A DNA stretch of 64,000 bases, from the sequence record NZ_CP083859.1; one strand, given 5' to 3'. Within the stretch, counting starts at the first letter, position 1. Every line of letters begins with the position of its first letter. The position numbers were made by a program, and so were the translations under genes. This document shows, piece after piece, positions 1-64,000 of the stretch. Below the pieces are notes generated by a model. The model saw only the letters and a program-made list of their open reading frames with translations. It was not told the origin of the DNA and ran no database searches. The stretch is from a plasmid.

Positions 1-1014
1 GTGAATGACAATCAGATTTCTGTTCACTGGTCAGATCTACCGAAAGATGAGCTAACCCGTTTCTGCCAGGATGTCGATGCCGGCACTCAGGGTAATTTCC
101 TCATTGCACCGGTCAAAAAATTGACCCGCCGCAAACGCGGTGAGCATTCCACAAAAGCCAAATGTGAGAACCCGGCCTGGTATCGCCCGGAGCATTATAA
201 AAAGCTCTCCGGACAGCTCGGTCATGCCTACAATCGCCTGGTGAAAAAAGACAAAGAAACCGGGCAGGTCAGCCTGCGCATGCATGTTTCTCGTCACCCT
301 CTCTATGTCGCCGGCCGCCGTAAGGCGGGACGTAAATATGGCTTCCGTCCGGAACGTCAGCGCCTGCTCGATGCGCTCTGGCCAGTGCTCATCAGCTTCT
401 GTGATGCCGGCAAGCATACCGTCGGCATGTGTATCTCCCGTCTTGCAAAAGAACTCAGTGCAAAGGACGCAAAAGGCAATGTCATTCCTGAAACGGAGGT
501 GACGGTGTCACGCCTTTCACGGCTTATTGAGGAACAGGTACGGTTTGGCGTTCTGGGCCTCGCAGAAGAACGCGCCTGGGATCGTGAATCCCGCACCTGG
601 TTGCCAACGTATGTCTATATAACCCCCGTGGGATTCCAGATGCTGGGCGTCGATATGGACAAGCTGTTTAAAGAGCAGGAGAAGAAGCTCCGTCAGAGCG
701 CCGAGCGTGAGCAGCTGATCCGGGAAGGAGTGATGAGCGAACATGATGATGTTCAGGCCCACTCTGCGCGGAAATGCTGGTCTGGCCGTAAGCGTCAGGA
801 GGCACTCGTTTACCGCCGCAAAAAAGGCGCGGAGCGTAAACGTGCCAACAATCTGATTAAGCTGCCGGCAGATGAACGACTCCATGCAATGTCTGAATGG
901 ATTTATCGCACCCTGCCGCCTGATGAAGCGTACTGGTGCACATCTGAGCGCCTGAAGGCGCTGGCCATCCAGCATCTTTACCAGCTGGATCTGGCGCTTT
1001 CTCCACCGGACTAG
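1..1014 (+). CDS. repA: Plasmid replication initiator RepA, IncFII-family-like (5' end outside window)
   Basis: ORF runs from the window edge. The central region aligns in pattern with R1/R100 RepA1 (RRRAIDALLQGLCFHYDP...TLAIECGL vs RQRLLDALWPVLISFCDAG...ISRLAKELS). A terminator and a DnaA-box origin region follow, as in IncFII replicons. Confidence 0.6.
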   Translation: MNDNQISVHWSDLPKDELTRFCQDVDAGTQGNFLIAPVKKLTRRKRGEHSTKAKCENPAWYRPEHYKKLSGQLGHAYNRLVKKDKETGQVSLRMHVSRHPLYVAGRRKAGRKYGFRPERQRLLDALWPVLISFCDAGKHTVGMCISRLAKELSAKDAKGNVIPETEVTVSRLSRLIEEQVRFGVLGLAEERAWDRESRTWLPTYVYITPVGFQMLGVDMDKLFKEQEKKLRQSAEREQLIREGVMSEHDDVQAHSARKCWSGRKRQEALVYRRKKGAERKRANNLIKLPADERLHAMSEWIYRTLPPDEAYWCTSERLKALAIQHLYQLDLALSPPD

Positions 1015-1046
1015 CCACAGACGACACAACAGTCTTCCTGTTTAAA

Positions 1047-1067
1047 GGCCCCTCACCGGGGCTTTTC
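1047..1067 (+). terminator. Putative rho-independent terminator after repA
   Basis: GCCCC-tcacc-GGGGC stem followed by TTTT, 30 bp after the repA stop. Confidence 0.4.
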
Positions 1068-1318
1068 GTGCTGGATTTTTTCGGCCACTCTGCTCATTTT
1101 TCAACCTTCACTCCGTTCTCATTCCGGTCACCATGACGTACTGCGTGTCGTTATGGCCCGCAGTGGCCACTGTCTCGTTTTTTTACACAGAAATCCGCAA
1201 ACGAATAAGTGAAGTAACCCGGAAACGAATAAAAGACATTCCGCAAAACAGTCTTACTTCACCGTTTTTATCTCTCTGTTCATTTCATTCCAGAGTAGAT
1301 CTTTGTTTGCAGTCACTC

Positions 1319-1327
1319 TGTGGATAA
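1319..1327 (+). promoter_or_regulatory. DnaA box (TGTGGATAA) in AT-rich putative oriR region (about 1100-1330)
   Basis: Perfect 9-mer DnaA box at the edge of an AT-rich stretch about 300 bp downstream of repA. Confidence 0.45.
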
Positions 1328-1883
1328 CGAAAAATGCCTTCGCATGCAGCGGCCTCACGGCCGCGCGCTCAGAAGGAAATAAAAAGTACCTCCCGTCGCA
1401 AGCGCCGGGCACCGTTCTCGCCAGAACCGGGCGCCGCATACATACCTGACCCCTGCTAAACCGACGCCGCCCCGGCCCGCGGGCCGGAACACCATCGCTT
1501 TAAGAGGGATGTTGTAACTAGAAGTAAGAGCTGCTGCAGTTAGCGTCGCGGCAAGCCCGCTGTACACGCTCGTAAGCGCCTCACGGCGCTAACGCGGAGA
1601 TACAGCCCGTCAGCGGCCAGAGGCCTTGACGGACTCACTCCGACCGCGCACATTAGCAATCAGAAAGCTTTAAGCGGGTATGGCTTTGCAGGGAAAGGGA
1701 TGGGATTGGCAGAACCTATCAATCCGTAACGGCTGATGCCGGTTACGACGCCCCTCACCAGAATCACCCGGTTCAGCTCCGGCTGGCGTCTCCATGCCGC
1801 TTCGCGGCATACATTTACCCTTTAAAGCAGGGTTGCCTAAATCCGGGAGCGCGATTAGCTTTAACGGGTGATTTTCAATCAGG

Positions 1884-2021
1884 ATGAGAAACATGGATAT
1901 AATTCTTCCGGGAAACAAAAGCCAGGCACGAGTCTGGGCAGAAACCATGATTAATCTGGAGGCCCGCAAACTCGTCGATACCGCTAATATTGTTGGCGCC
2001 CGACATCTGGGGATGGATTGA
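1884..2021 (+). CDS. Small upstream ORF (about 45 aa) translationally coupled to the next gene
   Basis: AGGATGAG RBS, ATG at 1884 or 1893. Its stop TGA (2019-2021) overlaps the TTG start (2018) of the downstream ORF. Confidence 0.25.
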   Translation: MRNMDIILPGNKSQARVWAETMINLEARKLVDTANIVGARHLGMD

Positions 2022-2698
2022 CGCGTCTCAAATTCATCGATGAAATTAAATCTGTCATTAATGGCGAATTTGAGCGTGCCCGGCGGGCAAAGTCTGACGA
2101 AGAGTGCATGACCTGCCTGCGTAACCTGCAGGGCGAAAACACCAGTCTGCTTGAGCAGAGCCGTCAGATCCAGACCGGTTATGCGAAACTATATGCCCAG
2201 ATCAAATACGTCAGGGATGAAGACCGGATGGTCGGTTATGTCATCTCAGGAATTAAAGTGGTGCTGGCAGGTATGCAGGGCGCATTTGGCTTCGTGCTGA
2301 CTTCCTCAATGACCCCCGTTGGCGTTCTTGCCGGGGCTATTCTGATTGTCGACTCGGCCAACACGATAACCCGTGAGGTTGGTCGTCAGTTCCTGAATGA
2401 ACCTGACACGCAGGGTATTTTTGGTGATGGTGCCATGAACATCGCTAAATTCATGGGATTTGAACGATCAACAGGATTGGGGATATACAACGGGATCGCG
2501 CTTGCAGGAAATATCTACAGTGTCTATGGATTAATGGCCAGACCTGGAACATGGCGTCTGTTTAACTATATCAGCACCGATTTTTACCGAAAAATCGACA
2601 CCATGTCCCGGGGCAAACTGACAATGAAAATTGTGGGATGGGGGGTAAAGGCTAAGGTTGTTTTCGATCTGATCACTTCTGATGACGCTGGGAAATGA
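2018..2698 (+). CDS. Hypothetical protein with glycine-rich hydrophobic segments (DUF4225-like), TTG start
   Basis: 226-aa ORF with Gly/Ala-rich predicted membrane helices (GIKVVLAGMQGAFGFVL..., GIALAGNIYSVYGL). No ATG start is available in frame, so TTG is assumed. Confidence 0.45.
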   Translation: MTRLKFIDEIKSVINGEFERARRAKSDEECMTCLRNLQGENTSLLEQSRQIQTGYAKLYAQIKYVRDEDRMVGYVISGIKVVLAGMQGAFGFVLTSSMTPVGVLAGAILIVDSANTITREVGRQFLNEPDTQGIFGDGAMNIAKFMGFERSTGLGIYNGIALAGNIYSVYGLMARPGTWRLFNYISTDFYRKIDTMSRGKLTMKIVGWGVKAKVVFDLITSDDAGK

Positions 2699-2999
2699 GA
2701 TTCCGGCGGTAATGCCATGATTTATAGGCCAGCTTCAAAGGCATGGTAATCGTAAACAGAGTGCCAAGAACAAGAATAGCCACGCCAAAGGAAATGGCAT
2801 GCATCCTCGAGCCCGCCAAAAGTGTGACCACAAAAATCAGTAACATGACTGACAGCACCCATATCAGGGCCTTAAAACGGTTTGCCAGATCGTTCAGGAG
2901 GGTATCCATCTCCGTACCCGTTTTAGCTGAACTGGCCTGCAGCCGGACAATGTCCTCTTCACTGAAGCCGTGGTTCGTCAGATCACTTTCATGGTTCAT
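2673..2999 (-). CDS. Small membrane protein (2 predicted TM helices)
   Basis: 108-aa ORF with a strong GGAGAG RBS. Its 3' end overlaps the 3' end of the convergent 2018-2698 gene by 26 bp. Confidence 0.5.
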   Translation of the reverse strand: MNHESDLTNHGFSEEDIVRLQASSAKTGTEMDTLLNDLANRFKALIWVLSVMLLIFVVTLLAGSRMHAISFGVAILVLGTLFTITMPLKLAYKSWHYRRNLISQRHQK

Positions 3000-3089
3000 G
3001 CTTCTCTCCTTTTCCCTGCGGGAAGTTTAACATGCCCTGCGCTAATAACCAGTTAAGCCCGACCGATAACCTGTCAGGTGGTTACGGGC

Positions 3090-3189
3090 TATCAGTTCTT
3101 TCTCACTGATAGCCATCACGTCATCCTAAGTAAGCCAAAAGCAGACTGTACCAGACCAATAATCCCCAGGTGGCCGGCGTAAGCATAAT
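3090..3189. repeat. 100-bp duplicate of the traX 3' end (copy 1, matches 8901-9000)
   Basis: Near-identical 100 bp (1 mismatch) shared with the 3' end of the intact traX at 8901-9000. It includes a CTATCAG-N10-CTGATAG palindrome. Confidence 0.85.
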
Positions 3190-3227
3190 GGGGTCAGTTT
3201 GGATATAGAGAATTATTGTACGGTAAG
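3190..3227 (+). repeat. Degenerate Tn3-family 38-bp terminal IR (GGGGTCAGTTTGGATATAGAGAATTATTGTACGGTAAG)
   Basis: Begins GGGGTC and ends TACGnTAAG. It is about 68% identical to the IR at 8863-8900/22459-22496. Its first 16 bp are 14/16 identical to the IR at 11880. Confidence 0.45.
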
Positions 3228-3510
3228 CCTGTTTTTTGAAAAGGCTCACCTATAGCGATAAGGTGTACTCCTGCGCTATACGCCATTTTCAGGGGATTTG
3301 ACCTTAATCGAATAACCATCCATGGCAAGTCCCTTCCATTCGTTAAGGTTGCTTTTCGTATTTCGGAGGCATGAAATTGGAAGGAGGCATGAGTGAAAAA
3401 CTGATATTTTTCATCGTCCACTACTTTGTCAATTTTTTATGTAATGACATTTAAGTTAAAAATACTGACTCTAGTTTCAGACACAAAAAATACCAGTTGA
3501 AAGCAGGGGG

Positions 3511-4800
3511 CTATGATTCAGCCTGTACAGCAGTATTTATCTCTTCAACAACCGCCATCATGGCCGAGGCATTCATACTGATTTGCGAGATTATTTCTGC
3601 GGTCTTTTCTGCCGTATTGACAGATTTTATGATCGCATCATTACTCTCACGTATTTTCACTACGGACTTTTTACAGAGTTCGCTGTTCTGCTCAGTAATA
3701 CCCGAAATTTGTTTCGTAGCGGAATCTATCCTGTCCGCCAGAAGACGTACTTCAGCAGCCACAACAGAAAATCCCCGACCATGAATTCCAGCCCGAGCAG
3801 CTTCGATTGTGGCATTCAGTGAAAGCATTTTTGTCTGGACGGCGATATCATGGATAGTATTTGATATTTCAGTTATTTCTGCGGAGCGCTGTGATAATTG
3901 CTGAATATACCCATTCAGCACCGTGGTAGTGGTAATTGCGTCTTCAAGAGCAACAGACGTTTCTGCAATTGCTGCACTGACATGTGATGTCTGCTCCGCA
4001 GTTAAAGATGACACATCATATGCCTTATGCGCCGCCTGTGCTTCAAACTCATTTTTTAACTTCTGTTTTGTAATATCCTGAGCATATTTGACAACCTTCA
4101 TTACCTTTCCGTTAAAATCAAAAACAGGACAGTAACTGGCCTGTAGCCACAAATCCGCACCGTGTTTCGTGATGCGCCGGTATACACCGGTCAGCGTTTC
4201 ACCACAACTTAATCTTTCCCAAAAAAGTGCATACTCAGCAGATGTACTGAAAGTTTTATCGCAAAATAATGAATGGTGTTTACCCTGGATATCTGCCAGG
4301 CTATATCCTGCAGCATTTAAAAAATTATCATTAGCTGTGATAATGTGTCCCGATGGATAAAATGTGATCATTCCCATAGAAAGACTTGCAGCTTTTAATA
4401 ACGCATCCTTTTCAAGAGCTATGACAATACGCTCTGTTATATCACTGGCTATTTTTATGATGCTTTTTACTTTACCCCCCCTGCTTTTAATAGGGATGTA
4501 GTTAGCTTCAAGCCATATTATCGAGCCATCTTTTTTATAACGCATGAACTTGTCAGAAAACGAGTACCCGGCAGAAAGTTTTAGCCAAAAAGACTCATAA
4601 TCTGTACTTTTTACATAGTCTTCATCACAAAATATGCGATGGTGCTGTCCAATCAATTCGTCTCTTTCATAACCAACAACATCAAGAAATTTTTTATTTA
4701 CGTCATAAATGACGCCATCTGTTGAAAACTCTATAAAAGCTGCGTGATCCTGCAGCGCCTTCAGAACAGGTTCTGAAGAATGAATGAATTTTTTAAGCAT
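3511..4800 (-). CDS. Soluble PAS-PAS methyl-accepting chemotaxis protein (Aer-like transducer, no TM segment)
   Basis: Two PAS-like modules followed by an MCP signalling core ([30 protein letters not shown]). The C-terminal part looks short for an MCP. Confidence 0.8.
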
Positions 4801-5205
4801 TTTTTAGTCCTGGATAGTTTTTTATCTAAAAAGTCAGGCTCATAAAAAGAAACAGAGTTGGCGACAAGCATATGCCATACAATATTCATGGAATCAACAG
4901 GATAGTGTCTATCAGGAGAAAAGGCAACAGATAAACATGGACATTAAAAAAAATTGTATAACTATATTGAAGTAGGAGTTTAAGTTCAATAGCATAAGAT
5001 TAATGTGTTGATTTATTCTCCGACGGTTGGTTTTGTCGATACCACAATGTTTTCTATAACATTTGGTTATAAAGAGCGCTTTTTTTTCAAGAGAAAGGAA
5101 TTTACATATACCGAAAGTTTATTAAAACTGTTCCTGCTAACTGAAAGCACCACTTTATTTAAAGAAATACATAAATATATCACTTTAGTGAGATAAACGA
5201 TTTAA

Positions 5206-6169
5206 ATGATTAATTCCAACCAGAGAAACGAAGAAAAAAGACAGCTTTCTTTATATAACATCGAGCTTTTGAATACCGGCTCAGATGAACGTTTCGATCG
5301 ACTGACGAGAATAGCGGTAAGGTTGTTTGATGTTCCAATAGCGCTGGTTACACTAATTGATGAAGAACGGCAGTACTTCAAATCCTTATGTGGTGTGGAA
5401 CTGCAACCAATAAATAAAATGGTGTCATTCTGCAATTGGATTTTAAAAACCGGACAGCCTTTGGTCATTGAAGACACATTGATGAATCCAAACTTTTCAA
5501 AAAATCCTCTGGTTACCGGCTATCCTTTTATACGTTTTTATGCAGGATATCCGGTGCGTTTACCCGGCGGAGATATAGCCGGTGCAATCTGCGTGCTTGA
5601 CAGTTCGCCAAAAATCTTTTCCCCAGAGCAAATGTCTTTGCTCATGGACCTCGCAGCAATTGTAGAAGACGAGTTTGAATTATTACAAATAGCCATTAAA
5701 GATTCTTTAACTGAACAATTTAACAGCCGCTCCTATACCCTCTTTCTTGAAAAAACCTTCCGCAAAGCACGATTAAAAAAGAGCGTGTTTAGTGTCATCG
5801 TTATTGATCTCGATGAGTTCAAATTTATCAATGACACCTTTGGACACCATGAAGGCAATAGAGTGCTGAAGGCTTTCGCCCGCATCCTTGAAGAGGTTAC
5901 AGCAGGCAATCACATGATTGCCAGACTCGGTGGTGATGAATTCAGTATTTTACTTACTGACTGACTGCTCAGAGGCTGATGCTGTATCAGTTGTAGAAAA
6001 AATCAAGCTAGCTGTGCATAACTTAAATCAATCCGCTACAATATCCGGTATATTATCATTTTCAGCAGGTACTGCAGAATTTAATGCAGAGAAACATAAG
6101 GTACCTTCCGACATAATGAAAGAGGCAGACATGAAAATGTATGCCATAAAAAATGGAGAGATATCCTGA
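5206..6169 (+). pseudogene. GAF-GGDEF diguanylate cyclase, frameshifted near 5950
   Basis: ORF 5206-5964 ends ...RLGGDEFSILLTD*. The overlapping ORF 5918-6169 continues the GGDEF domain (LLTDCSEADAVSVVEKI...). The intact paralogue at 46690-47664 reads through. Confidence 0.65.
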
Positions 6170-6739
6170 TCCGGTATGTTATACATTATCAGACACTCGC
6201 TCACCACAGTCTCCAACCTCAGTAATGTGGCCCGACAGGACTGTGCAGGTGAAAAAGAGAGAACCGATACGACGCACTTATGACAAAGTCCGGAGCAGAA
6301 ACTCTATATTTGATTGTTTTGAAAACTTAGAATAGACATGGACTACAGAGCAGTCTTGCAACCTCTTGAGTTGCGACAGTGATATCTAATACAGATTCCT
6401 GCCAGTTCTCAATCAGTCTGAGAAGATAATGCATTAGACGAAACCGTGTTTCTCAGCGCCGAGCATATTGCTGAGTTGAGGTGATGCTGGCGTGGCCCAT
6501 CGCGCCTTTAATGCTGATCAATTCCTCGCAATAAGCAAACATCGCGGTCGCAAAGTTTATCCCTGGATCGTGCAGCGCCCTAGTCAGACATGCGGTCGAT
6601 CGTCAGGGGGCAACCTTCTGATGCGCCACTTCTCTCGCCCCGGACCTTGTCAATCCACATTGCTAGCCGCATCTGATGCAGATACTAGTGTCATCTGCTT
6701 CAAATGCACGAAACAGCTGGCCGTACCCCTCCGGCGGGT

Positions 6740-6890
6740 GCGCCGATAACCAAAACGCCTTCGTTCGAGCGCAAGCTTTGTGATACGCCCTGATAAATGT
6801 GCTTCAGCAGCTGTACGCTGATGCACATTTATCAGGGCATATTATCTAGCTGACTCTTGAACGCAGACGTTTTGGTTATCGGCGCATCTG
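6740..6890. repeat. Imperfect inverted duplication (about 75-bp arms) around a GATAAATGTGC...GCACATTTATC palindrome
   Basis: Arms share GCGCCGATAACCAAAACG and GCCCTGATAAATGTGC in inverted orientation. The right arm encodes IWLMLRQEG, an IS3-family orfB N-terminus. Confidence 0.55.
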
Positions 6891-7277
6891 GCTGATGCTG
6901 CGTCAGGAGGGGCTGGCGTCTGAACGGTTTCCGCTTCTGCGTCTGGATGCCCCGAGCCTGACCTGGCCGATGGAGCTTGGAGAAAGAAATACTGAAAAGT
7001 TTGTCCGTCTGTTCCTGTTGCCGGGAGTAGGTCATTGTGGCGGTGGTGAAGGGTTAAATCAGATAGATTTGCTTTCTCCGCTGATGGAATGGACCGAACA
7101 ACATAAGGCACCAGATGTTCTGATTTCGGGCAAGTTGGCCTCTGATACTCATGAAAAAGTGGCAATGCCACCAATGCAGCCGCAGGGAACAATGTCTGAA
7201 GGCAAAATGAAAGCAGAATCTCTTTTTCATGGTCTACAGCTGACCAGTTCTCCGGTTGCTGCAGCTATGCCATTACT

Positions 7278-7583
7278 CTACGTGCTGCTCACCGCTGTTG
7301 TGCAGGGCTTCAGGTTCAGCTCTCTGGCGAACTTCCGCGTTTCATGCGCGGTATACGCTGAACCGTTATCCTTCAGCCACTGTATCGGAGTATCCGGCAA
7401 CCTGTCGCCGAAACGCTTTTCCACCGACCTCAGCATCACATCCTGCACCCTCGAACTGTCGTAGCCTCCGGTGCTTGCCACCCAGTCTATGGCCTCTCTG
7501 CCACAGCAGTCCCGCGCGAACGTGACCCGCAGTTTTTCACCGTTGTCACAGCCGAACTCGAAGCGGTCCGAACTCCACCACAT
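7278..7583 (-). pseudogene. IS3-family (IS2-like) transposase OrfB fragment
   Basis: [27 protein letters not shown]...[14 protein letters not shown]...[23 protein letters not shown] matches the IS2 InsD integrase core. It is truncated at both ends. Confidence 0.7.
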
Positions 7584-7669
7584 ATTGCTTTCTGCTACCG
7601 CGTATTAGACGTCAACTAGTTTTGCCGACTGGCGCCAACTACTCTGGCCGCATCCATTGATAGGTGGTT

Positions 7670-8240
7670 TTAAGCCACGCTGGTTACTGCCTTCGCTGTC
7701 TTTTTCCGGTAACTTTCTCCTTTTAGCTCGAAAATATATCCGTGATGGATCAGCCGGTCGGCTGCTGCCACAGCCATCGTTTCATCCACGAAGATGCTGC
7801 CCCACGTGCTGAACGGATGGTTGCTAGTGATGACCAGACTGCCGCGCTCATCGCGATGCGCGATCAGTTCGAACAACACTCCCGTTTCCGCGTTGTCGCG
7901 TTTGACATACCCGAGGTCGTCTATCACTATCACCCGGTAGCTATCCAGTTTCAGCAGAAGCTCGTTCAGTTTTAGTTGTGTCCGCGCTTTACGCAGCTCC
8001 TGCAGCAGCTCTCCGGCACTGTAGAACCGGGCCCGGTAGCCCAGCCTTACAACACCATCCACGATCGCCTCCGCCAGAAGGCTTTTTCCCAGGCCGCTGG
8101 CACCGAACAACAGGACGTTTTCTACGGCATCAACCCAGTCTGTCGTTTCGCAGAGCTGCCAGAACTGAGCGTTATTCAGTTCCGGCACCTGACTGAAGTC
8201 ATACTCACCCAGCGTTTTCGCCACCGGCAACCGGGCTTCC
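7670..8240 (-). pseudogene. istB: IS21-family IstB helper ATPase, N-terminally truncated (no istA)
   Basis: AKTLGEYDF...LLFGASGLGKSLLAEA...VIVIDDLGY...LVITSNHPFSTWG...DRLIHHG...LKGESYR. The first 30 or so residues of the ORF come from read-through into the neighbouring gene. Confidence 0.7.
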
Positions 8241-8271
8241 TGAGAGTCTGCTCTGTGCCAAATGCTGACGC

Positions 8272-8700
8272 TCAGGAATTGAGTTTCAGGTACTTTAAAA
8301 GCGAGGCTAGAGACTCGACAGGTCCAGCGTGACAACTAGGTGAGCGGGTTTCATCCCAGGGCATTGCATCATCAGTGCAGAAGTCTCCTGCACATTCCAT
8401 TTCAAGACGTTCGTCAATTAAACCAACAGGAACCCAGACATAAGGTACATCTCGCAGACTGTTAGGCACAGTTGAGCCACATACATTGCAAAAATCTGTA
8501 CGGTACCCCGTTGGCTTAGACCATGAAGCAATGCAGTTTTCCCCTTTAATCCAGCGAAACTCACTGTCTTTGACTAGTGTGGCGAGATTGTAACCCACGC
8601 CGCTCTGCTTTCTGCAAAGCGAGCAATGACAACGATAAAACACTGCTGGTTTATGAGTAAGTTCAAATTCAATTGTTCCACACAAACAAGATCCATTCAT
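8272..8700 (-). CDS. GFA-family (glutathione-dependent formaldehyde-activating / CENP-V-like) Cys-rich protein
   Basis: 142 aa with a CLCG...CHCSLC...CNVCG cysteine pattern. Confidence 0.65.
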   Translation of the reverse strand: MNGSCLCGTIEFELTHKPAVFYRCHCSLCRKQSGVGYNLATLVKDSEFRWIKGENCIASWSKPTGYRTDFCNVCGSTVPNSLRDVPYVWVPVGLIDERLEMECAGDFCTDDAMPWDETRSPSCHAGPVESLASLLKYLKLNS

Positions 8701-8862
8701 TTCAAAACCATTCCTGCAAGGCCTAAGAGATTTTATGAAACATTACCATCTTTTTTGTACTGAATAGGAGCGCTCTTTTTGGCAACTCAAAATCAGCTAT
8801 CAGTCGGTCTGAATATCCGCTCTTCGCTCAAAGCTGTCTGTCATGACTCTTTAAAAAACAGG

Positions 8863-8900
8863 CTTAGCGTAGGATGTTTTCCGTTTTCCAAGCAGACCCC
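8863..8900 (-). repeat. Tn3-family 38-bp terminal IR (GGGGTCTGCTTGGAAAACGGAAAACATCCTACGCTAAG) with an adjacent tnpA 3' remnant
   Basis: 35/38 identical to the IR at the tnpA end (22459-22496). It is preceded by AAAAAACAGGCTTAG, the last tnpA codons (KKQA*). Confidence 0.75.
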
Positions 8901-9000
8901 TATCAGCTCTTTCTCACTGATAGCCATCACGTCATCCTAAGTCAGCCAAAAGCAGACTGTACCAGACCAATAATCCCCAGGTGGCCGGCGTAAGCATAAT
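8901..9000. repeat. 100-bp traX 3' segment (copy 2, part of the intact gene)
   Basis: Identical to 3090-3189 apart from 1 mismatch. Confidence 0.85.
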
Positions 9001-9712
9001 AAAAGAAATTACGCGGCATGAAACGCTTGCGGCCCTCCGGACAGATTTTTCTGCAGAAGGAAACCACTGCCAGGGGGAATGCCAGAGTAGGCAGCGTGGC
9101 CAGTAATAATGTTTCTGCGGGCATATCCAGGAGATGCGATAACCCGTTTAAACAAATCAGTGACAGCACGGCAGTGATGGCCGCCAGACGCTGCACTTCG
9201 GGTTTTTCGTTGCCAGAAACGGTTGCCATACTGATGGCCAGCGTTATTCCTGCCAGCCCGTAGCTTGCCTGCTGCAATGGCCAAATCATGATGGCCAGGA
9301 GCAGATATCCCACAAACATTCCTTTCAGGCCGTGCTGGTACTGCAGGGCAATCAGCTGCGTGACGCCGGCAAACACGAACAGAATGTTCAGGGCCCACCA
9401 GGGCTGGTGATGCCAGAAGGCCAGGCTGAACACCGGCTGCGTGATGACTGCCCAGATCCACAGACGATTGGCTCTCTTCTGCAGTCGTTCCGGGGTACGC
9501 TGTACGTTCATCGCCCATATAAGCGTGAACAGGGGGAAGGCCATCCGGCCAAGCGCATACATCACCGGCAATGCTGGCGACAGAAACACCGTATTGATGT
9601 GGTCGATAATCATGGCCAGAAGTGCGAGAAGTTTGACCAAATCTAGAGCTGCGGGACTGAGCTGGCTGGCGTTCCGGATAGTGGGAAGAACGTCGGGTAC
9701 TGAATGATTCAT
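8942..9712 (-). CDS. traX: TraX-family protein (F-pilin acetylase-like), orphan
   Basis: 256-aa polytopic membrane protein with the TraX-type N-terminus (LDLVKLLALLAMIIDH). No other tra genes are nearby. Confidence 0.75.
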   Translation of the reverse strand: MNHSVPDVLPTIRNASQLSPAALDLVKLLALLAMIIDHINTVFLSPALPVMYALGRMAFPLFTLIWAMNVQRTPERLQKRANRLWIWAVITQPVFSLAFWHHQPWWALNILFVFAGVTQLIALQYQHGLKGMFVGYLLLAIMIWPLQQASYGLAGITLAISMATVSGNEKPEVQRLAAITAVLSLICLNGLSHLLDMPAETLLLATLPTLAFPLAVVSFCRKICPEGRKRFMPRNFFYYAYAGHLGIIGLVQSAFG

Positions 9713-10056
9713 GCTGTAGATTCCCCTGGCGACACGCGGTTAACAGCCAACCCTGAACATAATGCCAGAATGCCCTGCCGGTTTGCGTTGTGACCCTGAT
9801 CTTTAGTTTCTCCAGAATCTTGCGCACTGCAAATTCTGATTTATCACGCAGCACGCGCATTGCGCCTGCCACATCCTTATTCTGAATACAAATACTTAAA
9901 TTATGAAAATCGTTCACACCGCCCCCTTTCTTACACTCTTATTATCGGCTGCATGAATATTATATTTAGCGGAGTAGGAAAATTCCTAATAAAAATTCAT
10001 ATTAGCGCCCAAAATCTGGGCCAATTTATCGACCCTTTTATATATGTGGCGATCGC

Positions 10057-10557
10057 TCATGAATTATCTGTATTATTTGCTGAAATTTTTTCCCTGACCA
10101 GAGCGAAATCTTCACGAATAGATTTTGCGGCAGGCTTCCACCCTTTAGCCCATTCCTCGTTCATACGGCCTTCACTGACAATTTTGAGGGTGATGGCATA
10201 AGGGGTGCGCTGCAGTTTCTTCGACAGCCAGAGTATATGATCGTCGATTCTGTCATCCGGAATATCAGCAATAATCGAATGAATAAGGTCCAGGTCCTCA
10301 GGTGCCCACGGTTTTCCTGATCGCGGAAATACTTCATCCGGAAGGCGTGGTTTTTTTTCCTTTTCTTCTTTTACCTGCTTTTTAGCTTCTTTTTCCGCAG
10401 TGATGAGGCGCTGCCGCTCCGTTAACCCTCCCAGAATTGCAACCGTCCTGACCATATTTTCACGCTGCTCACGTGTAATATTTACTTCACCGCATATAAT
10501 GGCATTTAAAGTATCTACAAGGTTTTCCAGCTTGCTTTCTGTCAATTTTAACGTCAT
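10057..10557 (-). CDS. Hypothetical protein, co-oriented 12 bp downstream of the nuclease gene
   Basis: 166-aa ORF with a Lys/Glu-rich central segment. No motif recognised. Confidence 0.45.
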   Translation of the reverse strand: MTLKLTESKLENLVDTLNAIICGEVNITREQRENMVRTVAILGGLTERQRLITAEKEAKKQVKEEKEKKPRLPDEVFPRSGKPWAPEDLDLIHSIIADIPDDRIDDHILWLSKKLQRTPYAITLKIVSEGRMNEEWAKGWKPAAKSIREDFALVREKISANNTDNS

Positions 10558-10569
10558 TCAGAAATCTCC

Positions 10570-11064
10570 TTAATCATTATTCTTTTTTAGCCCATCCTGA
10601 TGCAGACTACGCCAGCGCCAGGGCTCTGTCTGACCCGGTTCTGACCAGAGTCCGACTGACTGACGGCGGGCTTCGGCCTCCAGAACAGCGTAGTCTGGCC
10701 GGACGGGTTTTCCGTGGTACCGGTATGCCCAGGCCAGGCCTTTGCGTACCTGTGCGGCATTTACATCCGTCATACCAAGCCATATGGTACCCAGCAGGCG
10801 TCCATAGCGATCCATTTCACTTCCCGTGACGGTTACGGGCCACTGAGCCACCATCGATGAGAGTTCCTGACGTGAACGCTGACCATAGGGCTGGCTCTTT
10901 TCCGGCGCATCGATGCCAGCCAGGCGAACGCGCGTCAGTCGGTTTCCTGGATCAAGTATCTCAACGGTATCCCCGTCCAGCACGCGCACAATCCGGCCGC
11001 TGATATCTGCACTGGCCGAAAACGCCACAACGAACAGGACCAGTGAGCAGAACTTCCGTTTCAT
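10570..11064 (-). CDS. nuc: Secreted thermonuclease (staphylococcal-nuclease-like Nuc)
   Basis: Signal peptide MKRKFCSLVLFVVAFSASA, then VRVLDGDTVEI...RVRLAGIDAPE...GRLLG, typical SNase-fold motifs. Confidence 0.8.
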   Translation of the reverse strand: MKRKFCSLVLFVVAFSASADISGRIVRVLDGDTVEILDPGNRLTRVRLAGIDAPEKSQPYGQRSRQELSSMVAQWPVTVTGSEMDRYGRLLGTIWLGMTDVNAAQVRKGLAWAYRYHGKPVRPDYAVLEAEARRQSVGLWSEPGQTEPWRWRSLHQDGLKKNND

Positions 11065-11123
11065 TATTTATTATCCCCGGTTGCATACCCTGCGGATATT
11101 AAGCTCGTAAATTTCAACTCGGC

Positions 11124-11483
11124 TTATCCTCCAACGAGGCTTTTTAAAGGTATGCCAAACATTGAATGTAATTTCCTGATCATGGGCAGCGTCAGATTAC
11201 GTTTGCGGTTAAGCACTTCATAGACCCGGTTAGATTTTCCAATTGCCGGCTCAAGATCTTTTACCGTCAGCCCCTGCTGTTCCATCCTGAATTTAATAGC
11301 TTCAATCGGATCCGGGGCTTCGATAGGAAAGTGTTTGTTTTCGTATTCATTAATCAGCACACACATGATTTCGAAAAAGTCTCCCTCCGGGGTATCAGCA
11401 GGAGGCTCGTCATCAAACATAGGCTCTACAGCGCGTAACGCATCTTCATAGTCCTGTTCAGTTTTAATTGGTTTAATCTGCAT
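11124..11483 (-). CDS. higA: HigA antitoxin (XRE-family HTH)
   Basis: 119 aa, downstream of the toxin with a 5-bp gap. HTH segment KSNRVYEVLNRKR. Confidence 0.75.
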   Translation of the reverse strand: MQIKPIKTEQDYEDALRAVEPMFDDEPPADTPEGDFFEIMCVLINEYENKHFPIEAPDPIEAIKFRMEQQGLTVKDLEPAIGKSNRVYEVLNRKRNLTLPMIRKLHSMFGIPLKSLVGG

Positions 11484-11488
11484 AGGGT

Positions 11489-11791
11489 TTACTCCAGGCT
11501 GACAGTTTCAGCATCTATTTTGTCATATTCTTTATGCGTACCAATGAATTTGATAAACATCCATCCTCGCTGGTATGCAATCGCAACAATTAACCGGTAG
11601 TCATTTCCCTTAATATTAAAAACCACTCGCCTGTTTTTAAGAATACTGGCACTGCGGTATTGTTCTTTGATTTCTGCCGGAGTTTTCCATTCAGCTTTAC
11701 TGGCCTCATCTACCCAGGCTTTTAGCGGCTGCTCTGCATCGGGATTCGCCGTCCAGAAATCCCTCAGTGTCTTGATAGCGATTATCTTCAT
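11489..11791 (-). CDS. higB: HigB toxin (RelE/ParE superfamily mRNA interferase)
   Basis: 100 aa, upstream of higA (toxin-first order typical of higBA). ...FNIKGNDYRLIVAIAYQRGWMFIKFIGTHKEYDKI. Confidence 0.75.
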   Translation of the reverse strand: MKIIAIKTLRDFWTANPDAEQPLKAWVDEASKAEWKTPAEIKEQYRSASILKNRRVVFNIKGNDYRLIVAIAYQRGWMFIKFIGTHKEYDKIDAETVSLE

Positions 11792-11801
11792 GTCATGATG
11801 A

Positions 11802-11858
11802 TAGTCCCATTTTAGGACTACTTCAAGTTTTTTGTCCCGTTATGGGACTTAAATTTAT
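11802..11858. promoter_or_regulatory. higBA promoter with two palindromic operators
   Basis: TAGTCC-N6-GGACTA (11802-11820) and GTCCC-gttat-GGGAC (11844-11858), 10-70 bp upstream of the higB start. Confidence 0.5.
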
Positions 11859-12396
11859 CTGAAGATACAGGGGGCAGTTTGGAGACCGGAGTTTTTTTAC
11901 GTTAAACGTATTATTTAACCGATCGCGAGGCGTAACGGAATGATTTTGCGTCAGAGGCTATCGCTTTTAATTTAACGCCCTTGCGATATCGCAGTTGCGG
12001 TCCAGTTCTGCTGGCTGCACGGGATATGACCTGGTATATTGAGACAACCGCCAGGCGTTAATACAGGGATACAACGAAGGAAATCAAGGCTCAACAGTTT
12101 GTCACATCAACGGGACGACAGGTGCTTACCGACAACGGCCAGCAAGGTATGGGTTGCGTAGCAGGTATCGGCTGAAAACTGAAAAGTGTCAGGGACGCGT
12201 AGCTGAAGCAATTTTTGCGAACTGCGCGGAACTGGATAACGACCAGTTTATCGAGACCATCGATTGGATTAGGCTCTATAAGCGCTGAATGCCACCATCA
12301 GGTATGTAACAGTTAAGTGATATACGAAGTGTAGGGATATTTTATGATTGGAGAATTAAAATCTGAGAGACAAACCATTGTGTACGGGAGGTCACA

Positions 12397-12648
12397 ATGA
12401 AAAACTGGACCAGAAACTTTATTGATGACATGAAGCATATCTGGCGGGAATTCAGGCGGGATATTGCTGAAACTAATGCTAAAAAAAACCTCAATGATGA
12501 TGATGTGGCTGGCGTTAGCCATTCCGTTGACTGGAATAATGTACCTGATTTAGATCCGCGAAAGGCGGTTAACAACCTCGATAACTTCTACTCACGGCAA
12601 TTAAGGGGAACGGAATATCCAGGTACGCGATATCAGCACAGGAACTAA
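12397..12648 (+). CDS. Hypothetical small protein
   Basis: 83-aa ORF with a GGGAGG RBS 8 bp upstream. Confidence 0.4.
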   Translation: MKNWTRNFIDDMKHIWREFRRDIAETNAKKNLNDDDVAGVSHSVDWNNVPDLDPRKAVNNLDNFYSRQLRGTEYPGTRYQHRN

Positions 12649-12876
12649 ATGTTTTGCGCATGCGCAAAATGCAGCTGAGTCTGCATTTTTTTGACTAAAA
12701 GCAATGTTCGAATCTTTTTGTTACCTCGTTTGCTGATGCCCAGCAATGTTGTCCGGCCACCAGTGCTGTACTGACGGGTACCAGCCCTGTTGCCGCAGTA
12801 AAATCACGACTACTACCGTACTGCTTCCCGTCACCAACCTCAGTTGAAATGGTACTGGCCGTTAGCGGGGGTTGAA

Positions 12877-13121
12877 GGCCAACCGGACGAGAACGCACGC
12901 GAAGTACATTTTTTGAGCGGTCAGACGAGTAAAGAAAACGAGGATTTTGTTTACTCTTTTCGTTGATGCCAGTAGCCATGCGGTTTCAGGTACTTTCAGT
13001 GTTAATAAACCCGGTAATCAAATCAACGTAAACCTGACGAACAACGCCACGACTTCATAGACCTAAAATCATGCAGTTAGGTTCTTAGCGTACATTTCCG
13101 CTCCATTGGGCTTCAAACCCC
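12877..13121 (+). repeat. Direct repeat copy 1 (about 250 bp) beginning with a Tn1000-like IR
   Basis: GGGGTTGAAGGCCAACCGGACGAGAACGCACGCGAAG resembles the gamma-delta IR (GGGGTTTGAGGGCCAATGGAACGAAAACGTACGTTAAG). About 97% identical to copy 2. Confidence 0.8.
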
Positions 13122-13342
13122 GACTATGACAAACTCATGCTTCCAGTTCGTCAGACACGGCAAAGCGCCGCTAAAAGGCAACAGCCTATGCGGTAGCGTG
13201 TTCATGCAGGGGAATAGGTCGAGAGGTCTTGAAGTATGCGCCTAACTGCGGCTACACTGAGATCACTGATTTGGTGACGTTGTTCCCCTAGAACACGCTA
13301 CCTGGCTAATCAGTCCTGAGAAAACTGGTTAGCCCGTCAAAG

Positions 13343-13372
13343 CCCGCGCCTGAGAACGCGGGTTTTTTCGTT
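13343..13372 (+). terminator. Rho-independent terminator (AAAGCCCGCGCC-tgagaa-CGCGGGTTTTTTCG)
   Basis: GC-rich hairpin followed by a T-run. Confidence 0.6.
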
Positions 13373-13449
13373 TAGGGAAAGAAGATACGCTGCACATCCC
13401 CGCCACGTCAATCAACCATCACGATCAGGCTATGATGCTAATGTCGAGC

Positions 13450-13623
13450 TTAACGCCAAACCAGAAGAATGCCAGCCACTAAAAAGACGAAAAAAGCGCA
13501 ATATAGACTGATGGCAGGCTTAGTTTCATGCTCCCCAGCAACAACAGTGACTAGCGAGACTAAGCTGACAAACAACAGCAAAAAGCCAATTGCAGTGTTA
13601 TGGGCATATACAAAATCCATCAT
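13450..13623 (-). CDS. Small hydrophobic protein (57 aa, 2 predicted TM helices) between the two repeat copies
   Basis: AAGGAA RBS. Translation MMDFVYAHNTAIGFLLLFVSLVSLVTVVAGEHETKPAISLYCAFFVFLVAGILLVWR. Not in the ORF track because it is under 60 aa. Confidence 0.35.
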   Translation of the reverse strand: MMDFVYAHNTAIGFLLLFVSLVSLVTVVAGEHETKPAISLYCAFFVFLVAGILLVWR

Positions 13624-13757
13624 AATATTCCTTTTTCAAATAAGAGCTGTGTTTGAGGTTAAAAGCCAAAGCAGGTTAGCAACAAAATCCGTAATCGGCA
13701 CGCCATAAAATCAGGTAAGCGTTAAGTGAGCGCCGTATTGACGGTTATTTATCGGTG

Positions 13758-14011
13758 GGGGTTGAAGGCCAACCGGACGAGAACGTACGCGAAGTACATT
13801 TTTTGAGCGGTCAGACGAGTAAAGAAAACGAGGATTTTGTTTACTCTTTTCGTTGATGCCAGTAGCCATGCGGTTTCAGGTACTTTCAGTGTTAATAAAC
13901 CCGGTAATCAAATCAACGTAAACCTGACGAACAACGCCACGACTTTATAGACCTAAAATCATGCAGTTAGGTTCTTAGCGTACATTTCCGCTCCATTGGG
14001 CTTCAAACCCC
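13758..14011 (+). repeat. Direct repeat copy 2 (Tn1000-like IR + about 215 bp)
   Basis: Same orientation as copy 1, about 890 bp to its right. Confidence 0.8.
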
Positions 14012-14140
14012 TAGATCCGAAAAATACCAGAACCGGAACCGGGTAACACAGCAGCCCAAAATATTCCTCTCCTGTGTTACCGACATTCCCCTCAGGCGTG
14101 GACATAATGACCGTGACAGCAAAACTGATGAGGAAAAGAA

Positions 14141-14374
14141 ATGAAATTCATCCCTGCCCGTACTGCCGCCGATGTGCTGGAGATAATGAAATCATACCGT
14201 GACGATCTGCGTGAAAAGACATTGTATGAACTATCCTGGTCTGTGCTGGAAAGGCTCATTTCACGTGATAGGGGTCCGCTTGGAAAACGGAAAATATCCT
14301 ACGCTAAGACTAATTTTATGACAGACGGCTTTGTTCGAAAAGCAGACTCAAAAATTATCGGTGGCTCTATATAA
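14141..14374 (+). CDS. Hypothetical small protein
   Basis: 77-aa ORF with a GAGGAAAAG RBS. Confidence 0.4.
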   Translation: MKFIPARTAADVLEIMKSYRDDLREKTLYELSWSVLERLISRDRGPLGKRKISYAKTNFMTDGFVRKADSKIIGGSI

Positions 14375-14435
14375 AGGATGACTACATAAAAAAGACACAG
14401 AAGTACCCTTCTGAATTCATGCCGAGGGGAACATT

Positions 14436-15344
14436 TTACTGGTTTATTTCTTCACGCAGACGTCTGATATCACGTAGCGGCGACTCGCCAAACTCTCTGC
14501 TGTACTCGCGGCTAAACTGGGAAGCACTCTCATAGCCTACTTTTATCGCCGCGCTCACCGCGTCAAGATGGCTGTTCAGCATTTGCTGTCGTGCCTCCTG
14601 AAGTCTGAGCTTCTTGATAAACTGTAGCGGACTCATCCCTGTCACTGACCGGAAATGGTGACGAAATGATGACGTGCTCATCGACGAGCGGGAAGCCAGC
14701 TCATCTATGCTGACTGGCTGAGTAAAGTGTTGTTTAAGCCAGGCAACTGCCCCGGAAATTTGTTGCCCAGGCGAACCCGGTGATGCGATATGGCGAAGCG
14801 CACTCCCATAGGGGCCTGTCAGCAGCCGAATGATGATCTCCTGCTGTATGAGCGGGGCAAGATGCTGAATTAAAGGTGGTTCGTCATTCAGTGACAGCAG
14901 TCTTCTCAACGTATCAGCAAGTCCCGCGTCAAGCTCATTAACGGCCAGCGGATCAAAAACCGATGATTTAGCCGCTGGTCGAAAAGGGATCATTGCCGCC
15001 GTCTGCATCACAGCAGCGGGCTCAATAGTGACCATCATCCCCAGGAACGGTGCGGATGCTGTCGCCGTCGCAACATGTGACACGACCGGAAGCTCAAGTG
15101 TGGTGAGCAGTGTTTGCCCTGCGCGGTAGCCAGTTACTTTTCCTCCCAGCACCACTTCTTTACTGCCCTGAATAACCACACCTAAGCCAATGCCATAGAT
15201 ACAATGCACGGGAGTGGTCGGTGCATTTCGTCGGTGCACCGATAACGACGGAACTACAGTTGTGAAATCACCATCGTATTGTGCAATCTCGTTAATTTTC
15301 TCAGCAAGCATTTTAAGGCTTTGTTCTAAGGAAAAGTCCTGCAT
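14436..15344 (-). CDS. AraC-family transcriptional regulator
   Basis: C-terminal AraC HTH (SSFRHHFRSVTGMSPLQFIKKLRLQEARQQM). Divergent from the oxidoreductase operon. Confidence 0.85.
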   Translation of the reverse strand: MQDFSLEQSLKMLAEKINEIAQYDGDFTTVVPSLSVHRRNAPTTPVHCIYGIGLGVVIQGSKEVVLGGKVTGYRAGQTLLTTLELPVVSHVATATASAPFLGMMVTIEPAAVMQTAAMIPFRPAAKSSVFDPLAVNELDAGLADTLRRLLSLNDEPPLIQHLAPLIQQEIIIRLLTGPYGSALRHIASPGSPGQQISGAVAWLKQHFTQPVSIDELASRSSMSTSSFRHHFRSVTGMSPLQFIKKLRLQEARQQMLNSHLDAVSAAIKVGYESASQFSREYSREFGESPLRDIRRLREEINQ

Positions 15345-15519
15345 CTCTCAGTCCTGATAACTCTCATGATTCAATAGTAACGTAAAAATTAAAATATCAT
15401 TTATGGAAGCCAATAACCCAATTCATGAAAAATAAATCATTTCAGGCAATGATTGTGGTGAAGTGAGCAAGCCATCTTAGCGCTTTGTGGTCAATAATGC
15501 TTCTATCATGTTCCTGCTT

Positions 15520-16626
15520 ATGGAGTGCTTTGTGACAGGTTTATTTTCTTCATTTTCGCTGAAAGATATTACGCTACGTAATCGGATAGCAGTTTCTCCC
15601 ATGTGTCAGTACCAGGCTGTCGATGGCTTTATCAATGACTGGCACAGTACCCATTATTCCATGCTCGCACGTGGGGGGGCTGGTCTCGTTGTCGTTGAAG
15701 CCACTGCCGTAGCACCTGAGGGCCGAATTACACCCGGTGATGTCGGATTATGGAGTGATGAACACATCTCAGGGCTGTCGTCCATTGCCGCAGCAATTAA
15801 GGCAGCCGGGGCTGTCGCAGGGATTCAGCTCGCCCATGCGGGCCGAAAAGCCGGCTGTACGCCACCATGGCAGGGTGGCGCACCTCTGGATCGAGATGAT
15901 ACACAGGCGTGGGAGCCCGTCGGGCCTTCCGCCGTCCCCTTCGTACCCGGGAATGACTATATTCCCCGTGAAATGACCAAAGATAACATCCGACAAACGC
16001 AGCAGGACTTTGCCCGAGCGGCAGAGCGTGCCTGCCAGGCTGGTTTCCAGTGGCTGGAACTGCATTTTGCCCATGGTTTCCTGGCACAAAGTTTTCTTTC
16101 CTCACAGTCAAATACCCGTTCGGATGAATATGGCGGTTCTCTTGAAGGGCGTGCCCGCTTCTTACTGGAGACAGTAGCTGAAGTCCGCAAGTTCTGGCCT
16201 GATAATTTCCCCTTAACGGTACGCCTCGGCGTGGTTGAATTTGATGACTGTCCTGAACATTCTTTCAGCGAATCACTCAAAGTAATCGGCTGGCTGAAGG
16301 ATGCCGGAGTTGATTTTGTTGATGTGGGTCTTTCTCTGGCAACGCCAGGTGAGAACATCCCGTGGGCGGCAAACTTTATGATTCCATGGGCTGCACGTGT
16401 TCGCCGGGAGAAAAACATTCCTGTCGGGACAAGCTGGATGATTACTCAGGCTAAAGAAGCGAATGAATTCATACAGGACGGTAAAGTAGATGTGATCTTT
16501 TTCGCCCGCACATTGCTGGCTAATCCGCACTGGCCATATCGCGCGGCGCGGGAGCTTGAAACCTCCGACCCGCACGCTGTATTACCCACACCCTATGCAT
16601 ACTGGTTACAAAACTGGTCCGAATGA
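15520..16626 (+). CDS. Old Yellow Enzyme family NADH:flavin oxidoreductase (YqjM/NemA-like ene-reductase)
   Basis: N-terminal LKDITLRNRIAVSPMCQY is the OYE FMN-binding signature; HAAHGFL-like HFAHGFLAQSFLS is also present. The start is uncertain: ATG 15487/15508/15520 or GTG 15532, the last with a GGAG RBS. Confidence 0.8.
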   Translation: MECFVTGLFSSFSLKDITLRNRIAVSPMCQYQAVDGFINDWHSTHYSMLARGGAGLVVVEATAVAPEGRITPGDVGLWSDEHISGLSSIAAAIKAAGAVAGIQLAHAGRKAGCTPPWQGGAPLDRDDTQAWEPVGPSAVPFVPGNDYIPREMTKDNIRQTQQDFARAAERACQAGFQWLELHFAHGFLAQSFLSSQSNTRSDEYGGSLEGRARFLLETVAEVRKFWPDNFPLTVRLGVVEFDDCPEHSFSESLKVIGWLKDAGVDFVDVGLSLATPGENIPWAANFMIPWAARVRREKNIPVGTSWMITQAKEANEFIQDGKVDVIFFARTLLANPHWPYRAARELETSDPHAVLPTPYAYWLQNWSE

Positions 16627-16705
16627 CCATAACAGGTTGCGTCGTCCCGGCCACGTAACCTGCCCTCATCAGGGGGATCCGTCCTGGTAGTGAAACCTTT
16701 ATTAA

Positions 16706-17890
<1,185 letters not shown>

Positions 17891-17931
17891 TTCCCGCCTG
17901 AGGTCAGACTTAAACTATTGGAAGAAATTTT

Positions 17932-18660
17932 ATGAATATTGAGAAGAAAAAAAGAGTCGCTGTTGTTACCGGATCATCCTCTGGTATAGGTGAAGCTATC
18001 GCACGTGAACTGGCAGGAAACGGAATTACGGTTGTGCTTTTGGCCCGTCGATTCGAACGTATTGATGTTTTGGCCAGCGAGCTGGGGCACGGAGCAATTG
18101 CGATTAAAGCTGACGTGACAGAGCGTGAATCGATTGTGGCTGCGGCTAATCAGGTTGAACAAGCGTTAGGTGGTGTGGATATCCTGATAAATAATGCCGG
18201 TGTAATGTTAACGGGCCCTTTTGATTCAAGCCAGCGTGATGAACACCGCCAGATGATAGAAACAAACCTCCTAGGAGCAATGACAGTAACAGAGGTATTT
18301 CTCCCACAATTGCGTCGAAACAAGGGCGATCTCGTCAATATCTCTTCTGTAGCAGGTCGGGTCGCACCTTCAGGGTTTGCAGCGTATGCGGCAACAAAAT
18401 GGGGGATAAATGGATGGTCAGAAGCACTTCGGGTGGAACTACAGCCTGACATTCGCGTCATGGTGATTGAGCCCGGCGCTATTGCAACAGAATTAGCCGA
18501 TCATATTACTCACGAGGAAAGCCAGTCTGTGGCAAAATCTGCACTGGACTGGGCTATCCCGCCTTCCGATATCGCTGAGGTCATAGCATTTGCTGTCAAC
18601 CTGCCGAAGCGCACGAGTATCAACGAGATATTGATCAGACCTACTGTTCAAATGATGTAA
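17932..18660 (+). CDS. Short-chain dehydrogenase/reductase (SDR)
   Basis: VAVVTGSSSGIGEAIA Rossmann motif, NNAG, S...YAATK catalytic motif. Confidence 0.85.
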   Translation: MNIEKKKRVAVVTGSSSGIGEAIARELAGNGITVVLLARRFERIDVLASELGHGAIAIKADVTERESIVAAANQVEQALGGVDILINNAGVMLTGPFDSSQRDEHRQMIETNLLGAMTVTEVFLPQLRRNKGDLVNISSVAGRVAPSGFAAYAATKWGINGWSEALRVELQPDIRVMVIEPGAIATELADHITHEESQSVAKSALDWAIPPSDIAEVIAFAVNLPKRTSINEILIRPTVQMM

Positions 18661-18733
18661 GAAAAAATATGCGGATCGCATAAAACCTGTTCCTTATGCG
18701 GTCCCTGCCTTCACCGTCGATGGAGGTTTATAT

Positions 18734-19318
18734 TCAATACTGTTGATGCCCTGCCTTTACCCGAAGTATGGTTTGTCGGGTTGTATTAAATTCCCGGGCT
18801 ATAGCGCTAATACTGATTCCGGCATCAATACGTTCTGCAACTGCTTGTTTCTGTTGTTCACTCAGCACGGGCGGACGACCAAAACGTTTACCTGAAGCCT
18901 TTGCTCGAGCAATCCCGGAGTGTGTGCGTTCAAGTAGCAAATCTCGCTCAAATTCCGCCACCGCTGAAATAACCTGCATGGTCATTCTCCCGGCTGCACT
19001 GGTCAGATCAACACCTCCTAGCGCCAGACAATGGACGCGAATATCTGACGCAGCCAGCTGCTCAACTGTTTTTCTTATATCCATGGCATTACGCCCAAGA
19101 CGATCCAGTTTAGTGACAATCAGCACATCACCATTTTCCATACGATCAAGTAGGCGGATAAAGCCGGGACGTTCACTGGCAGCAACAGAGCCACTGATAT
19201 GCTCCTCAATCAATCGCTGGGGTCTGATGGAAAATCCCGCAGCTTCAATTTCACGACGCTGATTTTCGGTTGTCTGCTCCAGTGTAGATACACGACAGTA
19301 GGCAAAAACACGTGACAT
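18734..19318 (-). CDS. tnpR: Serine recombinase / resolvase TnpR
   Basis: [15 protein letters not shown]...[15 protein letters not shown]... with a C-terminal HTH. The true start is the internal Met at 19318; the longer ORF call is an artefact. Confidence 0.85.
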
Positions 19319-19478
19319 AATGATACTTTCTGTACGAAAAGGATGTACGAATTGTAACGCATGTACGATAGTGAATTCACTGATTTTCGTACAGTAATGA
19401 TAATAGATGTACGAAACCGACCGGTTTCGGTCAGTGTAAAGTGATAACAAAAATAAACTATATGCAGAGGAAGCATCT
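19319..19478. promoter_or_regulatory. res site region with divergent tnpR/tnpA promoters
   Basis: Repeated TGTACGAA / TCGTACA motifs (resolvase-binding half-sites) between tnpR and tnpA. Confidence 0.55.
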
Positions 19479-22463
19479 ATGCCACGGAGACAAATACTCA
19501 GCAGTGAAGAAAAAGAACGCTTGTTGGTTGTGCCGGATGATGACGTTCTTCTGACACGCATGTGCTTTTTGAGTGAACATGACCTCGCGCTTATTAATAA
19601 ACACCGCAGACCCGCAAACCGCCTGGGCTTTGCTGTTTTACTCTGCTATTTGCGAGGGCCAGGGTATCCTCCCGACAAAAATGCGTCCCCTCACGGCGGA
19701 GTTATTTCCCGGCTTGCGGCTCATTTGAAAATTCAGCCTGATTTGTGGGCCGAGTATGCCTCAAGAGAAGTCACCCGCTGGGAGCATCTGGCCGAACTCT
19801 ACCGCTATCTGGAATTATCCCCCTTCAACCGGGCGCTACAAAAAACCTGCATTCGCCACCTTTATCCCCATGCTATGCGGACAGACAGAGGCTTTTTGCT
19901 TGCGGAGGAAATGCTCTCCTGGCTCCAACTCAATAAGGTGATTTTTCCTTCTGTTGATGTTGTCGAGCGAACCCTGGCCGAAGCAACAACGCTTGCAGAC
20001 AGAGCGGTCTTTTCTGCGCTTACTGCGCAGCTTGAGCCAAGACATAAAGCGGCGTTGGACCGTCTGCTGGTCTCTGAGGGGGAGCAATCTTCACGGCTGG
20101 CCTGGCTGCTCCAGCCTCCGGGAAAAATTAATGGTAAAAATGCCCTGCAACATATCGACCGGTTAAATTCGATTGAGTCGCTGGCACTGCCTGACGGCAT
20201 TGCGTTTTCCGTTCACCAGAACCGGCTCCTGAAACTCGCACGCGAAGGCAGGAAAATGAGTAGCCGTGACCTGGCAAAATTCACTGATGTTCGCCGTTAT
20301 GCCACGCTGGTTTGTGTCATATCGGAAGCCAGGGCCACCCTGACAGACGAAGTTATTGAGCTGCACGAGCGTATTCTGGGCAGTTTGCTCAGCAGGGCAA
20401 AACGCACACAGGCCGAGCGACTTCAGCAAACGGGAAAGCTGATTCAGAGCAAGCTGAAGCAATACGTTACCGTCGGGCAGGCATTGCTGAACGCCAGAGA
20501 GTCCGGTGAAGATCCCTGGGCCGCAATAGAAGACGTCCTTCCCTGGCAGGAGTTTATCAACAGCGTGGAAGAGACGCGGTTCCTGTCACGTAAGGACAAC
20601 TTCGACCCGTTGCATCTGATCACAGAAAAATACAGTACGCTGCGTAAATATGCCCCCCGGATGCTGGCCGCGTTGCAGTTCATGGCGGCACCCGCCGCAA
20701 TTCAACTCAGTGACGCGCTGGATATCGTCAGAGAGATGTATCGAAAACAACTCCGAAAAGTACCGCCTTCAGCGCCAACCGGGTTCATCCCGGAAAGCTG
20801 GAGAAAGGTGGTGATCACGCCCTCCGGCATTGATCGAAAATATTATGAATTTTGCGTGCTGAATGAGCTAAAGGGAGCCCTACGTTCTGGTGACATCTGG
20901 GTAAAGGGATCTCGCCGTTACAGGAATTTCGATGATTATCTGATCCCATCTGGTGATTTTGAAAAATCACTCCTGAATAACCAGCTACCCCTTGCTATTC
21001 CGGCCGACTGCAATGAATACATCGAGAGCCGTATGATGCTTCTGGCAGCGCGCCTGAAGGAAGTTAATGCGATGGCACTGGCCGGTGATTTGCCCGATGT
21101 TGATATATCGGACAAAGGCGTGAAAATTACCCCACTGGACAACAGTGTCCCTTCAGCAGTATCCCCGTTTGCCGATCTGGTTTATGGCATGCTGCCTCAT
21201 CCTAAAATTACTGAAATGCTGGATGAAGTAGATGGCTGGACCGGTTTTACCCACCATTTCACTCATCTCAAAAATCATCACGTCAGACCTAAAGACAGAA
21301 AGTTGTTACTGACCACCATCCTGGCTGACGGCATCAATCTTGGGCTGACAAAAATGGCTGAATCCTGTCCGGGAACGACCAAATCATCACTTGAGGGCAT
21401 TCAGGCCTGGTACATCAGGGATGAAACATATTCAGCAGCACTGGCTGAGTTGGTCAATGCCCAGAAAAAACGGCCTCTGGCGGCATTATGGGGCGATGGG
21501 ACAACCTCCTCGTCTGATGGGCAAAATTTTCGGGTGGGCAGCCATGGGCGTTATGCGGGTCAGGTCAATCTGAAGTACGGTCAGGAGCCAGGCGTTCAGA
21601 TTTACACGCATATTTCGGACCAGTACAGCCCGTTTTACACCAAAGTCATCAGCCGCGTGCGCGATTCTACTCACGTACTTGACGGCTTGCTGTATCACGA
21701 AAGCGAGCTGGAGATTACAGAGCATTACACCGACACCGCAGGTTTCACTGAGCATGTTTTCGCGCTGATGCATCTGCTCGGATTCGCTTTTGCGCCAAGG
21801 ATCCGGGATCTTCAGGACAAGAGACTGTTTATTCATGGAAAACCCGCGTTGTATCCGGGGCTTCAGTCAATTATTTCCACAACCAGCCTGAATCTAAAGG
21901 ACATTGAAACCCACTGGAGTGAGGTGCTACGTCTGGCGAGTTCTATAAAACAGGGAACGGTAACAGCATCACTGATGATGAAAAAGCTGGCCAGCTATCC
22001 GAAACAAAATGGTCTGGCAAAAGCACTGAGGGAAATTGGTCGCATCGAAAGGTCATTGTTTATGCTGGACTGGTTCCGGGATCCTTCCCTGCGTCGACGC
22101 ATACAGGCAGGGTTGAATAAAGGTGAGGCGCGGAATGCCCTTGCTCGCGCAGTCTTTATGCACCGGCTGGGGGAAATCAGAGATCGGGGACTGGAAAACC
22201 AGAGTTATCGGGCAAGTGGGCTCACCTTGCTGACTGCGGCGATCTCACTCTGGAATACGGTATATATAGAAAGAGCCATAGATTATCTGAAGCGAAAGGG
22301 GATCCCATTCAATGACCAACTGATTTCTCATCTGTCCCCTCTGGGATGGGAACACATCAACCTGAGCGGAGATTACGTCTGGCGAACAAACCTCAAGCTG
22401 GGACAGGGAAAATACCGTTCGTTACGCTCAGTAGACAGCAGTCTGTACAAAAAACAGGCTTAG
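19479..22463 (+). CDS. tnpA: Tn3-family DDE transposase TnpA
   Basis: 994 aa, the typical Tn3-family length, with conserved blocks. The stop codon lies inside the terminal IR. Confidence 0.9.
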
Positions 22464-22496
22464 CGTAGGATATTTTCCGTTTTCCAAGCGGACCCC
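22459..22496 (-). repeat. Tn3-family 38-bp terminal IR (GGGGTCCGCTTGGAAAACGGAAAATATCCTACGCTAAG)
   Basis: Tn21/Tn5393-like IR. It overlaps the tnpA stop. Confidence 0.8.
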
Positions 22497-22498
22497 AA

Positions 22499-22762
22499 GA
22501 AGATCTGGAGGCTATCTGGGACTACAGCTTCAGACAGTTCGGGGTTGTTCAGGCGGATGCGTATATCGGGCGTATAGCCGCAGTGTTTGATGTGCTGGCC
22601 ATGCATGACATCGGCACGCATCGCGCAGAGCTGGGAGAAGATATCTGCTCGCTGCCGGTGGAACAGCACATGATCTATTTTGTGTCATCACATTCGGTGG
22701 TTACGATCATACGTATTCTCAGTCAGTCTCAGGATACGGCGCGGCATGAACCATGGATATAA
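22499..22762 (+). pseudogene. parE: parE-type toxin gene truncated at about codon 12 by the transposon IR
   Basis: The reading frame starting immediately after the IR translates EDLEAIWDYSFRQFGVVQADAYIG...CSLPVEQHMIYFVSSHSVVTIIRILSQSQD, a ParE/RelE fold. No start codon and no antitoxin gene upstream. Confidence 0.6.
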
Positions 22763-22902
22763 CTGAATGTGTAAAATAACAATCAAATTAAATACTTAGT
22801 TCGCGCAATCTATCTTATGTTAAATTTAGTCCGTCGTTCATTTAGTTCATAACAGGCCGCAGACTACGATTAATCATACACAGACATAATCTTTCATTTG
22901 GT

Positions 22903-22930
22903 TTAAAAAAACGCTCCCGATTGGGAGCGT
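22903..22930 (-). terminator. Rho-independent terminator of pcoE2 (minus strand)
   Basis: ACGCTCCC-gatt-GGGAGCGT hairpin with an A-run on the plus strand (T-run on the minus strand), 50 bp past the pcoE2 stop. Confidence 0.6.
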
Positions 22931-22980
22931 AAGCCAGTGACTTCGGCGTTAAATGAGGGTCTGACAAGTGGAGCTGCGGG

Positions 22981-23415
22981 TTAATTCTGCGTGATCTGGC
23001 TGCGATGCTTTTCAGCCTGCTGCTGATGAATAACGGAAGATTGACCATTATTCGCCTTCTCATGCATAACAGCGGCTTTCTCATGCTCGTTCATTTCGGA
23101 AAATGATTTTGCTGTTTCGTTAGAAGCTGCTGGCTTGGATTTCATCATTTTGTTATGCATTTCAGCCATGTCCTGATGGGCAGCAGAATTGCCGTTTTGC
23201 ATCATGTCATGGGACATTGCGGCCTGATCGTGACTGCTCATATCCATCATTGTCATGCTGTCTCCCTGAACTGCGCTTTTTTCAGCAGATGACTGCATCT
23301 GATGGGCAGGAGCCTGTGCATTATTTACCTGGTCATGCATGTTCATTGTCTCTGCAGCCATGGCGGATGAAGCGACAGCCATAATGGCAACAAATGATAC
23401 GAGAATCTTTTTCAT
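22981..23415 (-). CDS. pcoE: PcoE (SilE-family periplasmic metal-binding protein), pcoE2 position
   Basis: Signal peptide MKKILVSFVAIMAVASSAMA. Met/His-rich with MNEHEKAAVMHE motifs. The true start is the internal Met (the ORF-track start is an extension). Confidence 0.85.
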   Translation of the reverse strand: MKKILVSFVAIMAVASSAMAAETMNMHDQVNNAQAPAHQMQSSAEKSAVQGDSMTMMDMSSHDQAAMSHDMMQNGNSAAHQDMAEMHNKMMKSKPAASNETAKSFSEMNEHEKAAVMHEKANNGQSSVIHQQQAEKHRSQITQN

Positions 23416-23587
23416 GGTTGGGTCTCCGGTGTTTTCATACCCGAACAATCAATGCTTATAACAGAGAAAGCATTTGATCTCAGGGCTGGTTGATCATCAC
23501 GCCAGGAACCGGGCGATTGAATTATCACGCTGTCCTGATTTATGGCTGATTATAAAAAACCGCCTCTGTTTATCGCGTGACTGAACG

Positions 23588-23603
23588 ATGACATTTTTGT
23601 CAC
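23588..23603. promoter_or_regulatory. CusR/PcoR-type box upstream of pcoE2 (ATGACATTTTTGTCAC)
   Basis: TGACA-N6-TGTCA palindrome about 175 bp upstream of pcoE2. Confidence 0.45.
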
Positions 23604-23630
23604 CTTCCGGGTTTCTCCTGAATAACGGTA

Positions 23631-25031
23631 TTAATCCATTAACAGACGCACACTGAACACAATTTCCCGCCCCTGCTGTTCTGCTGACAGCTCGCCGCCG
23701 TGAGCATGAATGATCGACCTTGTAATTGATAATCCCAGCCCCGCGCCTTCCGTGTTGTAGAACCTTGATGAGTCTGCGCGATAGAACCGGTCAAACAAAC
23801 GTTCCAGATTAGCGGGAACCTGGCCGGACATCGTATTCGTAATCATCACGTTCACACAGTCACTGTCACGCTCAAGGTGTATCGCTGTACAGGTGTTATC
23901 GGGAGAATACTTGATTGCATTGGAAAGCAGGTTACTGAAAGCACGTCGGAGCATATCGCTGTCTCCGGCAACAACGCCCTCTCCTTCAACCGTGATTGTC
24001 TTTCCTGTTTCGTCTGCCAGGGGCTCGAACAACTCACGTAATTCATTCAGTTCGGCTGCCAGATCCACATCATGTTTATCCAGCCGCAGCAGACCATGCT
24101 CTGAACGTGCCAGAAAAAGCATGTCACTGGTCATTCGTGACAACCTTTTCAGTTCTTCCAGGTTAGCGAATAAAATTTCGCGGTAATGCGAAACATCCCT
24201 TTCCTTAGCCAGTGCAAACTGCGTCTGCATCATCAGATTACTGACTGGTGTGCGCAGCTCATGCGCGATGTCAGACGAGAAATCTGACAGTTTCCGGAAT
24301 GCCCCCTCCAGGCGATCAAACATATTATTGAACTCCTGCATGGTCTCAGAGATTTCCGGCGGAGCCAGATCGGGATTTAGACGCTGATCCAGGCTGTGTA
24401 CAGTCATGGAGGAAGCCAGACTGGTCATTTCCCGTAACGGTTTCAGACCAATACGTGTGGTCAGCCAGCCCAGAAAAACAGAAATAAAGACCAGACCGAT
24501 ATTGAACCAGAACAGCCAGGTACTGAGTTTGTCCATAAACAGGGTGTGATACCCAGTATCCGTGGCAACCGTAATGATGACATGTTTGCTTTTACCCTGT
24601 TCCGGCGTCATGGCAACCCGCCGCGAGATACTGCGGTACACGGTGTTATTTTCTTCCGTCTGGATCATATAGTCGAGAATATCACCCGACTTATTAAGCA
24701 GGACCGCTGGAACAACAGAATTTTTGGCATAGAGTTCAACAATTTTTTCATTTTCCATGTTTTTTATAGAAATGAATAAACCATTGTGCCCTACCATCGC
24801 ATCGTTTATTTTTTCTGATAATGACTTAATATCCGTTTTGTTCCGGAACGTCTCTGTTTTAAGAAACTCTTCGGTGAGCTGAAGTTTACCTGTCAGAAAA
24901 TCGCGGTCCTGATTATCGAAATAGCCATTAAGGGTGCTAATCAGGATAAAACTTGATAACCACCATACCGTAAGCATCACCGCAGAAAAAATCAGGCTCA
25001 GGCGTGTGGTCAGGGAAATTTTGAACCTCAC
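23631..25031 (-). CDS. pcoS: Copper-sensing histidine kinase PcoS
   Basis: Two TM helices and a periplasmic loop, HAMP, H-box DIAHELRTP, ATPase G-boxes. Overlaps pcoR by 4 bp. Confidence 0.9.
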
Positions 25032-25714
25032 TCTTCTCTGATCTCCAGGACATATCCGGCACCGCGAACGGTATGGATCAGTTTTGGCTCAAAGTCATCA
25101 TCAATTTTACTTCTCAGACGTCTCACGGCGACATCAATCACATTCGTATCACTGTCAAAATTCATGTTCCAGACCAGGGACGAGATAAGACTCCTGGGTA
25201 ACACTTCTCCGGTGCGTTGCAGCAGCAACTCAAGCAGAACGTATTCTTTACCGGTGAGATGGATCTTCTTCCCCGAACGGATCACGGTCCGGCGCACCAT
25301 ATCAACGGTCATATCGGCGATGGTGCAGACTGTTGCGGCCTGCGAGCGTGCCCGGCGCAGCAGGGTTCTTACACGTGCAACCAGCTCCGTAAAATCAAAG
25401 GGCTTAATCAGGTAGTCATCTGCGCCAAGCTCCAGTCCTTTCACTTTGTCCCGCACGTTGTCCTTTGCGGTTAAAAACAGGACCGGTTCTTCGTGCCCGG
25501 ACTCCCTCAGTGCGCTGATGATTTGCCACCCGTCGAGGAAAGGCAGCATCACGTCCAGTATTATCAAATCATACTGTCCCTTCGACGCGGCCCCGAGACC
25601 ATCGCGGCCATTATTAAAGAGATCGGCCTGATAGCCTTCCTCAACCAGTCCCTGCTGCAGGTAACGACCTGTTTTTTGTTCGTCTTCAACGATTAAAATA
25701 CGCTGCATGGTCAA
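25028..25714 (-). CDS. pcoR: OmpR-family response regulator PcoR
   Basis: Receiver domain (LIVEDE...[10 protein letters not shown]) plus a winged-helix DNA-binding domain. Confidence 0.9.
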
Positions 25715-25762
25715 CTCGCTGATATGAAAGTAAAAATCTCACGCATGAGCTTTGGATGTCCC

Positions 25763-26692
25763 CTAGCTGACCTGAGACGGAGCAAGCATTCCGAGCCACG
25801 CTACGGCGCCCAGAATGATAATCGCAACAACGAATTCTGTCAGGATGCTGTTTCGCATCAGGGCAACGCTGCGATCATAATTCCCTTCCCTGACCATAAC
25901 TTCAAGCCGGGGACCCAGGTGAAACCGGTTTGCTGCAGCCAGAAGAAGCATCAGAACAAACAGAGCCGTCTTGGCAAGCAATATCCTCCCCCAGGAACTG
26001 TTGAATAAGGGAGTTAAGTTACCCTCAGCAATATACAGATAGTTGACCAGCGCACTCAGGATCAGGGCTACAACAATCACCGTTCCTGCCGTGGCAAATT
26101 TTGCCAGGGAGTCAGATATCACAATGACGCTCTGTGCATTATGCTCGTTTCTGCGCATCAGCAGGATAGCAAATGCAACCAGAGCACCTGTCCAGGCACC
26201 TGCAGCGCCGAGATGGGTCAGATCGCTCAGTAAATGGAGATAGTAATGCAGACCGTCATGCATAACGGCGTGTCCTCCCCAGGCAAGTGTAGCCAGCGCC
26301 ACGCCCCCACTCATCGTCATCAGCAGGCAGGACAATACTCTCTTATTAGTGTAAAGGAACAAAGCACCGAGTGTGGTAAACAGGGCACAGAGCCTGACAA
26401 TCCAGCTAATACCCACATCAGTTTCTTCTATCACCATCTCGATAACATGGATGGATAATTCTCTGAGGTCAGTTACTCCACTCATGGCATTAGATACCAG
26501 GAGCATATTAATGCCAGTAAGAATGATGCCTGTAACAACAGCAAAGGTTATAAACGACCTGAAATTAGTCAGGTTATAGGTTTCATGTCTGACACCGCTT
26601 ATTCCATATATCTGAAAAAATGGCAATCCAAATATTACCATCAAATCCAGATAAAGAAGAAAACGAATAACAATCATAATCAGGTCGTTCAT
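25763..26692 (-). CDS. pcoD: Copper resistance inner-membrane protein PcoD (CopD family)
   Basis: 309-aa polytopic membrane protein in the pcoD position. Confidence 0.85.
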
Positions 26693-26696
26693 AATA

Positions 26697-27077
26697 TTAC
26701 TTCACTGTAAAGGTGTAATTACCGGTAATAGGGTGCGTATCTGAAGAAACCGCGCGCCAGTCAACACGATAAGTGCCAGCGGGTAAAGGCTCTCGCGGAA
26801 TAATGACCATCGATTTAGGGTCAGCGCCTGGCGCCACTTTTGCCGCGACCGGCATCGGAGAATGTGATGACATGCCTTTCATACCCGTCATCGTTAATTT
26901 TGCACCTGAGAATTTCACGGTCAGATTTTCCGAGAAATTAAGCTGAATCTTTTCCGGGGCCGCTACGGCTGAATCAGCCTGTGGCACAGAGCTTTTTAAT
27001 TCCGGATGGGCCATAGCAGAGAAAGCAACGCCCATAACGAGGCCACCTGTAAGAATGGCTTTATTTAAAATCGACAT
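26697..27077 (-). CDS. pcoC: Periplasmic copper chaperone PcoC (CopC family)
   Basis: Signal peptide, HPELKSS N-terminus and an M-rich motif [13 protein letters not shown]. Confidence 0.9.
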
Positions 27078-27116
27078 TTTATTTACCTGTTTAGTTGAGT
27101 GTTTTATATCAGTGCG

Positions 27117-28016
27117 TTAAAACCAGATTCTGGCTCCCGCCAGGAATACTACCTGATGGTCTTTCTCACCTTCTCTTTTCGCCATATCGGATGTTTTCCC
27201 GTAAAGTTGATTCCAGGAAACGCCTATATAGGGTGCAAACTCACGGCGTATTTCATAGCGCAGCCGGAGCCCCAGCTCTGTGTCAGTCAGTCCCCTGCCG
27301 CGACCCCGCGATTCATCATCCTGACTGTAGAAATTCACCTCATAGGATGGCTGGAGTATGAGCCGGTTAGTCAGTAAAACGTCGTATTCTCCTCCCAGAC
27401 GAAGGGCTGCTTTTCCGCCATTACTGACAAAACCCGTAATTTCAGACTCAAAATTATAGAGTGCCAGCCCCTGAAAACCGACAGCAGCCCAGGTCCGGGC
27501 AGAAGCAGGTCTGAAATCCTGCCTGACACCCGCAACCAAATCCCACCATGGGCCAACCGCATGTCCCCAGAGTAACTGCGCTTCAGCCGCCTCCGTTTCC
27601 CCATTGCTTCGTTCACCTTCACTCTTTAGCCAAATCCGATCTGTGTCGCCTCCAATCCAGCTGTTAACACTCCAGCTGAAATTGTTGGTGTTATCCGACC
27701 GTTGCCATTCCAGTTGATCCAGCAGAACCAGATAATTAATCGCACTGTCGTGAATCGCATGCCCCTGTAAATTGCCGAATGCAGCCTTCCGGTCGGCATC
27801 GGTAACAGGCGGAATTGGCGTTCTGCTCTCAGTTACAATGGGCTCCATTGACGTCATCTCAGTGAAATTCTCATCTGCTGGCATCTGCATGGCAGACATG
27901 TCGTGCCCGGCGTGGGGATCTGCAGAGACGGAGCCCGCCGCAATAGAAAGCTGTGAGGTAAACAAACCGGCGACCAGAACAGGTATGGCCTTCAAATTTC
28001 TCTTCATTCGCATCAT
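27117..28016 (-). CDS. pcoB: Outer-membrane copper resistance protein PcoB (CopB family)
   Basis: Signal peptide, Met/His-rich N-region, C-terminal beta-barrel ending in F. Confidence 0.9.
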
Positions 28017-29836
28017 TCCTCCACCCGGACTTCACGAAACATTCCCATTTCCATGTGATAGAGCAAATGGCAGTGATACGCCCAGCGGCCAAGCGCATCT
28101 GCTGTCACTCTGTAACTGCGTTTTGTACCAGGGGGAACATCTATTGTGTGTTTACGAACCATGAAATTACCGTTTTCATCTTCCAGATCGCTCCACATAC
28201 CATGCAGGTGAATGGGGTGAGTCATCATGGTATCGTTGATCAGCGTGATCCTGAGCCGCTCACCGTATTTCAGCAGCACCGGTGCGGCATCTGAAAACTT
28301 GATTCCGTTAAATGACCAGGCAAACTTTTCCATGTGGCCGGTTAAATGCAGTTCTATGGTACGGCCAGGTTCACGTCCGTCAGGATCCTCAAAGCGGCTT
28401 TTCAAATCCGCGTACGTGAGAACCTTTCTTCCGTTATTTCGAAGACCAATACCCGGATCATTTAATTTCGGAGAGACGCTCATCGCCTGCATATCAACCA
28501 GTGGGTTATCCGTTTCTGACGCAGGATGACTTTGCATACCCGGCATTCCGGCCATCCGGGAATGATCCATACCGGCCATGCTGCTGTGATCCATGGGCGC
28601 GGAGGATGTCCCGCTATCCGGAAGGTCAGCACCGTCCATAGACATCATCTCTCCGCTGTTATCCATGCCTCCCATCTGGCTGTGGTCCATTCCTGCCATA
28701 TCATGTCCCATTCCCCCCATACCCATATCTTCCATGGTCAACAGAGGACGGGGATCGAGGGGGGGAACGGCAGCACTTAACCCCTCTCTCGTGGCCAGTG
28801 TCCCTCGAGCGTAACCGGTCCTGTCCATGGATTGTGCGAAGATGGTATAGGCCTCACCCTGAGGCTCCACAATGACATCATAGGTTTCGGCAACGGCAAT
28901 CCTGAATTCGTCAACGGTAACCGGGTTTACATACTGGCCATCTGCAGCCACGACCGTCATTTTCAGCCCGGGGATACGGATATCGAAATAGGTCATTGCC
29001 GAGCCGTTGATAAACCGTAAGCGTATCTTTTCACCGGGACGGAACAGTCCGGTCCAGTTTTTCAGCGGGGCCTGCCCGTTCATGAGATAGGTGTAGGTGT
29101 AGCCACTGACATCCGCGAGGTCAGTCGGATTCATTTTCATTTCAGCCCACATTTTCCGATCGGCAATGGTGGCTGACAGCCCCCTGGTATTCACGTCGCG
29201 GAAAAAAGAGCCAACGGTTGGTTTATTGAAATTGTAGTAATCCGACTGTTTTTTTAATTTTTTCAGCAGGCTGTGAGGATTTTCATCGGTCCAGTCAGAC
29301 AACATGACCACATGCTCACGATCGTAAGCAAACGGTTCTGGCTCCCTGGCATCGATGATAATGGCACCGTATACCCCCTCCTGTTCCTGCAGACCGGAAT
29401 GGCTGTGGTACCAGTAAGTCCCGTTCTGCTTAACCTTAAAGGTGTAAACGTAGGTATCATCAGGCTCTATGCCCATAAAACTCAGCCCCGGAACACCATC
29501 CATATTGGCCGGAAGAATAATGCCGTGCCAGTGAATGGACGTCTGTTCATTAAGACGGTTTTTGACCTTCAGGGTAATGGTGTCACCTTCTTTCCAGCGA
29601 AGAACGGGCCCCGGCAGGCCTCCATTGATTGTTTTGGCCTGACGCTCACTGCCCGTGATATTGACGGCCGTTTCACCAATGGTCAGGTCAAACTGAGTAC
29701 CCTGCAGGGATGCGGCAACTGGCAGGCTCAGACTGGAACGCGCATTGAAACTCCATACGCCAAGACTTCCGGCTACGCCAGAGAGGGTTAACCCCTTCAG
29801 GAAAGTTCGTCGAGACGTTTTCAACAGCATGCGCAT
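28013..29836 (-). CDS. pcoA: Multicopper oxidase PcoA (Tat-secreted)
   Basis: Tat leader (SRRTFLKG), HWHG / HSH / [12 protein letters not shown] copper-binding motifs, and a Met-rich insert ([22 protein letters not shown]). Confidence 0.9.
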
Positions 29837-29947
29837 TCCCTTATTTAAAGTATGGTTACTGACAGAATTCGAGAACCGATTTAAATTAAATTACTGGTTC
29901 ATCCACTTACAATGAAATGAATCTAGCACACCTTAAGAAACAAATTC

Positions 29948-29963
29948 ATTACAATCGTGTAAT
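29948..29963. promoter_or_regulatory. Copper box (ATTACAatcgTGTAAT) in the pcoA / pcoE1 divergent promoter region
   Basis: Perfect palindrome of the PcoR/CusR cop-box type. A second GTATTACA half-site lies 12 bp downstream. Confidence 0.55.
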
Positions 29964-30064
29964 GTACATAGCTGTATTACATTTACGTCATCTTCCCCAC
30001 AGGTTGATTATTTTTATATATGATCATAAGGACATCTTTTATGTACCTCAGAAGGTAATTACAC

Positions 30065-30514
30065 ATGAATATATTAATCACGACCACTGCGTTTACAGCT
30101 TTATTTTGTGGGGCAGCTTTTGCTCAGTCCAGTGATATTGCCCATGAAGCACATCGATTTGTTAATAATGCCTCAGCCGTCAGTCATGTGAATTCCTCGA
30201 CGCATGAAAACTTACCGGACAGGGTTAATAAAAACAACACGCCCTCATTCTCTGAAATGAATGAACATGAAAGGGCCATTGTTGCTCATTCATTTATGAA
30301 CAACAGCGCGTCCTATGCGCATCAGAAAATGATTGAGGAACATAAAAAAATGCTGTCCGGCAGTGATGCAAATTCAAAGACCTCGTCTTCTTCTTTTAAC
30401 GAACTGAATGCCGGAGAAAAAGCCGCTCTCGTGCATGAGCAGGTCAATAATGCCGGTGCGGAAGCACATCAGACGCAGGCAAGAAAGCTTCGCGGGCTGT
30501 ATTCGACCAGGTAA
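30065..30514 (+). CDS. SilE/PcoE-family metal-binding protein (pcoE1-like)
   Basis: Signal peptide, repeated MNEHER / HQKM / ALVHEQ His/Met motifs. Confidence 0.7.
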   Translation: MNILITTTAFTALFCGAAFAQSSDIAHEAHRFVNNASAVSHVNSSTHENLPDRVNKNNTPSFSEMNEHERAIVAHSFMNNSASYAHQKMIEEHKKMLSGSDANSKTSSSSFNELNAGEKAALVHEQVNNAGAEAHQTQARKLRGLYSTR

Positions 30515-30802
30515 CTGCAGGCGGGTTAGTGCTTAGCGTCAGGTGCGCAGCAGGGCTTTACTGACGGGTTACGTAGCAGGACATGAGCCCCATATTGCTC
30601 TGCCGTAACCTGTTTCAGTCCCGTTAATCATCACCGTCGGGCTGGTCATACAGTTCCCAGAGCTTCCGGAGCAAACGGGAAACAAGATATGTTACAAAAA
30701 TGACGACCATCAACGGTGCTCCCGATTAACTGACAGATGACACGCCTCCTGAAAACCCCTAGCATACGCCGCAGTGTTCATGCTAACGGCGAATTCCAGT
30801 AA

Positions 30803-31540
30803 ATGTATTCTACCGATGTCGTAAAAGAAAATGCCTACCTTTCAGCCACCCGCTCGGGGCTGGAATCGAACGAGATCGCTACTCTTCAGCGCTCCTTGCC
30901 TTCCCGGTTTAATCTGCGGCATTTGAAAAAAAATGAATCATTAAAACTCGTACTGCAAAAGAAAGCGGGAAAATCACGTGTCGTGGCCTATAAATTTACG
31001 TCCGGTTCATTTAATTACACGGCGTATCGTATATCAGATAAAAAGTTCTATAACCTTTCCGATACTTCCGGGAAAGGCAGTCTCGATTATCCGTTACCGG
31101 CCACAGCAAGACTCAGTTCGCCTTTCAATCCTGCAAGACTTAACCCGGTATCGGGAAAAGTGAGTCCCCATAATGGCATTGATTATTCCATGCCCATGAA
31201 CACGAAAATAGTCAGCGTCATCGACGGAAAAATCACCCGGGCCGAATACAACAGTACCATGGGATATTTTGTTGAAGTAACGGGAAAAGCCGGTGTTAAA
31301 ACTCGCTATCTCCACCTCAATAAAATACTCGTTACTAAAGGGGCCAGGGTTACCCGGGGAGACGCTATTGCGTTATCCGGTAACAGCGGACGTTCATCCG
31401 GTCCTCATCTGCATTACGAGCTGGTCATCAATAACAATCCTGTTAACTCACTGGCGTTCCGGACGGCGGCACCCGCTGATAACAAACTCGAACAGCATGC
31501 CTTTGCGCATGCCAGAGACTACGAACGATACCTGGACTGA
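30803..31540 (+). CDS. M23 (LytM-domain) metallopeptidase, pcoG-like
   Basis: HxxxD / HLHYE M23 motifs (SPHNGIDY, GPHLHYEL). No signal peptide at the called start, so it may be 5'-truncated. Confidence 0.65.
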   Translation: MYSTDVVKENAYLSATRSGLESNEIATLQRSLPSRFNLRHLKKNESLKLVLQKKAGKSRVVAYKFTSGSFNYTAYRISDKKFYNLSDTSGKGSLDYPLPATARLSSPFNPARLNPVSGKVSPHNGIDYSMPMNTKIVSVIDGKITRAEYNSTMGYFVEVTGKAGVKTRYLHLNKILVTKGARVTRGDAIALSGNSGRSSGPHLHYELVINNNPVNSLAFRTAAPADNKLEQHAFAHARDYERYLD

Positions 31541-31573
31541 TAACGGGACCGCGACGCGGTCCCGTCTGCCGGA

Positions 31574-31771
31574 TTAATTTTTTTTATCGTTTTCACTTCC
31601 GTGATGTTGATGATCTCCATGCCCCCCGTGACCGTGGAAAAGATGCATGAGCGGACAAAGCAGCAGTAACAGATATGGCCAGTAGCCTGCCACATGTGAC
31701 CAGTGTTCGCGCAGGAGAGCAAATGCCGCAATCGCGGCGACAGCAATAAGCGCATAGGTTGTACTTTTCAT
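31574..31771 (-). CDS. DUF2933-family small membrane protein with His-rich tail
   Basis: 65 aa, one TM helix, C-terminal HGHGGHGDHQHHGSE. Lies immediately downstream of silP. Confidence 0.6.
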   Translation of the reverse strand: MKSTTYALIAVAAIAAFALLREHWSHVAGYWPYLLLLLCPLMHLFHGHGGHGDHQHHGSENDKKN

Positions 31772-31811
31772 ACCGGACTCCTTCTGTTCGTAACAGCCCC
31801 TTCACTCAGTG

Positions 31812-34259
31812 TTATTTCCCGAGCCTGACACTTTTCAGACGCAACGCATTTGCAATGACGCTAACGGAGGAAAGGGCCATGGCCGCCGCCGCAATAACTG
31901 GCGACAGCAGTATTCCATACACAGGATAAAGCAGACCTGCAGCTACAGGCACCCCAAGAGCATTGTAGATAAACGCAAAAAACAGATTCTGCCGGATATT
32001 TTTCATGGTGATCTCTGACAGATGACGGGCCCTGTTGAGTATCATCAAATCGCCTTTGAGAAGGGTAACGCCAGCACTTTCTATTGCCACATCTGTACCC
32101 GTTCCCATGGCTATACCCACGTCAGCCGCTGCCAGCGCCGGGGCATCATTCACACCGTCTCCGGCCATCGCAACCACATGGCCAGACTCTTTCAGTCGGG
32201 TTATCACTGCTTTTTTGCCATCCGGCAGAATCCCGGCTTCAACCTCATCTATTCCCAGTTTCCGTGCGACTGCTTCAGCAGTAAGCTGGTTATCCCCGGT
32301 GAGCATAACAATGCGGATCCCCGCCTGACGCAAAGCTTTAAGCGCATCCGGCGTGGTTGCTTTCACGGGATCCGAGATAGCTATCAGGCCTGCAAGGTTC
32401 CCGTCTGTGGCCACATAGATAACGGTAGCGCCTTCCATCCGCAACGTATCCGCAACGGCCTTTTGATTATCAATAACGATACTGTTTTCCTGCATAGCCA
32501 GTTCATTACCAATAACAACCCGTTGACCTTCGACATCGCCTGAGACACCTTTCCCCGACGGGGCATTGAAATTACTGACGGCAGGTATCACGATCCCCTT
32601 TTCATGCGCGGCTCTGACAACAGCCATACCCAACGGATGCTGCGAACCTTTTTCCACTGCAGCTGTTACACGTAAAAGAGATATTTCCCCACCCGGACTG
32701 AGACTGATAATCCCTGTCACCGTAGGCGAACCTTCCGTGAGCGTGCCTGTTTTGTCGACAACCAGCGTGTCCACTTTTTCAAGACGCTCAAGGGCTTCGG
32801 CATTCTTGATTAACACCCCGGCCTGGGCGCCTTTGCCCACCCCCACCATTATCGACATCGGCGTGGCCAGTCCCAGCGCGCAGGGACAGGCAATAATCAG
32901 GACCGACACAGCCGCAATGAGACCGTGCGCCATCCTGGGCTCGGGCCCCCAGACAGACCAGATCAAGAAAGCAACAACCGCGATAAGTATCACCAGAGGA
33001 ACAAACCAGCCTGAAACGCTGTCTGCCATTCTCTGGATGGGGGCACGCGAACGCTGTGCATCAGCGACCATCTGAACAATTCGTGAGAGCATCGTTTCAT
33101 CACCGACTTTCTCTGCACGGATGATAAGACTACCTGTCTGATTAATCGTCCCCCCAATGACAGGGTCACCCTTCGTTTTGGTAACCGGCATAGACTCCCC
33201 GGTCACCATCGATTCATCCACGGTTGTTTTGCCTTCGATCACGATACCGTCGACCGGAATACTCTCTCCAGGTCTGATGCGGAGCTTATCGCCAGGCAGG
33301 ACATCTTCCGCATTAATATCCGTTTCATGACCGTCATGATCCAGCCGTCTGGCGGTTTTGGGGGCAAGGTTCAGAAGCGCAGTAATGGCGCCTGAGGTTT
33401 GTTCCCGTGCCCGCAGCTCAAGAACCTGTCCCAGCAGAACAAGCACCGTAATAACTGCTGCGGCTTCAAAATAAACGGCCACCAGGCCATCCATGTTTCT
33501 GAACGATGCAGGAAACCAGGAGGGGAAGACGGTTGCAATGACGCTGTAAACCCAGGCTACGCCGGTCCCCATTGCAACAAGGGTAAACATATTCAGGGAG
33601 CGGTTACGTAACGACATTCCGGCCCGGGCGAAGAATGGCCAGCCACACCACAACACGACAGGGGAGGCCAGAAGCAACTGCAGCCATGTGTTGTACTGTG
33701 GCGGTACTGTATTCCTCAAGTCGGGAAACAGATGAGATCCCATTTCGAGTACCAGAACCGGAAACGCCAGCAACAACCCCAGCCAGAAGCGTCTTGTCAT
33801 GTCGTGAAGTTCATCACTCGGCCCCGTGGATGCCGTAGCTACGAGCGGCTCCAGTGCCATTCCACAGATAGGACAGCTTCCGGGACCACAGCGGCGTATC
33901 TCCGGGTGCATCGGACATGTCCACACACCTTCAGAATTCTCTTTTTCCGCCTGGTTGTGAGGCTTTTTTATCTGATCAGGGCTGACTTCGTGATGATCGT
34001 GGTGATGGTGATGGGAATGTTCACTGGCATCTTCGGTAAAATAATGATCGGGATGGGCTTTAAATTTGCTCTCACAGCTGGCGGAGCAGAAATAAAGCTG
34101 ATGGTCCTGGTATCGAATGCTGCTGTGCGCCTTGTCAGGCAGGATGACCATCCCGCACACGGGATCTCTCACCTTATGCAATACGTGGCCCTCGTCCGGG
34201 GATAATGTCTGCTCAGAAGCAGTCTGGTTGTTGTGTTGCACTGCATTGTCATTTTTCAC
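31812..34259 (-). CDS. silP: P1B-type Ag+/Cu+ exporting ATPase SilP (GTG start)
   Basis: N-terminal TRASH/YHS Cys motif plus His-rich tract, CPC, DKTGT, GDGVND P-type motifs. Confidence 0.9.
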
Positions 34260-34385
34260 AGTAACTCTCCTTATGCATACCGAAGCATCTTCTGTCTTCA
34301 GGGTATGTCATGGATGCGATTACCACGAATATCGCCGGCACAGGAGTGCCTGCTACCGGCGTCCCGTTATCAGCCGTTCCGCTGA

Positions 34386-34832
34386 CTATTCGATTCGCTG
34401 GAAGACTTTTTTACTTCCATCCGGTGAGAATGCGATAACATCGTAAGCCTCTTTTCGGGCTCCCATCTCCATTCCAGGACTTCCTGCTGGCATACCGGGG
34501 GTGGCGAGACCGTATATACCCGAACCAGACTGCATTGCCTTATGTATCGTTGTCGCAGGCACATGGCCTTCAATGATCAAATTACCGGCAACCGCGGTAT
34601 GACAACTTCGTAGTCCTGCAGGAACAGCATGCTTTTCTTTCAGGGCTGACAGCGCCTGATCATTCATGACGTGAGTTCGTACTTCGAACCCGTCTTTTTC
34701 CATCGCTTTGCCCCACAGGGAACAACAGCCACAGTTTTCAGATTTGTACATATCAATCACTTTTTCACTCGCCATCGCGGGTAGTGAAAGGCCGAGAGCC
34801 AGCGCCATTAGAACCACTTTTTTCATACTCAC
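34386..34832 (-). CDS. silG: DUF411 / CopG-family periplasmic metal-binding protein (silG, ORF105 position)
   Basis: Signal peptide and a CxCC motif (ENCGCCSLW). Lies between silA and silP. Confidence 0.7.
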   Translation of the reverse strand: MSMKKVVLMALALGLSLPAMASEKVIDMYKSENCGCCSLWGKAMEKDGFEVRTHVMNDQALSALKEKHAVPAGLRSCHTAVAGNLIIEGHVPATTIHKAMQSGSGIYGLATPGMPAGSPGMEMGARKEAYDVIAFSPDGSKKVFQRIE

Positions 34833-34912
34833 CTCTGTATATTATCGATATAAACCCTGACGTCAGGGTGAATCAGTAAAGAAGGACACCCACAGGGGGT
34901 GCCCTTTCAGGT

Positions 34913-37900
34913 TCAGGACACGCTTTTTTTATGTCTGCGCAGCCAGATTAATTTGTAGGCGGCAGGAATAATGAACAGGGACAGCAGCGGAGCCGTGATC
35001 ATCCCACCAATCATGGGTGCCGCAATACGGCTCATGACTTCTGAACCTGCGCCGGTTCCCCAGAGTATTGGCAGCAGACCCGCAATGATCACCGCCACGG
35101 TCATGGCTTTCGGCCGGACACGCAGTACGGCACCATGATAGAGGGCTTCATCAAGACCTTCCGGTGTGAACGTCTCTTTACGGGACAATTCCGGGTGCGC
35201 TTCAATGGCATGACGCAGATACATCAGCATGACCACGCCAAACTCTGCTGCCACCCCGGCCAGGGCGATAAACCCGGTTCCGGTCGCCACTGACATATGG
35301 AAGCCCTGCCAGTACAGGAACCATATTCCGCCAACCAGGGCGAACGGCAGGCTCATCAGGATCAGCAGGGCTTCGTCAACCCGGCGGAATGCCAGATACA
35401 ACAGGATGAAAATGATCATCACCGTCATCGGCACCATCAGCTTCAGTTTCTTGTTGGCATGCTCAAGCAGTTCAAACTGTCCGGAGAATGCCACACTGGT
35501 TCCCGGTCTCAGTTTCACTTTCTCGCTGATGGCCGTCTTAATGTCGTTAACCACCGACACCATGTCCCTGCCGCGGGCATCAACATAAATCCAGCTGGCT
35601 GGCCGGGCATTTTCGGTTTTCAGCATGGTTGGTCCAGAAACGACGTTAATATCCGCGACATCGCCCAGCGTGATCTGCTGCTTCATCGGGGTCAGGATCG
35701 GCATCTGTTTCAGCGCCTGCGGACTGTTCCGGTAATCCTGCGGGTAGCGAATGTTAATAGGGTACCGGGCCACCCCTTCAACCGTCTCACCCACCATAGC
35801 ACCTCCGATTGCTGAAGAGACGAACAGCTGGACATCACCTACCGTCATCCCGTAGCGGGAGGCTTTCTCCCGGTTGATATCGATATCGATGTAGCGCCCG
35901 CCCTCAAGTCGCTCAGCCAGGACAGACACCACGCCAGGCACGGTTTTGGCTACCGCCTCGATACTCTGCGCCGTCGCGTCGATATCGGACAGAACAGTCC
36001 CGGACACTTTGATACCTATCGGGCTTTTGATCCCGGTTGAGAGCATATCAATACGGTTACGGATAGGCGGCACCCAGAGGTTTGCCAGACCCGGTAAACG
36101 GACTGTCCTGTCGAGTTCATCAATAATCTTGTCAATTGTCATGCCGGGACGCCACTGATCCTCAGGTTTGAGCTGGATCGTGGTTTCCACCATTTCGAGC
36201 GGCGCGGAATCCGTTGCGGTCTCTGCTTTACCGGTCTTGCCAAATACAGAAGCCACTTCAGGAACGCTTTTGATTAACTTGTCTGTTGTCTGCAGGAGCG
36301 CTGCAGCTTCTGCCGGAGAGACGCCAGGCAAGGTCGACGGCATATACAGCAGATCGCCCTCGTTAATCTTCGGCAGAAATTCACCGCCCACCTGACTCAG
36401 TGGCCAGATAACCGTGAAAATGGACAAGGCCGCAACCAGCAGGGTTGTTTTTGGCCAGTGGAGGACCCGCAGCAGCAAAGGATGATACGCTTTGATCAGC
36501 ACCCGGTTCAGGGGGTTACTTGTCTCGGCAGGAATTTTCCCCCGGATCCAGAATCCCATCAGAATAGGAATGACGATGATGGCCAGTGCGGCCGCTCCCG
36601 CCATGGAGTACGTTTTCGTGAATGCCAGCGGGCCAAACAGACGACCTTCCTGCCCTTCCAGGGTAAAGATAGGAATAAAGGACAGGGTGATGATCAGCAG
36701 GCTAATGAACAACGCGGGTCCCACTTCCACGGAGGCGTCGGTAATCACCTTCCAGCGGGTGGCGTTGTCAATCTGCTCACCCGGATGCTGATGATCCCAC
36801 TCCTCAAGCCGTTTGTGCGCATTTTCAATCATCACAATGGCGGCATCCACCATCGCACCGACGGCAATCGCTATCCCTCCCAGCGACATGATATTGGCGT
36901 TCAGTCCCTGGAAGTGCATGACGATAAAGGCGATACACAGGCCAAGCGGCAGAGAGATAATCGCCACCAGGGCAGAACGTACGTGCCACAGGAACAGAGC
37001 ACAGACGATGGCCACCACGATAAACTCTTCCAGAAGTTTGGAACTGAGGTTATCAATCGCCCGGTCGATTAACTGGCTGCGATCGTAGGTGGTCACGATT
37101 TCAACGCCTTCCGGCAGGCTGGCCTTCAGCGTCTCCAGTTTATCCCTCACTGCCGTGATAACGTCGCGCGCATTTTTACCCGACCGCAGGATCACCACGC
37201 CGCCAGCGACTTCTCCCTGGCCGTTCAGCTCGGCAATACCACGCCTCATTTCGGGCCCGGTCTGCACGCGGGCAACATCCCGCAGATAAACCGGCACGCC
37301 GTTCTCACCTGTTTTCAGGACGATGTTATTAAAATCATCAATGCTCTGAAGATAACCGCTGGCACGGACCATATACTCCGCTTCGGCCATTTCAACGGAT
37401 GAGCCACCGGCCTCCTGGTTAGACGATTCAAGTGCCTGTTTCACTTCGGGCAGGCTGATACCGTACTGGGACAGTTTTACCGGATTGACCTGAATCTGGT
37501 ACTGTTTCACCACGCCGCCAACCGAAGCGACCTCAGCCACGTTCGGGATGGTTTTCAGCTCAAATTTCAGGAACCAGTCCTGCAGAGAGCGCAGTTCTGA
37601 AAGGTCGTGTTTTCCGTTGCGATCGACAAGGGCATATTCAAATATCCAGCCCACTCCCGTGGCGTCCGGGCCGATTTCAGAGCTCACACCCGCAGGCAGT
37701 TTGCCCTGAACCTGATTCAGGTATTCCAGCACGCGCGAACGGGCCCAGTACAGATCGGTGCCGTCTTCAAAAATGACATACACATACGAATCACCAAACT
37801 GTGAAAAGCCACGCACGGTTTTTGCGCCAGGTACGGACAGCATGGTGGTGGTAAGCGGATAGGTGACCTGGTTTTCTACAATCTGCGGGGCCTGTCCGGG

Positions 37901-38059
37901 ATAGCTGGTTTTAATAATGACCTGCACATCTGACAGGTCAGGCAGCGCATCGACCGGCGTGTTAATTATCGTCCATGTGCCCCAGATGCTGAGAAACAGT
38001 GCGCCCATCATGACCAGGAAACGGTTGGCGACAGAGCGCCGGATAATCCATTCAATCAT
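34913..38059 (-). CDS. silA: RND efflux pump SilA (CusA homologue)
   Basis: 1048 aa, 12-TM RND architecture, CusA-like N-terminus [23 protein letters not shown]. Confidence 0.95.
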
Positions 38060-38069
38060 CGTCGTCTCC

Positions 38070-39362
38070 TCAGTGCCCTGAATGCATATTTACAGGCTGC
38101 TCAGACATTGCTGGCATACTGTTTTCTGTTTTTTCAGGGTGGCGCATACGTTCCAGCGCGCCCGTAATATTGGCTTCGGAGTCAATGAGGAACAGGCCAC
38201 TGACCACCACGGTATCGCCTTCATTCAGGCCGGAGCCAATGCCGGACTGTTGCTGTGATTCATGCAGAACGTGGATCTGTTTCGGCACAAACTTGCCTTC
38301 ATCATCAACAGTAATCACGCGCTGTTCTTTGCCGGTATCGATAACGGCCTGGCTTGGTATCAGCAGCATCTCCTGGCTCTTGGTATTCAGTTTCAGATAG
38401 GCATTCATGCCCGGCTTGAGAAACTCATCCTTATTAGAAACCTGGAGACGGACCTGAAGCGTACGGGTTGTCTGATCCACGCTGGGAAGAATGTTCCATT
38501 TTTCGACATGGAATGTTTTATCCGGATAAGCCGGTACCGAAATTTCAAACTGCGACGTATCTTTCAGCAGATAGGCGATAGATTCTGGCACTGCAGCGCT
38601 GATCCAGACCGGGTCCATCCCCTGAATCTGAGCCACTACTTTATCTTTCGAAATATTCATTCCGGTGCGCAGGTCAAACGCAGTAATGACACCATCAATA
38701 GGTGCTTTAATGGTAAAACGGGTCTGGATTGTGCGGGTTGAACGCAGCCTTTGAATATCCTCTTCCGGCATACCAGCCAGACGAAGTCGCTCCAGAACCC
38801 CTTTTATCTGGGTTGACGTACCGCCTGTACCGGATAACAGCAGGAACTCACTTTGTGCCTCAACCCATTCAGGAATGGTGATATCGATAAGCGGAGTGCC
38901 TTTCTTCACATGATCGCCAATCGTCAGGGGATACACTTTTTCGACGAAACCGTCAGAACGCGCCTGCACAATGACAAACTGATACTCGTTGTAACTGACA
39001 TTAGCCGGGATTGTCTGGGAATAATTCAGCATTCCTCGCGTAACTTTTTGCGTTTTTAATCCCAGATTCTGAACCTGGGTTGGATCGATACGGATCCCGC
39101 CACTGCTTTTATCGCCACTTTCATCAGCATATTTCGGCACCAGGTCCATATCCATAAAGGGAGATTTTCCGGGTTTATCAAATTTGGTATCCGGTTTCAT
39201 CGGGTCATACCAGAAAAGTACCTTTCGCTCCGGTGCCTTTTGTTCGGTTTGTACTGTTTTTTGTGATGAGTTTACATACTGCCAGGCAGTAACCGATATC
39301 AGCCCCCCTGCTATGAGGCTGCTGATAATTATTGCAGCATATTTTATCTTTAAAGAAGCCAT
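38070..39362 (-). CDS. silB: Membrane fusion protein SilB (CusB homologue)
   Basis: 430 aa periplasmic adaptor. 10-bp gap to silA. Confidence 0.9.
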
Positions 39363-39475
39363 ACAATTTCTCGCTGAAAAATCAAAACACCTGGCATATG
39401 CGCCCGATCATTCATTCACAGTAATCCCTTAATGAATGTTCAGGCGCACTGGATGTATTCGCTCCGGACTGATAA

Positions 39476-39829
39476 TCAGGATTGCGTAACGTTAATGCTT
39501 TTGAGTAAGGAGATATTGCCCTGCTGAATAAACGAGAAATCGACATGGTTGCCGGTTTTCAGGGCATTGATAGCGTCGTCTGCATTAACAAAAGTGAAGC
39601 GCATGGTCATTGCAGGCCAGCCCACAGCAGGGATTGCTTCGTGCGAAATGGTAATCTTTTTACTATTCATATCAATGTCTTTAACGACACCGGTGCCCTT
39701 GATAACCTGCTGTACCGAAGCATCACTGGCAGCATTCATATCGCCATGCTGATGTGTTTCAGCATGAAGACCGGCAGAAAACATGACAGAGAAGGCACCA
39801 AATAAAACGGCTTTAAGTGAATTACGCAT
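39476..39829 (-). CDS. silF: Periplasmic metallochaperone SilF (CusF homologue)
   Basis: Signal peptide plus a CusF-like fold with a H..M..M motif. Confidence 0.85.
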   Translation of the reverse strand: MRNSLKAVLFGAFSVMFSAGLHAETHQHGDMNAASDASVQQVIKGTGVVKDIDMNSKKITISHEAIPAVGWPAMTMRFTFVNADDAINALKTGNHVDFSFIQQGNISLLKSINVTQS

Positions 39830-39857
39830 TTTTAATTTCCTGATTAATTAAATAAAT

Positions 39858-41243
39858 TTACTCTACCCAACCGCCACCCAGCGCGGTAAACAGATTAATT
39901 TCGTTAACCTGTCGGGAATAGGTAAGATCGAGAATGGTTTGCTGCGTAGCGAAGAGGGAACGTTCTGCATCCAGCACTTCGATGTAACTGACAGCACCAC
40001 TTGCATATAATCCTCTGGCACGCTGGAGAGTTATCTGAAGTGAATCAAGATAACGCTGCTGTGACTCAAGTTGCTGGCTAAGGCTGTCGCGCAGCGCAAG
40101 CGTGTCGGAAACATCCTTAAAGGCTGACTGAATTTTTTGTTCGTAATTAACCACCGATTGTTGCTGGCGAATTTCAGCCAGCTTCAGATTGGCTTTATTC
40201 CTGCCAGCATTAAAAATAGGAATTTCAATTTTAGGGATAAAATTCCACATTCCACTTCCTGACGTAAACAGGCTTGACAGCTCCGTACTGCTTGCGGAAA
40301 GACCACTGGTCAGGGTAATGGAGGGGAAAAAGGCCGCTCGCGCTGCGCCAATATTGGCATCAGCCGCTTTCAGCTGATATTCCGCTTCCATAATATCCGG
40401 TCGCTGCAGCAAAATTTGTGAAGATAGATTTGGTGGCAATTTTACTGGTGCGATCTCCCCGCCTTTCATCCCTTTTTCTGACGGAAGTGCGCGGTACGTT
40501 CCCAGCACCAGTTGCAGGGCATTGTTTGCCTGAGCCAGATCGCCTTCTCGTTTGGCTATTTCGGCGCGGGTACTTTCGATTTGTCCTCTCGCCTGTTCAA
40601 GTGCCAGAACGTTCGTACTCCCGGTCACGAGCTGTTGCTCAACGAAAGCATAGGACTGTTCATAATTTTTCAGCGTTTCCCGCGCAATACGGAGTTGTTC
40701 GTACGCCAGTTGCTGGCTGAAATAGCTCTGTGAAACGTTGGAGACCAGCAGGATGTGTACGGCACGACGGGCTTCTTCGCTGGCAAAGTAGTTCTGGCGA
40801 TCAGCCTCACTCATGTTCTTAAGTTTGCCAAAAAAATCGAGCTCATAGCTGAGCTCCAGACCCGCGTCGTACTCCTGTGTGGTCGGCTTGTCACCTTTCA
40901 GACCACCGTTGTATGTGATCCCGGATGAGGCATTCAGTTGGGGATAACGATCTGCATCCGTGACGTTGAACTGGGCCCGGGCCTCTTCAACCTTCAGGGC
41001 AGCCATTCTCAAATCACGGTTATTATTCAGGGCTTCACCGATCAGCCTGCTGACCTGGGGATCGACAAAAAAGTTTCGCCAGCCCGTATCCTGATAGCTG
41101 TTTACCGCAGGCGTCAGACTGTTTTTAGACAATGAAAACTGCTGGGGAACCGGAGCTGGCGGACGCTGATATTCAGGTGCCAGAGAAACACAACCAGCCA
41201 GGATGAATATGGTACTGATGCTGAGTAATTTTAATTTGAACAT
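39858..41243 (-). CDS. silC: Outer-membrane factor lipoprotein SilC (CusC homologue)
   Basis: True start MFKLKLLSISTIFILAGC (lipobox LAGC). The 52-aa N-terminal extension in the ORF track is not real. Confidence 0.9.
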   Translation of the reverse strand: MFKLKLLSISTIFILAGCVSLAPEYQRPPAPVPQQFSLSKNSLTPAVNSYQDTGWRNFFVDPQVSRLIGEALNNNRDLRMAALKVEEARAQFNVTDADRYPQLNASSGITYNGGLKGDKPTTQEYDAGLELSYELDFFGKLKNMSEADRQNYFASEEARRAVHILLVSNVSQSYFSQQLAYEQLRIARETLKNYEQSYAFVEQQLVTGSTNVLALEQARGQIESTRAEIAKREGDLAQANNALQLVLGTYRALPSEKGMKGGEIAPVKLPPNLSSQILLQRPDIMEAEYQLKAADANIGAARAAFFPSITLTSGLSASSTELSSLFTSGSGMWNFIPKIEIPIFNAGRNKANLKLAEIRQQQSVVNYEQKIQSAFKDVSDTLALRDSLSQQLESQQRYLDSLQITLQRARGLYASGAVSYIEVLDAERSLFATQQTILDLTYSRQVNEINLFTALGGGWVE

Positions 41244-41346
41244 AACGCTTCTCGTACAGGCAGACCTGGTAAATGGTTCAAACGAAGTCCAGAGTATTGA
41301 TAGGGATACTTTACCGAACGCTCTCTGTTTGCCGGGTGACAGGATA

Positions 41347-41362
41347 ATGACAATGTTGTCAT
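41347..41362. promoter_or_regulatory. SilR/CusR box (ATGACAAtgTTGTCAT) in the silC-silR divergent intergenic region
   Basis: Perfect 7-2-7 palindrome matching the CusR-box consensus AAAATGACAAnnTTGTCATTTT. Confidence 0.65.
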
Positions 41363-41429
41363 TTTTGCTGTAATCCGTTGATAACGATCGTGGGCGCAAT
41401 AAAATGACATTAGCAGCCAGCCGGGGAGC

Positions 41430-42113
41430 ATGATGAAAATATTAATCGTTGAAGACGAAATTAAAACAGGTGAATATCTCAGCAAGGGGCTGACAGAGGC
41501 GGGGTTCGTCGTGGATCACGCTGATAATGGTCTGACCGGATATCATCTTGCCATGACAGCCGAGTATGATTTAGTCATCCTGGATATCATGCTGCCTGAT
41601 GTAAACGGCTGGGATATCATCCGTATGCTGCGCAGTGCCGGAAAGGGGATGCCGGTATTACTGCTGACGGCCCTTGGCACGATTGAACACAGGGTCAAAG
41701 GACTTGAGCTGGGTGCGGACGATTATCTGGTGAAGCCCTTTGCGTTTGCTGAACTGCTCGCCCGGGTAAGAACCCTCCTCAGGCGGGGAAACACGATGAT
41801 CACGGAAAGCCAGCTTAAAGTGGCTGACCTCTCGGTTGATCTCGTATCCAGAAAAGTCAGCCGCGCCGGGAACCGCATTGTGCTCACCAGTAAAGAGTTC
41901 AGCTTGCTGGAATTCTTCATTCGCCATCAGGGAGAAGTTCTTCCCCGCTCCCTGATTGCCTCTCAGGTCTGGGACATGAATTTTGACAGCGACACTAACG
42001 CGATTGATGTCGCAGTAAAGCGACTCCGCGCTAAAATAGACAACGATTACGGGACAAAACTGATCCAGACAGTGCGGGGCGTGGGCTACATGCTGGAGAT
42101 CCCGGATGCATAG
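41430..42113 (+). CDS. silR: Response regulator SilR (CusR homologue)
   Basis: OmpR-family receiver plus winged helix. Paralogue of pcoR. Confidence 0.9.
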
Positions 42114-43581
42114 CAAACCGTCCAGACGACCTTTCTCACTCGCTCTGCGGCTGACCTTTTTTATCAGCCTGTCCACAATACTGGCGTTTATCGCCTTCAC
42201 CTGGTTTATGCTGCATTCTGTTGAAAAGCATTTTGCCGAGCAGGATGTCAGCGATCTGCAACAAATCAGCACCACACTGAGCCGTATACTCCAGTCCCCG
42301 GCAGATCCGGATGAAAAAAAAGTAAGCAAAATAAAGGAATCAATTGCCAGCTACCGCAACGTTGCCCTTTTGCTCCTCAATCCCAGGGGTGAAGTGCTCT
42401 TGAGCTCAGCTCAGGGGGCGGCACTACGCCCGGCAGTGAATTCAGCAGATTTTAGCGAGCACAGCCGCGCACGGGATGTCTTTCTCTGGACGGTGGAGGA
42501 TCCTGCGGGACCGATGGATACCGGGTCCGGAATGAAGATGGAAACATACCGGATTATCGCCTCCTCTGGCCAGGCGATATTTCAGGGCAAACAGCAGAAC
42601 TATGTCATGCTGACTGGCCTCTCCATTAATTTCCATCTCCATTACCTTGATGCGCTGAAAAAAAATCTGATTGCAATCGCTGTTGTGATAAGCCTGCTGA
42701 TTGTTCTGATCATTCGCATCGCTGTCCGTCAGGGGCATCTGCCCCTTCGTAATGTCAGCAATGCCATTAAAAGCATCACCTCCGAGAATCTTGATGCGCG
42801 GCTGGAACCGACACGGGTTCCCATTGAGCTGGAGCAACTGGTTATCTCGTTCAATCATATGATTGGAAAGATTGAGGATGTCTTTACCCGCCAGGCCAAT
42901 TTCTCTGCCGATATCGCGCACGAGATCAGAACGCCCATCACCAATCTGGTGACACAGACTGAAATCGCGCTGAGTCAGGATCGAACCCAGAAGGAACTTG
43001 AGGATGTCCTCTACTCCAGCCTGGAAGAGTATAACCGGATGACCAAAATGGTCAGCGACATGCTGTTCCTGGCGCAGGCAGACAATAATCAGCTGATACC
43101 TGACAGGGTCATGTTTGACCTCAGAGCGGAAGTCATGAAAGTCTTCGAGTTTTTCGAAGCCTGGGCCGAAGAACGCAATATCACGCTCAAATTTGACGGG
43201 ATGCCCTGCCTGGTTGAGGGAGATCCACAAATGTTCAGAAGGGCGATCAATAATCTGTTATCCAATGCCCTGCGTTATACCCCGGAGGGACAGGCAATCA
43301 CCGTCTCAATAAGAGAGCAGGAGAGCTTTTTTGACCTTGTGATTGAAAATCCGGGGAAACCGATCCCTGAAGAACATTTATCAAGGCTGTTTGACCGTTT
43401 TTATCGGGTGGATCCATCCAGACAACGAAAAGGAGAAGGCAGCGGCATCGGCCTTGCGATTGTGAAGTCAATCGTGGAAGCACATCACGGAAGAGTGCAG
43501 GTGGAATCAGACGTACGCTCCACGCGTTTTATCTTATCCGTGCCCAGACTGGAGAAAATGATCCCGGAAACCCAATGCTGA
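42106..43581 (+). CDS. silS: Sensor histidine kinase SilS (CusS homologue)
   Basis: Two-TM periplasmic sensor, H-box DIAHEIRTP, ATPase domain. Overlaps silR by 8 bp. Confidence 0.9.
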
Positions 43582-43831
43582 AAATAAAGATGTAAATGAC
43601 AAAGATGTCATTAGCCTGTCATGCAGCAAACAGAAGCCATTCGATATAATTAGTGCAACTTATCAGGAAGGCTGGATTGCTTCATCAATACCCGGCGTCA
43701 GAGTACGCCAGGAAATGAATATCCAGCCCTCTTCCGGAGAAATAAACGCTGCCGAACTTGTTTCAGTTATGGAACTGAAAACACCGGTTGTACTTCCCCG
43801 GACATCACTAATTCAGAAATGGAGAGTTATC

Positions 43832-44263
43832 ATGAAAAATATCGTATTAGCATCTTTGCTGGGCTTTGGTTTAATTTCATCGGCCTGGGCCACTGAAACC
43901 GTGAATATCCATGATCGCGTCAACAATGCACAGGCTCCTGCTCACCAGATGCAGTCTGCTGCGGCTCCTGTCGGGATCCAGGGGACTGCTCCTCGTATGA
44001 CCGGTATGGACCAGCATGAACAGGCCATTATTGCTCATGAAACCATGACGAACGGCTCGGCGGATGCGCACCAGAAAATGGTGGAAAGTCATCAGAAGAT
44101 GATGGGAAATAACACGGTATCCACGACCGTCCCGTCAACGTCTTACGCGGCGATGAATGAGCATGAAAGAGCAGCGGTTGCCCATGAATTCATGAATAAC
44201 GGGCAATCCGGCCCACATCAGGCCATGGCCGAAGCGCACCGCCGCATGATCAATGCAGGCTGA
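43832..44263 (+). CDS. silE: Periplasmic silver-binding protein SilE
   Basis: MKNIVLASLLGFGLISSAWATETVNIHDRVNNAQAPAHQMQS... matches SilE almost residue for residue. RBS GGAGAG. The ORF-track start at 43715 is an extension. Confidence 0.9.
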   Translation: MKNIVLASLLGFGLISSAWATETVNIHDRVNNAQAPAHQMQSAAAPVGIQGTAPRMTGMDQHEQAIIAHETMTNGSADAHQKMVESHQKMMGNNTVSTTVPSTSYAAMNEHERAAVAHEFMNNGQSGPHQAMAEAHRRMINAG

Positions 44264-44406
44264 ATGCGACGGTAGTATCCGTGCTGTTACCTTTTCCCTG
44301 ATAGATTTTCCTGAAACAACGTTGCTACATTTTTGCCCCCCGTCAGGGGGCTTTTTTGTCTGACTCAGCTACACTTAACCGGTACCTGTCTGAAAGGAAT
44401 TATTAT

Positions 44407-44757
44407 ATGAAAATCAAAAACACCCTTTTTGTAATATTAATGTTATCCCTGCCAGCCATTTCTGCTGAACATTCGGAAATGAAAATGTCAGATATGCACT
44501 CATCGGCATCATCACAGGAATATATGGCTGGCATGAAAAATATGCATGAAAAAATGATGGCCGCCGTTAATGAATCCAATCCCGATAAGGCCTTTGCAAA
44601 AGGTATGATCGCACACCATGAAGGGGCAATCGCAATGGCTGAGACCGAGCTCAAATACGGAAAAGATCCCGAAATGAGAAAGCTTGCGCAGGACATCATT
44701 AAAGCTCAAAAAGGTGAAATTGAGCAGATGAATAAATGGCTTGACAGTCATAAATAA
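44407..44757 (+). CDS. DUF305-family periplasmic protein (copper-resistance associated)
   Basis: Signal peptide MKIKNTLFVILMLSLPAISA, HHEGAI motif, four-helix-bundle-like repeats. Confidence 0.6.
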   Translation: MKIKNTLFVILMLSLPAISAEHSEMKMSDMHSSASSQEYMAGMKNMHEKMMAAVNESNPDKAFAKGMIAHHEGAIAMAETELKYGKDPEMRKLAQDIIKAQKGEIEQMNKWLDSHK

Positions 44758-45144
44758 TGAACACTGGAGTGTTGTCTTGCGCACCCTCTTAGGGTACCCC
44801 CGGACACGAAAATATATAGCACTTAACTAATTAATAACCCTAATAATTTCGGGTTTTTAATGTGACTTTCTTTTCTGAACGGAAATAATAGTCATACAAT
44901 TTAATTTTCTTGTAATTACTCCTACTTTTAATCAGGTACTGGACGATGGATAACGACTCCCGCCCGAGAGGGAAAATCCGTCTGGTTACCTGGCGCTATA
45001 CTTAACCGATTGATCGACATGCCATGCTGGTAAAATATTAAAATCCTCCCCCATAAATCTGAACCACATGACAGGATTGATAGTCAGGCAGTATTTCACA
45101 TTCATTGCTAAAAAAATAAAAATAAGCATGCATCTTCTCGAAGA

Positions 45145-46059
45145 TTAATTACCTTCCATCTTGTAAAAAAGAATCAAATCCTCTAATAATATCTCGATTC
45201 CCGCTTTTTTTAATACATCTTTCCGCTCGGCATATATTTTCCTCAACATATCTTCAAACCCCTTGCCAAGATGAATTTGTTTATGGCAGTTGCAACATAG
45301 TGATATGATATTCTCTTCCACATCCAGTGAATTCTCAAAATAGTCTTGCTTTGACATCGGGACAATGTGATGAGGTTCTGTGTAATTTAGAGGAGAGTTT
45401 CGCCTTCTGAACGTTGGATGGTCGCAATTAATTTCACATTTATAATCAGCTTTGTTAAGCGCATTTTTTGAAACAGATTTACTTCTTGGGTATGAGAGTC
45501 CATTTTTGACTTCTATTGCAGCTTTCTTAGGTTTCGCTTTTTCGCTATACTCAAATGTCTGAGTAACGTCAAAGTGATTACTTTCTTCTAGAGCAGTGAT
45601 CAAATCATTATCTGAGTAAAAATCAATGCTTGAGCTTTCGTTCGTACTAAAAAAATCTAGTTCTTTTATTGCCTGAACAAGTTCTTCACGGATAGTCCAT
45701 AAATTTCGCTTTGGGTTTCCTTTAATTTCTCTACTTTTCATGACTGTAATGAATTTTGTCCCGGAAGCAATCTTTCCGACTCCTTTAACCTCGAATCGGC
45801 CAAGCTGCTTCTGAACTCTTCCACCCAACCCATTGATTACACCATTAGCACTCATACTGTGCAGGTCGTACTTCTTGCCGATATCGAAACATGTACAGGA
45901 ATGGTCTGGCTCAATGAACCATTTTTTTAACGCTGCAATACTTTTGTCATCAAAAACTTTTTTATCCCTTAATAAAATCTTCCATTCTTCAACGCTAATA
46001 TCTATATCACAGACGTATTCACCATCAATTACTTCACATATTTTTTCAATCATGTCCAT
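45145..46059 (-). CDS. HNH endonuclease with uncharacterised 200-aa N-terminal domain
   Basis: C-terminal HNH motif (EPHHIVPMS...NIISLCCNCHKQIH). AT-rich context, no partner methyltransferase gene adjacent. Confidence 0.6.
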   Translation of the reverse strand: MDMIEKICEVIDGEYVCDIDISVEEWKILLRDKKVFDDKSIAALKKWFIEPDHSCTCFDIGKKYDLHSMSANGVINGLGGRVQKQLGRFEVKGVGKIASGTKFITVMKSREIKGNPKRNLWTIREELVQAIKELDFFSTNESSSIDFYSDNDLITALEESNHFDVTQTFEYSEKAKPKKAAIEVKNGLSYPRSKSVSKNALNKADYKCEINCDHPTFRRRNSPLNYTEPHHIVPMSKQDYFENSLDVEENIISLCCNCHKQIHLGKGFEDMLRKIYAERKDVLKKAGIEILLEDLILFYKMEGN

Positions 46060-46689
46060 AACTCTCTTGTAACACAGGCTTTGTAATAATGTAAAATCCG
46101 TTACACGGCGTTGTATGTAATGTCATTGTCTCTTGGACTCCTACAGTCCAAAACAACTTTGTGTTTTGTTGTCCAAAAACTTTTTGTTGCCGTGAGTTCT
46201 CACTGAGATAAATCTCGCCTTGAGCGTATCACATCAGCAGACTTCCTCTCAACCTTATGGACTTAACCCGGTCATTCTTCACGACAAAGAAAGTACGGCA
46301 TTTTACATGACGAAGAGACGGTCTCAGCTTCACATGACCGGATAACGTTTTTAATGTACTTCATTATTACGGCACGGGTGTTCAACGAGTATTTTTAAAT
46401 ATTAATCATTTTGTTTAACGGGTGGATACCTACAAATTTTAACATTTACTAATCAAGATAGCAGTTGTACGTACTTTCCCGGCAAAAATCCTGAGGTTTA
46501 CAGATTCCCTCACCGTAACAGACCCGGTCATTCCCCTGGTCCTCCGGAGAGTCTAGTACGAGTGATAAACGTGAATTCCTGTACCTGAAGTTCAGCCGCT
46601 GGCAGATAAGTCGTGAACTATAATTACACTCAGTCAGATCCAAACACCTTTTCATCTGCATATATACTTTGTACATACCAGGAGATTAC

Positions 46690-47664
46690 ATGCAGGCACC
46701 CGGTATACCGGAGAATGAAGAACAGAGGCTGAAGTCCCTGTATATTACCGGCCTTCTTGATACCCGTGACGATGAGCGTTTTGAACGCCTGACGCGGCTG
46801 GCCCGCAAAGCCTTTCAGGTCCCGGTGGCCCTGATAAGCCTGCTGGATCGCGAGCGCCAGTGGCTCCTCGCCTGCCAGGGCGTCGGCGTGCGCGAAACCC
46901 CGCGTAACATCTCGTTCTGCGGGCATGCCATTCTGCAGGAGGGGCCCTTCATTGTTCACGACGCAGCTGCTGATGAGCGGTTCCGTGACAATCCCCTGGT
47001 CACCGGTGAGCCCCACATCCGGTTCTACGCCGGCCAGCCGGTGAACCTGCCCGACGGCACGGTGGCCGGCACGCTGTGCCTGATCCACACCGTTCCCCGC
47101 GCCTTCACGGATGATGACATTGCGTCCCTCCGGGATCTGGCCTGTATCGTGGAAGACGAATTCGAGGCCATCAGCATGGCCATGACGGACAGCCTGACGG
47201 GCATTCCCAACCGGCGCGGGTTTTACCGCGCCGGCGAAAAACTCTTCCGCGCGATGAACCGGCAGGATGCGTCGTTCAGCCTCATCTATTTCGATCTGGA
47301 CAGGTTCAAACCGGTGAACGATCTCTGGGGACACGCAGAGGGAGACGAGGTGCTGAAGGTTTTTGCCGGCTTTTTACATCAGCACCTCGAACCGGGCGAA
47401 ATAGCAGGCCGCCTCGGCGGGGATGAGTTTGCCGCCCTGATCCGGCGAAACGGGAACACGAGTTCTTTTCTGCAAGCGCTGAGTGCCAGTTTGGATCATT
47501 ACAATGACACCTCGGGTAAGCCCTACAACATCAATTATTCCTTTGGCGAACTGATCAATAACGCAGACCAGTACGCGACGCTGGCGGAAATGATCGGCAA
47601 ATGTGACGAAGTGATGTACCTGAAGAAAAAACGAAAGACCCTCTCCCGGAAAGCAGAACCGTGA
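46690..47664 (+). CDS. GAF-GGDEF diguanylate cyclase (intact paralogue of 5206-6169)
   Basis: AGGAG RBS, GAF-like N-domain, RLGGDEF active-site motif. GC-rich gene in an AT-rich neighbourhood. Confidence 0.8.
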   Translation: MQAPGIPENEEQRLKSLYITGLLDTRDDERFERLTRLARKAFQVPVALISLLDRERQWLLACQGVGVRETPRNISFCGHAILQEGPFIVHDAAADERFRDNPLVTGEPHIRFYAGQPVNLPDGTVAGTLCLIHTVPRAFTDDDIASLRDLACIVEDEFEAISMAMTDSLTGIPNRRGFYRAGEKLFRAMNRQDASFSLIYFDLDRFKPVNDLWGHAEGDEVLKVFAGFLHQHLEPGEIAGRLGGDEFAALIRRNGNTSSFLQALSASLDHYNDTSGKPYNINYSFGELINNADQYATLAEMIGKCDEVMYLKKKRKTLSRKAEP

Positions 47665-48295
47665 CGCTTTCCTTCCCGGCTGATCCCCTGCCCCGGGGTT
47701 CAGCCGGACGGCAGGAACAATATATTTAACCTCATGGCGCATAAAGTCATTTATATTTGCTCATGGAGCAATAATCCTCTCATCGCAACAATTACTCGTT
47801 TTTTGTGTCCATGCTGCAATAATTCCTCTCTTCCTCTCCCGAGATCTGAAAAATAGGCAAAGTCGGAAATATCACGCTCGGCTGCCTGGAGGGAACTTGA
47901 ATGCGGGACGGCCGTTAACAGCATGAGCAGTGACTTTCATTAGGTTTGGTTATTCAAAGCTGGATGCACATCGCAGTTAGCTCCCGGACAGAATGGGAGC
48001 CCTGATTTTCCCTTTTTCAAATGTGGAAATGATTTACGTCAAACCGGAACGGGGCTTATAATCAGCTGTCGTCACCTCGGGTGTTCCCCTCTGCGCTTTT
48101 TACCGCCTGTAAATGGTTACAGGGACTTCCGGCAGTAGCCGGACTGTAAAAGGAAACCCGCCATGAAACCGAAAATTGTACCCGTTGTACGGTATACACG
48201 TTTTCGTTTCGGGCGCGTAGAGCATGTGCGTAATCACATGCGCTCGCTCCCGACGCGTTAAGTGAACGGTACCCGCAGGTGACGATACTCTTTGT

Positions 48296-50506
48296 TTACG
48301 CCTCTGTTTCCGGCCGTTCTTCGGATTCACCCATCATGGCAAGATAGTGTTCATGGTCATCAGTGTGAATAAACACTTTCCTGAACATGTTCAGATAGCG
48401 TTCCTTATCGATGACGCCGGTTGAGAAAAGATTTCTACCGTCCGAATGCGAGTGGCGGTTGATGGCCCGGTAAAATGAATCATATTCTCCGGCATCGCTG
48501 TGTTCCGTTGCCAGAGACTCCAGGGCTTCTTTAAGCTTTTCATTCTTGCAGGAAAAGCTGAAATAATACTCCAGAATATTCCTCATCGTATTGAACAGCA
48601 CCACGGGCTGGGTTTTCGCATCCCTGACGTCTTTCAGTGTCTGCCATAACGCCTGATATTCATTGAGCATTTCGTGCATGGAAAGCGTTTCGCAGGAACT
48701 GTAATCCGACTTGATGATGCGAAACAGCGACCAGTTTGCTGGCGCTTTCCTGCCATCCTGCAGGCGGCCGCTGTTCAGCAGCATCTCCTGGAAGAAAAAC
48801 ATATTATGCGTCAGTATCACCACATGTCTCGCTGCAGCGGCCTTAATTATCTTCCGCTTAATGAGTGCTGCAACTTCATAGATATAGTTATGTGACAGGC
48901 TGGAAATCGGGTCATCAATCACAATGAGTTTATTTTCCGGATGGATGGTTTCCGGGGTAAGACTGCCCGAACACGATTCGATGAAATAGAGAAAAGCAAC
49001 CATTGTTTTCTCACCCTCACTGAGGGATTTGAAGACTTCCGCCTTTTCTGGCTCGCTTCCCCGGCGAAGACGGTACAGTTTCATCTCTGCATCATGGCAG
49101 ATGATTTCAAAGCCGGTGATCCCCAGCAGCCTGAGATTCGCATTGATACTGTTAATGGTTGGCTGGATGTCGGAGAGCTGTCCGGTCAGCCTGTTCGTCT
49201 CATCATCCAGTGTTTTCTTACTGGCAGCCAGGGCGCCGACTTCACGCAATCTGGTGTCGATTTCGTTCTGCAGTTCGCCAAGCTGCCGGTCACGCCCGGC
49301 AAAGAACTCCTCACAAATTCCCCTGAGGTGCGCCATAACTTCCGTATACAGGTTCTGTTTTTCCTGACTGAAGTTTTCAGCAAGACGGTTGTTTTCCCGT
49401 ACCCGGATATTTAAAACGTCCACTTCCTTCCGGAGCTGCACCAGGGGATCCTGAACGTTCTCGGGTTGTACCTGCCGGGAAGGCTCTTTAATTTTAGTAA
49501 GGAGCTGCTGTAACAGGATCCGGAAGCCTTTATTGACCGTTTTCACCAGGCTTAAAATCTGACTGTCCTCATCAACGAAAGCATGGGTCGTAACACGGCG
49601 TTCTAATTCGGCCAGGGCATCACAGTCCTGAGCAAGTCGTTCTGCGGCCTGGCTCAGCGCCCCGAGAGACGTCTGGTATGACTCATCAAACATCTGAATG
49701 AGTTCGCGCGAAAAGGCCGTGACATCCAGGGACTGCTGGCAGAATGGGCAGATATCGTCGTGTATATACTGCTGTCCCTGGCGCACCCAGTCAGCATTAC
49801 CGATCTTCTGAATGAGAGCAGAGAATTGCGTACTGCTTGCAGGCATCACGGGTTCCTGCATCAGTGTCAGGGTGTCTTCCGTTAAAACAGTTGTCGGGGG
49901 AATATGAATTTCGGCGACAAGCGTTCCTTCGCTCTGACTTAACATCCGCCATTTATCCGCCAGCGCCTCAGCCGTGGTGCTAACCTCCGACAGCGGTGTT
50001 GCCACCATACGTTCGTAAAACGATCGTTTAATTTTAGCGCCATCCAGGAAATCGCTGAGGATTTTCCTGTCATTGACTGTCCGGTTGAAAATATCTTTGG
50101 CACAGCTGTCAGTGACCGTTTCCTTCATACCTTCCTTCTCGGCGATCTCCTCATTCAGCTTATCTGTCCGGGCACTCAGTTTTGCGCTTTCTTTATTATT
50201 ACTGTTTATTTTGTCCTGGCTTTCCTGATTGGCCTCGCTGAGGGTGAAGATCCCGGGCTGATAGTCAGAACGGGTGAACTTACTGTCAATGTATTCCTGA
50301 TTAAAGACCTGAAAGTGGCTGACGTGCGGGCTCTCAAAGGTGCAGTGCCGGTATTTATCCGCCTGCCGGTCATAGAAATAGCCTGATACCGTGGATTTTC
50401 CTGAGCCGTTCTGGCCATAGATGAGTGTCACCTTACTGCTGAGATCAAAGCAGATATCCCTGTCAGGCGCGTAGCTTCTGACGCCCCGGATCCTGAGTTG
50501 AGCCAT
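48296..50506 (-). CDS. Rad50/SMC-like ABC ATPase with coiled-coil CxxC hook; candidate RloC-type anticodon nuclease
   Basis: Walker A GQNGSGKST, long coiled coil containing CPFC, signature-like LSEGEK, Walker B/D-loop LIVIDDPISSLS, H-loop ILTHN. The C-terminal 170 aa carry R-x3-E (RNILE) and N-x2-S-H (NRHSH), as in PrrC/RloC nuclease domains. AAGGAG RBS at the internal Met (50506). Confidence 0.45.
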   Translation of the reverse strand: MAQLRIRGVRSYAPDRDICFDLSSKVTLIYGQNGSGKSTVSGYFYDRQADKYRHCTFESPHVSHFQVFNQEYIDSKFTRSDYQPGIFTLSEANQESQDKINSNNKESAKLSARTDKLNEEIAEKEGMKETVTDSCAKDIFNRTVNDRKILSDFLDGAKIKRSFYERMVATPLSEVSTTAEALADKWRMLSQSEGTLVAEIHIPPTTVLTEDTLTLMQEPVMPASSTQFSALIQKIGNADWVRQGQQYIHDDICPFCQQSLDVTAFSRELIQMFDESYQTSLGALSQAAERLAQDCDALAELERRVTTHAFVDEDSQILSLVKTVNKGFRILLQQLLTKIKEPSRQVQPENVQDPLVQLRKEVDVLNIRVRENNRLAENFSQEKQNLYTEVMAHLRGICEEFFAGRDRQLGELQNEIDTRLREVGALAASKKTLDDETNRLTGQLSDIQPTINSINANLRLLGITGFEIICHDAEMKLYRLRRGSEPEKAEVFKSLSEGEKTMVAFLYFIESCSGSLTPETIHPENKLIVIDDPISSLSHNYIYEVAALIKRKIIKAAAARHVVILTHNMFFFQEMLLNSGRLQDGRKAPANWSLFRIIKSDYSSCETLSMHEMLNEYQALWQTLKDVRDAKTQPVVLFNTMRNILEYYFSFSCKNEKLKEALESLATEHSDAGEYDSFYRAINRHSHSDGRNLFSTGVIDKERYLNMFRKVFIHTDDHEHYLAMMGESEERPETEA

Positions 50507-51106
50507 TTTTTTCTCCTTGTTGTTCCCTGAGTTTGCCCAGTCTTTCCATCGTAGCCCACTTTGCATTCGGGTTATGTCATCCCGATCAGATTTATCTTAA
50601 CCACTCCTGCGCGCTAAACCTGACATGACAGGACGGGATAGATCGCGGAATTTGTTTTGGTGTATTAATGCAGAACTGGCAACAAAAATAATGTTTTTGT
50701 GCGCTTTGGTTATTAATACCTTAATAACAATAATCTCATTACATTATTGCTTAATATGCAGCAGTATCTTTCCTTCGTCTTGAAGATCCGAAAACCCTGA
50801 GTTCCGGATCACGGCGATTTTCTGCGCTGATTTGTGAAACGAAAATTAAAAATGTGCTACACTTTAAGTAGTTAGATAACTTTCACCCTCTCCGCATCAG
50901 ACCGACCTGACGAGTAAATCCTGTTAATCTGTTCATCATCGCTTCCGAAAACTTTGCTATTATGAATTTTTCGGAAGTCAAAAAGAGTGAGATCCGGTAA
51001 TTGCGGGCGGTGACTGTTATTCTGCTAATCACTGCGGGCGGGCAACGGAATGTTCTGCTGGCGATGATAAATAAATAGAACTAATAGATATTAAATAATA
51101 AGGAAG

Positions 51107-51403
51107 TTGATTATGAATATGAAAATTACACTGAGTGTTTTATTTGAGGCTCTCATAATCCTTGGGCATGACAGAGTCTGGATGGAAGAATCGGAGTTTG
51201 AGCACATATACGGATACGGCTGCTACCGTGAGATACACACTTGGGACGATCGCACAGTTGCCTGGTGGGATGATGCTGATGACACATGGTATCTGTCCAC
51301 AGAAGTCGATGTGATAACTCCTTTCCTTGGCCCTCTCCCAAAGAAAGAAGGAGAGCTCTCCGAGGAAAAATGCTTCCAGTTAATGACTCTTGGTCGCTAC
51401 TGA
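51107..51403 (+). CDS. Hypothetical protein (98 aa, acidic, Trp-rich)
   Basis: ORF in an AT-rich region upstream of, and divergent from, the ABC ATPase gene. Confidence 0.35.
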   Translation: MIMNMKITLSVLFEALIILGHDRVWMEESEFEHIYGYGCYREIHTWDDRTVAWWDDADDTWYLSTEVDVITPFLGPLPKKEGELSEEKCFQLMTLGRY

Positions 51404-51533
51404 TAGCCGACAGCAGCATTTAATGAGTGGTCGGCTGGACACCCTCTGGCGGCCACATGTCACTCGATAGTGTAGTCCGGCGGGATTTCTCCCTGAAGAT
51501 GATCCAGACATTAACGTAAAGGATACAGGAACG

Positions 51534-52064
51534 ATGTGTAAACTGACCGGTTTTATAATGGGGCTGACGATCCTGCTGGGTGTGACTGCACGGGATGCAG
51601 GGGCGGCAACGCTCAGTGAAATGCGGATGGTTAATGCCAGTCAGAAACCCGGGATGGTGATTATCTGCAGCCGGACCTCGGAGATTCCGCAGAAAGGTGA
51701 ATCCCCCGTTCGTATAGAAAGTCTCCTCAGGGGCGTGGTACTGCAGAACGACGGTGATCGCATGATGTTTGACGTGACCTATACACAGCGAAACGCTGAA
51801 GAGAGTATTCCTTTTCGTACGGAAAAATACCGGCTGACCACTGAGCTGGAAGCCACCCGCCAGAAAATGGCCATCGATCCTGAGACGATAGAACTATCGC
51901 TTCCGCGTGCCCGCGGTCTTGAAGAAACTTTTCTCGCGGGGATGAAAGCAAGCCCGGTTTCGTTTGAAGATTACACCAATTACCGTGTCAAATCTGCTAC
52001 CGAGTATCTGATCCTGCCGGGTCCGGCATCCCCGGATGCACCGGTGATGCACTGCACACTCTAA
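51534..52064 (+). CDS. Hypothetical secreted protein (signal peptide)
   Basis: N-terminal hydrophobic leader ...LGVTARDAGAA. No motif recognised. Confidence 0.4.
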   Translation: MCKLTGFIMGLTILLGVTARDAGAATLSEMRMVNASQKPGMVIICSRTSEIPQKGESPVRIESLLRGVVLQNDGDRMMFDVTYTQRNAEESIPFRTEKYRLTTELEATRQKMAIDPETIELSLPRARGLEETFLAGMKASPVSFEDYTNYRVKSATEYLILPGPASPDAPVMHCTL

Positions 52065-52082
52065 TGACAATGGTGACATAAC

Positions 52083-52859
52083 ATGATGCCAGCACTGCCA
52101 GGCCATAGCGGGGCTTTTTCCTCTGCTCAGCTACCGGTGGCCATCGATTACCCGGCCGCGCTGGCACTGCGCCAGATGGCGCTCGTTCAGGACGAACTGC
52201 CGAAATACCTGCTGGCGCCGGAAGTGAGCGCCCTGCTCCACTACGTGCCCGATCTTCACCGTAAGATGCTGCTGACCACCCTGTGGAACACCGGCGCCCG
52301 TATTAACGAAGCACTGGCCCTGACCCGGAGTGATTTTTCCCTGGCCCCGCCCTACCCGTTCGTGCAACTGGCAACCCTCAAACAGCGGGTGGAGAAAGCG
52401 GCCCGAACGGCCGGCCGTGCTCCGGCCGGCAGCCAGCCTCATCGTAACGTTCCGCTTTCCGATCCGCAGTATGCCCGCCAGCTGGAAATGATGGTGGCCA
52501 CCCTGAAAATACCGCTGGAACGCCGGAATAAGCGCACCGGCAGAACGGAAAAGGTGCGCATCTGGGAGATCACCGACCGTACCGTTCGCACCTGGCTGGG
52601 CGAAGCTGTTAAAGCGGCAGCCGCCGACGGGGTGACGTTCTCCGTGCCGGTGACGCCACACACGTTCCGCCACTCCTACGCCATGCACATGCTGTATGCC
52701 GGAATTCCGCTGAAGGTGCTGCAGAGCCTGATGGGGCACAAGTCGATCAGCTCGACGGAAGTCTATACAAAGGTATTTGCTCTCGATGTTGCTGCAAGGC
52801 ATCGTGTGCAATTTTCAATGGCAGAGGCTGATGCTGTTGCCATGCTGAAAAAAAGATAA
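52083..52859 (+). CDS. Tyrosine site-specific recombinase (ResD/XerD-like plasmid multimer resolvase)
   Basis: C-terminal catalytic motifs (HTFRHSYAMHML...LMGHKSISSTEVY). Sits beside the RepFIB replicon, as resD does in F-like plasmids. Confidence 0.8.
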   Translation: MMPALPGHSGAFSSAQLPVAIDYPAALALRQMALVQDELPKYLLAPEVSALLHYVPDLHRKMLLTTLWNTGARINEALALTRSDFSLAPPYPFVQLATLKQRVEKAARTAGRAPAGSQPHRNVPLSDPQYARQLEMMVATLKIPLERRNKRTGRTEKVRIWEITDRTVRTWLGEAVKAAAADGVTFSVPVTPHTFRHSYAMHMLYAGIPLKVLQSLMGHKSISSTEVYTKVFALDVAARHRVQFSMAEADAVAMLKKR

Positions 52860-53139
52860 CTAAATTTGTCAAAATTTACAGACAGTTGTAATGACATCCA
52901 CTTATTCGATAATAAATTAATCTTGCGTTACGTGAAAACTGACAGGGGTCCAGGCTGTACCAGGCCGGAATTCACGTAACGCACTTTACGTCTTCTTCAT
53001 TACTTACCTTTTCGTTCCGATCCTGTTCATCCCTGCATTGCCCCCTTTTCTTCATAACGCATTTCACTGTTGCCGAAAGCCCATGGGGTCGACTTTGCGA
53101 CCGCGGCCGCACTCAGAAGGATGGCCACTTTAACCGGCG

Positions 53140-53290
53140 CCACCCTGGCGTACCTACTCGTCCCCGAAGTGAGAGCCCTACTCTTCTATATGCCGGATCT
53201 TCACCATTAAATGCTGTTCTCTACTTTCTGGAACACGGGAGTGCGGATCAGTGAATCCCGGACGCTGCCCCCGGAATCCTTTGATCTCGG
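53140..53290 (+). pseudogene. Decayed fragment of a second copy of the integrase gene
   Basis: Translates [38 protein letters not shown], versus YLLAPEVSALLHYVPDLHRKMLLTTLWNTGARINEALAL in the intact gene. Confidence 0.45.
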
Positions 53291-53364
53291 TGGGTTAAGA
53301 CCCTTTGTGAAAGTACTGGGCTAAGGGCATCCGCCCTGACGAACAATATTGACTAAGTGATGAA

Positions 53365-53541
53365 AGTAAACATATCGCAGTGAAGATGTTGAGCAGACTG
53401 CCCGCTCTTCCACACACCGCAGTCAATATCAATACTCTGGTAGGCCTATCCACATATCGCAGTCAAGGCAAGCAAAACCTAAACGGAATGATGAATCAGT
53501 ATAAATTGACTGTGGTATGCGCTCTGCATACCACAGTCAAC
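53365..53541. repeat. RepFIB-type iterons / operator upstream of repB (including an inverted pair at 53500-53541)
   Basis: Repeated CA(T/C)A(T/C)(A/C)(T/C)CGCAGTCAA units. The inverted pair TTGACTGTGGTATGCGCTCTGCATACCACAGTCAA overlaps the probable rep promoter. Confidence 0.6.
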
Positions 53542-53561
53542 AAACTCTAAAACGGCATTCC

Positions 53562-54572
53562 TCAGTCATTTCCCGGTTTCACGCTGGCGAGCGCTTTTGC
53601 TAGTTTCTGAGGATCAATACCTGCAGCCTTCAGGGCTTTAATAACTTCGTCATAGTTCTGCTCAGGTACTTCCTCTTCCGGCTCACGGGGAACAACGACC
53701 TTGCTACTGATGAGTTTCGGATTACGGTAATGCACGCTGAAGTAGGTGGCCCGGCCGCGTTTGAATTCGGTGTAATCCAGATAGCCGATATCCTTCAGCT
53801 GCGCCATGGCTTTGCGCACCGTGTGGTTCTGCGTGTAGAGGTTAGACGTCAGGTTGAGTCTGTCTCGCATACGCTTCATGGAGATGGGGGCCGGATTCTG
53901 TGGCAGACTTTCAATGTAGGTATAGAGTGCCTGTGCGGACTCCTTGCGCTGCAGGGCATCAATGGCTTTCAGACGCAACAGGACCCGCCTGTCCATCTGA
54001 TAAAGCTCAAAGAGCTTGGGCTCTGCCCTGATCTCCACGACATCGGCAGTGATGTCGTAATAGGCAGACTGAACCAGGTGCGTAGTCCACCCTTTCGTTT
54101 CACTCTGAAACTTGAGGGTTACGGATGCCAGCTTGAACAGGGAGTTGCTTATCCTGTCACGCATTTTCTTGTTAGAGCGCCGGGAGTCAAAGCCACACAT
54201 TTTAACAAACTCAACAAAAGACAGCTTGAGCGTGTCATCCTTAACGCCAAAATCATACATTGAACGGATGATTCCAAGCCAGACTTTGAAGTCCGTATCC
54301 ATATCGAGGCGCGATCCGGTGATCCTGACATCGGTATACCCTTCACTCCGGGCAATGGACAGCTGTACGAGCTCCTCAGTCGCATCCGTGACGTTTTTGC
54401 GGTTCGTCTTACTCCTAGAGGTCGATTTGAGGGTAGGAACGAACAGACCAAGCCTCATGAGCGCAACAGGCTGAACAGTACTGGCGCTGTTGACATCCAG
54501 CTTAACAACTTCACCCGTTGTCTTATTGACCTCCTGAAGATTCAGGGGTAACTCATTATTTTCCATAGCCAT
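53562..54572 (-). CDS. repB: Iteron-type replication initiator (RepFIB RepB / RepE-like)
   Basis: ...VQPVALMRLGLFVPTLKS...LSIARSEGY...AYYDITADVVEIRAEPKLFELYQ...GYLDYTEFKRGR matches RepFIB/P1 RepA-family initiators. Flanked by iterons on both sides. Confidence 0.9.
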   Translation of the reverse strand: MAMENNELPLNLQEVNKTTGEVVKLDVNSASTVQPVALMRLGLFVPTLKSTSRSKTNRKNVTDATEELVQLSIARSEGYTDVRITGSRLDMDTDFKVWLGIIRSMYDFGVKDDTLKLSFVEFVKMCGFDSRRSNKKMRDRISNSLFKLASVTLKFQSETKGWTTHLVQSAYYDITADVVEIRAEPKLFELYQMDRRVLLRLKAIDALQRKESAQALYTYIESLPQNPAPISMKRMRDRLNLTSNLYTQNHTVRKAMAQLKDIGYLDYTEFKRGRATYFSVHYRNPKLISSKVVVPREPEEEVPEQNYDEVIKALKAAGIDPQKLAKALASVKPGND

Positions 54573-54587
54573 TTTATTAACCCGCGG

Positions 54588-55020
54588 TTATCCACAAACG
54601 AAAGTATATACGCATATCACAGTCAACGGAAATACATACCCCAGTTAATACAATTGCATACCGCAATAGTTGATCTCGCACACAACAGTCAACATACCAC
54701 ACACCACAGTTAATGAAGATAGTCTCCAGGATCAGGCGTAGCGGGGCGCTAAACGATCCGGGGATCTCTTTTTGATCTCAACATGATCTCCTTAAGGATC
54801 AATTACTGGATCGAAATATGGAATAACAGCCAGCATCCAATACATATGGACCACTGACATGACACAATGTGAATCTTGGTACAACAACCCAGTAATACAA
54901 CACCAGGAAAGGCAATAGTCTTGACTGTGATATGCAGAAAAATGCATGTCATTACTCTTCCCTATTCCTATTCAGCTTCATACCGCAGTCAATAATCTGC
55001 ATACTATAGTCAATTCCTTA
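54588..55020. repeat. oriV of the RepFIB replicon: DnaA box (TTATCCACA, 54588-54596) plus iteron array
   Basis: DnaA box immediately followed by at least 7 direct or inverted ...CACAGTCAA(C/T)... iterons. Confidence 0.6.
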
Positions 55021-55312
55021 CCATTCAGTTCCTTCCAGTGGAGCTTCGTTAGCTTCAGAGCGTCAGCCACACCTTGTTAGTACGGAGTAATTCCGCTTCC
55101 TCGACGCATGCGCCTACGCGCGCATACTTTCTGCGGCGAGCGGATGATATTGACTGAAGCATGCGGCAGCCTTTCAGGCGGATGCTGAACTGAACAAGAC
55201 TATATTTTGATCGGCTTTGCAATATTTAAGACGGTTTGCAACTTTAATGTTGCTTTGCGCCTTTTACCAAGATTTAATAGATTAATGCAAAGATAATAAT
55301 AAGGAACAAAGA

Positions 55313-56479
55313 ATGGGACTGATGGAAACGCTTGACCAGTGCATTACGGCCGGTCATGAAATGACGAAAGCTATCGCGATTGCACAGTTTAACGATGATA
55401 GCCCGGAAGCCAGGAAAATTACCCGTCGCTGGCGTGTGGGTGAGGCCGCCGATCTGATTGGCGTTTCTTCTCAGGCAATCCGTGATGCAGAAAAAGCAGG
55501 ACGCCTTCCCCATCCTGATATGGAAATGCGTGGACGTGTAGAGCAGCGGGTGGGCTACACCATTGAACAAATCAACCATATGCGGGATGTATTTGGCACC
55601 CGTCTGCGCCGTCCTGATGACAGCGTTCCGCCCGTCATCGCGGTGGCAGCACATAAAGGGGGTGTCTATAAGACATCTGTATCTGTACATTTGGCACAGG
55701 ACCTGGCGCTGAAAGGGCTGCGAGTACTGCTTGTCGAAGGGAACGATCCTCAAGGCACAGCCTCCATGTACCACGGCTGGGTCCCTGATTTGCATATCCA
55801 TGCCGAAGACACACTGCTGCCTTTTTATCTTGGTGAGCGCGATGATGCAGCCTATGCCGTCAAAGCCACCTGCTGGCCGGGTCTCGACATCATACCTTCA
55901 TGCCTGGCTCTGCACCGCATTGAGACAGAACTAATGGGAAGGTTTGACAACGGGAAACTGCCGACAGAACCTCATATGATGCTTCGCCTGGCCATCGAAA
56001 CAGTGGCCCATGATTATGATGTCATTGTTATCGACAGTGCACCGAACCTCGGTATTGGTACCATCAATGTCGTCTGTGCTGCAGATGTACTCATCGTGCC
56101 AACGCCAGCAGAGTTATTTGATTACACCTCTGCCCTTCAGTTTTTTGACATGCTGCGCGACCTGTTAAAAAACGTGGACCTGCAGGGTTTTGAACCTGAC
56201 GTTAGAATTCTTCTGACCAAGTACAGCAATAACAATGGCTCACAGTCACCCTGGATGGAAGAACAGATCCGCGATGCCTGGGGAAGCATGGTACTGAAAA
56301 ACGTTGTTCGCGAGACCGACGAAGTCGGTAAAGGTCAGATCCGTATGAGAACGGTGTTTGAGCAGGCTATCGATCAGCGCTCATCTACAGGAGCCTGGCG
56401 AAATGCGCTGTCTATCTGGGAGCCTGTCTGTAATGAAATTTTTGATCGCCTGATTAAACCTCGCTGGGAGATCAGATAA
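55313..56479 (+). CDS. sopA: Type Ia partition ATPase ParA/SopA (with N-terminal HTH)
   Basis: Deviant Walker [21 protein letters not shown]. 388 aa with an N-terminal extension typical of SopA/P1 ParA. Confidence 0.9.
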
Positions 56480-57444
56480 TGAAACGTGCACCAGTCATTC
56501 CAAAACATACCGTAAAAGATATCCGCCCCGAAACTGAACCTTCAGCGGCACCCGCTGCACCGATGGTTGATTCATTAATTGCACGGGTTGGAGCCATGGC
56601 CCGCGGGAATACCATTCTGCTTCCGGTTTGTGGCCGGGAAGTGAAATTTATTCTGGAAGCGATCCCGGGCGAGAGTGTTGAGACGGCATCAAGAGTCTGG
56701 TCAGGTAATGAACGTGACCAGGAACTACTGACCGAAGACGCGCTTGATGATCTGATTCCCTCTTTTATGCTGAGTGGTCAACAGACGCCTGCGTTCGGAC
56801 GAAGGGTAGAAGGTGTCATTGAAATTGCTGATGGTAGTCGCCGTCGTAAAGCCGCCATACTGACATCATCAGATTATCGTGTTCTCGTCGGGGATCTCGA
56901 TGACGAACAGATGATGGCTTTATCACGGCTGGGTAATGATTATCGTCCTGTCAGCGCTTATGAACGGGGCAACCGTTATGCACAGCGGTTGGAAAATGAT
57001 TTTAACGGCAATATCTCTGCTCTGGCTGAAGCTGAGAATATTTCCCGTAAAATCATCACGCGTTGCATCAACACGGCCCATTTGCCAAAATCAGTGGTTG
57101 CCCTGTTTACTCATCCTGGTGAACTTTCCGCCCGCTCAGGGGAGACGCTGTACAAAGCATTTTCGGGAAAAGAAGCTTTATTGTTGCAACGGACACAACA
57201 GCTTCATGAGCAAAAGAAAGCGGGAGTTATCTTTGAATCCGAGGAAGTTATTGGTTTACTGACGGATGTTCTGAAAGAGCCATCAGGTAAAAAAGTAAAC
57301 CTTAATACCCGTCATCAATTTGTACCTGGTGCGACAGCCCTATACAAAGGCGATAAGGTGATTTTTAATCTCGATAAATCTCGTTTGCCTGCCGAGTGTA
57401 TCGAGAAGATAGAAACCATACTGCGCGACTTACAAAAAGTTTAG
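56479..57444 (+). CDS. sopB: Partition protein ParB/SopB
   Basis: ParB-box region ([11 protein letters not shown]...), 321 aa. Its start overlaps the sopA stop. Confidence 0.85.
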
Positions 57445-57504
57445 CCTGTTTAATGATACACGCGAGAGTCTTCATTAATTTCCAATATCCTTAATGCGTT
57501 ACAT

Positions 57505-57541
57505 GCTGCTTCGGAATATATACATCCGAAGCAGTTATTTT
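57505..57541 (+). terminator. Rho-independent terminator after sopB
   Basis: GCTGCTTCGGA-atatatacat-TCCGAAGCAG followed by TTATTTT. Confidence 0.55.
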
Positions 57542-57664
57542 CTGCACTATAGCCCAGTGTTGTAAAAAAGATCTGTTTACTTCTCCCAACCTGATTGTTA
57601 CCACAATCTAAAGATCCAGTTTTTTCTAGTTTTCCTTAACTAGTTCCGCAGTTCACCCCTCAAC

Positions 57665-57920
57665 CTGCATATCAGAACTCAGACGGTAACCCATCCCGGA
57701 ATACTGATTTCATACACCAGATTAACTGGGACCACGGTCCCACTTCCTACTTGCGTGTCAGAACTCACCCGTCAAGCCCGCTTGGAATATCGATTCCACA
57801 CGCCGGATTTAACTGGGACCACGGTCCCACCTCCTACTTGCGTGTCAGAACTCATCCTTCAACCCCGCCTGGAATATCGATTCCACACGCCGGATTTAAC
57901 TGGGACCATGGTCCCACTCT
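57665..57920. repeat. sopC: sopC-like centromere: about 2.6 tandem copies of a 98-bp unit, each with a SopB-box palindrome TGGGACCACGGTCCCA
   Basis: Boxes at 57727-57742, 57814-57829 and 57901-57916 (the last is TGGGACCATGGTCCCA). The first unit is degenerate. Confidence 0.7.
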
Positions 57921-58093
57921 ATTCAGCTGTTTCTATCACAATACAGATTTTGAGATTGTTACTGTGATTCCTGTATTAGGTGCGTAAGAAGATTATGTTC
58001 GTTTTGTTCCCTGGTGCTTCCTCGCTCACTCGCGGGCTTCACCCTGTCGTTCGGCTGCGGCGAGCACTACTGGCTCTCTCAGAAAAGCAGAAT

Positions 58094-59365
58094 TTATCTG
58101 ATCCTCGCAACGGGAATATCTTTCCAGCGGGTGGTGTACGCAGGGGAGAGCATATCGCGTTTCATTTGCCATGATGGCGCTATCCCTCGCCCGGCAAACC
58201 AGATCTGTCCCAGACCGGAATGATTAATGCCATCGAGAACCTTCATCAGCTCAGAGCTGTGAGGACGTGGCGGACGTTCGTCGAACAGCTGCAGCTGCGA
58301 AACGCCGGAGCCGGTGAAGTCATTCAGCATCACACCGGCTTTGGCATACAGGTGCCCATCCTTCCAGATACGCTCCAGAGCCGTTGTGGCGGCCGCAATA
58401 ATGTCCCGGGTGTCCTGAGTGGGTGTAAGCAGTTTCTCCGTGGCCACGTTGCCATAGTAAGGCTCTTTAACGGCGAACGGAGACGTTTTGATGAAAACGG
58501 AAATATGCCGGCAGTACTGGCGCTCTTTCCGCAGCTTTTCAGAGGCCCGTTCTGCGTACTGACAGACAGCCTGGCGGAGCGAATCGTACTCCGTGATTTT
58601 CTCTCCAAAGCTGCGGCTGCAGACGATCTGCTGTTTCGTCGGTGGTGCTTCCTCAAGCGACATGCAGCTTTCCCCGTTCAGTTCGCGTACTGTTCGCTCG
58701 AGAACGACGGAGAAATTTTTGCGTATAAAGGCCGGGTTCGTCAGGGCCAGATCGAGCGCGGTCCTGATACCCAGTACATTAAGTTTGCGTGCAATACGGT
58801 TTCCCACGCCCCAGATCTCTTCGACCGGCTGCAGTGAAAGCAGTTTCCGCGTTCGCTGAGGATTCCCCCTGGTCAGGGCGAGCACACCACGAAACTGTTT
58901 CCACTCCTTTGAGGCCCACTGGGCAGATTTTGCCAGGGTTTTCGTCGGCCCGGCACCCACGCCGATGGTCAGACGGGTACAGTCATACACGTGCTGGCGC
59001 AGCTGCCGGCCGAAGTCCTCCAGGTCCATGCAGTGCTCAACGCCGGTCAGGTCGAGGAACATCTCGTCAATCGAATACTGTTCCACCCTTGGGGCCAGCT
59101 CCTCCAGGCAGCTCATCACGCGCGCTGACATCGAGGCATAAAGTTCATAGTTGCTTGAGAACGCGTATATTTTTTCCGGATACGTTTCGTTTTTCATCTG
59201 AAACCACGGCATGCCCATTTTGATCCAGGGCTTTGCCTCGGCACTTCTTGCGATAACGCAGCCATCGTTATTACTGAGCACCACAACCGGCTTTCCTTTC
59301 AAATCCGGGCGGAAAACACGTTCGCAGCTGGCATAAAAGCTGTTCACATCGGCCAGGGCAAACAT
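58094..59365 (-). CDS. umuC: Y-family error-prone DNA polymerase V catalytic subunit UmuC
   Basis: [22 protein letters not shown]... canonical UmuC N-terminus, 423 aa. Confidence 0.9.
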
Positions 59366-59796
59366 CAGTACATCTCCCTCGGGCGGTGGATGATGTGCGT
59401 GACGACGCCAAAGATATCCAGATCGTCCGGGTCGGGATAAATCGGCGGCCAGGCGGCGTTCATTGGCTGCAGCGTCAGTCGTGGCGTCAGCAGAAGCCGT
59501 TTAACCGTAAACTCCCCCTGCACACTGGCCACAACAATATCGCCGTGCCGGGGCTTCTCTGCACTGTCCACAACCAGCAGATCGCCATTGTAAAGGCTGC
59601 CGTCGGACATGCTGTCACCGCTGGCACGGAGATAGTAAGTCGCGCTTGGGTGCCGTATGCAGTAATCATGGAGATCCAGGTCGGACTCGACATAGTCAGC
59701 GGCAGGGCTCGGAAAACCGCAGCTGGCCAGGTCTGCAAACAACGGATGGGCCTGTGGCGGGAGTGCTTTCCCGGTGCTGAAAAGCTGCAGTTTCAT
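59365..59796 (-). CDS. umuD: UmuD (LexA-like self-cleaving SOS mutagenesis protein)
   Basis: CG cleavage site and S/K peptidase fold. Overlaps the umuC start. Confidence 0.9.
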
Positions 59797-59818
59797 CTTT
59801 CCTCCTGACGTCTAAATA

Positions 59819-59838
59819 TACTGGATATTCATACAGTA
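59819..59838. promoter_or_regulatory. LexA (SOS) box TACTGgatattcataCAGTA upstream of umuD
   Basis: CTG-N10-CAG with an AT-rich spacer, 23 bp upstream of the umuD start. Confidence 0.6.
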
Positions 59839-60024
59839 TATTTAACAGCGTGAGGATAATCCAGATCACCTGCTTCATGAACAGGGTGAGTAACCTAAGT
59901 TACTCAAAATGCTATTTAATATCATTATGGGACATTTAAATTACTCATAATGAGAAGTATGGCTTTTATTTTGCCATTTTGCTCTTATAATATGTATCAA
60001 ATTGAGTTTAATTGACGGAGCATA

Positions 60025-60999
60025 ATGATGAATATTTACTGCGATGATGGTTCAACTAATGTTAAGCTGGCATGGTTTGAAGGAAACGAGCTGCAGACCC
60101 GGGTTTCTGCTAACTCCTTCCGGCATGGCTGGAAAGTGGCGGAATTCAGTGCCGCAACGTTCAACTATCAGGTGGGCACGCTGAAATACACCTGGGACAG
60201 CGTCAGCCGGGATGCCATCCCGACAACAAACGTGGAATACCAGTACGGTGATCTCAACCTGCTGGCCGTGCATCATGCCCTGCTGAACAGCGGACTTGAG
60301 CCGCAGCCGGTGAGCCTGACCGTGACGCTGCCCCTGAGCGAGTATTATGACGGGGACTGCCAGCGGAACGAGGAGAACATCCGACGCAAACGAGAAAACC
60401 TGATGCGTGAGCTGGTTCTGAATAAGGGCAGGGCATTTACCGTAACGGACGTGAAGGTGATGCCTGAATCACTGCCGGCGGCGTTCTCCCGTCTCGCGGA
60501 GCTGAAGCCCGGACCCGCTGAGACCACCCTGATTATCGATCTCGGCGGAACCACGCTCGATGCCGGCGTGATTGTCGGACAGTTTGATGATATCAGTGCG
60601 GTACACGGCAATCCGTCTGTCGGCGTGTCACAGGTCACCCGCGCAGCTGCAGGCGCGCTGCGGGCTGCAGACAGCGAAACCAGCGCGCTTATTGCTGACA
60701 CGGTCATCCGCAACCGCAATGATCGTCAGTATCTGCAGCGAGTGATCAACGATGCCGGAAAAATTGACGATGTTCTGAACAAAATTACAGAGGCAATCAC
60801 TTCCCTGGGCGCGCGTGTCACCAGTGAGCTGACGGTCTTCAGGAGCGTTAACCGGGTATTCCTGGTCGGGGGAGGGGCATCCCTCATTGAAGAGGCTATA
60901 CGTCAGGCCTGGCCTCTGGCTCCTGACCGTATCGAGGTTATCGGCGATCCGCAGCTGGCGCTGGCCAGAGAGATTGCCCTTTACAATAAAGAGGACTAA
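60025..60999 (+). CDS. stbA: Actin-like segregation ATPase ParM/StbA
   Basis: MNIYCDDGSTNVKL... and LIIDLGGTTLD ASKHA phosphate motifs. Confidence 0.8.
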   Translation: MMNIYCDDGSTNVKLAWFEGNELQTRVSANSFRHGWKVAEFSAATFNYQVGTLKYTWDSVSRDAIPTTNVEYQYGDLNLLAVHHALLNSGLEPQPVSLTVTLPLSEYYDGDCQRNEENIRRKRENLMRELVLNKGRAFTVTDVKVMPESLPAAFSRLAELKPGPAETTLIIDLGGTTLDAGVIVGQFDDISAVHGNPSVGVSQVTRAAAGALRAADSETSALIADTVIRNRNDRQYLQRVINDAGKIDDVLNKITEAITSLGARVTSELTVFRSVNRVFLVGGGASLIEEAIRQAWPLAPDRIEVIGDPQLALAREIALYNKED

Positions 61000-61001
61000 A
61001 C

Positions 61002-61664
61002 GTGCCGGACGGCCAGTATTCTTTCTATCTGCACAGCGACGATCGCACCGACATCACGGCGATGGCGACCATCAGCACCATCTCACAGCCCCTGCGCGGT
61101 GACTTCATTCGGACCGCCGCCACCGCCGGGGCGGTGATGTACCAGACGGATGCCCGTTTACCGGCGCTGATCCCGGTGTTCTTTGACGGACATCTGAGTG
61201 CCATCCGGCTTTGTGCCGTGATGGCCCTGGTATCCGGCACCTGGTCTTCACTCTCAGGGCTTCCTGATGAGCCTGATGGTGGCGTGGCTGCTCTGGCCAT
61301 GTCACCGGAGACGGAATACCAGCGCCGGCGTTACACCCTGACGCTTCAGGATGACCGGAGCAGTGAACGGGTTGAGCGTGTGCTGACGGGCGTGTCATCC
61401 CGCCTGCGCGGAGAGCTGCTGAGAAACCTGATTATCACCGGTCTGGCCCTGCATACGACCGCACCGGAGCTGCCGCGTCTGCTGGCCAGTATGCCGGTAC
61501 CGCCCGGCACGGTCAGCGAGCTGCAGGTTCTGGTTCAGCAGATGGCTGGTACGGCTGACGTGAGTATGGCTGCAGTGCCGGAGAACCCAGCGGAGCCTGC
61601 CGCACCGGTATCCGCTGAAGCGACCAGCATAAAGAAAAATATGCGCCGGGCATTCGGAGACTAA
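61002..61664 (+). CDS. Putative partition adaptor / plasmid stability protein (StbB-like), GTG start
   Basis: Immediately follows parM. Ala/Pro-rich C-terminus. Function assigned only by position. Confidence 0.35.
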   Translation: MPDGQYSFYLHSDDRTDITAMATISTISQPLRGDFIRTAATAGAVMYQTDARLPALIPVFFDGHLSAIRLCAVMALVSGTWSSLSGLPDEPDGGVAALAMSPETEYQRRRYTLTLQDDRSSERVERVLTGVSSRLRGELLRNLIITGLALHTTAPELPRLLASMPVPPGTVSELQVLVQQMAGTADVSMAAVPENPAEPAAPVSAEATSIKKNMRRAFGD

Positions 61665-61666
61665 GC

Positions 61667-61930
61667 ATGTCAGTGATTAAACAAAAAGCAGTGCAGTGCA
61701 TTCATAACTTTCTGCGCGCCCGGAACGTGCCTGAATCTCAGTGGCCGGAACGGGTCAAAAAGACCGGCAGGGGAATGATACTGGCAGGCGTGGCCGTCGT
61801 GGTTCCTGGCGTTCTGGTTGATAACATCTCACTGCCGGTGACAATCGCGATGCAGGTCTGCTATGCCTCACTGATCGGCCTCGGGGTTCTCCTGGCGTTT
61901 GACGAGAAAAAACCAGAGGGGCGGGGATGA
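61667..61930 (+). CDS. Hypothetical small membrane protein
   Basis: 87-aa ORF starting 3 bp after the previous stop; two hydrophobic segments. Confidence 0.3.
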   Translation: MSVIKQKAVQCIHNFLRARNVPESQWPERVKKTGRGMILAGVAVVVPGVLVDNISLPVTIAMQVCYASLIGLGVLLAFDEKKPEGRG

Positions 61931-61958
61931 ATATGAACATTAACCTGAAGGAAACAGT

Positions 61959-62162
61959 ATGCAGCTTGAAGAACTGACAGGAGACGAACGTACGCTGGTC
62001 GTTGTGGCACTGCAGGCGTTGTTCCGCGAGAGATTATCCGCATCAAATGCCGTCTTTACGGTATGTAGCCTGTCCGGAAAAGAGCAGCCGCCGGAAGATA
62101 TTTTTGGGCTGCGTGAAGTAGAGGATGCGCTGAGACGTATTGGTGCAGCTCCTGCGCGTTAA
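61959..62162 (+). CDS. Hypothetical small protein
   Basis: 67-aa ORF, co-oriented with the preceding gene. Confidence 0.3.
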   Translation: MQLEELTGDERTLVVVALQALFRERLSASNAVFTVCSLSGKEQPPEDIFGLREVEDALRRIGAAPAR

Positions 62163-62333
62163 ATCCGGTCCCGTACACTTCAGAAAAAAACGGCAGGGTG
62201 ACATCTCATCCCTGCCGTCAAAACTAAACGCTTAATTTTTCGGCGATTATAATGTATTGTTTTGTGATGTAAATCACATTTTAATTTAATGTGAAATTTT
62301 TCCTCCGCTTTACATCTCCCGTAAAAAATTACC

Positions 62334-62518
62334 CGCCGTGCCTTCACGCTAACCCGGCCGCTGCGGTCGCAAGGGTTCACGTTGTCTCCGTCCTCACCCG
62401 TTCGCGCCCTGCACGGTGCATTCAGCCCGTGAAGGGCTTGCGCTGCGGCTTCGGCGTCGCCCTGGCGTCCTCCGCTTTACGCCGTGTTTTTGTGGCGGCA
62501 CGGCGCAAGAGGGTGCCG
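62334..62518 (+). repeat. Frpo/ssi-like structured leading-region element, copy 1
   Basis: 185 bp, GC-rich, with multiple internal inverted repeats. About 88% identical to 63319-63504. Sits directly upstream of a gene start, like the F-plasmid ssDNA promoter Frpo. Confidence 0.55.
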
Positions 62519-62536
62519 GATGCTGAGGACACAACC

Positions 62537-63004
62537 ATGTTCAGACTGACCTGTATTGAACTCGATAACGGCGAGTTTGCCGTCTATATCAATCACCATT
62601 ACCTGGGGAGTGAAGATGCCAGCGGAGAGCGACTTTCTCTGGGGGAGGTTCTGGAGCAGCTCTCCCTGCTGCCGGGCGTGGAATTACAGACCCTGCTGGA
62701 ACCCGTACCGGAGTGCGATGACTGGTGCTGGAACGACATCGCTGATCGCGTCCTGCCGTCGCGTCCTGCATGTCGTGATGATGTGACGGTGGCAGGGCTC
62801 ATCGCCAGGCTGAAGCAGTACCCACCGGATGCACTGTGTATGGGGACGTTCTTGCTGGAAGATGATTTTCTGTCCCTCGATGGCAGTCTGTCGGAGGAGG
62901 AAATTGCAGAAGCCATGCGTATCTGCGACCACAGCCACGATGCAGGCATCGGTTTTAACTGGGACACGCTGCAGTTCGCTATCGACCACGTGAAGGGGCG
63001 CTAA
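62537..63004 (+). CDS. Hypothetical leading-region protein (155 aa)
   Basis: ATG with a GAGGA RBS just downstream of ssi copy 1. The ORF-track start at 62291 is an extension through the ssi element. Confidence 0.5.
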   Translation: MFRLTCIELDNGEFAVYINHHYLGSEDASGERLSLGEVLEQLSLLPGVELQTLLEPVPECDDWCWNDIADRVLPSRPACRDDVTVAGLIARLKQYPPDALCMGTFLLEDDFLSLDGSLSEEEIAEAMRICDHSHDAGIGFNWDTLQFAIDHVKGR

Positions 63005-63318
63005 AAAAAAGGACACCTTCCGGGGAGGGGTGTCCTGAAATGTGTCATATTCGTTGTAAGTGAAAACCCATCAGATGTTTTCGGCACAGATAATTGCACA
63101 ATCGCTGCCTTTTTTCACCTGCCATATATCCGACTCAAAAAAAAGACGTCTCCGGTCGGGGACGTCCTGAAATCAAAGGCACACATGTAAGATAACGGCG
63201 CGAATCCATTATCAGTGTGCATTCTGCCATACCTTGTCTGACTCATCAGCTACCAGAACCGGTAACAAAGGTTGTCGGTTCTCTCCGCCTTATTGCCGCC
63301 AACCGGCGGCGAGTTCAA

Positions 63319-63504
63319 CGCCGTGCCTTCACGCTAAACCGGCCGCTGCGGTCACAAGGGTTCACGTTGTCTCCGTCCTCACCCGTTCGTACCTTTCACG
63401 GTGCATTCAGCCCGTGAAAGGCTTGCGCTGCGGCTTGCGGCGTCGCCCCTGCGCCCTCCGCTTTTCGCCGGGTTTTTGTGGCGGCACGGCGCAAGAGGGT
63501 GCCG
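63319..63504 (+). repeat. Frpo/ssi-like structured leading-region element, copy 2
   Basis: See copy 1. Lies directly upstream of the methyltransferase gene start. Confidence 0.55.
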
Positions 63505-63526
63505 CATATCAGAGAGGAGTGTGTCT

Positions 63527-64000
63527 ATGTCCCGTTTTATTCTGGGTGACTGCGTGCAGGTGATGTCCCGTTTTCCGGCGCGTGCCGTCGATTTTATTCT
63601 TACCGATCCACCGTACCTGGTTGGCTATAAGGACCGTACCGGCCGCACCCTGGCCGGGGACAACTCTGCCGAATGGCTCCAGCCCGCCTGTCATGAAATG
63701 TACCGCGTGCTGAAAAATGACAGCCTGATGGTGAGTTTCTATGCCTGGAACCGCGCGGATCTGTTTCTGAATGCGTGGAAAACGGCCGGTTTCCGGGTGG
63801 TTGGCCATATCGTCTTTGCCAAGAGCTACGCCTCAAAATCGACGTTCGTGGGTTACACCCATGAGAGTGCCTACCTGCTGGCAAAGGGAAGGCCGCAAAC
63901 CCCGGACCGTCCCATCCCGGACGTGATCCCCTGGAAATACACGGGCAACCGACATCACCCGACGGAGAAGCCGGTGCAGAGCCTGCGGCCGCTGATTGAA
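63527..64000 (+). CDS. Orphan DNA methyltransferase (N6A/N4C, DPPY motif), 3' end outside window
   Basis: GAGAGGAG RBS. MSRFILGDCVQVMSRFPARAVDFILTDPPYLVGYKDRTG... No stop codon within the window, so it is absent from the ORF track. Confidence 0.75.
   Translation, partial: MSRFILGDCVQVMSRFPARAVDFILTDPPYLVGYKDRTGRTLAGDNSAEWLQPACHEMYRVLKNDSLMVSFYAWNRADLFLNAWKTAGFRVVGHIVFAKSYASKSTFVGYTHESAYLLAKGRPQTPDRPIPDVIPWKYTGNRHHPTEKPVQSLRPLIE

Follow-up and report, generated by a model that had tools for sequence, protein, structure and literature searches.

The 5,711-bp segment lying at positions 3190-8900 of the analysed window (64,000 nucleotides of the plasmid record NZ_CP083859.1) has its two ends from two different Tn3-family elements. 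Most likely, therefore, it never moved as a single transposon but is a scar left by recombination on an Enterobacter IncFII plasmid. Probably, it is an accretion region bracketed by the outward tips of two unrelated Tn3-family relics, with the 100-bp direct repeat around it produced by the joining of two copies of the backbone. An earlier note had taken the segment for a Tn3-derived pseudo-transposon; the segment, its terminal inverted repeats (IRs) and the absence of a transposase are real, but the ends are non-cognate, the flanks are unlike and the arrangement is confined to a single site. [quoted passage not shown]

The segment carries terminal 38-bp IRs of the GGGG...ACGNTAAG type with tips facing outward, namely GGGGTCAGTTTGGATATAGAGAATTATTGTACGGTAAG at 3190-3227, as had been claimed, and its inverted counterpart at 8863-8900. 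Both 38-mers are genuine Tn3-family ends; they share only 26 of 38 positions with each other (74% identity over 54 nt), which is not the near-identity of a cognate pair of one IR type, and each has a better partner elsewhere, so that the proposal that they are the true, if imperfect, termini of a single transposon family does not hold. The left 38-mer is identical at 38/38 positions to the IRL of MITESen1, a 256-bp TIME (ISfinder; Gomi and Yano 2026, PMC13367494), and forms the tip of a left half of this element (positions 1-127; 3190-3317, plus strand; 91% over 128 nt to the ISfinder reference); it matches the IRs of the resident transposon described below at 27/38 positions, the IRR of MITESen1 matching its own IRL at 32/38. 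No complete 256-bp MITESen1 with both IRs is present in the window, where positions 1-127 are found at 3190-3317 and positions 129-256 survive as a relic at 11870-11996; differently from MITESen1 itself, there is half an element in each place, the 5-bp duplication is lacking, and the 3190 half passes into foreign DNA at position 127.

The right end is a solo terminal fragment of 70 bp (8831-8900, minus strand, IR at 8863-8900) of a transposon of the resident type; its IR matches both resident IRs (at 14271 and 22496) at 36/38 positions, and the homology of the 70 bp extends subterminally to both ends of that transposon. The codons AAAAAACAGGCTTAG, previously read as the last codons of a tnpA, do match the resident tnpA at its end; no tnpA is truncated here, and these codons sit within the 70-bp fragment, which abuts a chromosomal fragment carrying GFA.

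The resident transposon itself (14271-22496, plus strand) has IRs identical at 38/38 positions, a tnpR (18734-19318, minus strand), an intact tnpA (19479-22463, plus strand) and a cargo of AraC, OYE, AKR and SDR genes. A Tn3-family transposon on pENTE01 of Enterobacter sp. 638 (NC_009425.1, 28997-37222) has 92.4% identity to 14271-22496, whose extent it matches exactly and whose gene order it shares, and it too is without a 5-bp duplication; the likeness concerns the resident transposon and not the 5.7-kb segment. The supposed recurrence of the left-type/right-type pairing at 11880/22496 is thereby dissolved, as the IR at 22496 pairs with that at 14271 and pENTE01 matches 14271-22496 as one piece, while the second left-type IR starts in fact at 11870 and is the tip of the MITESen1 right-half relic (11870-11996, positions 129-256, inverted, minus strand, 81% identity). 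This relic belongs to the shared backbone, being found also in loci L013 and L005 and in backbones with an empty site where the resident transposon is inserted here. The flanks of the resident transposon (TGATA and AAGAA) are unlike, so that it is without a target duplication; this, together with the TGATA empty site existing in CP032294.1, indicates that recombination between element copies reshaped the region more than once.

That the two MITESen1 halves end at the same position of the element (127 and 129) might suggest that they are arms of a full-length ancestral transposon, of which MITESen1 would be the internal-deletion product, the chemotaxis (MCP) and diguanylate cyclase (DGC) genes being true cargo beside the left arm. 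This is very improbable: the halves lie 8.5 kb apart, in the same direction and within unrelated flanks, their divergence from MITESen1 is unequal (91% vs 81% identity), the chromosomal homology of the MCP-DGC genes starts only at 3473 and has no transposon context, and the breakpoints are scattered in 118 other loci.

The direct repeat around the segment (3090-3189 and 8901-9000) was correctly recognized; its copies are identical at 98 of 100 positions, the mismatches being 3096T vs 8907C and 3132A vs 8943C. It had been described as the last 100 bp of traX, and actually comprises 59 bp of traX coding sequence including the stop codon and 41 bp downstream of it. Copy 2 is the authentic traX 3' end with its downstream DNA, matching the empty-site plasmid pCF10-C at 100%, and the adjoining traX (8942-9712, minus strand) is intact and of full length, as claimed; copy 1 is an orphan piece (the 41 bp downstream of traX and its last 59 bp), continuous with the left backbone (repA at 1-1014, a DUF4225 gene and a hypothetical gene, hyp). 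The left tip at 3190 adjoins ATAAT and the right tip at 8900 adjoins TATCA; on the backbone, the ATAAT target lies inside the traX 3' end and the TATCA target 41 bp beyond the traX stop codon, the two sites being separated by 100 bp.

No 5-bp direct target duplication is present around 3190-8900, where the repeat is instead 100 bp long with two mismatches. As Tn3-family elements give 5-bp duplications (Gomi and Yano 2026, table, PMC13367494), a repeat of 100 bp far exceeds what they produce, and the exclusion of a simple insertion, already argued in the earlier note, is upheld. The topology, in which the left flank runs into copy 1 and copy 2 into the right flank, would suit a single, unusually long target duplication made by a hybrid element inserting in traX; given the 5-bp rule, the two differences between the copies and the non-cognate ends, such an event is very unlikely, and no transposase with a 100-bp stagger is known.

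The search of plasmids for the empty site, which had been suggested, found it in many. In these, window positions 1-3189 run directly into 8900-11104 and the 100 bp occur once; the duplication is thus best read as two joined backbone copies and not as a target-site duplication. Three features expected of a recombinant or cointegrate join of backbones are seen: the empty site is single-copy, the tips sit on the backbone at different points, and the repeat copies are non-identical (2/100), copy 2 having the empty-site allele. T3096 and A3132 are present in all relatives with the MITESen1 junction and were seen in none of the 50 empty-site plasmids listed, so that both could be later mutations of the orphan fragment rather than signs of a second lineage. 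Divergence from pCF10-C near the junction differs only slightly between the left (98.5% identity) and the right (about 99%) backbone. The arrangement recurs at 99.95% identity in CP055996.1, in CP128636.1 and in one metagenome contig and, to judge from these records, is not an artefact of assembly. In all PLSDB records and assembly contexts read, the junction of the MITE half with the MCP module lies at one and the same traX site, and the 3190-8900 unit is at no other site.

We infer that two copies of the backbone were joined at element ends 100 bp apart, copy A contributing the MITESen1 junction, copy B the solo-IR junction and the intact traX. By the likeliest route, two related plasmids resident in one cell would have undergone homologous recombination in accessory DNA common to both, for example a module carrying a GFA gene, with a second crossover elsewhere; the product would read left backbone, 100 bp, MITE half, and at the other side GFA, solo IR, 100 bp, traX. 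The GFA module is present on many other plasmids, making homology available for such recombination. Against this reading, no parent plasmid with either predicted partner junction was found: the IR followed by ATAATaaaag is absent from PLSDB, gggcTATCA followed by GGGG has a single chance match in the JGI metagenomes and none in the retrieved loci, and no PLSDB record carries an intact IR-TATCA junction. As parental or reciprocal junctions were not recovered from PLSDB, the JGI metagenomes or the retrieved loci, the route is proposed by inference only.

Precise tip-to-target joins and unlike flanks are also expected of a cointegrate or an adjacent deletion made by a transposase. It is possible, though doubtful, that the segment or its right end alone served as a transposase substrate, the resident TnpA acting in trans on the solo IR (together with the MITESen1 IRL, or in a one-ended manner) and joining its tip to TATCA of a second backbone copy, either by intermolecular replicative fusion of two plasmids or by an intramolecular deletion, tip to TATCA, within an existing cointegrate. 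ATAAT, as the old flank, would then have been kept at the left, TATCA would have been acquired at the right as the new target, and the 100-bp repeat would follow from the 100-bp spacing of donor and target sites in homologous DNA. In favour of this, both tips are joined to the backbone to the base, and their unlike flanks are those of cointegrates and adjacent deletions; the same pattern of donor and target flanks (TGATA and AAGAA) is seen in the resident transposon; an intact TnpA is encoded 10 kb off; the solo IR differs from the resident IRs at only 2/38 positions; a cointegrate followed by an adjacent deletion amounts to two steps only; and there is documented one-ended transposition from a lone Tn3-family IR (Avila et al. 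1988, as cited in PMC4133298). On the other side, the left IR has only 27/38 positions in common with the resident IRs, and the nearest transposase of its cognate type that was found has 74% identity to that of the resident transposon and does not occur in the window; no second copy and no reciprocal junction appear in PLSDB, the JGI metagenomes or the retrieved loci, and the unit is known from one site only. Tn3-family transposases, such as those of Tn21, Tn501 and Tn1721, usually do not act on each other's IRs when these are so diverged, and transposition immunity should disfavour a target with a cognate IR 5.4 kb away. The stronger proposal, that the half-TIME and the heterologous solo IR form a working hybrid pseudo-transposon, or that the solo IR acted one-endedly, and that the resident transposase so fused two related IncFII plasmids and carried along the chemotaxis transducer gene, is unlikely. 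Were it true, Tn3-family ends would be shown to be mobilisable in trans even when mismatched, and mobilisation of the TIME-COMP kind would extend to such ends.

In TIME-COMPs, cargo between two copies of a TIME is mobilised in trans (Szuplewska et al. 2014, PMC4133298; Gomi and Yano 2026, PMC13367494). The likeness to the present locus consists in transposase-less DNA between outward Tn3-family IR tips and in a related transposase on the same plasmid; here, however, half a TIME faces a solo IR of another type (26/38), at one site and without flanking 5-bp repeats, so that two copies of one TIME flanked by such repeats are not found at 3190-8900. The locus also resembles the recombination or cointegrate junctions of Tn3-family copies lying at different sites, with which it shares precise joins of tip to backbone, unlike flanks and duplicated backbone between the insertion points; differently from those cases, the reciprocal product and the parents are absent from the searched databases. 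With one-ended transposition (Avila et al. 1988, in the account given in PMC4133298) it shares a solo IR near a cognate transposase.

The segment is without a transposition function of its own. With the resident TnpA and TnpR as queries, tblastn detects neither a transposase, whose absence had been noted, nor a resolvase remnant between the IRs, and no res homology was found inside 3190-8900. The gene content listed earlier is borne out by Pfam (MCP, GAF-GGDEF, tannase, rve, IstB and GFA), and the interior is, as judged by homology, accreted DNA made up of separately traceable captures. The first is a chromosome-derived signalling module (3318-6578) with an intact gene for a soluble PAS-PAS-MCP protein (3511-4800, minus strand) and a GAF-GGDEF gene split by a frameshift (5206-5964 and 5918-6169, plus strand); its GC content is 38.6% over 3318-6200, vs 52% in the backbone, and 3473-6578 is 79% identical in nucleotides to the chromosomal-type contigs L166-L168, in which the cyclase is an intact 319-aa ORF. 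Transduction and cyclase genes as cargo of a Tn3-family element are therefore not demonstrable. The contexts read for the MCP-cyclase module (10 places, shown from 24 contigs out of 487 index blocks) all have it next to one and the same end of the IncFII backbone, that with hyp and DUF4225; in one of the ten, an IS110-family element and an ars operon have taken the place of this flank.

Debris follows at 6579-8245, with two inverted IS3-family fragments (6730-6808 and 6817-6895), a tannase fragment (ORF 6895-7464), an rve (IS3) fragment (7278-7583, minus strand) and an IstB/IS21 fragment (7670-8335, minus strand) that overlaps the GFA module. The latter is a captured chromosomal fragment of 585 bp (8246-8830, minus strand) including the GFA gene (8272-8700) and its upstream region; it is 99% identical to enterobacterial chromosomes of 5.2-5.5 Mb, in which it is flanked by a LysR gene and a 2OG-oxygenase gene. 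Its boundary is at 8830 in every plasmid context, and most relatives have the module linked to IS110 and a heat-resistance island. The practical effect of the 3190-8900 segment is that traX is kept intact and that an intact PAS-MCP gene, a dead diguanylate cyclase gene and GFA adjoin it.

The locus offers a worked example of the rebuilding of Enterobacter IncFII plasmids, involving TIME relics, solo IRs, chromosomal captures and IS5075-targeted IRs, the last of which later serve as portable homology. IS4321 and IS5075 reportedly insert in the 38-bp IRs of Tn21-type transposons. In CP187109.1 and in E. ludwigii CRE2104-31 plasmids, IS5075 lies in the right IR (8863-8900) at the same position as in the resident IRs (14271-14308 and 22459-22496); the IRs of the window are, in contrast, free of IS5075, of which there is only an 84%-identical fragment at 12702-12867. 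Reciprocal hybrid IRs in the two E. ludwigii CRE2104-31 plasmids document the IS5075 step.

The window opens with the IncFII repA gene (1-1014), after which come a DUF4225 gene and a small hypothetical gene; further on, a direct repeat of 100 bp (copy 1, 3090-3189; copy 2, 8901-9000) encloses a segment of 5,711 bp (3190-8900). Since traX is of full length (8942-9712, minus strand), the repeat consists of its last 59 bp and the 41 bp downstream. Copy 1 is directly followed, at 3190, by GGGGTCAGTTTGGATATAGAGAATTATTGTACGGTAAG, while an inverted Tn3-type IR (8863-8900) directly precedes copy 2; the repeat with an IR at each inner side, claimed in an earlier note made from the sequence alone, is thus borne out, the alignment of the two copies containing two mismatches (3096T/8907C and 3132A/8943C). 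The same arrangement is found again, with 99.95% identity, in the close relative CP055996.1 (106 kb), in CP128636.1 and in one metagenome contig, and is therefore no assembly error; an artefact is ruled out by its presence in several independent complete assemblies. The empty site, which the earlier note had proposed to look for in public plasmids, was found in many of them (e.g., pCF10-C): here window 1-3189 is directly joined to 8900-11104, and the 100 bp are present once.

The two ends of the segment, which share 26 of 38 IR positions, have different identities. The left 38-mer, together with the 128 bp that it begins, is part of a repeat present in thousands of enterobacterial plasmids, which in pK516_NDM1 is a complete 256-bp element bearing terminal IRs; this repeat is MITESen1, an ISfinder-listed Tn3-derived inverted-repeat miniature element, whose sequence Gomi and Yano (2026, PMC13367494) give in their Table S2. 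The MITESen1 IRL is identical to window 3190-3227 (38/38), and element positions 1-127 align with window 3190-3317 at 91% identity, with no homology past there. MITESen1-type IRs also terminate autonomous transposons in many Enterobacterales genomes; one such relative, carried by p4M8F (NZ_MN256758.1, transposase gene at 316547-319534), has a transposase 74% identical to that of the window, in which no MITESen1-type transposase is encoded. MITESen1-like sequence is found in more than 4,500 PLSDB plasmids, about 1,400 of which carry at least 80% of the element, a prevalence far above the reported 2.3% of genomes (obtained with 95% identity and coverage thresholds).

What had been taken for a second "left-type" IR near 11880 starts instead at 11870: it is a MITESen1-like right half in inverted orientation (to 11996; element positions 129-256, 81% identity). 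This relic belongs to the backbone, and is also present in CP032294.1, where the site of the resident Tn3-family transposon is empty. The halves ending at 3317 and 11996 both break at one element position (127 and 129), and in the E. coli plasmid L007 MITESen1 positions 1-126 are followed by IS2. A recombination hot spot at 127/128 was nevertheless rejected, because breakpoints at 118 loci of species-representative genomes are scattered, with no excess at 127.

At the right end, the solo IR 8863-8900 agrees with either IR of the resident transposon at 36 of 38 positions, but the stretch of transposon end here is only about 70 bp long (8831-8900), and no tnpA remnant adjoins the IR. Apparent subterminal homology more than 70 bp from the tip falls partly in a chromosomal GFA fragment; since the end adjoins this fragment at 8830, the supposed "last codons of tnpA" are a resemblance in the extended IR region rather than the stub of a truncated gene. 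The GFA fragment (8246-8830, 585 bp) is 99% identical to enterobacterial chromosomes of 5.2-5.5 Mb, in which a LysR gene lies on one side and a 2OG-oxygenase gene on the other. Its right boundary is 8830 in every plasmid copy, whatever lies beyond: in the window lineage the 70-bp transposon end, in pF81_1 a run of 13 nt similar to the inner edge of this end, and in most plasmids an IS110-family element exactly at the boundary, followed by the heat-resistance island (LHR).

Besides AraC, OYE, AKR and SDR genes, the resident transposon (14271-22496) carries one for a serine recombinase (18734-19318, minus strand) and one for a Tn3-family transposase of 994 aa (19479-22463). Its IRs (14271-14308 and 22459-22496) are identical (38/38), and pENTE01 matches exactly 14271-22496 in one continuous piece (92.4% identity), so that 22496 partners 14271 and not, as the earlier note had it, 11880. 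The earlier reading of the segment as a Tn3-derived pseudo-transposon whose diverged ends belong to a single family is supported only in part, and the recurrent pairing is wrong. The flanks of the resident transposon are unlike (TGATA and AAGAA), and the pENTE01 relative, used as a positive control, also has no 5-bp duplication (TCCTT and TAAAA). The right IR adjoins a parE toxin gene (22497 onward) lacking about its first dozen codons at the 5' end and containing the AAGAA; downstream of it lie pcoE and the pco/sil copper-silver cluster, matching the loci L003 and L004 (CP123378.1) to about 43.5 kb.

The solo-IR flank TATCA (8901-8905) is the reverse complement of the resident left flank TGATA (14266-14270); read outward, both the 8900 tip and the 14271 tip are thus followed by TATCA. 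No geometry of intramolecular replicative transposition (inversion or deletion) or of insertion into a circular intermediate fits, and, as no single event produces this pattern, the complementarity is treated as probably due to chance. An exchange inside the IR, pairing a resident IR with a circle of 13.6 kb (8901-22496), was also rejected, since the two IR-internal SNPs are not recombinant in the window: 22459-22496 does not differ from 14271-14308.

The gene content listed earlier for the segment is confirmed: a PAS-PAS-MCP gene with no further domains, a GAF-GGDEF gene interrupted by a frameshift, fragments of tannase, rve and IstB, and GFA; nothing homologous to the resident transposase or resolvase lies within the 5,711 bp. 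The MCP and cyclase genes (3473-6578) show 79% DNA identity to contigs in which GAF-GGDEF is intact (319-aa ORF) and a dCache-GGDEF gene comes after the MCP; one of these contigs also has ynaE, gnsB-like and integrase genes, and the context of these homologues is chromosomal-type. The frameshift (5206-6169; ORFs of 252 and 77-83 aa) is common to the plasmid relatives with both ORFs called. GC content is 38.6% in 3318-6200 versus 52% in the backbone, and inverted IS3 fragments, together with the tannase, rve and IstB fragments, separate the MCP-cyclase module from GFA. In nine of the ten MCP contexts listed, of 487 assembly blocks indexed, the hypothetical-DUF4225 pair of the IncFII backbone adjoins; in the tenth, that side is occupied by an IS110-family element and an ars operon. 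About ten PLSDB plasmids have the MITE-MCP junction, at the traX site in all but one record, which IS activity has truncated there. The interval is thus an accretion of separate acquisitions, with no sign of its ever having moved as a unit; MITESen1, the solo Tn3-family IR and the chromosomal captures that make it up are all of known kinds, as are the processes involved.

On the empty site, the MITESen1 tip position (...GCATAAT/AAAAG, within traX) and the solo IR tip position (GGGC/TATCAG) lie 100 bp apart. Since copy 1 is contiguous with the left backbone and copy 2 with traX, two backbone copies are needed: one in which an element would have ended at ATAAT, and another in which traX was intact and the element end lay at TATCA. 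We infer that two such related plasmids recombined, with the homology for the crossover possibly coming from the widespread GFA module, or else from accessory DNA common to both, and that a second crossover elsewhere would have restored the monomer. The unlike resident flanks and the TGATA empty site in CP032294.1 indicate that recombination between element copies has occurred here more than once. The empty-site allele is exactly that of copy 2; copy 1 departs from it at two positions, and both copy-1 alleles accompany the MITE junction in all relatives and are absent among the 50 empty-site plasmids listed, so that they could be later mutations. The backbone differs only slightly in divergence between the left and the right of the segment. 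Neither parent plasmids nor reciprocal junctions were found in PLSDB, JGI metagenomes or the fetched loci: an intact IR-TATCA junction is absent from the PLSDB records, as is an element end followed by ATAATaaaag (a complete MITESen1 with ATAAT duplication); gggcTATCA+GGGG gave one chance match only in JGI metagenomes, and neither of the latter two junctions is in the fetched loci.

A transposase-made cointegrate or adjacent deletion likewise leaves precise tips, one beside an "old" flank and the other beside a "new" one, and resident TnpA might have acted on the 36/38 solo IR, either paired with the MITESen1 IRL or one-ended, a behaviour among those cited in PMC4133298. We consider this unlikely, given that the left IR shares only 27 of 38 positions with the resident IRs and that only one site is known for the segment. 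Transposition immunity would also be expected to disfavour resident TnpA acting here. That the mismatched ends form a working pseudo-transposon, or that the solo IR is active, seems more improbable still.

Among the descendants, CP187109.1 shares the arrangement and has copies of IS5075 in its IRs, at 8879 and at about 14290; across CP123378.1, CP123379.1 and CP187109.1, IS5075 is present in all three resident-type IRs, which shows that an IR-targeting IS recognises 8863-8900 as a bona fide IR. The two E. ludwigii CRE2104-31 plasmids have reciprocal hybrid IRs, each split by IS5075: in one, the inner half of 8863-8900 and the outer half of 22459-22496 precede AAGAA; in the other, the inner half of 22459-22496 and the outer half of 8863-8900 precede TATCA. 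These plasmids therefore come from a window-type plasmid: the hybrid IRs show that window 8880-22475 was excised and relocated through IS5075-IS5075 homologous recombination.

Between the relic and the resident transposon lies a further direct repeat of 255 bp (12867-13121 and 13757-14011, 99%), a TIME-like miniature element for which no name was found; its IRs are of the gamma-delta/IS101 type (GGGGGTTGAAGGCCAACCGG... / ...CCATTGGGCTTCAAACCCC), but its interior does not resemble IS101. Lying 890 bp apart, the two direct copies form a TIME-COMP-like structure (cargo bounded by two TIME copies) of 1,145 bp without 5-bp repeats, and the left tip of the first adjoins a fragment (12702-12867) 84% identical to internal IS5075.

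What the first reader, a model, noticed from the sequence alone, without database searches (positions are those of the whole stretch)
11880..22762. 10.6-kb Tn3-family transposon with 68%-matched terminal IRs carrying an AraC-OYE-AKR-SDR cargo and cutting a parE toxin gene
Divergent tnpR/tnpA with a res site is the Tn3/Tn1000 arrangement, yet the right IR is Tn21/Tn5393-like. The best candidate left IR (11880-11917) shares only the GGGG...TTGGA...CGGA...TACG.TAA skeleton. The cargo is a regulator plus three different oxidoreductase classes, one Tat-exported, which suggests an electrophile/quinone/aldehyde detoxification module rather than a classical resistance gene. The right IR abuts codon 12 or so of a ParE-family toxin frame (22499-22762) with no antitoxin present. 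The left IR abuts the higBA operator region. No 5-bp target duplication is present, so the element has undergone adjacent deletion or recombination.
Basis: partly seen in the sequence, partly recalled or inferred. Interest (0 to 1): 0.55.

Follow-up and report, generated by a model that had tools for sequence, protein, structure and literature searches.

The report
Mis-bounded 8.2-kb Tn3-family cargo transposon
This is an ordinary, intact and widely spread 8.2-kb Tn3-family transposon with perfect 38-bp ends, not the 10.6 kb proposed, that carries a regulator and three reductase genes and sits beside a 349-bp deletion that removed parD and the start of parE.

Summary
The element spans window 14271-22496 (8,226 bp). 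Its 38-bp inverted repeats are identical (38/38). The proposed "68%-matched" left repeat near 11870-11917 scores no better than chance, and it lies in plasmid backbone that other plasmids carry uninterrupted.

Gene order is IRL, a YqhC-like AraC regulator, a XenA-like flavin reductase, a Tat-signal aldo-keto reductase, an SDR, tnpR, res, tnpA, IRR.

The transposition module and ends are about 92% identical in DNA to the arsenic transposon Tn2503 of the Tn2501/Tn2502/Tn2503 group. That group is already described with divergent tnpR/tnpA and a res site between them. IS5075, known to target Tn21-type ends, sits in these ends in relatives. The "odd" combination is therefore known.

The same 8,226-bp unit occurs in at least eight flanking contexts, three with perfect 5-bp target duplications.

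The missing duplication and the cut parE are explained. Plasmid CP055996.1 has the same left junction and an intact parDE. The window lacks exactly the 349 bp next to IRR.

The aldehyde/electrophile-detoxification role of the cargo is plausible but untested. Interest is low: a new member of a known kind.

The parts
14271..14308 (+). IRL, the true left terminal inverted repeat: GGGGTCCGCTTGGAAAACGGAAAATATCCTACGCTAAG
   Evidence: It is a 38/38 match to the reverse complement of 22459-22496. It is identical to the Tn2503 IR. All other copies of the element diverge from the window exactly at 14270/14271.
14436..15344 (-). AraC-family regulator with an AraC_N sensor domain (YqhC-like), transcribed divergently from the reductase genes
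   Evidence: Pfam AraC_N 1.2e-38 plus HTH_18/HTH_AraC. It is 31% identical over its full length to E. coli YqhC, E 5e-48. An AraC_N regulator divergent from a related AKR recurs across diverse bacteria.
15532..16626 (+). Old-yellow-enzyme flavin oxidoreductase of the XenA type. Alternative in-frame starts are at 15487 and 15520.
   Evidence: Pfam Oxidored_FMN 2.6e-70. The best solved relative is Pseudomonas putida xenobiotic reductase A, E about 1e-126 over the full length. It has Phe where XenA chains read Tyr (HFAHGF versus HFAHGY).
16718..17890 (+). Aldo-keto reductase (AKR13-like) with an N-terminal twin-arginine (Tat) signal: SRRNFL at residues 19-24, then a hydrophobic stretch and AHA at 43-45
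   Evidence: Pfam Aldo_ket_red 1.9e-70 over residues 77-367. The nearest solved relative is perakine reductase, 5e-73. A GGAG Shine-Dalgarno sequence lies 7 nt upstream of the ATG at 16718. The RR motif and hydrophobic region are conserved in homologues from 8 diverse taxa. The motifs [13 protein letters not shown] and YYQHRVD, which I take from memory to carry the AKR catalytic D/Y/K/H residues, are present.
17932..18660 (+). Classical short-chain dehydrogenase/reductase (SDR)
   Evidence: Pfam adh_short 1.6e-54. This exact protein is indexed in 508 blocks of the public assembly collection.
18734..19318 (-). tnpR, a serine resolvase of 194 aa
   Evidence: Pfam Resolvase 3.1e-37 plus HTH_7. 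The best 120 database relatives listed are 88-92% identical and come mostly from Enterobacterales.
19319..19478 (.). [quoted passage not shown] It holds five TGTACGA/TCGTACA half-sites, a dyad at 19362-19393, and a dyad at 19408-19433 (TGTACGAAACCGACCGGTTTCGGTCA) that is the candidate crossover site I next to tnpA.
   Evidence: Half-sites and conservation in Tn2503 and pENTE01 are shown. The natural hybrid L095 has only 5 differences in the 5,163 bp up to 19433, then 628 mismatches in the next 3,063 bp. The recombination breakpoint therefore falls at this dyad.
19479..22463 (+). tnpA, an intact Tn3-family DDE transposase of 994 aa
   Evidence: Pfam DDE_Tnp_Tn3 3.2e-148 plus DUF4158. NCBIfam transpos_Tn3 1188.9 bits. 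It is 100% identical to the annotated Tn3 family transposase of NZ_CP056149.1 and 55-56% identical to TnAs3/ISPa38-family transposases.
22459..22496 (-). IRR, the right terminal inverted repeat. It overlaps the last codons of tnpA.
22497..22762 (+). 5'-truncated parE toxin remnant. The first 31 nt of parE are missing; the readable frame runs from 22499 with the stop at 22760-22762.
   Evidence: Pfam ParE_toxin positions 9-88 of 89. The intact parDE in pECL_A aligns from parE nt 32 onward. CP055996.1 (L091) has the 349 bp missing here immediately after IRR.
14141..14270 (+). Left flank, not part of the element: the first 43 codons of a 288-aa hypothetical gene, cut by IRL
   Evidence: The intact gene is in pYK16-mcr-10 (L005 2629-3495). 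Homology stops at window 14270.
11870..11906 (+). It is not a transposon end; it is a chance resemblance in backbone upstream of higB.
   Evidence: 21/38 ungapped matches. Semi-global score 11, against 10-12 for unrelated window sites, 16 for the diverged IR at 3190-3227, and 34-38 for the real IRs. Backbone homology runs straight through it in plasmids whose block continues into IS elements rather than this transposon.

Best explanation
Window 14271-22496 is an intact, autonomous 8,226-bp Tn3-family replicative transposon.

Structure:
- Its ends are perfect 38-bp inverted repeats.
- The transposition module is tnpR <- res -> tnpA. Together with the IRs it belongs to the Tn2501/Tn2502/Tn2503 lineage, which pairs a Tn21-like transposase and Tn21-like ends with a divergently oriented resolvase.
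- The cargo slot lies between IRL and the 3' end of tnpR. Tn2503 carries arsHRBC there. This element carries a YqhC-like AraC regulator, transcribed divergently from a probable operon of a XenA-like flavin ene-reductase, a Tat-signal aldo-keto reductase and an SDR.

How it works:
- Shown from sequence comparison: the unit inserts with 5-bp target duplications, and it recombines with relatives at res.
- Inferred from the family: it moves by paste-and-copy through a cointegrate, which TnpR resolves at res.

History of this copy. The flanks do not match (TGATA versus AAGAA) because of a deletion that starts exactly at IRR. An otherwise near-identical plasmid has the same left junction and an intact parD-parE to the right. 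The window has lost the 349 bp between IRR and parE nt 32. The most likely cause (inferred) is intramolecular replicative transposition of the right end into parE. An equivalent route is a second copy landing in parE, followed by res x res resolution. Both remove parD and the toxin start together, so no toxic orphan remains.

Cargo function (inferred). The regulator senses reactive aldehydes or electrophiles and switches on reductases that detoxify them, one of which acts in the periplasm.
For: Boundaries:
- Perfect 38/38 IRs.
- Homology with pENTE01 runs over exactly 14271-22496; Tn2503 aligns at the IRL and over 18746-22496, ending at the IRR terminus.
- Ten further loci carry the same unit. 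All that retain an uninterrupted end have flanks that diverge precisely at the IR termini.

Mobility:
- 5-bp duplications ATGAT (L090, chromosomal), AGATA (L094) and ATTAA (L098).
- L098 is inserted at window 2057-2061, and the window is the matching empty site.

Family:
- Pfam and NCBIfam hits for TnpA and TnpR.
- 92% DNA identity of 18746-22496, and a 100% identical IR, to Tn2503. Its published layout is tnpR/tnpA divergent with res between (PMC3316555).
- TnpA is 55-56% identical to TnAs3/ISPa38 and 44% to a Tn5403-family fragment.
- IS5075 sits at IR position 21/22 in relatives. This IS is known to target Tn21-type TIRs (PMC8269217).

res:
- Repeated TGTACGA half-sites conserved in relatives.
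- The natural hybrid L095 switches parent exactly at the 19408-19433 dyad.

Deletion history:
- L091 left flank equals window 11932-14270 at 100%. Its right flank bases 350-2164 equal window 22497-24311 at 100%, and bases 1-349 (parD plus parE nt 1-31) are absent from the window.
- L093 equals the window minus 2209-14270, i.e. a second deletion that starts exactly at IRL.

Cargo:
- 31% full-length identity to YqhC, E 5e-48. YqhC activates the divergent yqhD-dkgA aldehyde reductases (PMC6115493).
- XenA match at 1e-126 and AKR13 match.
- Conserved Tat motif and a good ribosome-binding site.
- The AraC_N regulator/AKR pairing is conserved across diverse bacteria.
Against: - Even the L091-type arrangement has no target duplication (TGATA versus ACCAT), so at least one earlier rearrangement is unreconstructed.
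- Neither reciprocal junction (parE 5' end joined to IRL, or IRR followed by TGATA and the rest of the left-flank gene) exists in the plasmid collection.
- Intramolecular transposition cannot be told apart from recombination between two copies on sequence alone. Tn3-family target immunity (from memory) would disfavour intramolecular hops.
- No experiment links the cargo to any substrate.
- The OYE has Phe at the position of XenA Tyr183, which may alter ene-reductase chemistry.
- RefSeq annotates the AKR from an internal Met, without the signal peptide.
- Subgroup placement rests on pairwise identities, not on a phylogeny.
Confidence: 0.85

Rival explanations
1. A 10.6-kb element spans about 11880-22496, with a degenerate (about 68% matched) left IR next to the higBA operator. 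The 11880-14270 segment would then be part of the transposon.
For: A GGGG...TTGGA...CGGA...TACG.TAA skeleton does exist at 11870-11906. It gives 21/38 ungapped matches and about 25 matches with one gap.
Against: - A perfect IR lies at 14271-14308.
- The candidate scores 11 in the scan, within the range of chance hits.
- pENTE01 and at least eight other contexts share only 14271-22496.
- 11800-14012 is contiguous backbone in plasmids whose block runs on into IS elements rather than this transposon.
- L093 has 2209-14270 deleted, yet keeps a complete element.
Confidence: 0.01
2. The mismatched flanks arose by recombination, homologous or TnpR-mediated, between two independently inserted copies. 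One copy would sit in the 288-aa left-flank gene and one in parE, on the same or on sister plasmids. No single intramolecular transposition event would be involved.
For: - Recombination between related elements is documented here. L095 is a res-site hybrid. The neighbouring 3190-8900 element has unlike ends and a 100-bp flanking duplication. IS5075 copies in the IRs accompany a rearranged order in CP123379.1.
- Several related Tn3-family ends lie in this one window.
- The outcome is identical in sequence to an adjacent deletion.
Against: - No plasmid with the reciprocal junctions or with a parE insertion flanked by AAGAA on both sides was found.
- The series L091 to window to L093 consists of deletions nested exactly at the two IR termini of a nearly identical element with 5-6 mismatches. 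Transposon-end-initiated deletions explain this more economically.
Confidence: 0.3
3. The cargo is not a stress-detoxification module. It would instead be a catabolic or biotransformation cluster for a specific plant- or soil-derived compound, such as an alkaloid, coumarin, quinone or steroid-like ketone, with the AraC protein sensing that compound.
For: - The closest solved AKR is a plant alkaloid reductase, perakine reductase.
- XenA is implicated in 8-hydroxycoumarin/quinoline metabolism (from memory).
- The AKR's relatives are mostly from soil and plant-associated bacteria.
- A 92%-identical copy sits in the poplar endophyte Enterobacter sp. 638.
- The element carries no transporter or ring-cleavage genes that would argue either way.
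Against: - Three unlinked reductase classes, with no downstream pathway enzymes, look like broad detoxification rather than a pathway.
- The regulator's only characterised relative found here is the aldehyde-responsive YqhC.
- The exact element is common in clinical and wastewater Enterobacterales.
Confidence: 0.25

Closest known systems
Tn2503 (Yersinia pestis Java 9) and its relatives Tn2502 and Tn2501
   Same: The 38-bp IR is identical. DNA from the tnpR 3' end through res and tnpA to IRR is about 92% identical. The layout is the same: IRL, cargo, tnpR <- res -> tnpA, IRR. The res region shows three areas of dyad symmetry (PMC3316555).
   Different: The cargo slot (14309-18745) holds AraC/OYE/AKR/SDR instead of arsHRBC. 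The length is 8,226 bp versus 6,769 bp. No sequence of Tn2501 itself was available for direct comparison.
Tn21-subgroup transposons (Tn21, Tn1696, TnAs3, ISPa38)
   Same: The IR is of the Tn21 type and, in relatives, is used as a target by IS5075 at IR position 21/22 (PMC8269217). These are the closest named transposase families in the plasmid search, at 55-56% amino-acid identity.
   Different: In Tn21-type elements tnpR and tnpA are co-directional with res upstream of tnpR (PMC7157771). Here they are divergent with res between them. There is no integron or mer module.
Tn3 and Tn1000 (gamma-delta)
   Same: The genes are divergent (tnpR <- res -> tnpA), res has several subsites with the putative crossover site next to tnpA, and insertion makes a 5-bp target duplication (PMC7157771).
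   Different: The IR sequence and the transposase are not of the Tn3 subgroup. No Tn3/Tn2-type transposase name appeared among the 45 rows sampled from the 5,000 best plasmid hits, whose identities ran down to about 55%.
E. coli yqhC / yqhD-dkgA aldehyde-response locus
   Same: An AraC_N-type activator is transcribed divergently from NAD(P)H-dependent reductases that include an AKR. The regulator is 31% identical over its full length. YqhC induces its neighbours on aldehyde exposure (PMC6115493; PMC8262776).
   Different: The enzymes differ: a XenA-like OYE, a Tat-signal AKR13-like protein and an SDR, against the Fe-ADH YqhD and the cytoplasmic DkgA. This module is transposon-borne. No inducer or substrate is known.

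Membership tests
Tn3 family (class II replicative transposons) | Large DDE transposase of the Tn3 type (about 1,000 aa) | tested here: met
   994 aa. Pfam DDE_Tnp_Tn3 3.2e-148 plus DUF4158. NCBIfam transpos_Tn3 1188.9 bits against a cut-off of 500.
Tn3 family (class II replicative transposons) | Terminal inverted repeats of about 38 bp, starting GGGG and ending TAAG | tested here: met
   14271-14308 and 22459-22496 match 38/38: GGGGTC...ACGCTAAG.
Tn3 family (class II replicative transposons) | 5-bp target-site duplication on insertion | tested here: met
   It is absent in the window copy (TGATA/AAGAA). It is present for the same element in L090 (ATGAT), L094 (AGATA) and L098 (ATTAA). L098's empty site is window 2057-2061.
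Tn3 family (class II replicative transposons) | Site-specific resolution system (resolvase plus res) | tested here: met
   Serine resolvase. A 160-bp spacer with five TGTACGA half-sites and two dyads. A natural recombinant breaks at the 19408-19433 dyad. Biochemical resolution was not tested.
Tn3 family (class II replicative transposons) | Replicative transposition through a cointegrate | not testable with these tools
   This needs a mating-out or cointegrate assay. IR-adjacent nested deletions are consistent with replicative intramolecular events.
Tn2501/Tn2502/Tn2503 lineage | High identity of IRs, tnpR, res and tnpA to a named member | tested here: met
   100% identical 38-bp IR, and 92% DNA identity over 18746-22496, to Tn2503 from pPCP of Y. 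pestis Java 9.
Tn2501/Tn2502/Tn2503 lineage | Divergent tnpR and tnpA with res between, and cargo between IRL and tnpR | tested here: met
   Gene order. It is the same in the Tn2503 annotation and publication.
Tn21 subgroup of the Tn3 family | TnpA clusters phylogenetically with Tn21/Tn501 | tested here: inconclusive
   TnAs3 and ISPa38 were the only named families among the 45 rows sampled from the best plasmid hits, at 55-56% identity. A Tn5403-family fragment is 44% identical. No tree with all seven subgroup references was built. That TnAs3 belongs to the Tn21 subgroup is from memory.
Tn21 subgroup of the Tn3 family | tnpR and tnpA co-directional with res upstream of tnpR (typical arrangement) | tested here: not met
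   tnpR is on the minus strand, tnpA on the plus strand, and res lies between them. The typical Tn21/Tn501 arrangement is described in PMC7157771.
YqhC-type aldehyde-responsive regulon | AraC_N sensor domain plus AraC HTH, divergent from NAD(P)H reductase genes | tested here: met
   Pfam AraC_N plus HTH. 31% identity to YqhC, E 5e-48. The divergent arrangement is seen and is conserved in homologous loci.
YqhC-type aldehyde-responsive regulon | Induction by aldehydes, and protection against them | not testable with these tools
   This needs reporter and tolerance assays.
Tat-exported proteins | S/T-R-R-x-F-L motif, hydrophobic region and A-x-A cleavage site at the N-terminus | tested here: met
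   SRRNFL at residues 19-24, then [15 protein letters not shown] and AHA at 43-45. The same architecture occurs in homologues from Enterobacter, Variovorax, Corallococcus, Nostoc, Chryseobacterium and others. Actual export was not tested.

The most novel reading that the evidence does not exclude
The cargo is a mobile, inducible tolerance determinant against reactive aldehydes or electrophiles, possibly including aldehyde biocides such as glutaraldehyde, spreading on plasmids of hospital and wastewater Enterobacterales. Its Tat-signal aldo-keto reductase would represent an uncharacterised clade of periplasmic AKRs, exported folded with bound nicotinamide cofactor in the way glucose-fructose oxidoreductase is.
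Probability: 0.2. Interest if true: 0.55.

Novelty: new member of a known kind. Interest (0 to 1): 0.22.

Why it matters
Mostly this is a correction. The element is a textbook Tn3-family transposon whose apparent oddities (degenerate IR, mixed Tn3/Tn21 features, missing duplication) disappear once the true left end is found.

Its modest value has two parts.
- It is a clean natural series. An insertion with a target duplication, a 349-bp IRR-adjacent deletion and a 12-kb IRL-adjacent deletion all occur in one plasmid backbone, together with a hybrid that crosses over at res. These illustrate how such transposons remodel plasmids and can silently remove a toxin-antitoxin addiction module.
- The exact element is widespread (its SDR is indexed in 508 blocks of public assemblies) in Enterobacter, Klebsiella and E. 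coli from clinical and wastewater sources, yet its four-gene reductase cargo is uncharacterised. If the cargo confers tolerance to aldehydes, quinones or disinfectants, it would be a mobile non-antibiotic resistance trait worth tracking.

Tried and rejected
- I searched the plasmid collection for the reciprocal junctions (parD-parE 5' end plus AAGAA joined to IRL, and IRR joined to TGATA plus the rest of the 288-aa gene). No junction-spanning hit was found.
- I looked in the window for the missing parD/parE 5' end and for the 3' part of the left-flank gene. Both are absent.
- I considered that the identical 5-mer next to two IR ends (CCCC|TATCA at 8901 and TGATA|GGGG at 14266) marks an inversion or shared event. 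I rejected this because both 5-mers are native to their uninterrupted backbones (3090-3189 copy; pYK16-mcr-10), so it is coincidence or target preference.
- I scanned GTDB species-representative genomes with the AKR for a chromosomal source of the cargo. The best match is only 70% identical at the amino-acid level, in an E. ludwigii 827-kb megaplasmid with AraC-OYE-AKR synteny (L008).
- Literature searches found no name or description of this transposon with its cargo. The Enterobacter sp. 638 genome paper lists only 'one IS from the Tn3 family'.
- I found no open-access literature on Tat-exported AKRs.
- The TnpR homologue search returned only generic names and did not help classification.
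- The promoter and terminator scan of the cargo was not above the shuffled expectation for promoters.
- CP055996.1 is not in the annotated collections, so its organism and annotation could not be read.
- The Tn2503 copy in pPCP and the pENTE01 copy also lack matching 5-bp flanks, so they could not serve as duplication evidence.

Full report
**1. What is in the sequence**

ORF listing and domain scans show, left to right:
- an AraC-family regulator at 14436-15344, minus strand (AraC_N plus HTH);
- an old-yellow-enzyme flavin oxidoreductase at 15532-16626;
- an aldo-keto reductase at 16718-17890;
- an SDR at 17932-18660;
- a serine resolvase tnpR at 18734-19318, minus strand;
- a 160-bp spacer;
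- a 994-aa Tn3-family transposase at 19479-22463 (DDE_Tnp_Tn3 3.2e-148; NCBIfam transpos_Tn3 1189 bits against a cut-off of 500).

The right inverted repeat ends at 22496. Immediately after it, the frame 22499-22762 matches Pfam ParE_toxin from profile position 9 to 88 of 89.

**2. The left end is elsewhere**

An inverted-repeat search found arms 14271-14330 and 22437-22496. The outer 38 bp are identical: GGGGTCCGCTTGGAAAACGGAAAATATCCTACGCTAAG. The element is therefore 14271-22496, or 8,226 bp.

- It matches the IR at 21/38 ungapped positions, or about 25 with one gap.
- In a semi-global scan of both strands of the whole window it scores 11.
- Unrelated sites score 10-12, a separate diverged Tn3-type end at 3190-3227 scores 16, and the true ends score 38, 38 and 34.

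External evidence agrees:
- Megablast hits to related transposons start at query position 2870-2872 (window about 14270) and end at 11097 (window 22496).
- Enterobacter sp. 638 plasmid pENTE01 carries a collinear copy of exactly 8,226 bp with no indel.
- Window 11800-14012 is contiguous backbone in several Enterobacter plasmids, where it runs on into IS elements rather than into this transposon.

**3. Is it a real mobile unit?**

Looking up the exact SDR protein showed it indexed in 508 blocks of public assemblies. Ten loci were returned. In all of them the flanks diverge exactly at the IR termini.

Three copies have perfect 5-bp target duplications:
- ATGAT, in a 4.58-Mb chromosome (L090);
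- AGATA (L094);
- ATTAA (L098).

L098 is inserted into the same plasmid backbone as the window. Its left flank equals window 1-2061 and its right flank equals window 2057-4220. The window is therefore the empty site, and the 5-bp overlap is the duplication. The copies differ from the window element by only 5-12 substitutions. The element is thus an active or recently active transposon with the canonical Tn3-family footprint.

**4. Why there is no duplication here and why parE is cut**

The window flanks are TGATA and AAGAA.
- The left flank is the first 43 codons of a 288-aa hypothetical gene that is intact in pYK16-mcr-10.
- The right flank is parE from nt 32. The intact parD-parE is seen in pECL_A and many Enterobacter plasmids.
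- Neither missing half is in the window, and no reciprocal junction exists in the plasmid collection.

The explanation comes from L091 (CP055996.1):
- Its left flank is 100% identical to window 11932-14270, with the same TGATA|IRL junction.
- Its right flank is collinear with pECL_A and contains intact parD and parE.
- Bases 350-2164 of that flank are 100% identical to window 22497-24311.

The window therefore differs by a deletion of exactly the 349 bp that abut IRR. These comprise the parD promoter region, parD, and parE nt 1-31.

A second relative type (L093, L003, L096) equals the window minus 2209-14270. That is a 12,062-bp deletion starting exactly at IRL.

Deletions nested at the transposon termini are the expected product of intramolecular replicative transposition. 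An equivalent route is a second insertion in direct orientation followed by res x res resolution. Removing parD together with the start of parE explains why a toxin remnant persists without an antitoxin. The L091-type arrangement itself lacks a duplication (TGATA versus ACCAT), so at least one earlier event is unresolved.

**5. The res site**

The tnpR-tnpA spacer (19319-19478) contains five TGTACGA/TCGTACA half-sites. It has a dyad at 19362-19393 and a second dyad next to tnpA at 19408-19433. All are conserved in Tn2503 and in pENTE01.

Locus L095 is a natural hybrid. It differs from the window element at only 5 of the 5,163 positions up to 19433. It then has 628 mismatches in the remaining 3,063 bp. 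The parental switch falls at the 19408-19433 dyad. This is where site I (the crossover site) is expected in elements with divergent tnpR/tnpA (PMC7157771). It is in-nature evidence for resolvase-mediated exchange.

The pENTE01 copy is also mosaic: cargo 93-99%, tnpR 82-84%, tnpA 84-95% identical.

**6. Family placement**

The 38-bp IR is identical to that of Tn2503, and window 18746-22496 is 92% identical to it. Tn2503 is the arsenic-resistance transposon of Y. pestis Java 9. It was described as a class II transposon related to Tn2502 and Tn2501, with divergent tnpR/tnpA and a three-part res between them (PMC3316555).

Among named transposase families in plasmids, the closest are TnAs3 and ISPa38 at 55-56% identity. 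A Tn5403-family fragment is 44% identical.

In relatives, IS5075 is inserted at IR position 21/22. IS5075 and IS4321 are known to target the terminal repeats of Tn21-like transposons (PMC8269217, citing Partridge and Hall 2003).

The 'Tn3 arrangement but Tn21-like IR' combination is therefore the known signature of the Tn2501/2502/2503 lineage, not an anomaly. Many relatives carry other cargoes (ars, chrA, cad, PAS-MCP, LysR/SDR/ADH genes) alongside the same transposition module. In Tn2503 the cargo occupies the same slot between IRL and tnpR.

I found no name or description for the version with this cargo. TnCentral could not be consulted.

**7. The cargo**

- *Regulator.* It is 31% identical over its whole length to E. 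coli YqhC, E 5e-48. YqhC activates the divergently transcribed aldehyde reductases yqhD-dkgA on aldehyde exposure (PMC6115493; PMC8262776).
- *OYE.* It is closest to Pseudomonas putida xenobiotic reductase A, E about 1e-126. It has Phe where XenA chains have Tyr (HFAHGF versus HFAHGY). From memory, that Tyr is XenA's proton donor.
- *AKR.* It is AKR13-like, with perakine reductase as the nearest solved structure. The motifs [13 protein letters not shown] and YYQHRVD, which I take from memory to carry the catalytic D/Y/K/H residues, are present.
- *AKR signal peptide.* The 390-aa reading frame begins with a twin-arginine signal (SRRNFL, a hydrophobic stretch, AHA) and is preceded by a GGAG ribosome-binding site. 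The same signal architecture is conserved in homologues from Enterobacter, Chthoniobacterales, Variovorax, Corallococcus, Alphaproteobacteria, Nostoc, Chryseobacterium and Saprospiraceae. The extension is therefore translated. RefSeq's shorter 327-aa call probably misses it.
- *Conservation.* An AraC_N regulator divergent from a related AKR, often with an SDR, recurs widely. An E. ludwigii megaplasmid has AraC-OYE-AKR at 60-70% amino-acid identity. No near-identical chromosomal donor was found.

The detoxification reading is thus supported by analogy only.

**8. Surroundings**

The window begins with IncFII repA and continues past the element into the pco copper cluster.

Upstream lies another Tn3-family structure at 3190-8900. 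It has unlike ends (74% matched over 54 nt), a diguanylate-cyclase/GFA/PAS-MCP cargo, an IS21 remnant and no tnpA. It is flanked by a 100-bp direct duplication at 3090-3189 and 8901-9000. It looks like a recombinant of two neighbouring insertions. This region is evidently a hotspot of Tn3-family activity.

**9. Verdict**

The finding is an ordinary, well-understood kind of element with corrected boundaries, so interest is low. The only open question of some interest is the function of the widespread reductase cargo and its Tat-signal AKR.

Noticed in passing
window 3090-9000: A second Tn3-family structure spans 3190-8900. Its ends are unlike: IR-like 3190-3227 against IR 8863-8900, 74% matched over 54 nt, with the latter matching the main element's IR at 36/38. 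It carries diguanylate-cyclase, GFA and PAS-MCP genes and an IS21 remnant, but no tnpA. It is flanked by a 100-bp direct duplication (3090-3189 = 8901-9000, 98%). It is probably a recombinant of two insertions about 95 bp apart.
   Followed up: partly
window 16718-16906 (AKR N-terminus); loci L008-L010, L012, L015-L017, L023, L046: The aldo-keto reductase belongs to a clade with a conserved twin-arginine signal peptide across very diverse bacteria. NAD(P)H-dependent AKRs in the periplasm seem undescribed in the searchable literature. RefSeq annotates the gene from an internal Met, without the signal.
   Followed up: partly
window 16030-16130 (OYE active-site motif HFAHGF): The XenA-like OYE has Phe where XenA chains read Tyr (HFAHGF versus HFAHGY). 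It therefore scores slightly higher against PDB entries 4uth-4utm, which also read Phe there, than against XenA chains that read Tyr. That this Tyr is Tyr183, XenA's proton donor, is from memory. The catalytic consequence is unknown.
   Followed up: partly
L095 (DAFWSZ010000015.1) versus window 19408-19434: This natural hybrid transposon differs from the window element at only 5 positions up to 19433, and is about 79.5% identical from 19434 onward. The crossover therefore sits at the putative res site I.
   Followed up: yes
L098 (JAKMMR010000013.1) versus window 2057-2061: The same transposon is inserted at a different place in the same plasmid backbone, with a 5-bp duplication ATTAA. The window is the empty site.
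   Followed up: yes
L093/L003/L096 versus window 2209-14270: These relatives carry the window's right junction (IRR|AAGAA-parE') but have lost 12,062 bp, starting exactly at IRL. The lost segment includes traX, higBA and the 3190-8900 element.
   Followed up: yes
L001, L003, L096, L097 (IR positions 21/22); window equivalents 14291/14292 and 22475/22476: In relatives, IS5075 is inserted in one or both IRs of this element at the same position. CP123379.1 has a rearranged gene order around two such copies in opposite orientation. The window copy has no IS5075 in its IRs.
   Followed up: partly
window 12867-13121 and 13757-14011: A 255-bp direct repeat (99% identical, 890 bp apart) lies in the gene-poor backbone between higBA and the transposon. 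ORF 12695-12979 resembles, by eye, a frameshifted IS110-family transposase remnant.
   Followed up: no
window 8896-8905 and 14266-14275: Two IR ends are each followed outward by the same 5-mer (CCCC|TATCA, and its complement TGATA|GGGG). Both 5-mers are native to the uninterrupted backbones, so this is coincidence or target preference rather than a shared event.
   Followed up: yes
window 11124-11791 and 10570-11064: An intact higB (100 aa, HigB_toxin) and higA (119 aa, HTH_3) pair lies next to a thermonuclease-family gene, between traX and the transposon. A palindromic sequence at about 11806-11850, just upstream of higB, is a likely operator.
   Followed up: no
L007 (Tn2503 in pPCP) and L002 (pENTE01): Neither the Tn2503 copy in pPCP (TTGTA / TGGCA) nor the pENTE01 copy of this element (TCCTT / TAAAA) has matching 5-bp flanks at the GGGG...CCCC termini. 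Post-insertion rearrangement seems common in this lineage. The published Tn2503 coordinates start 2 bp outside the IR.
   Followed up: no
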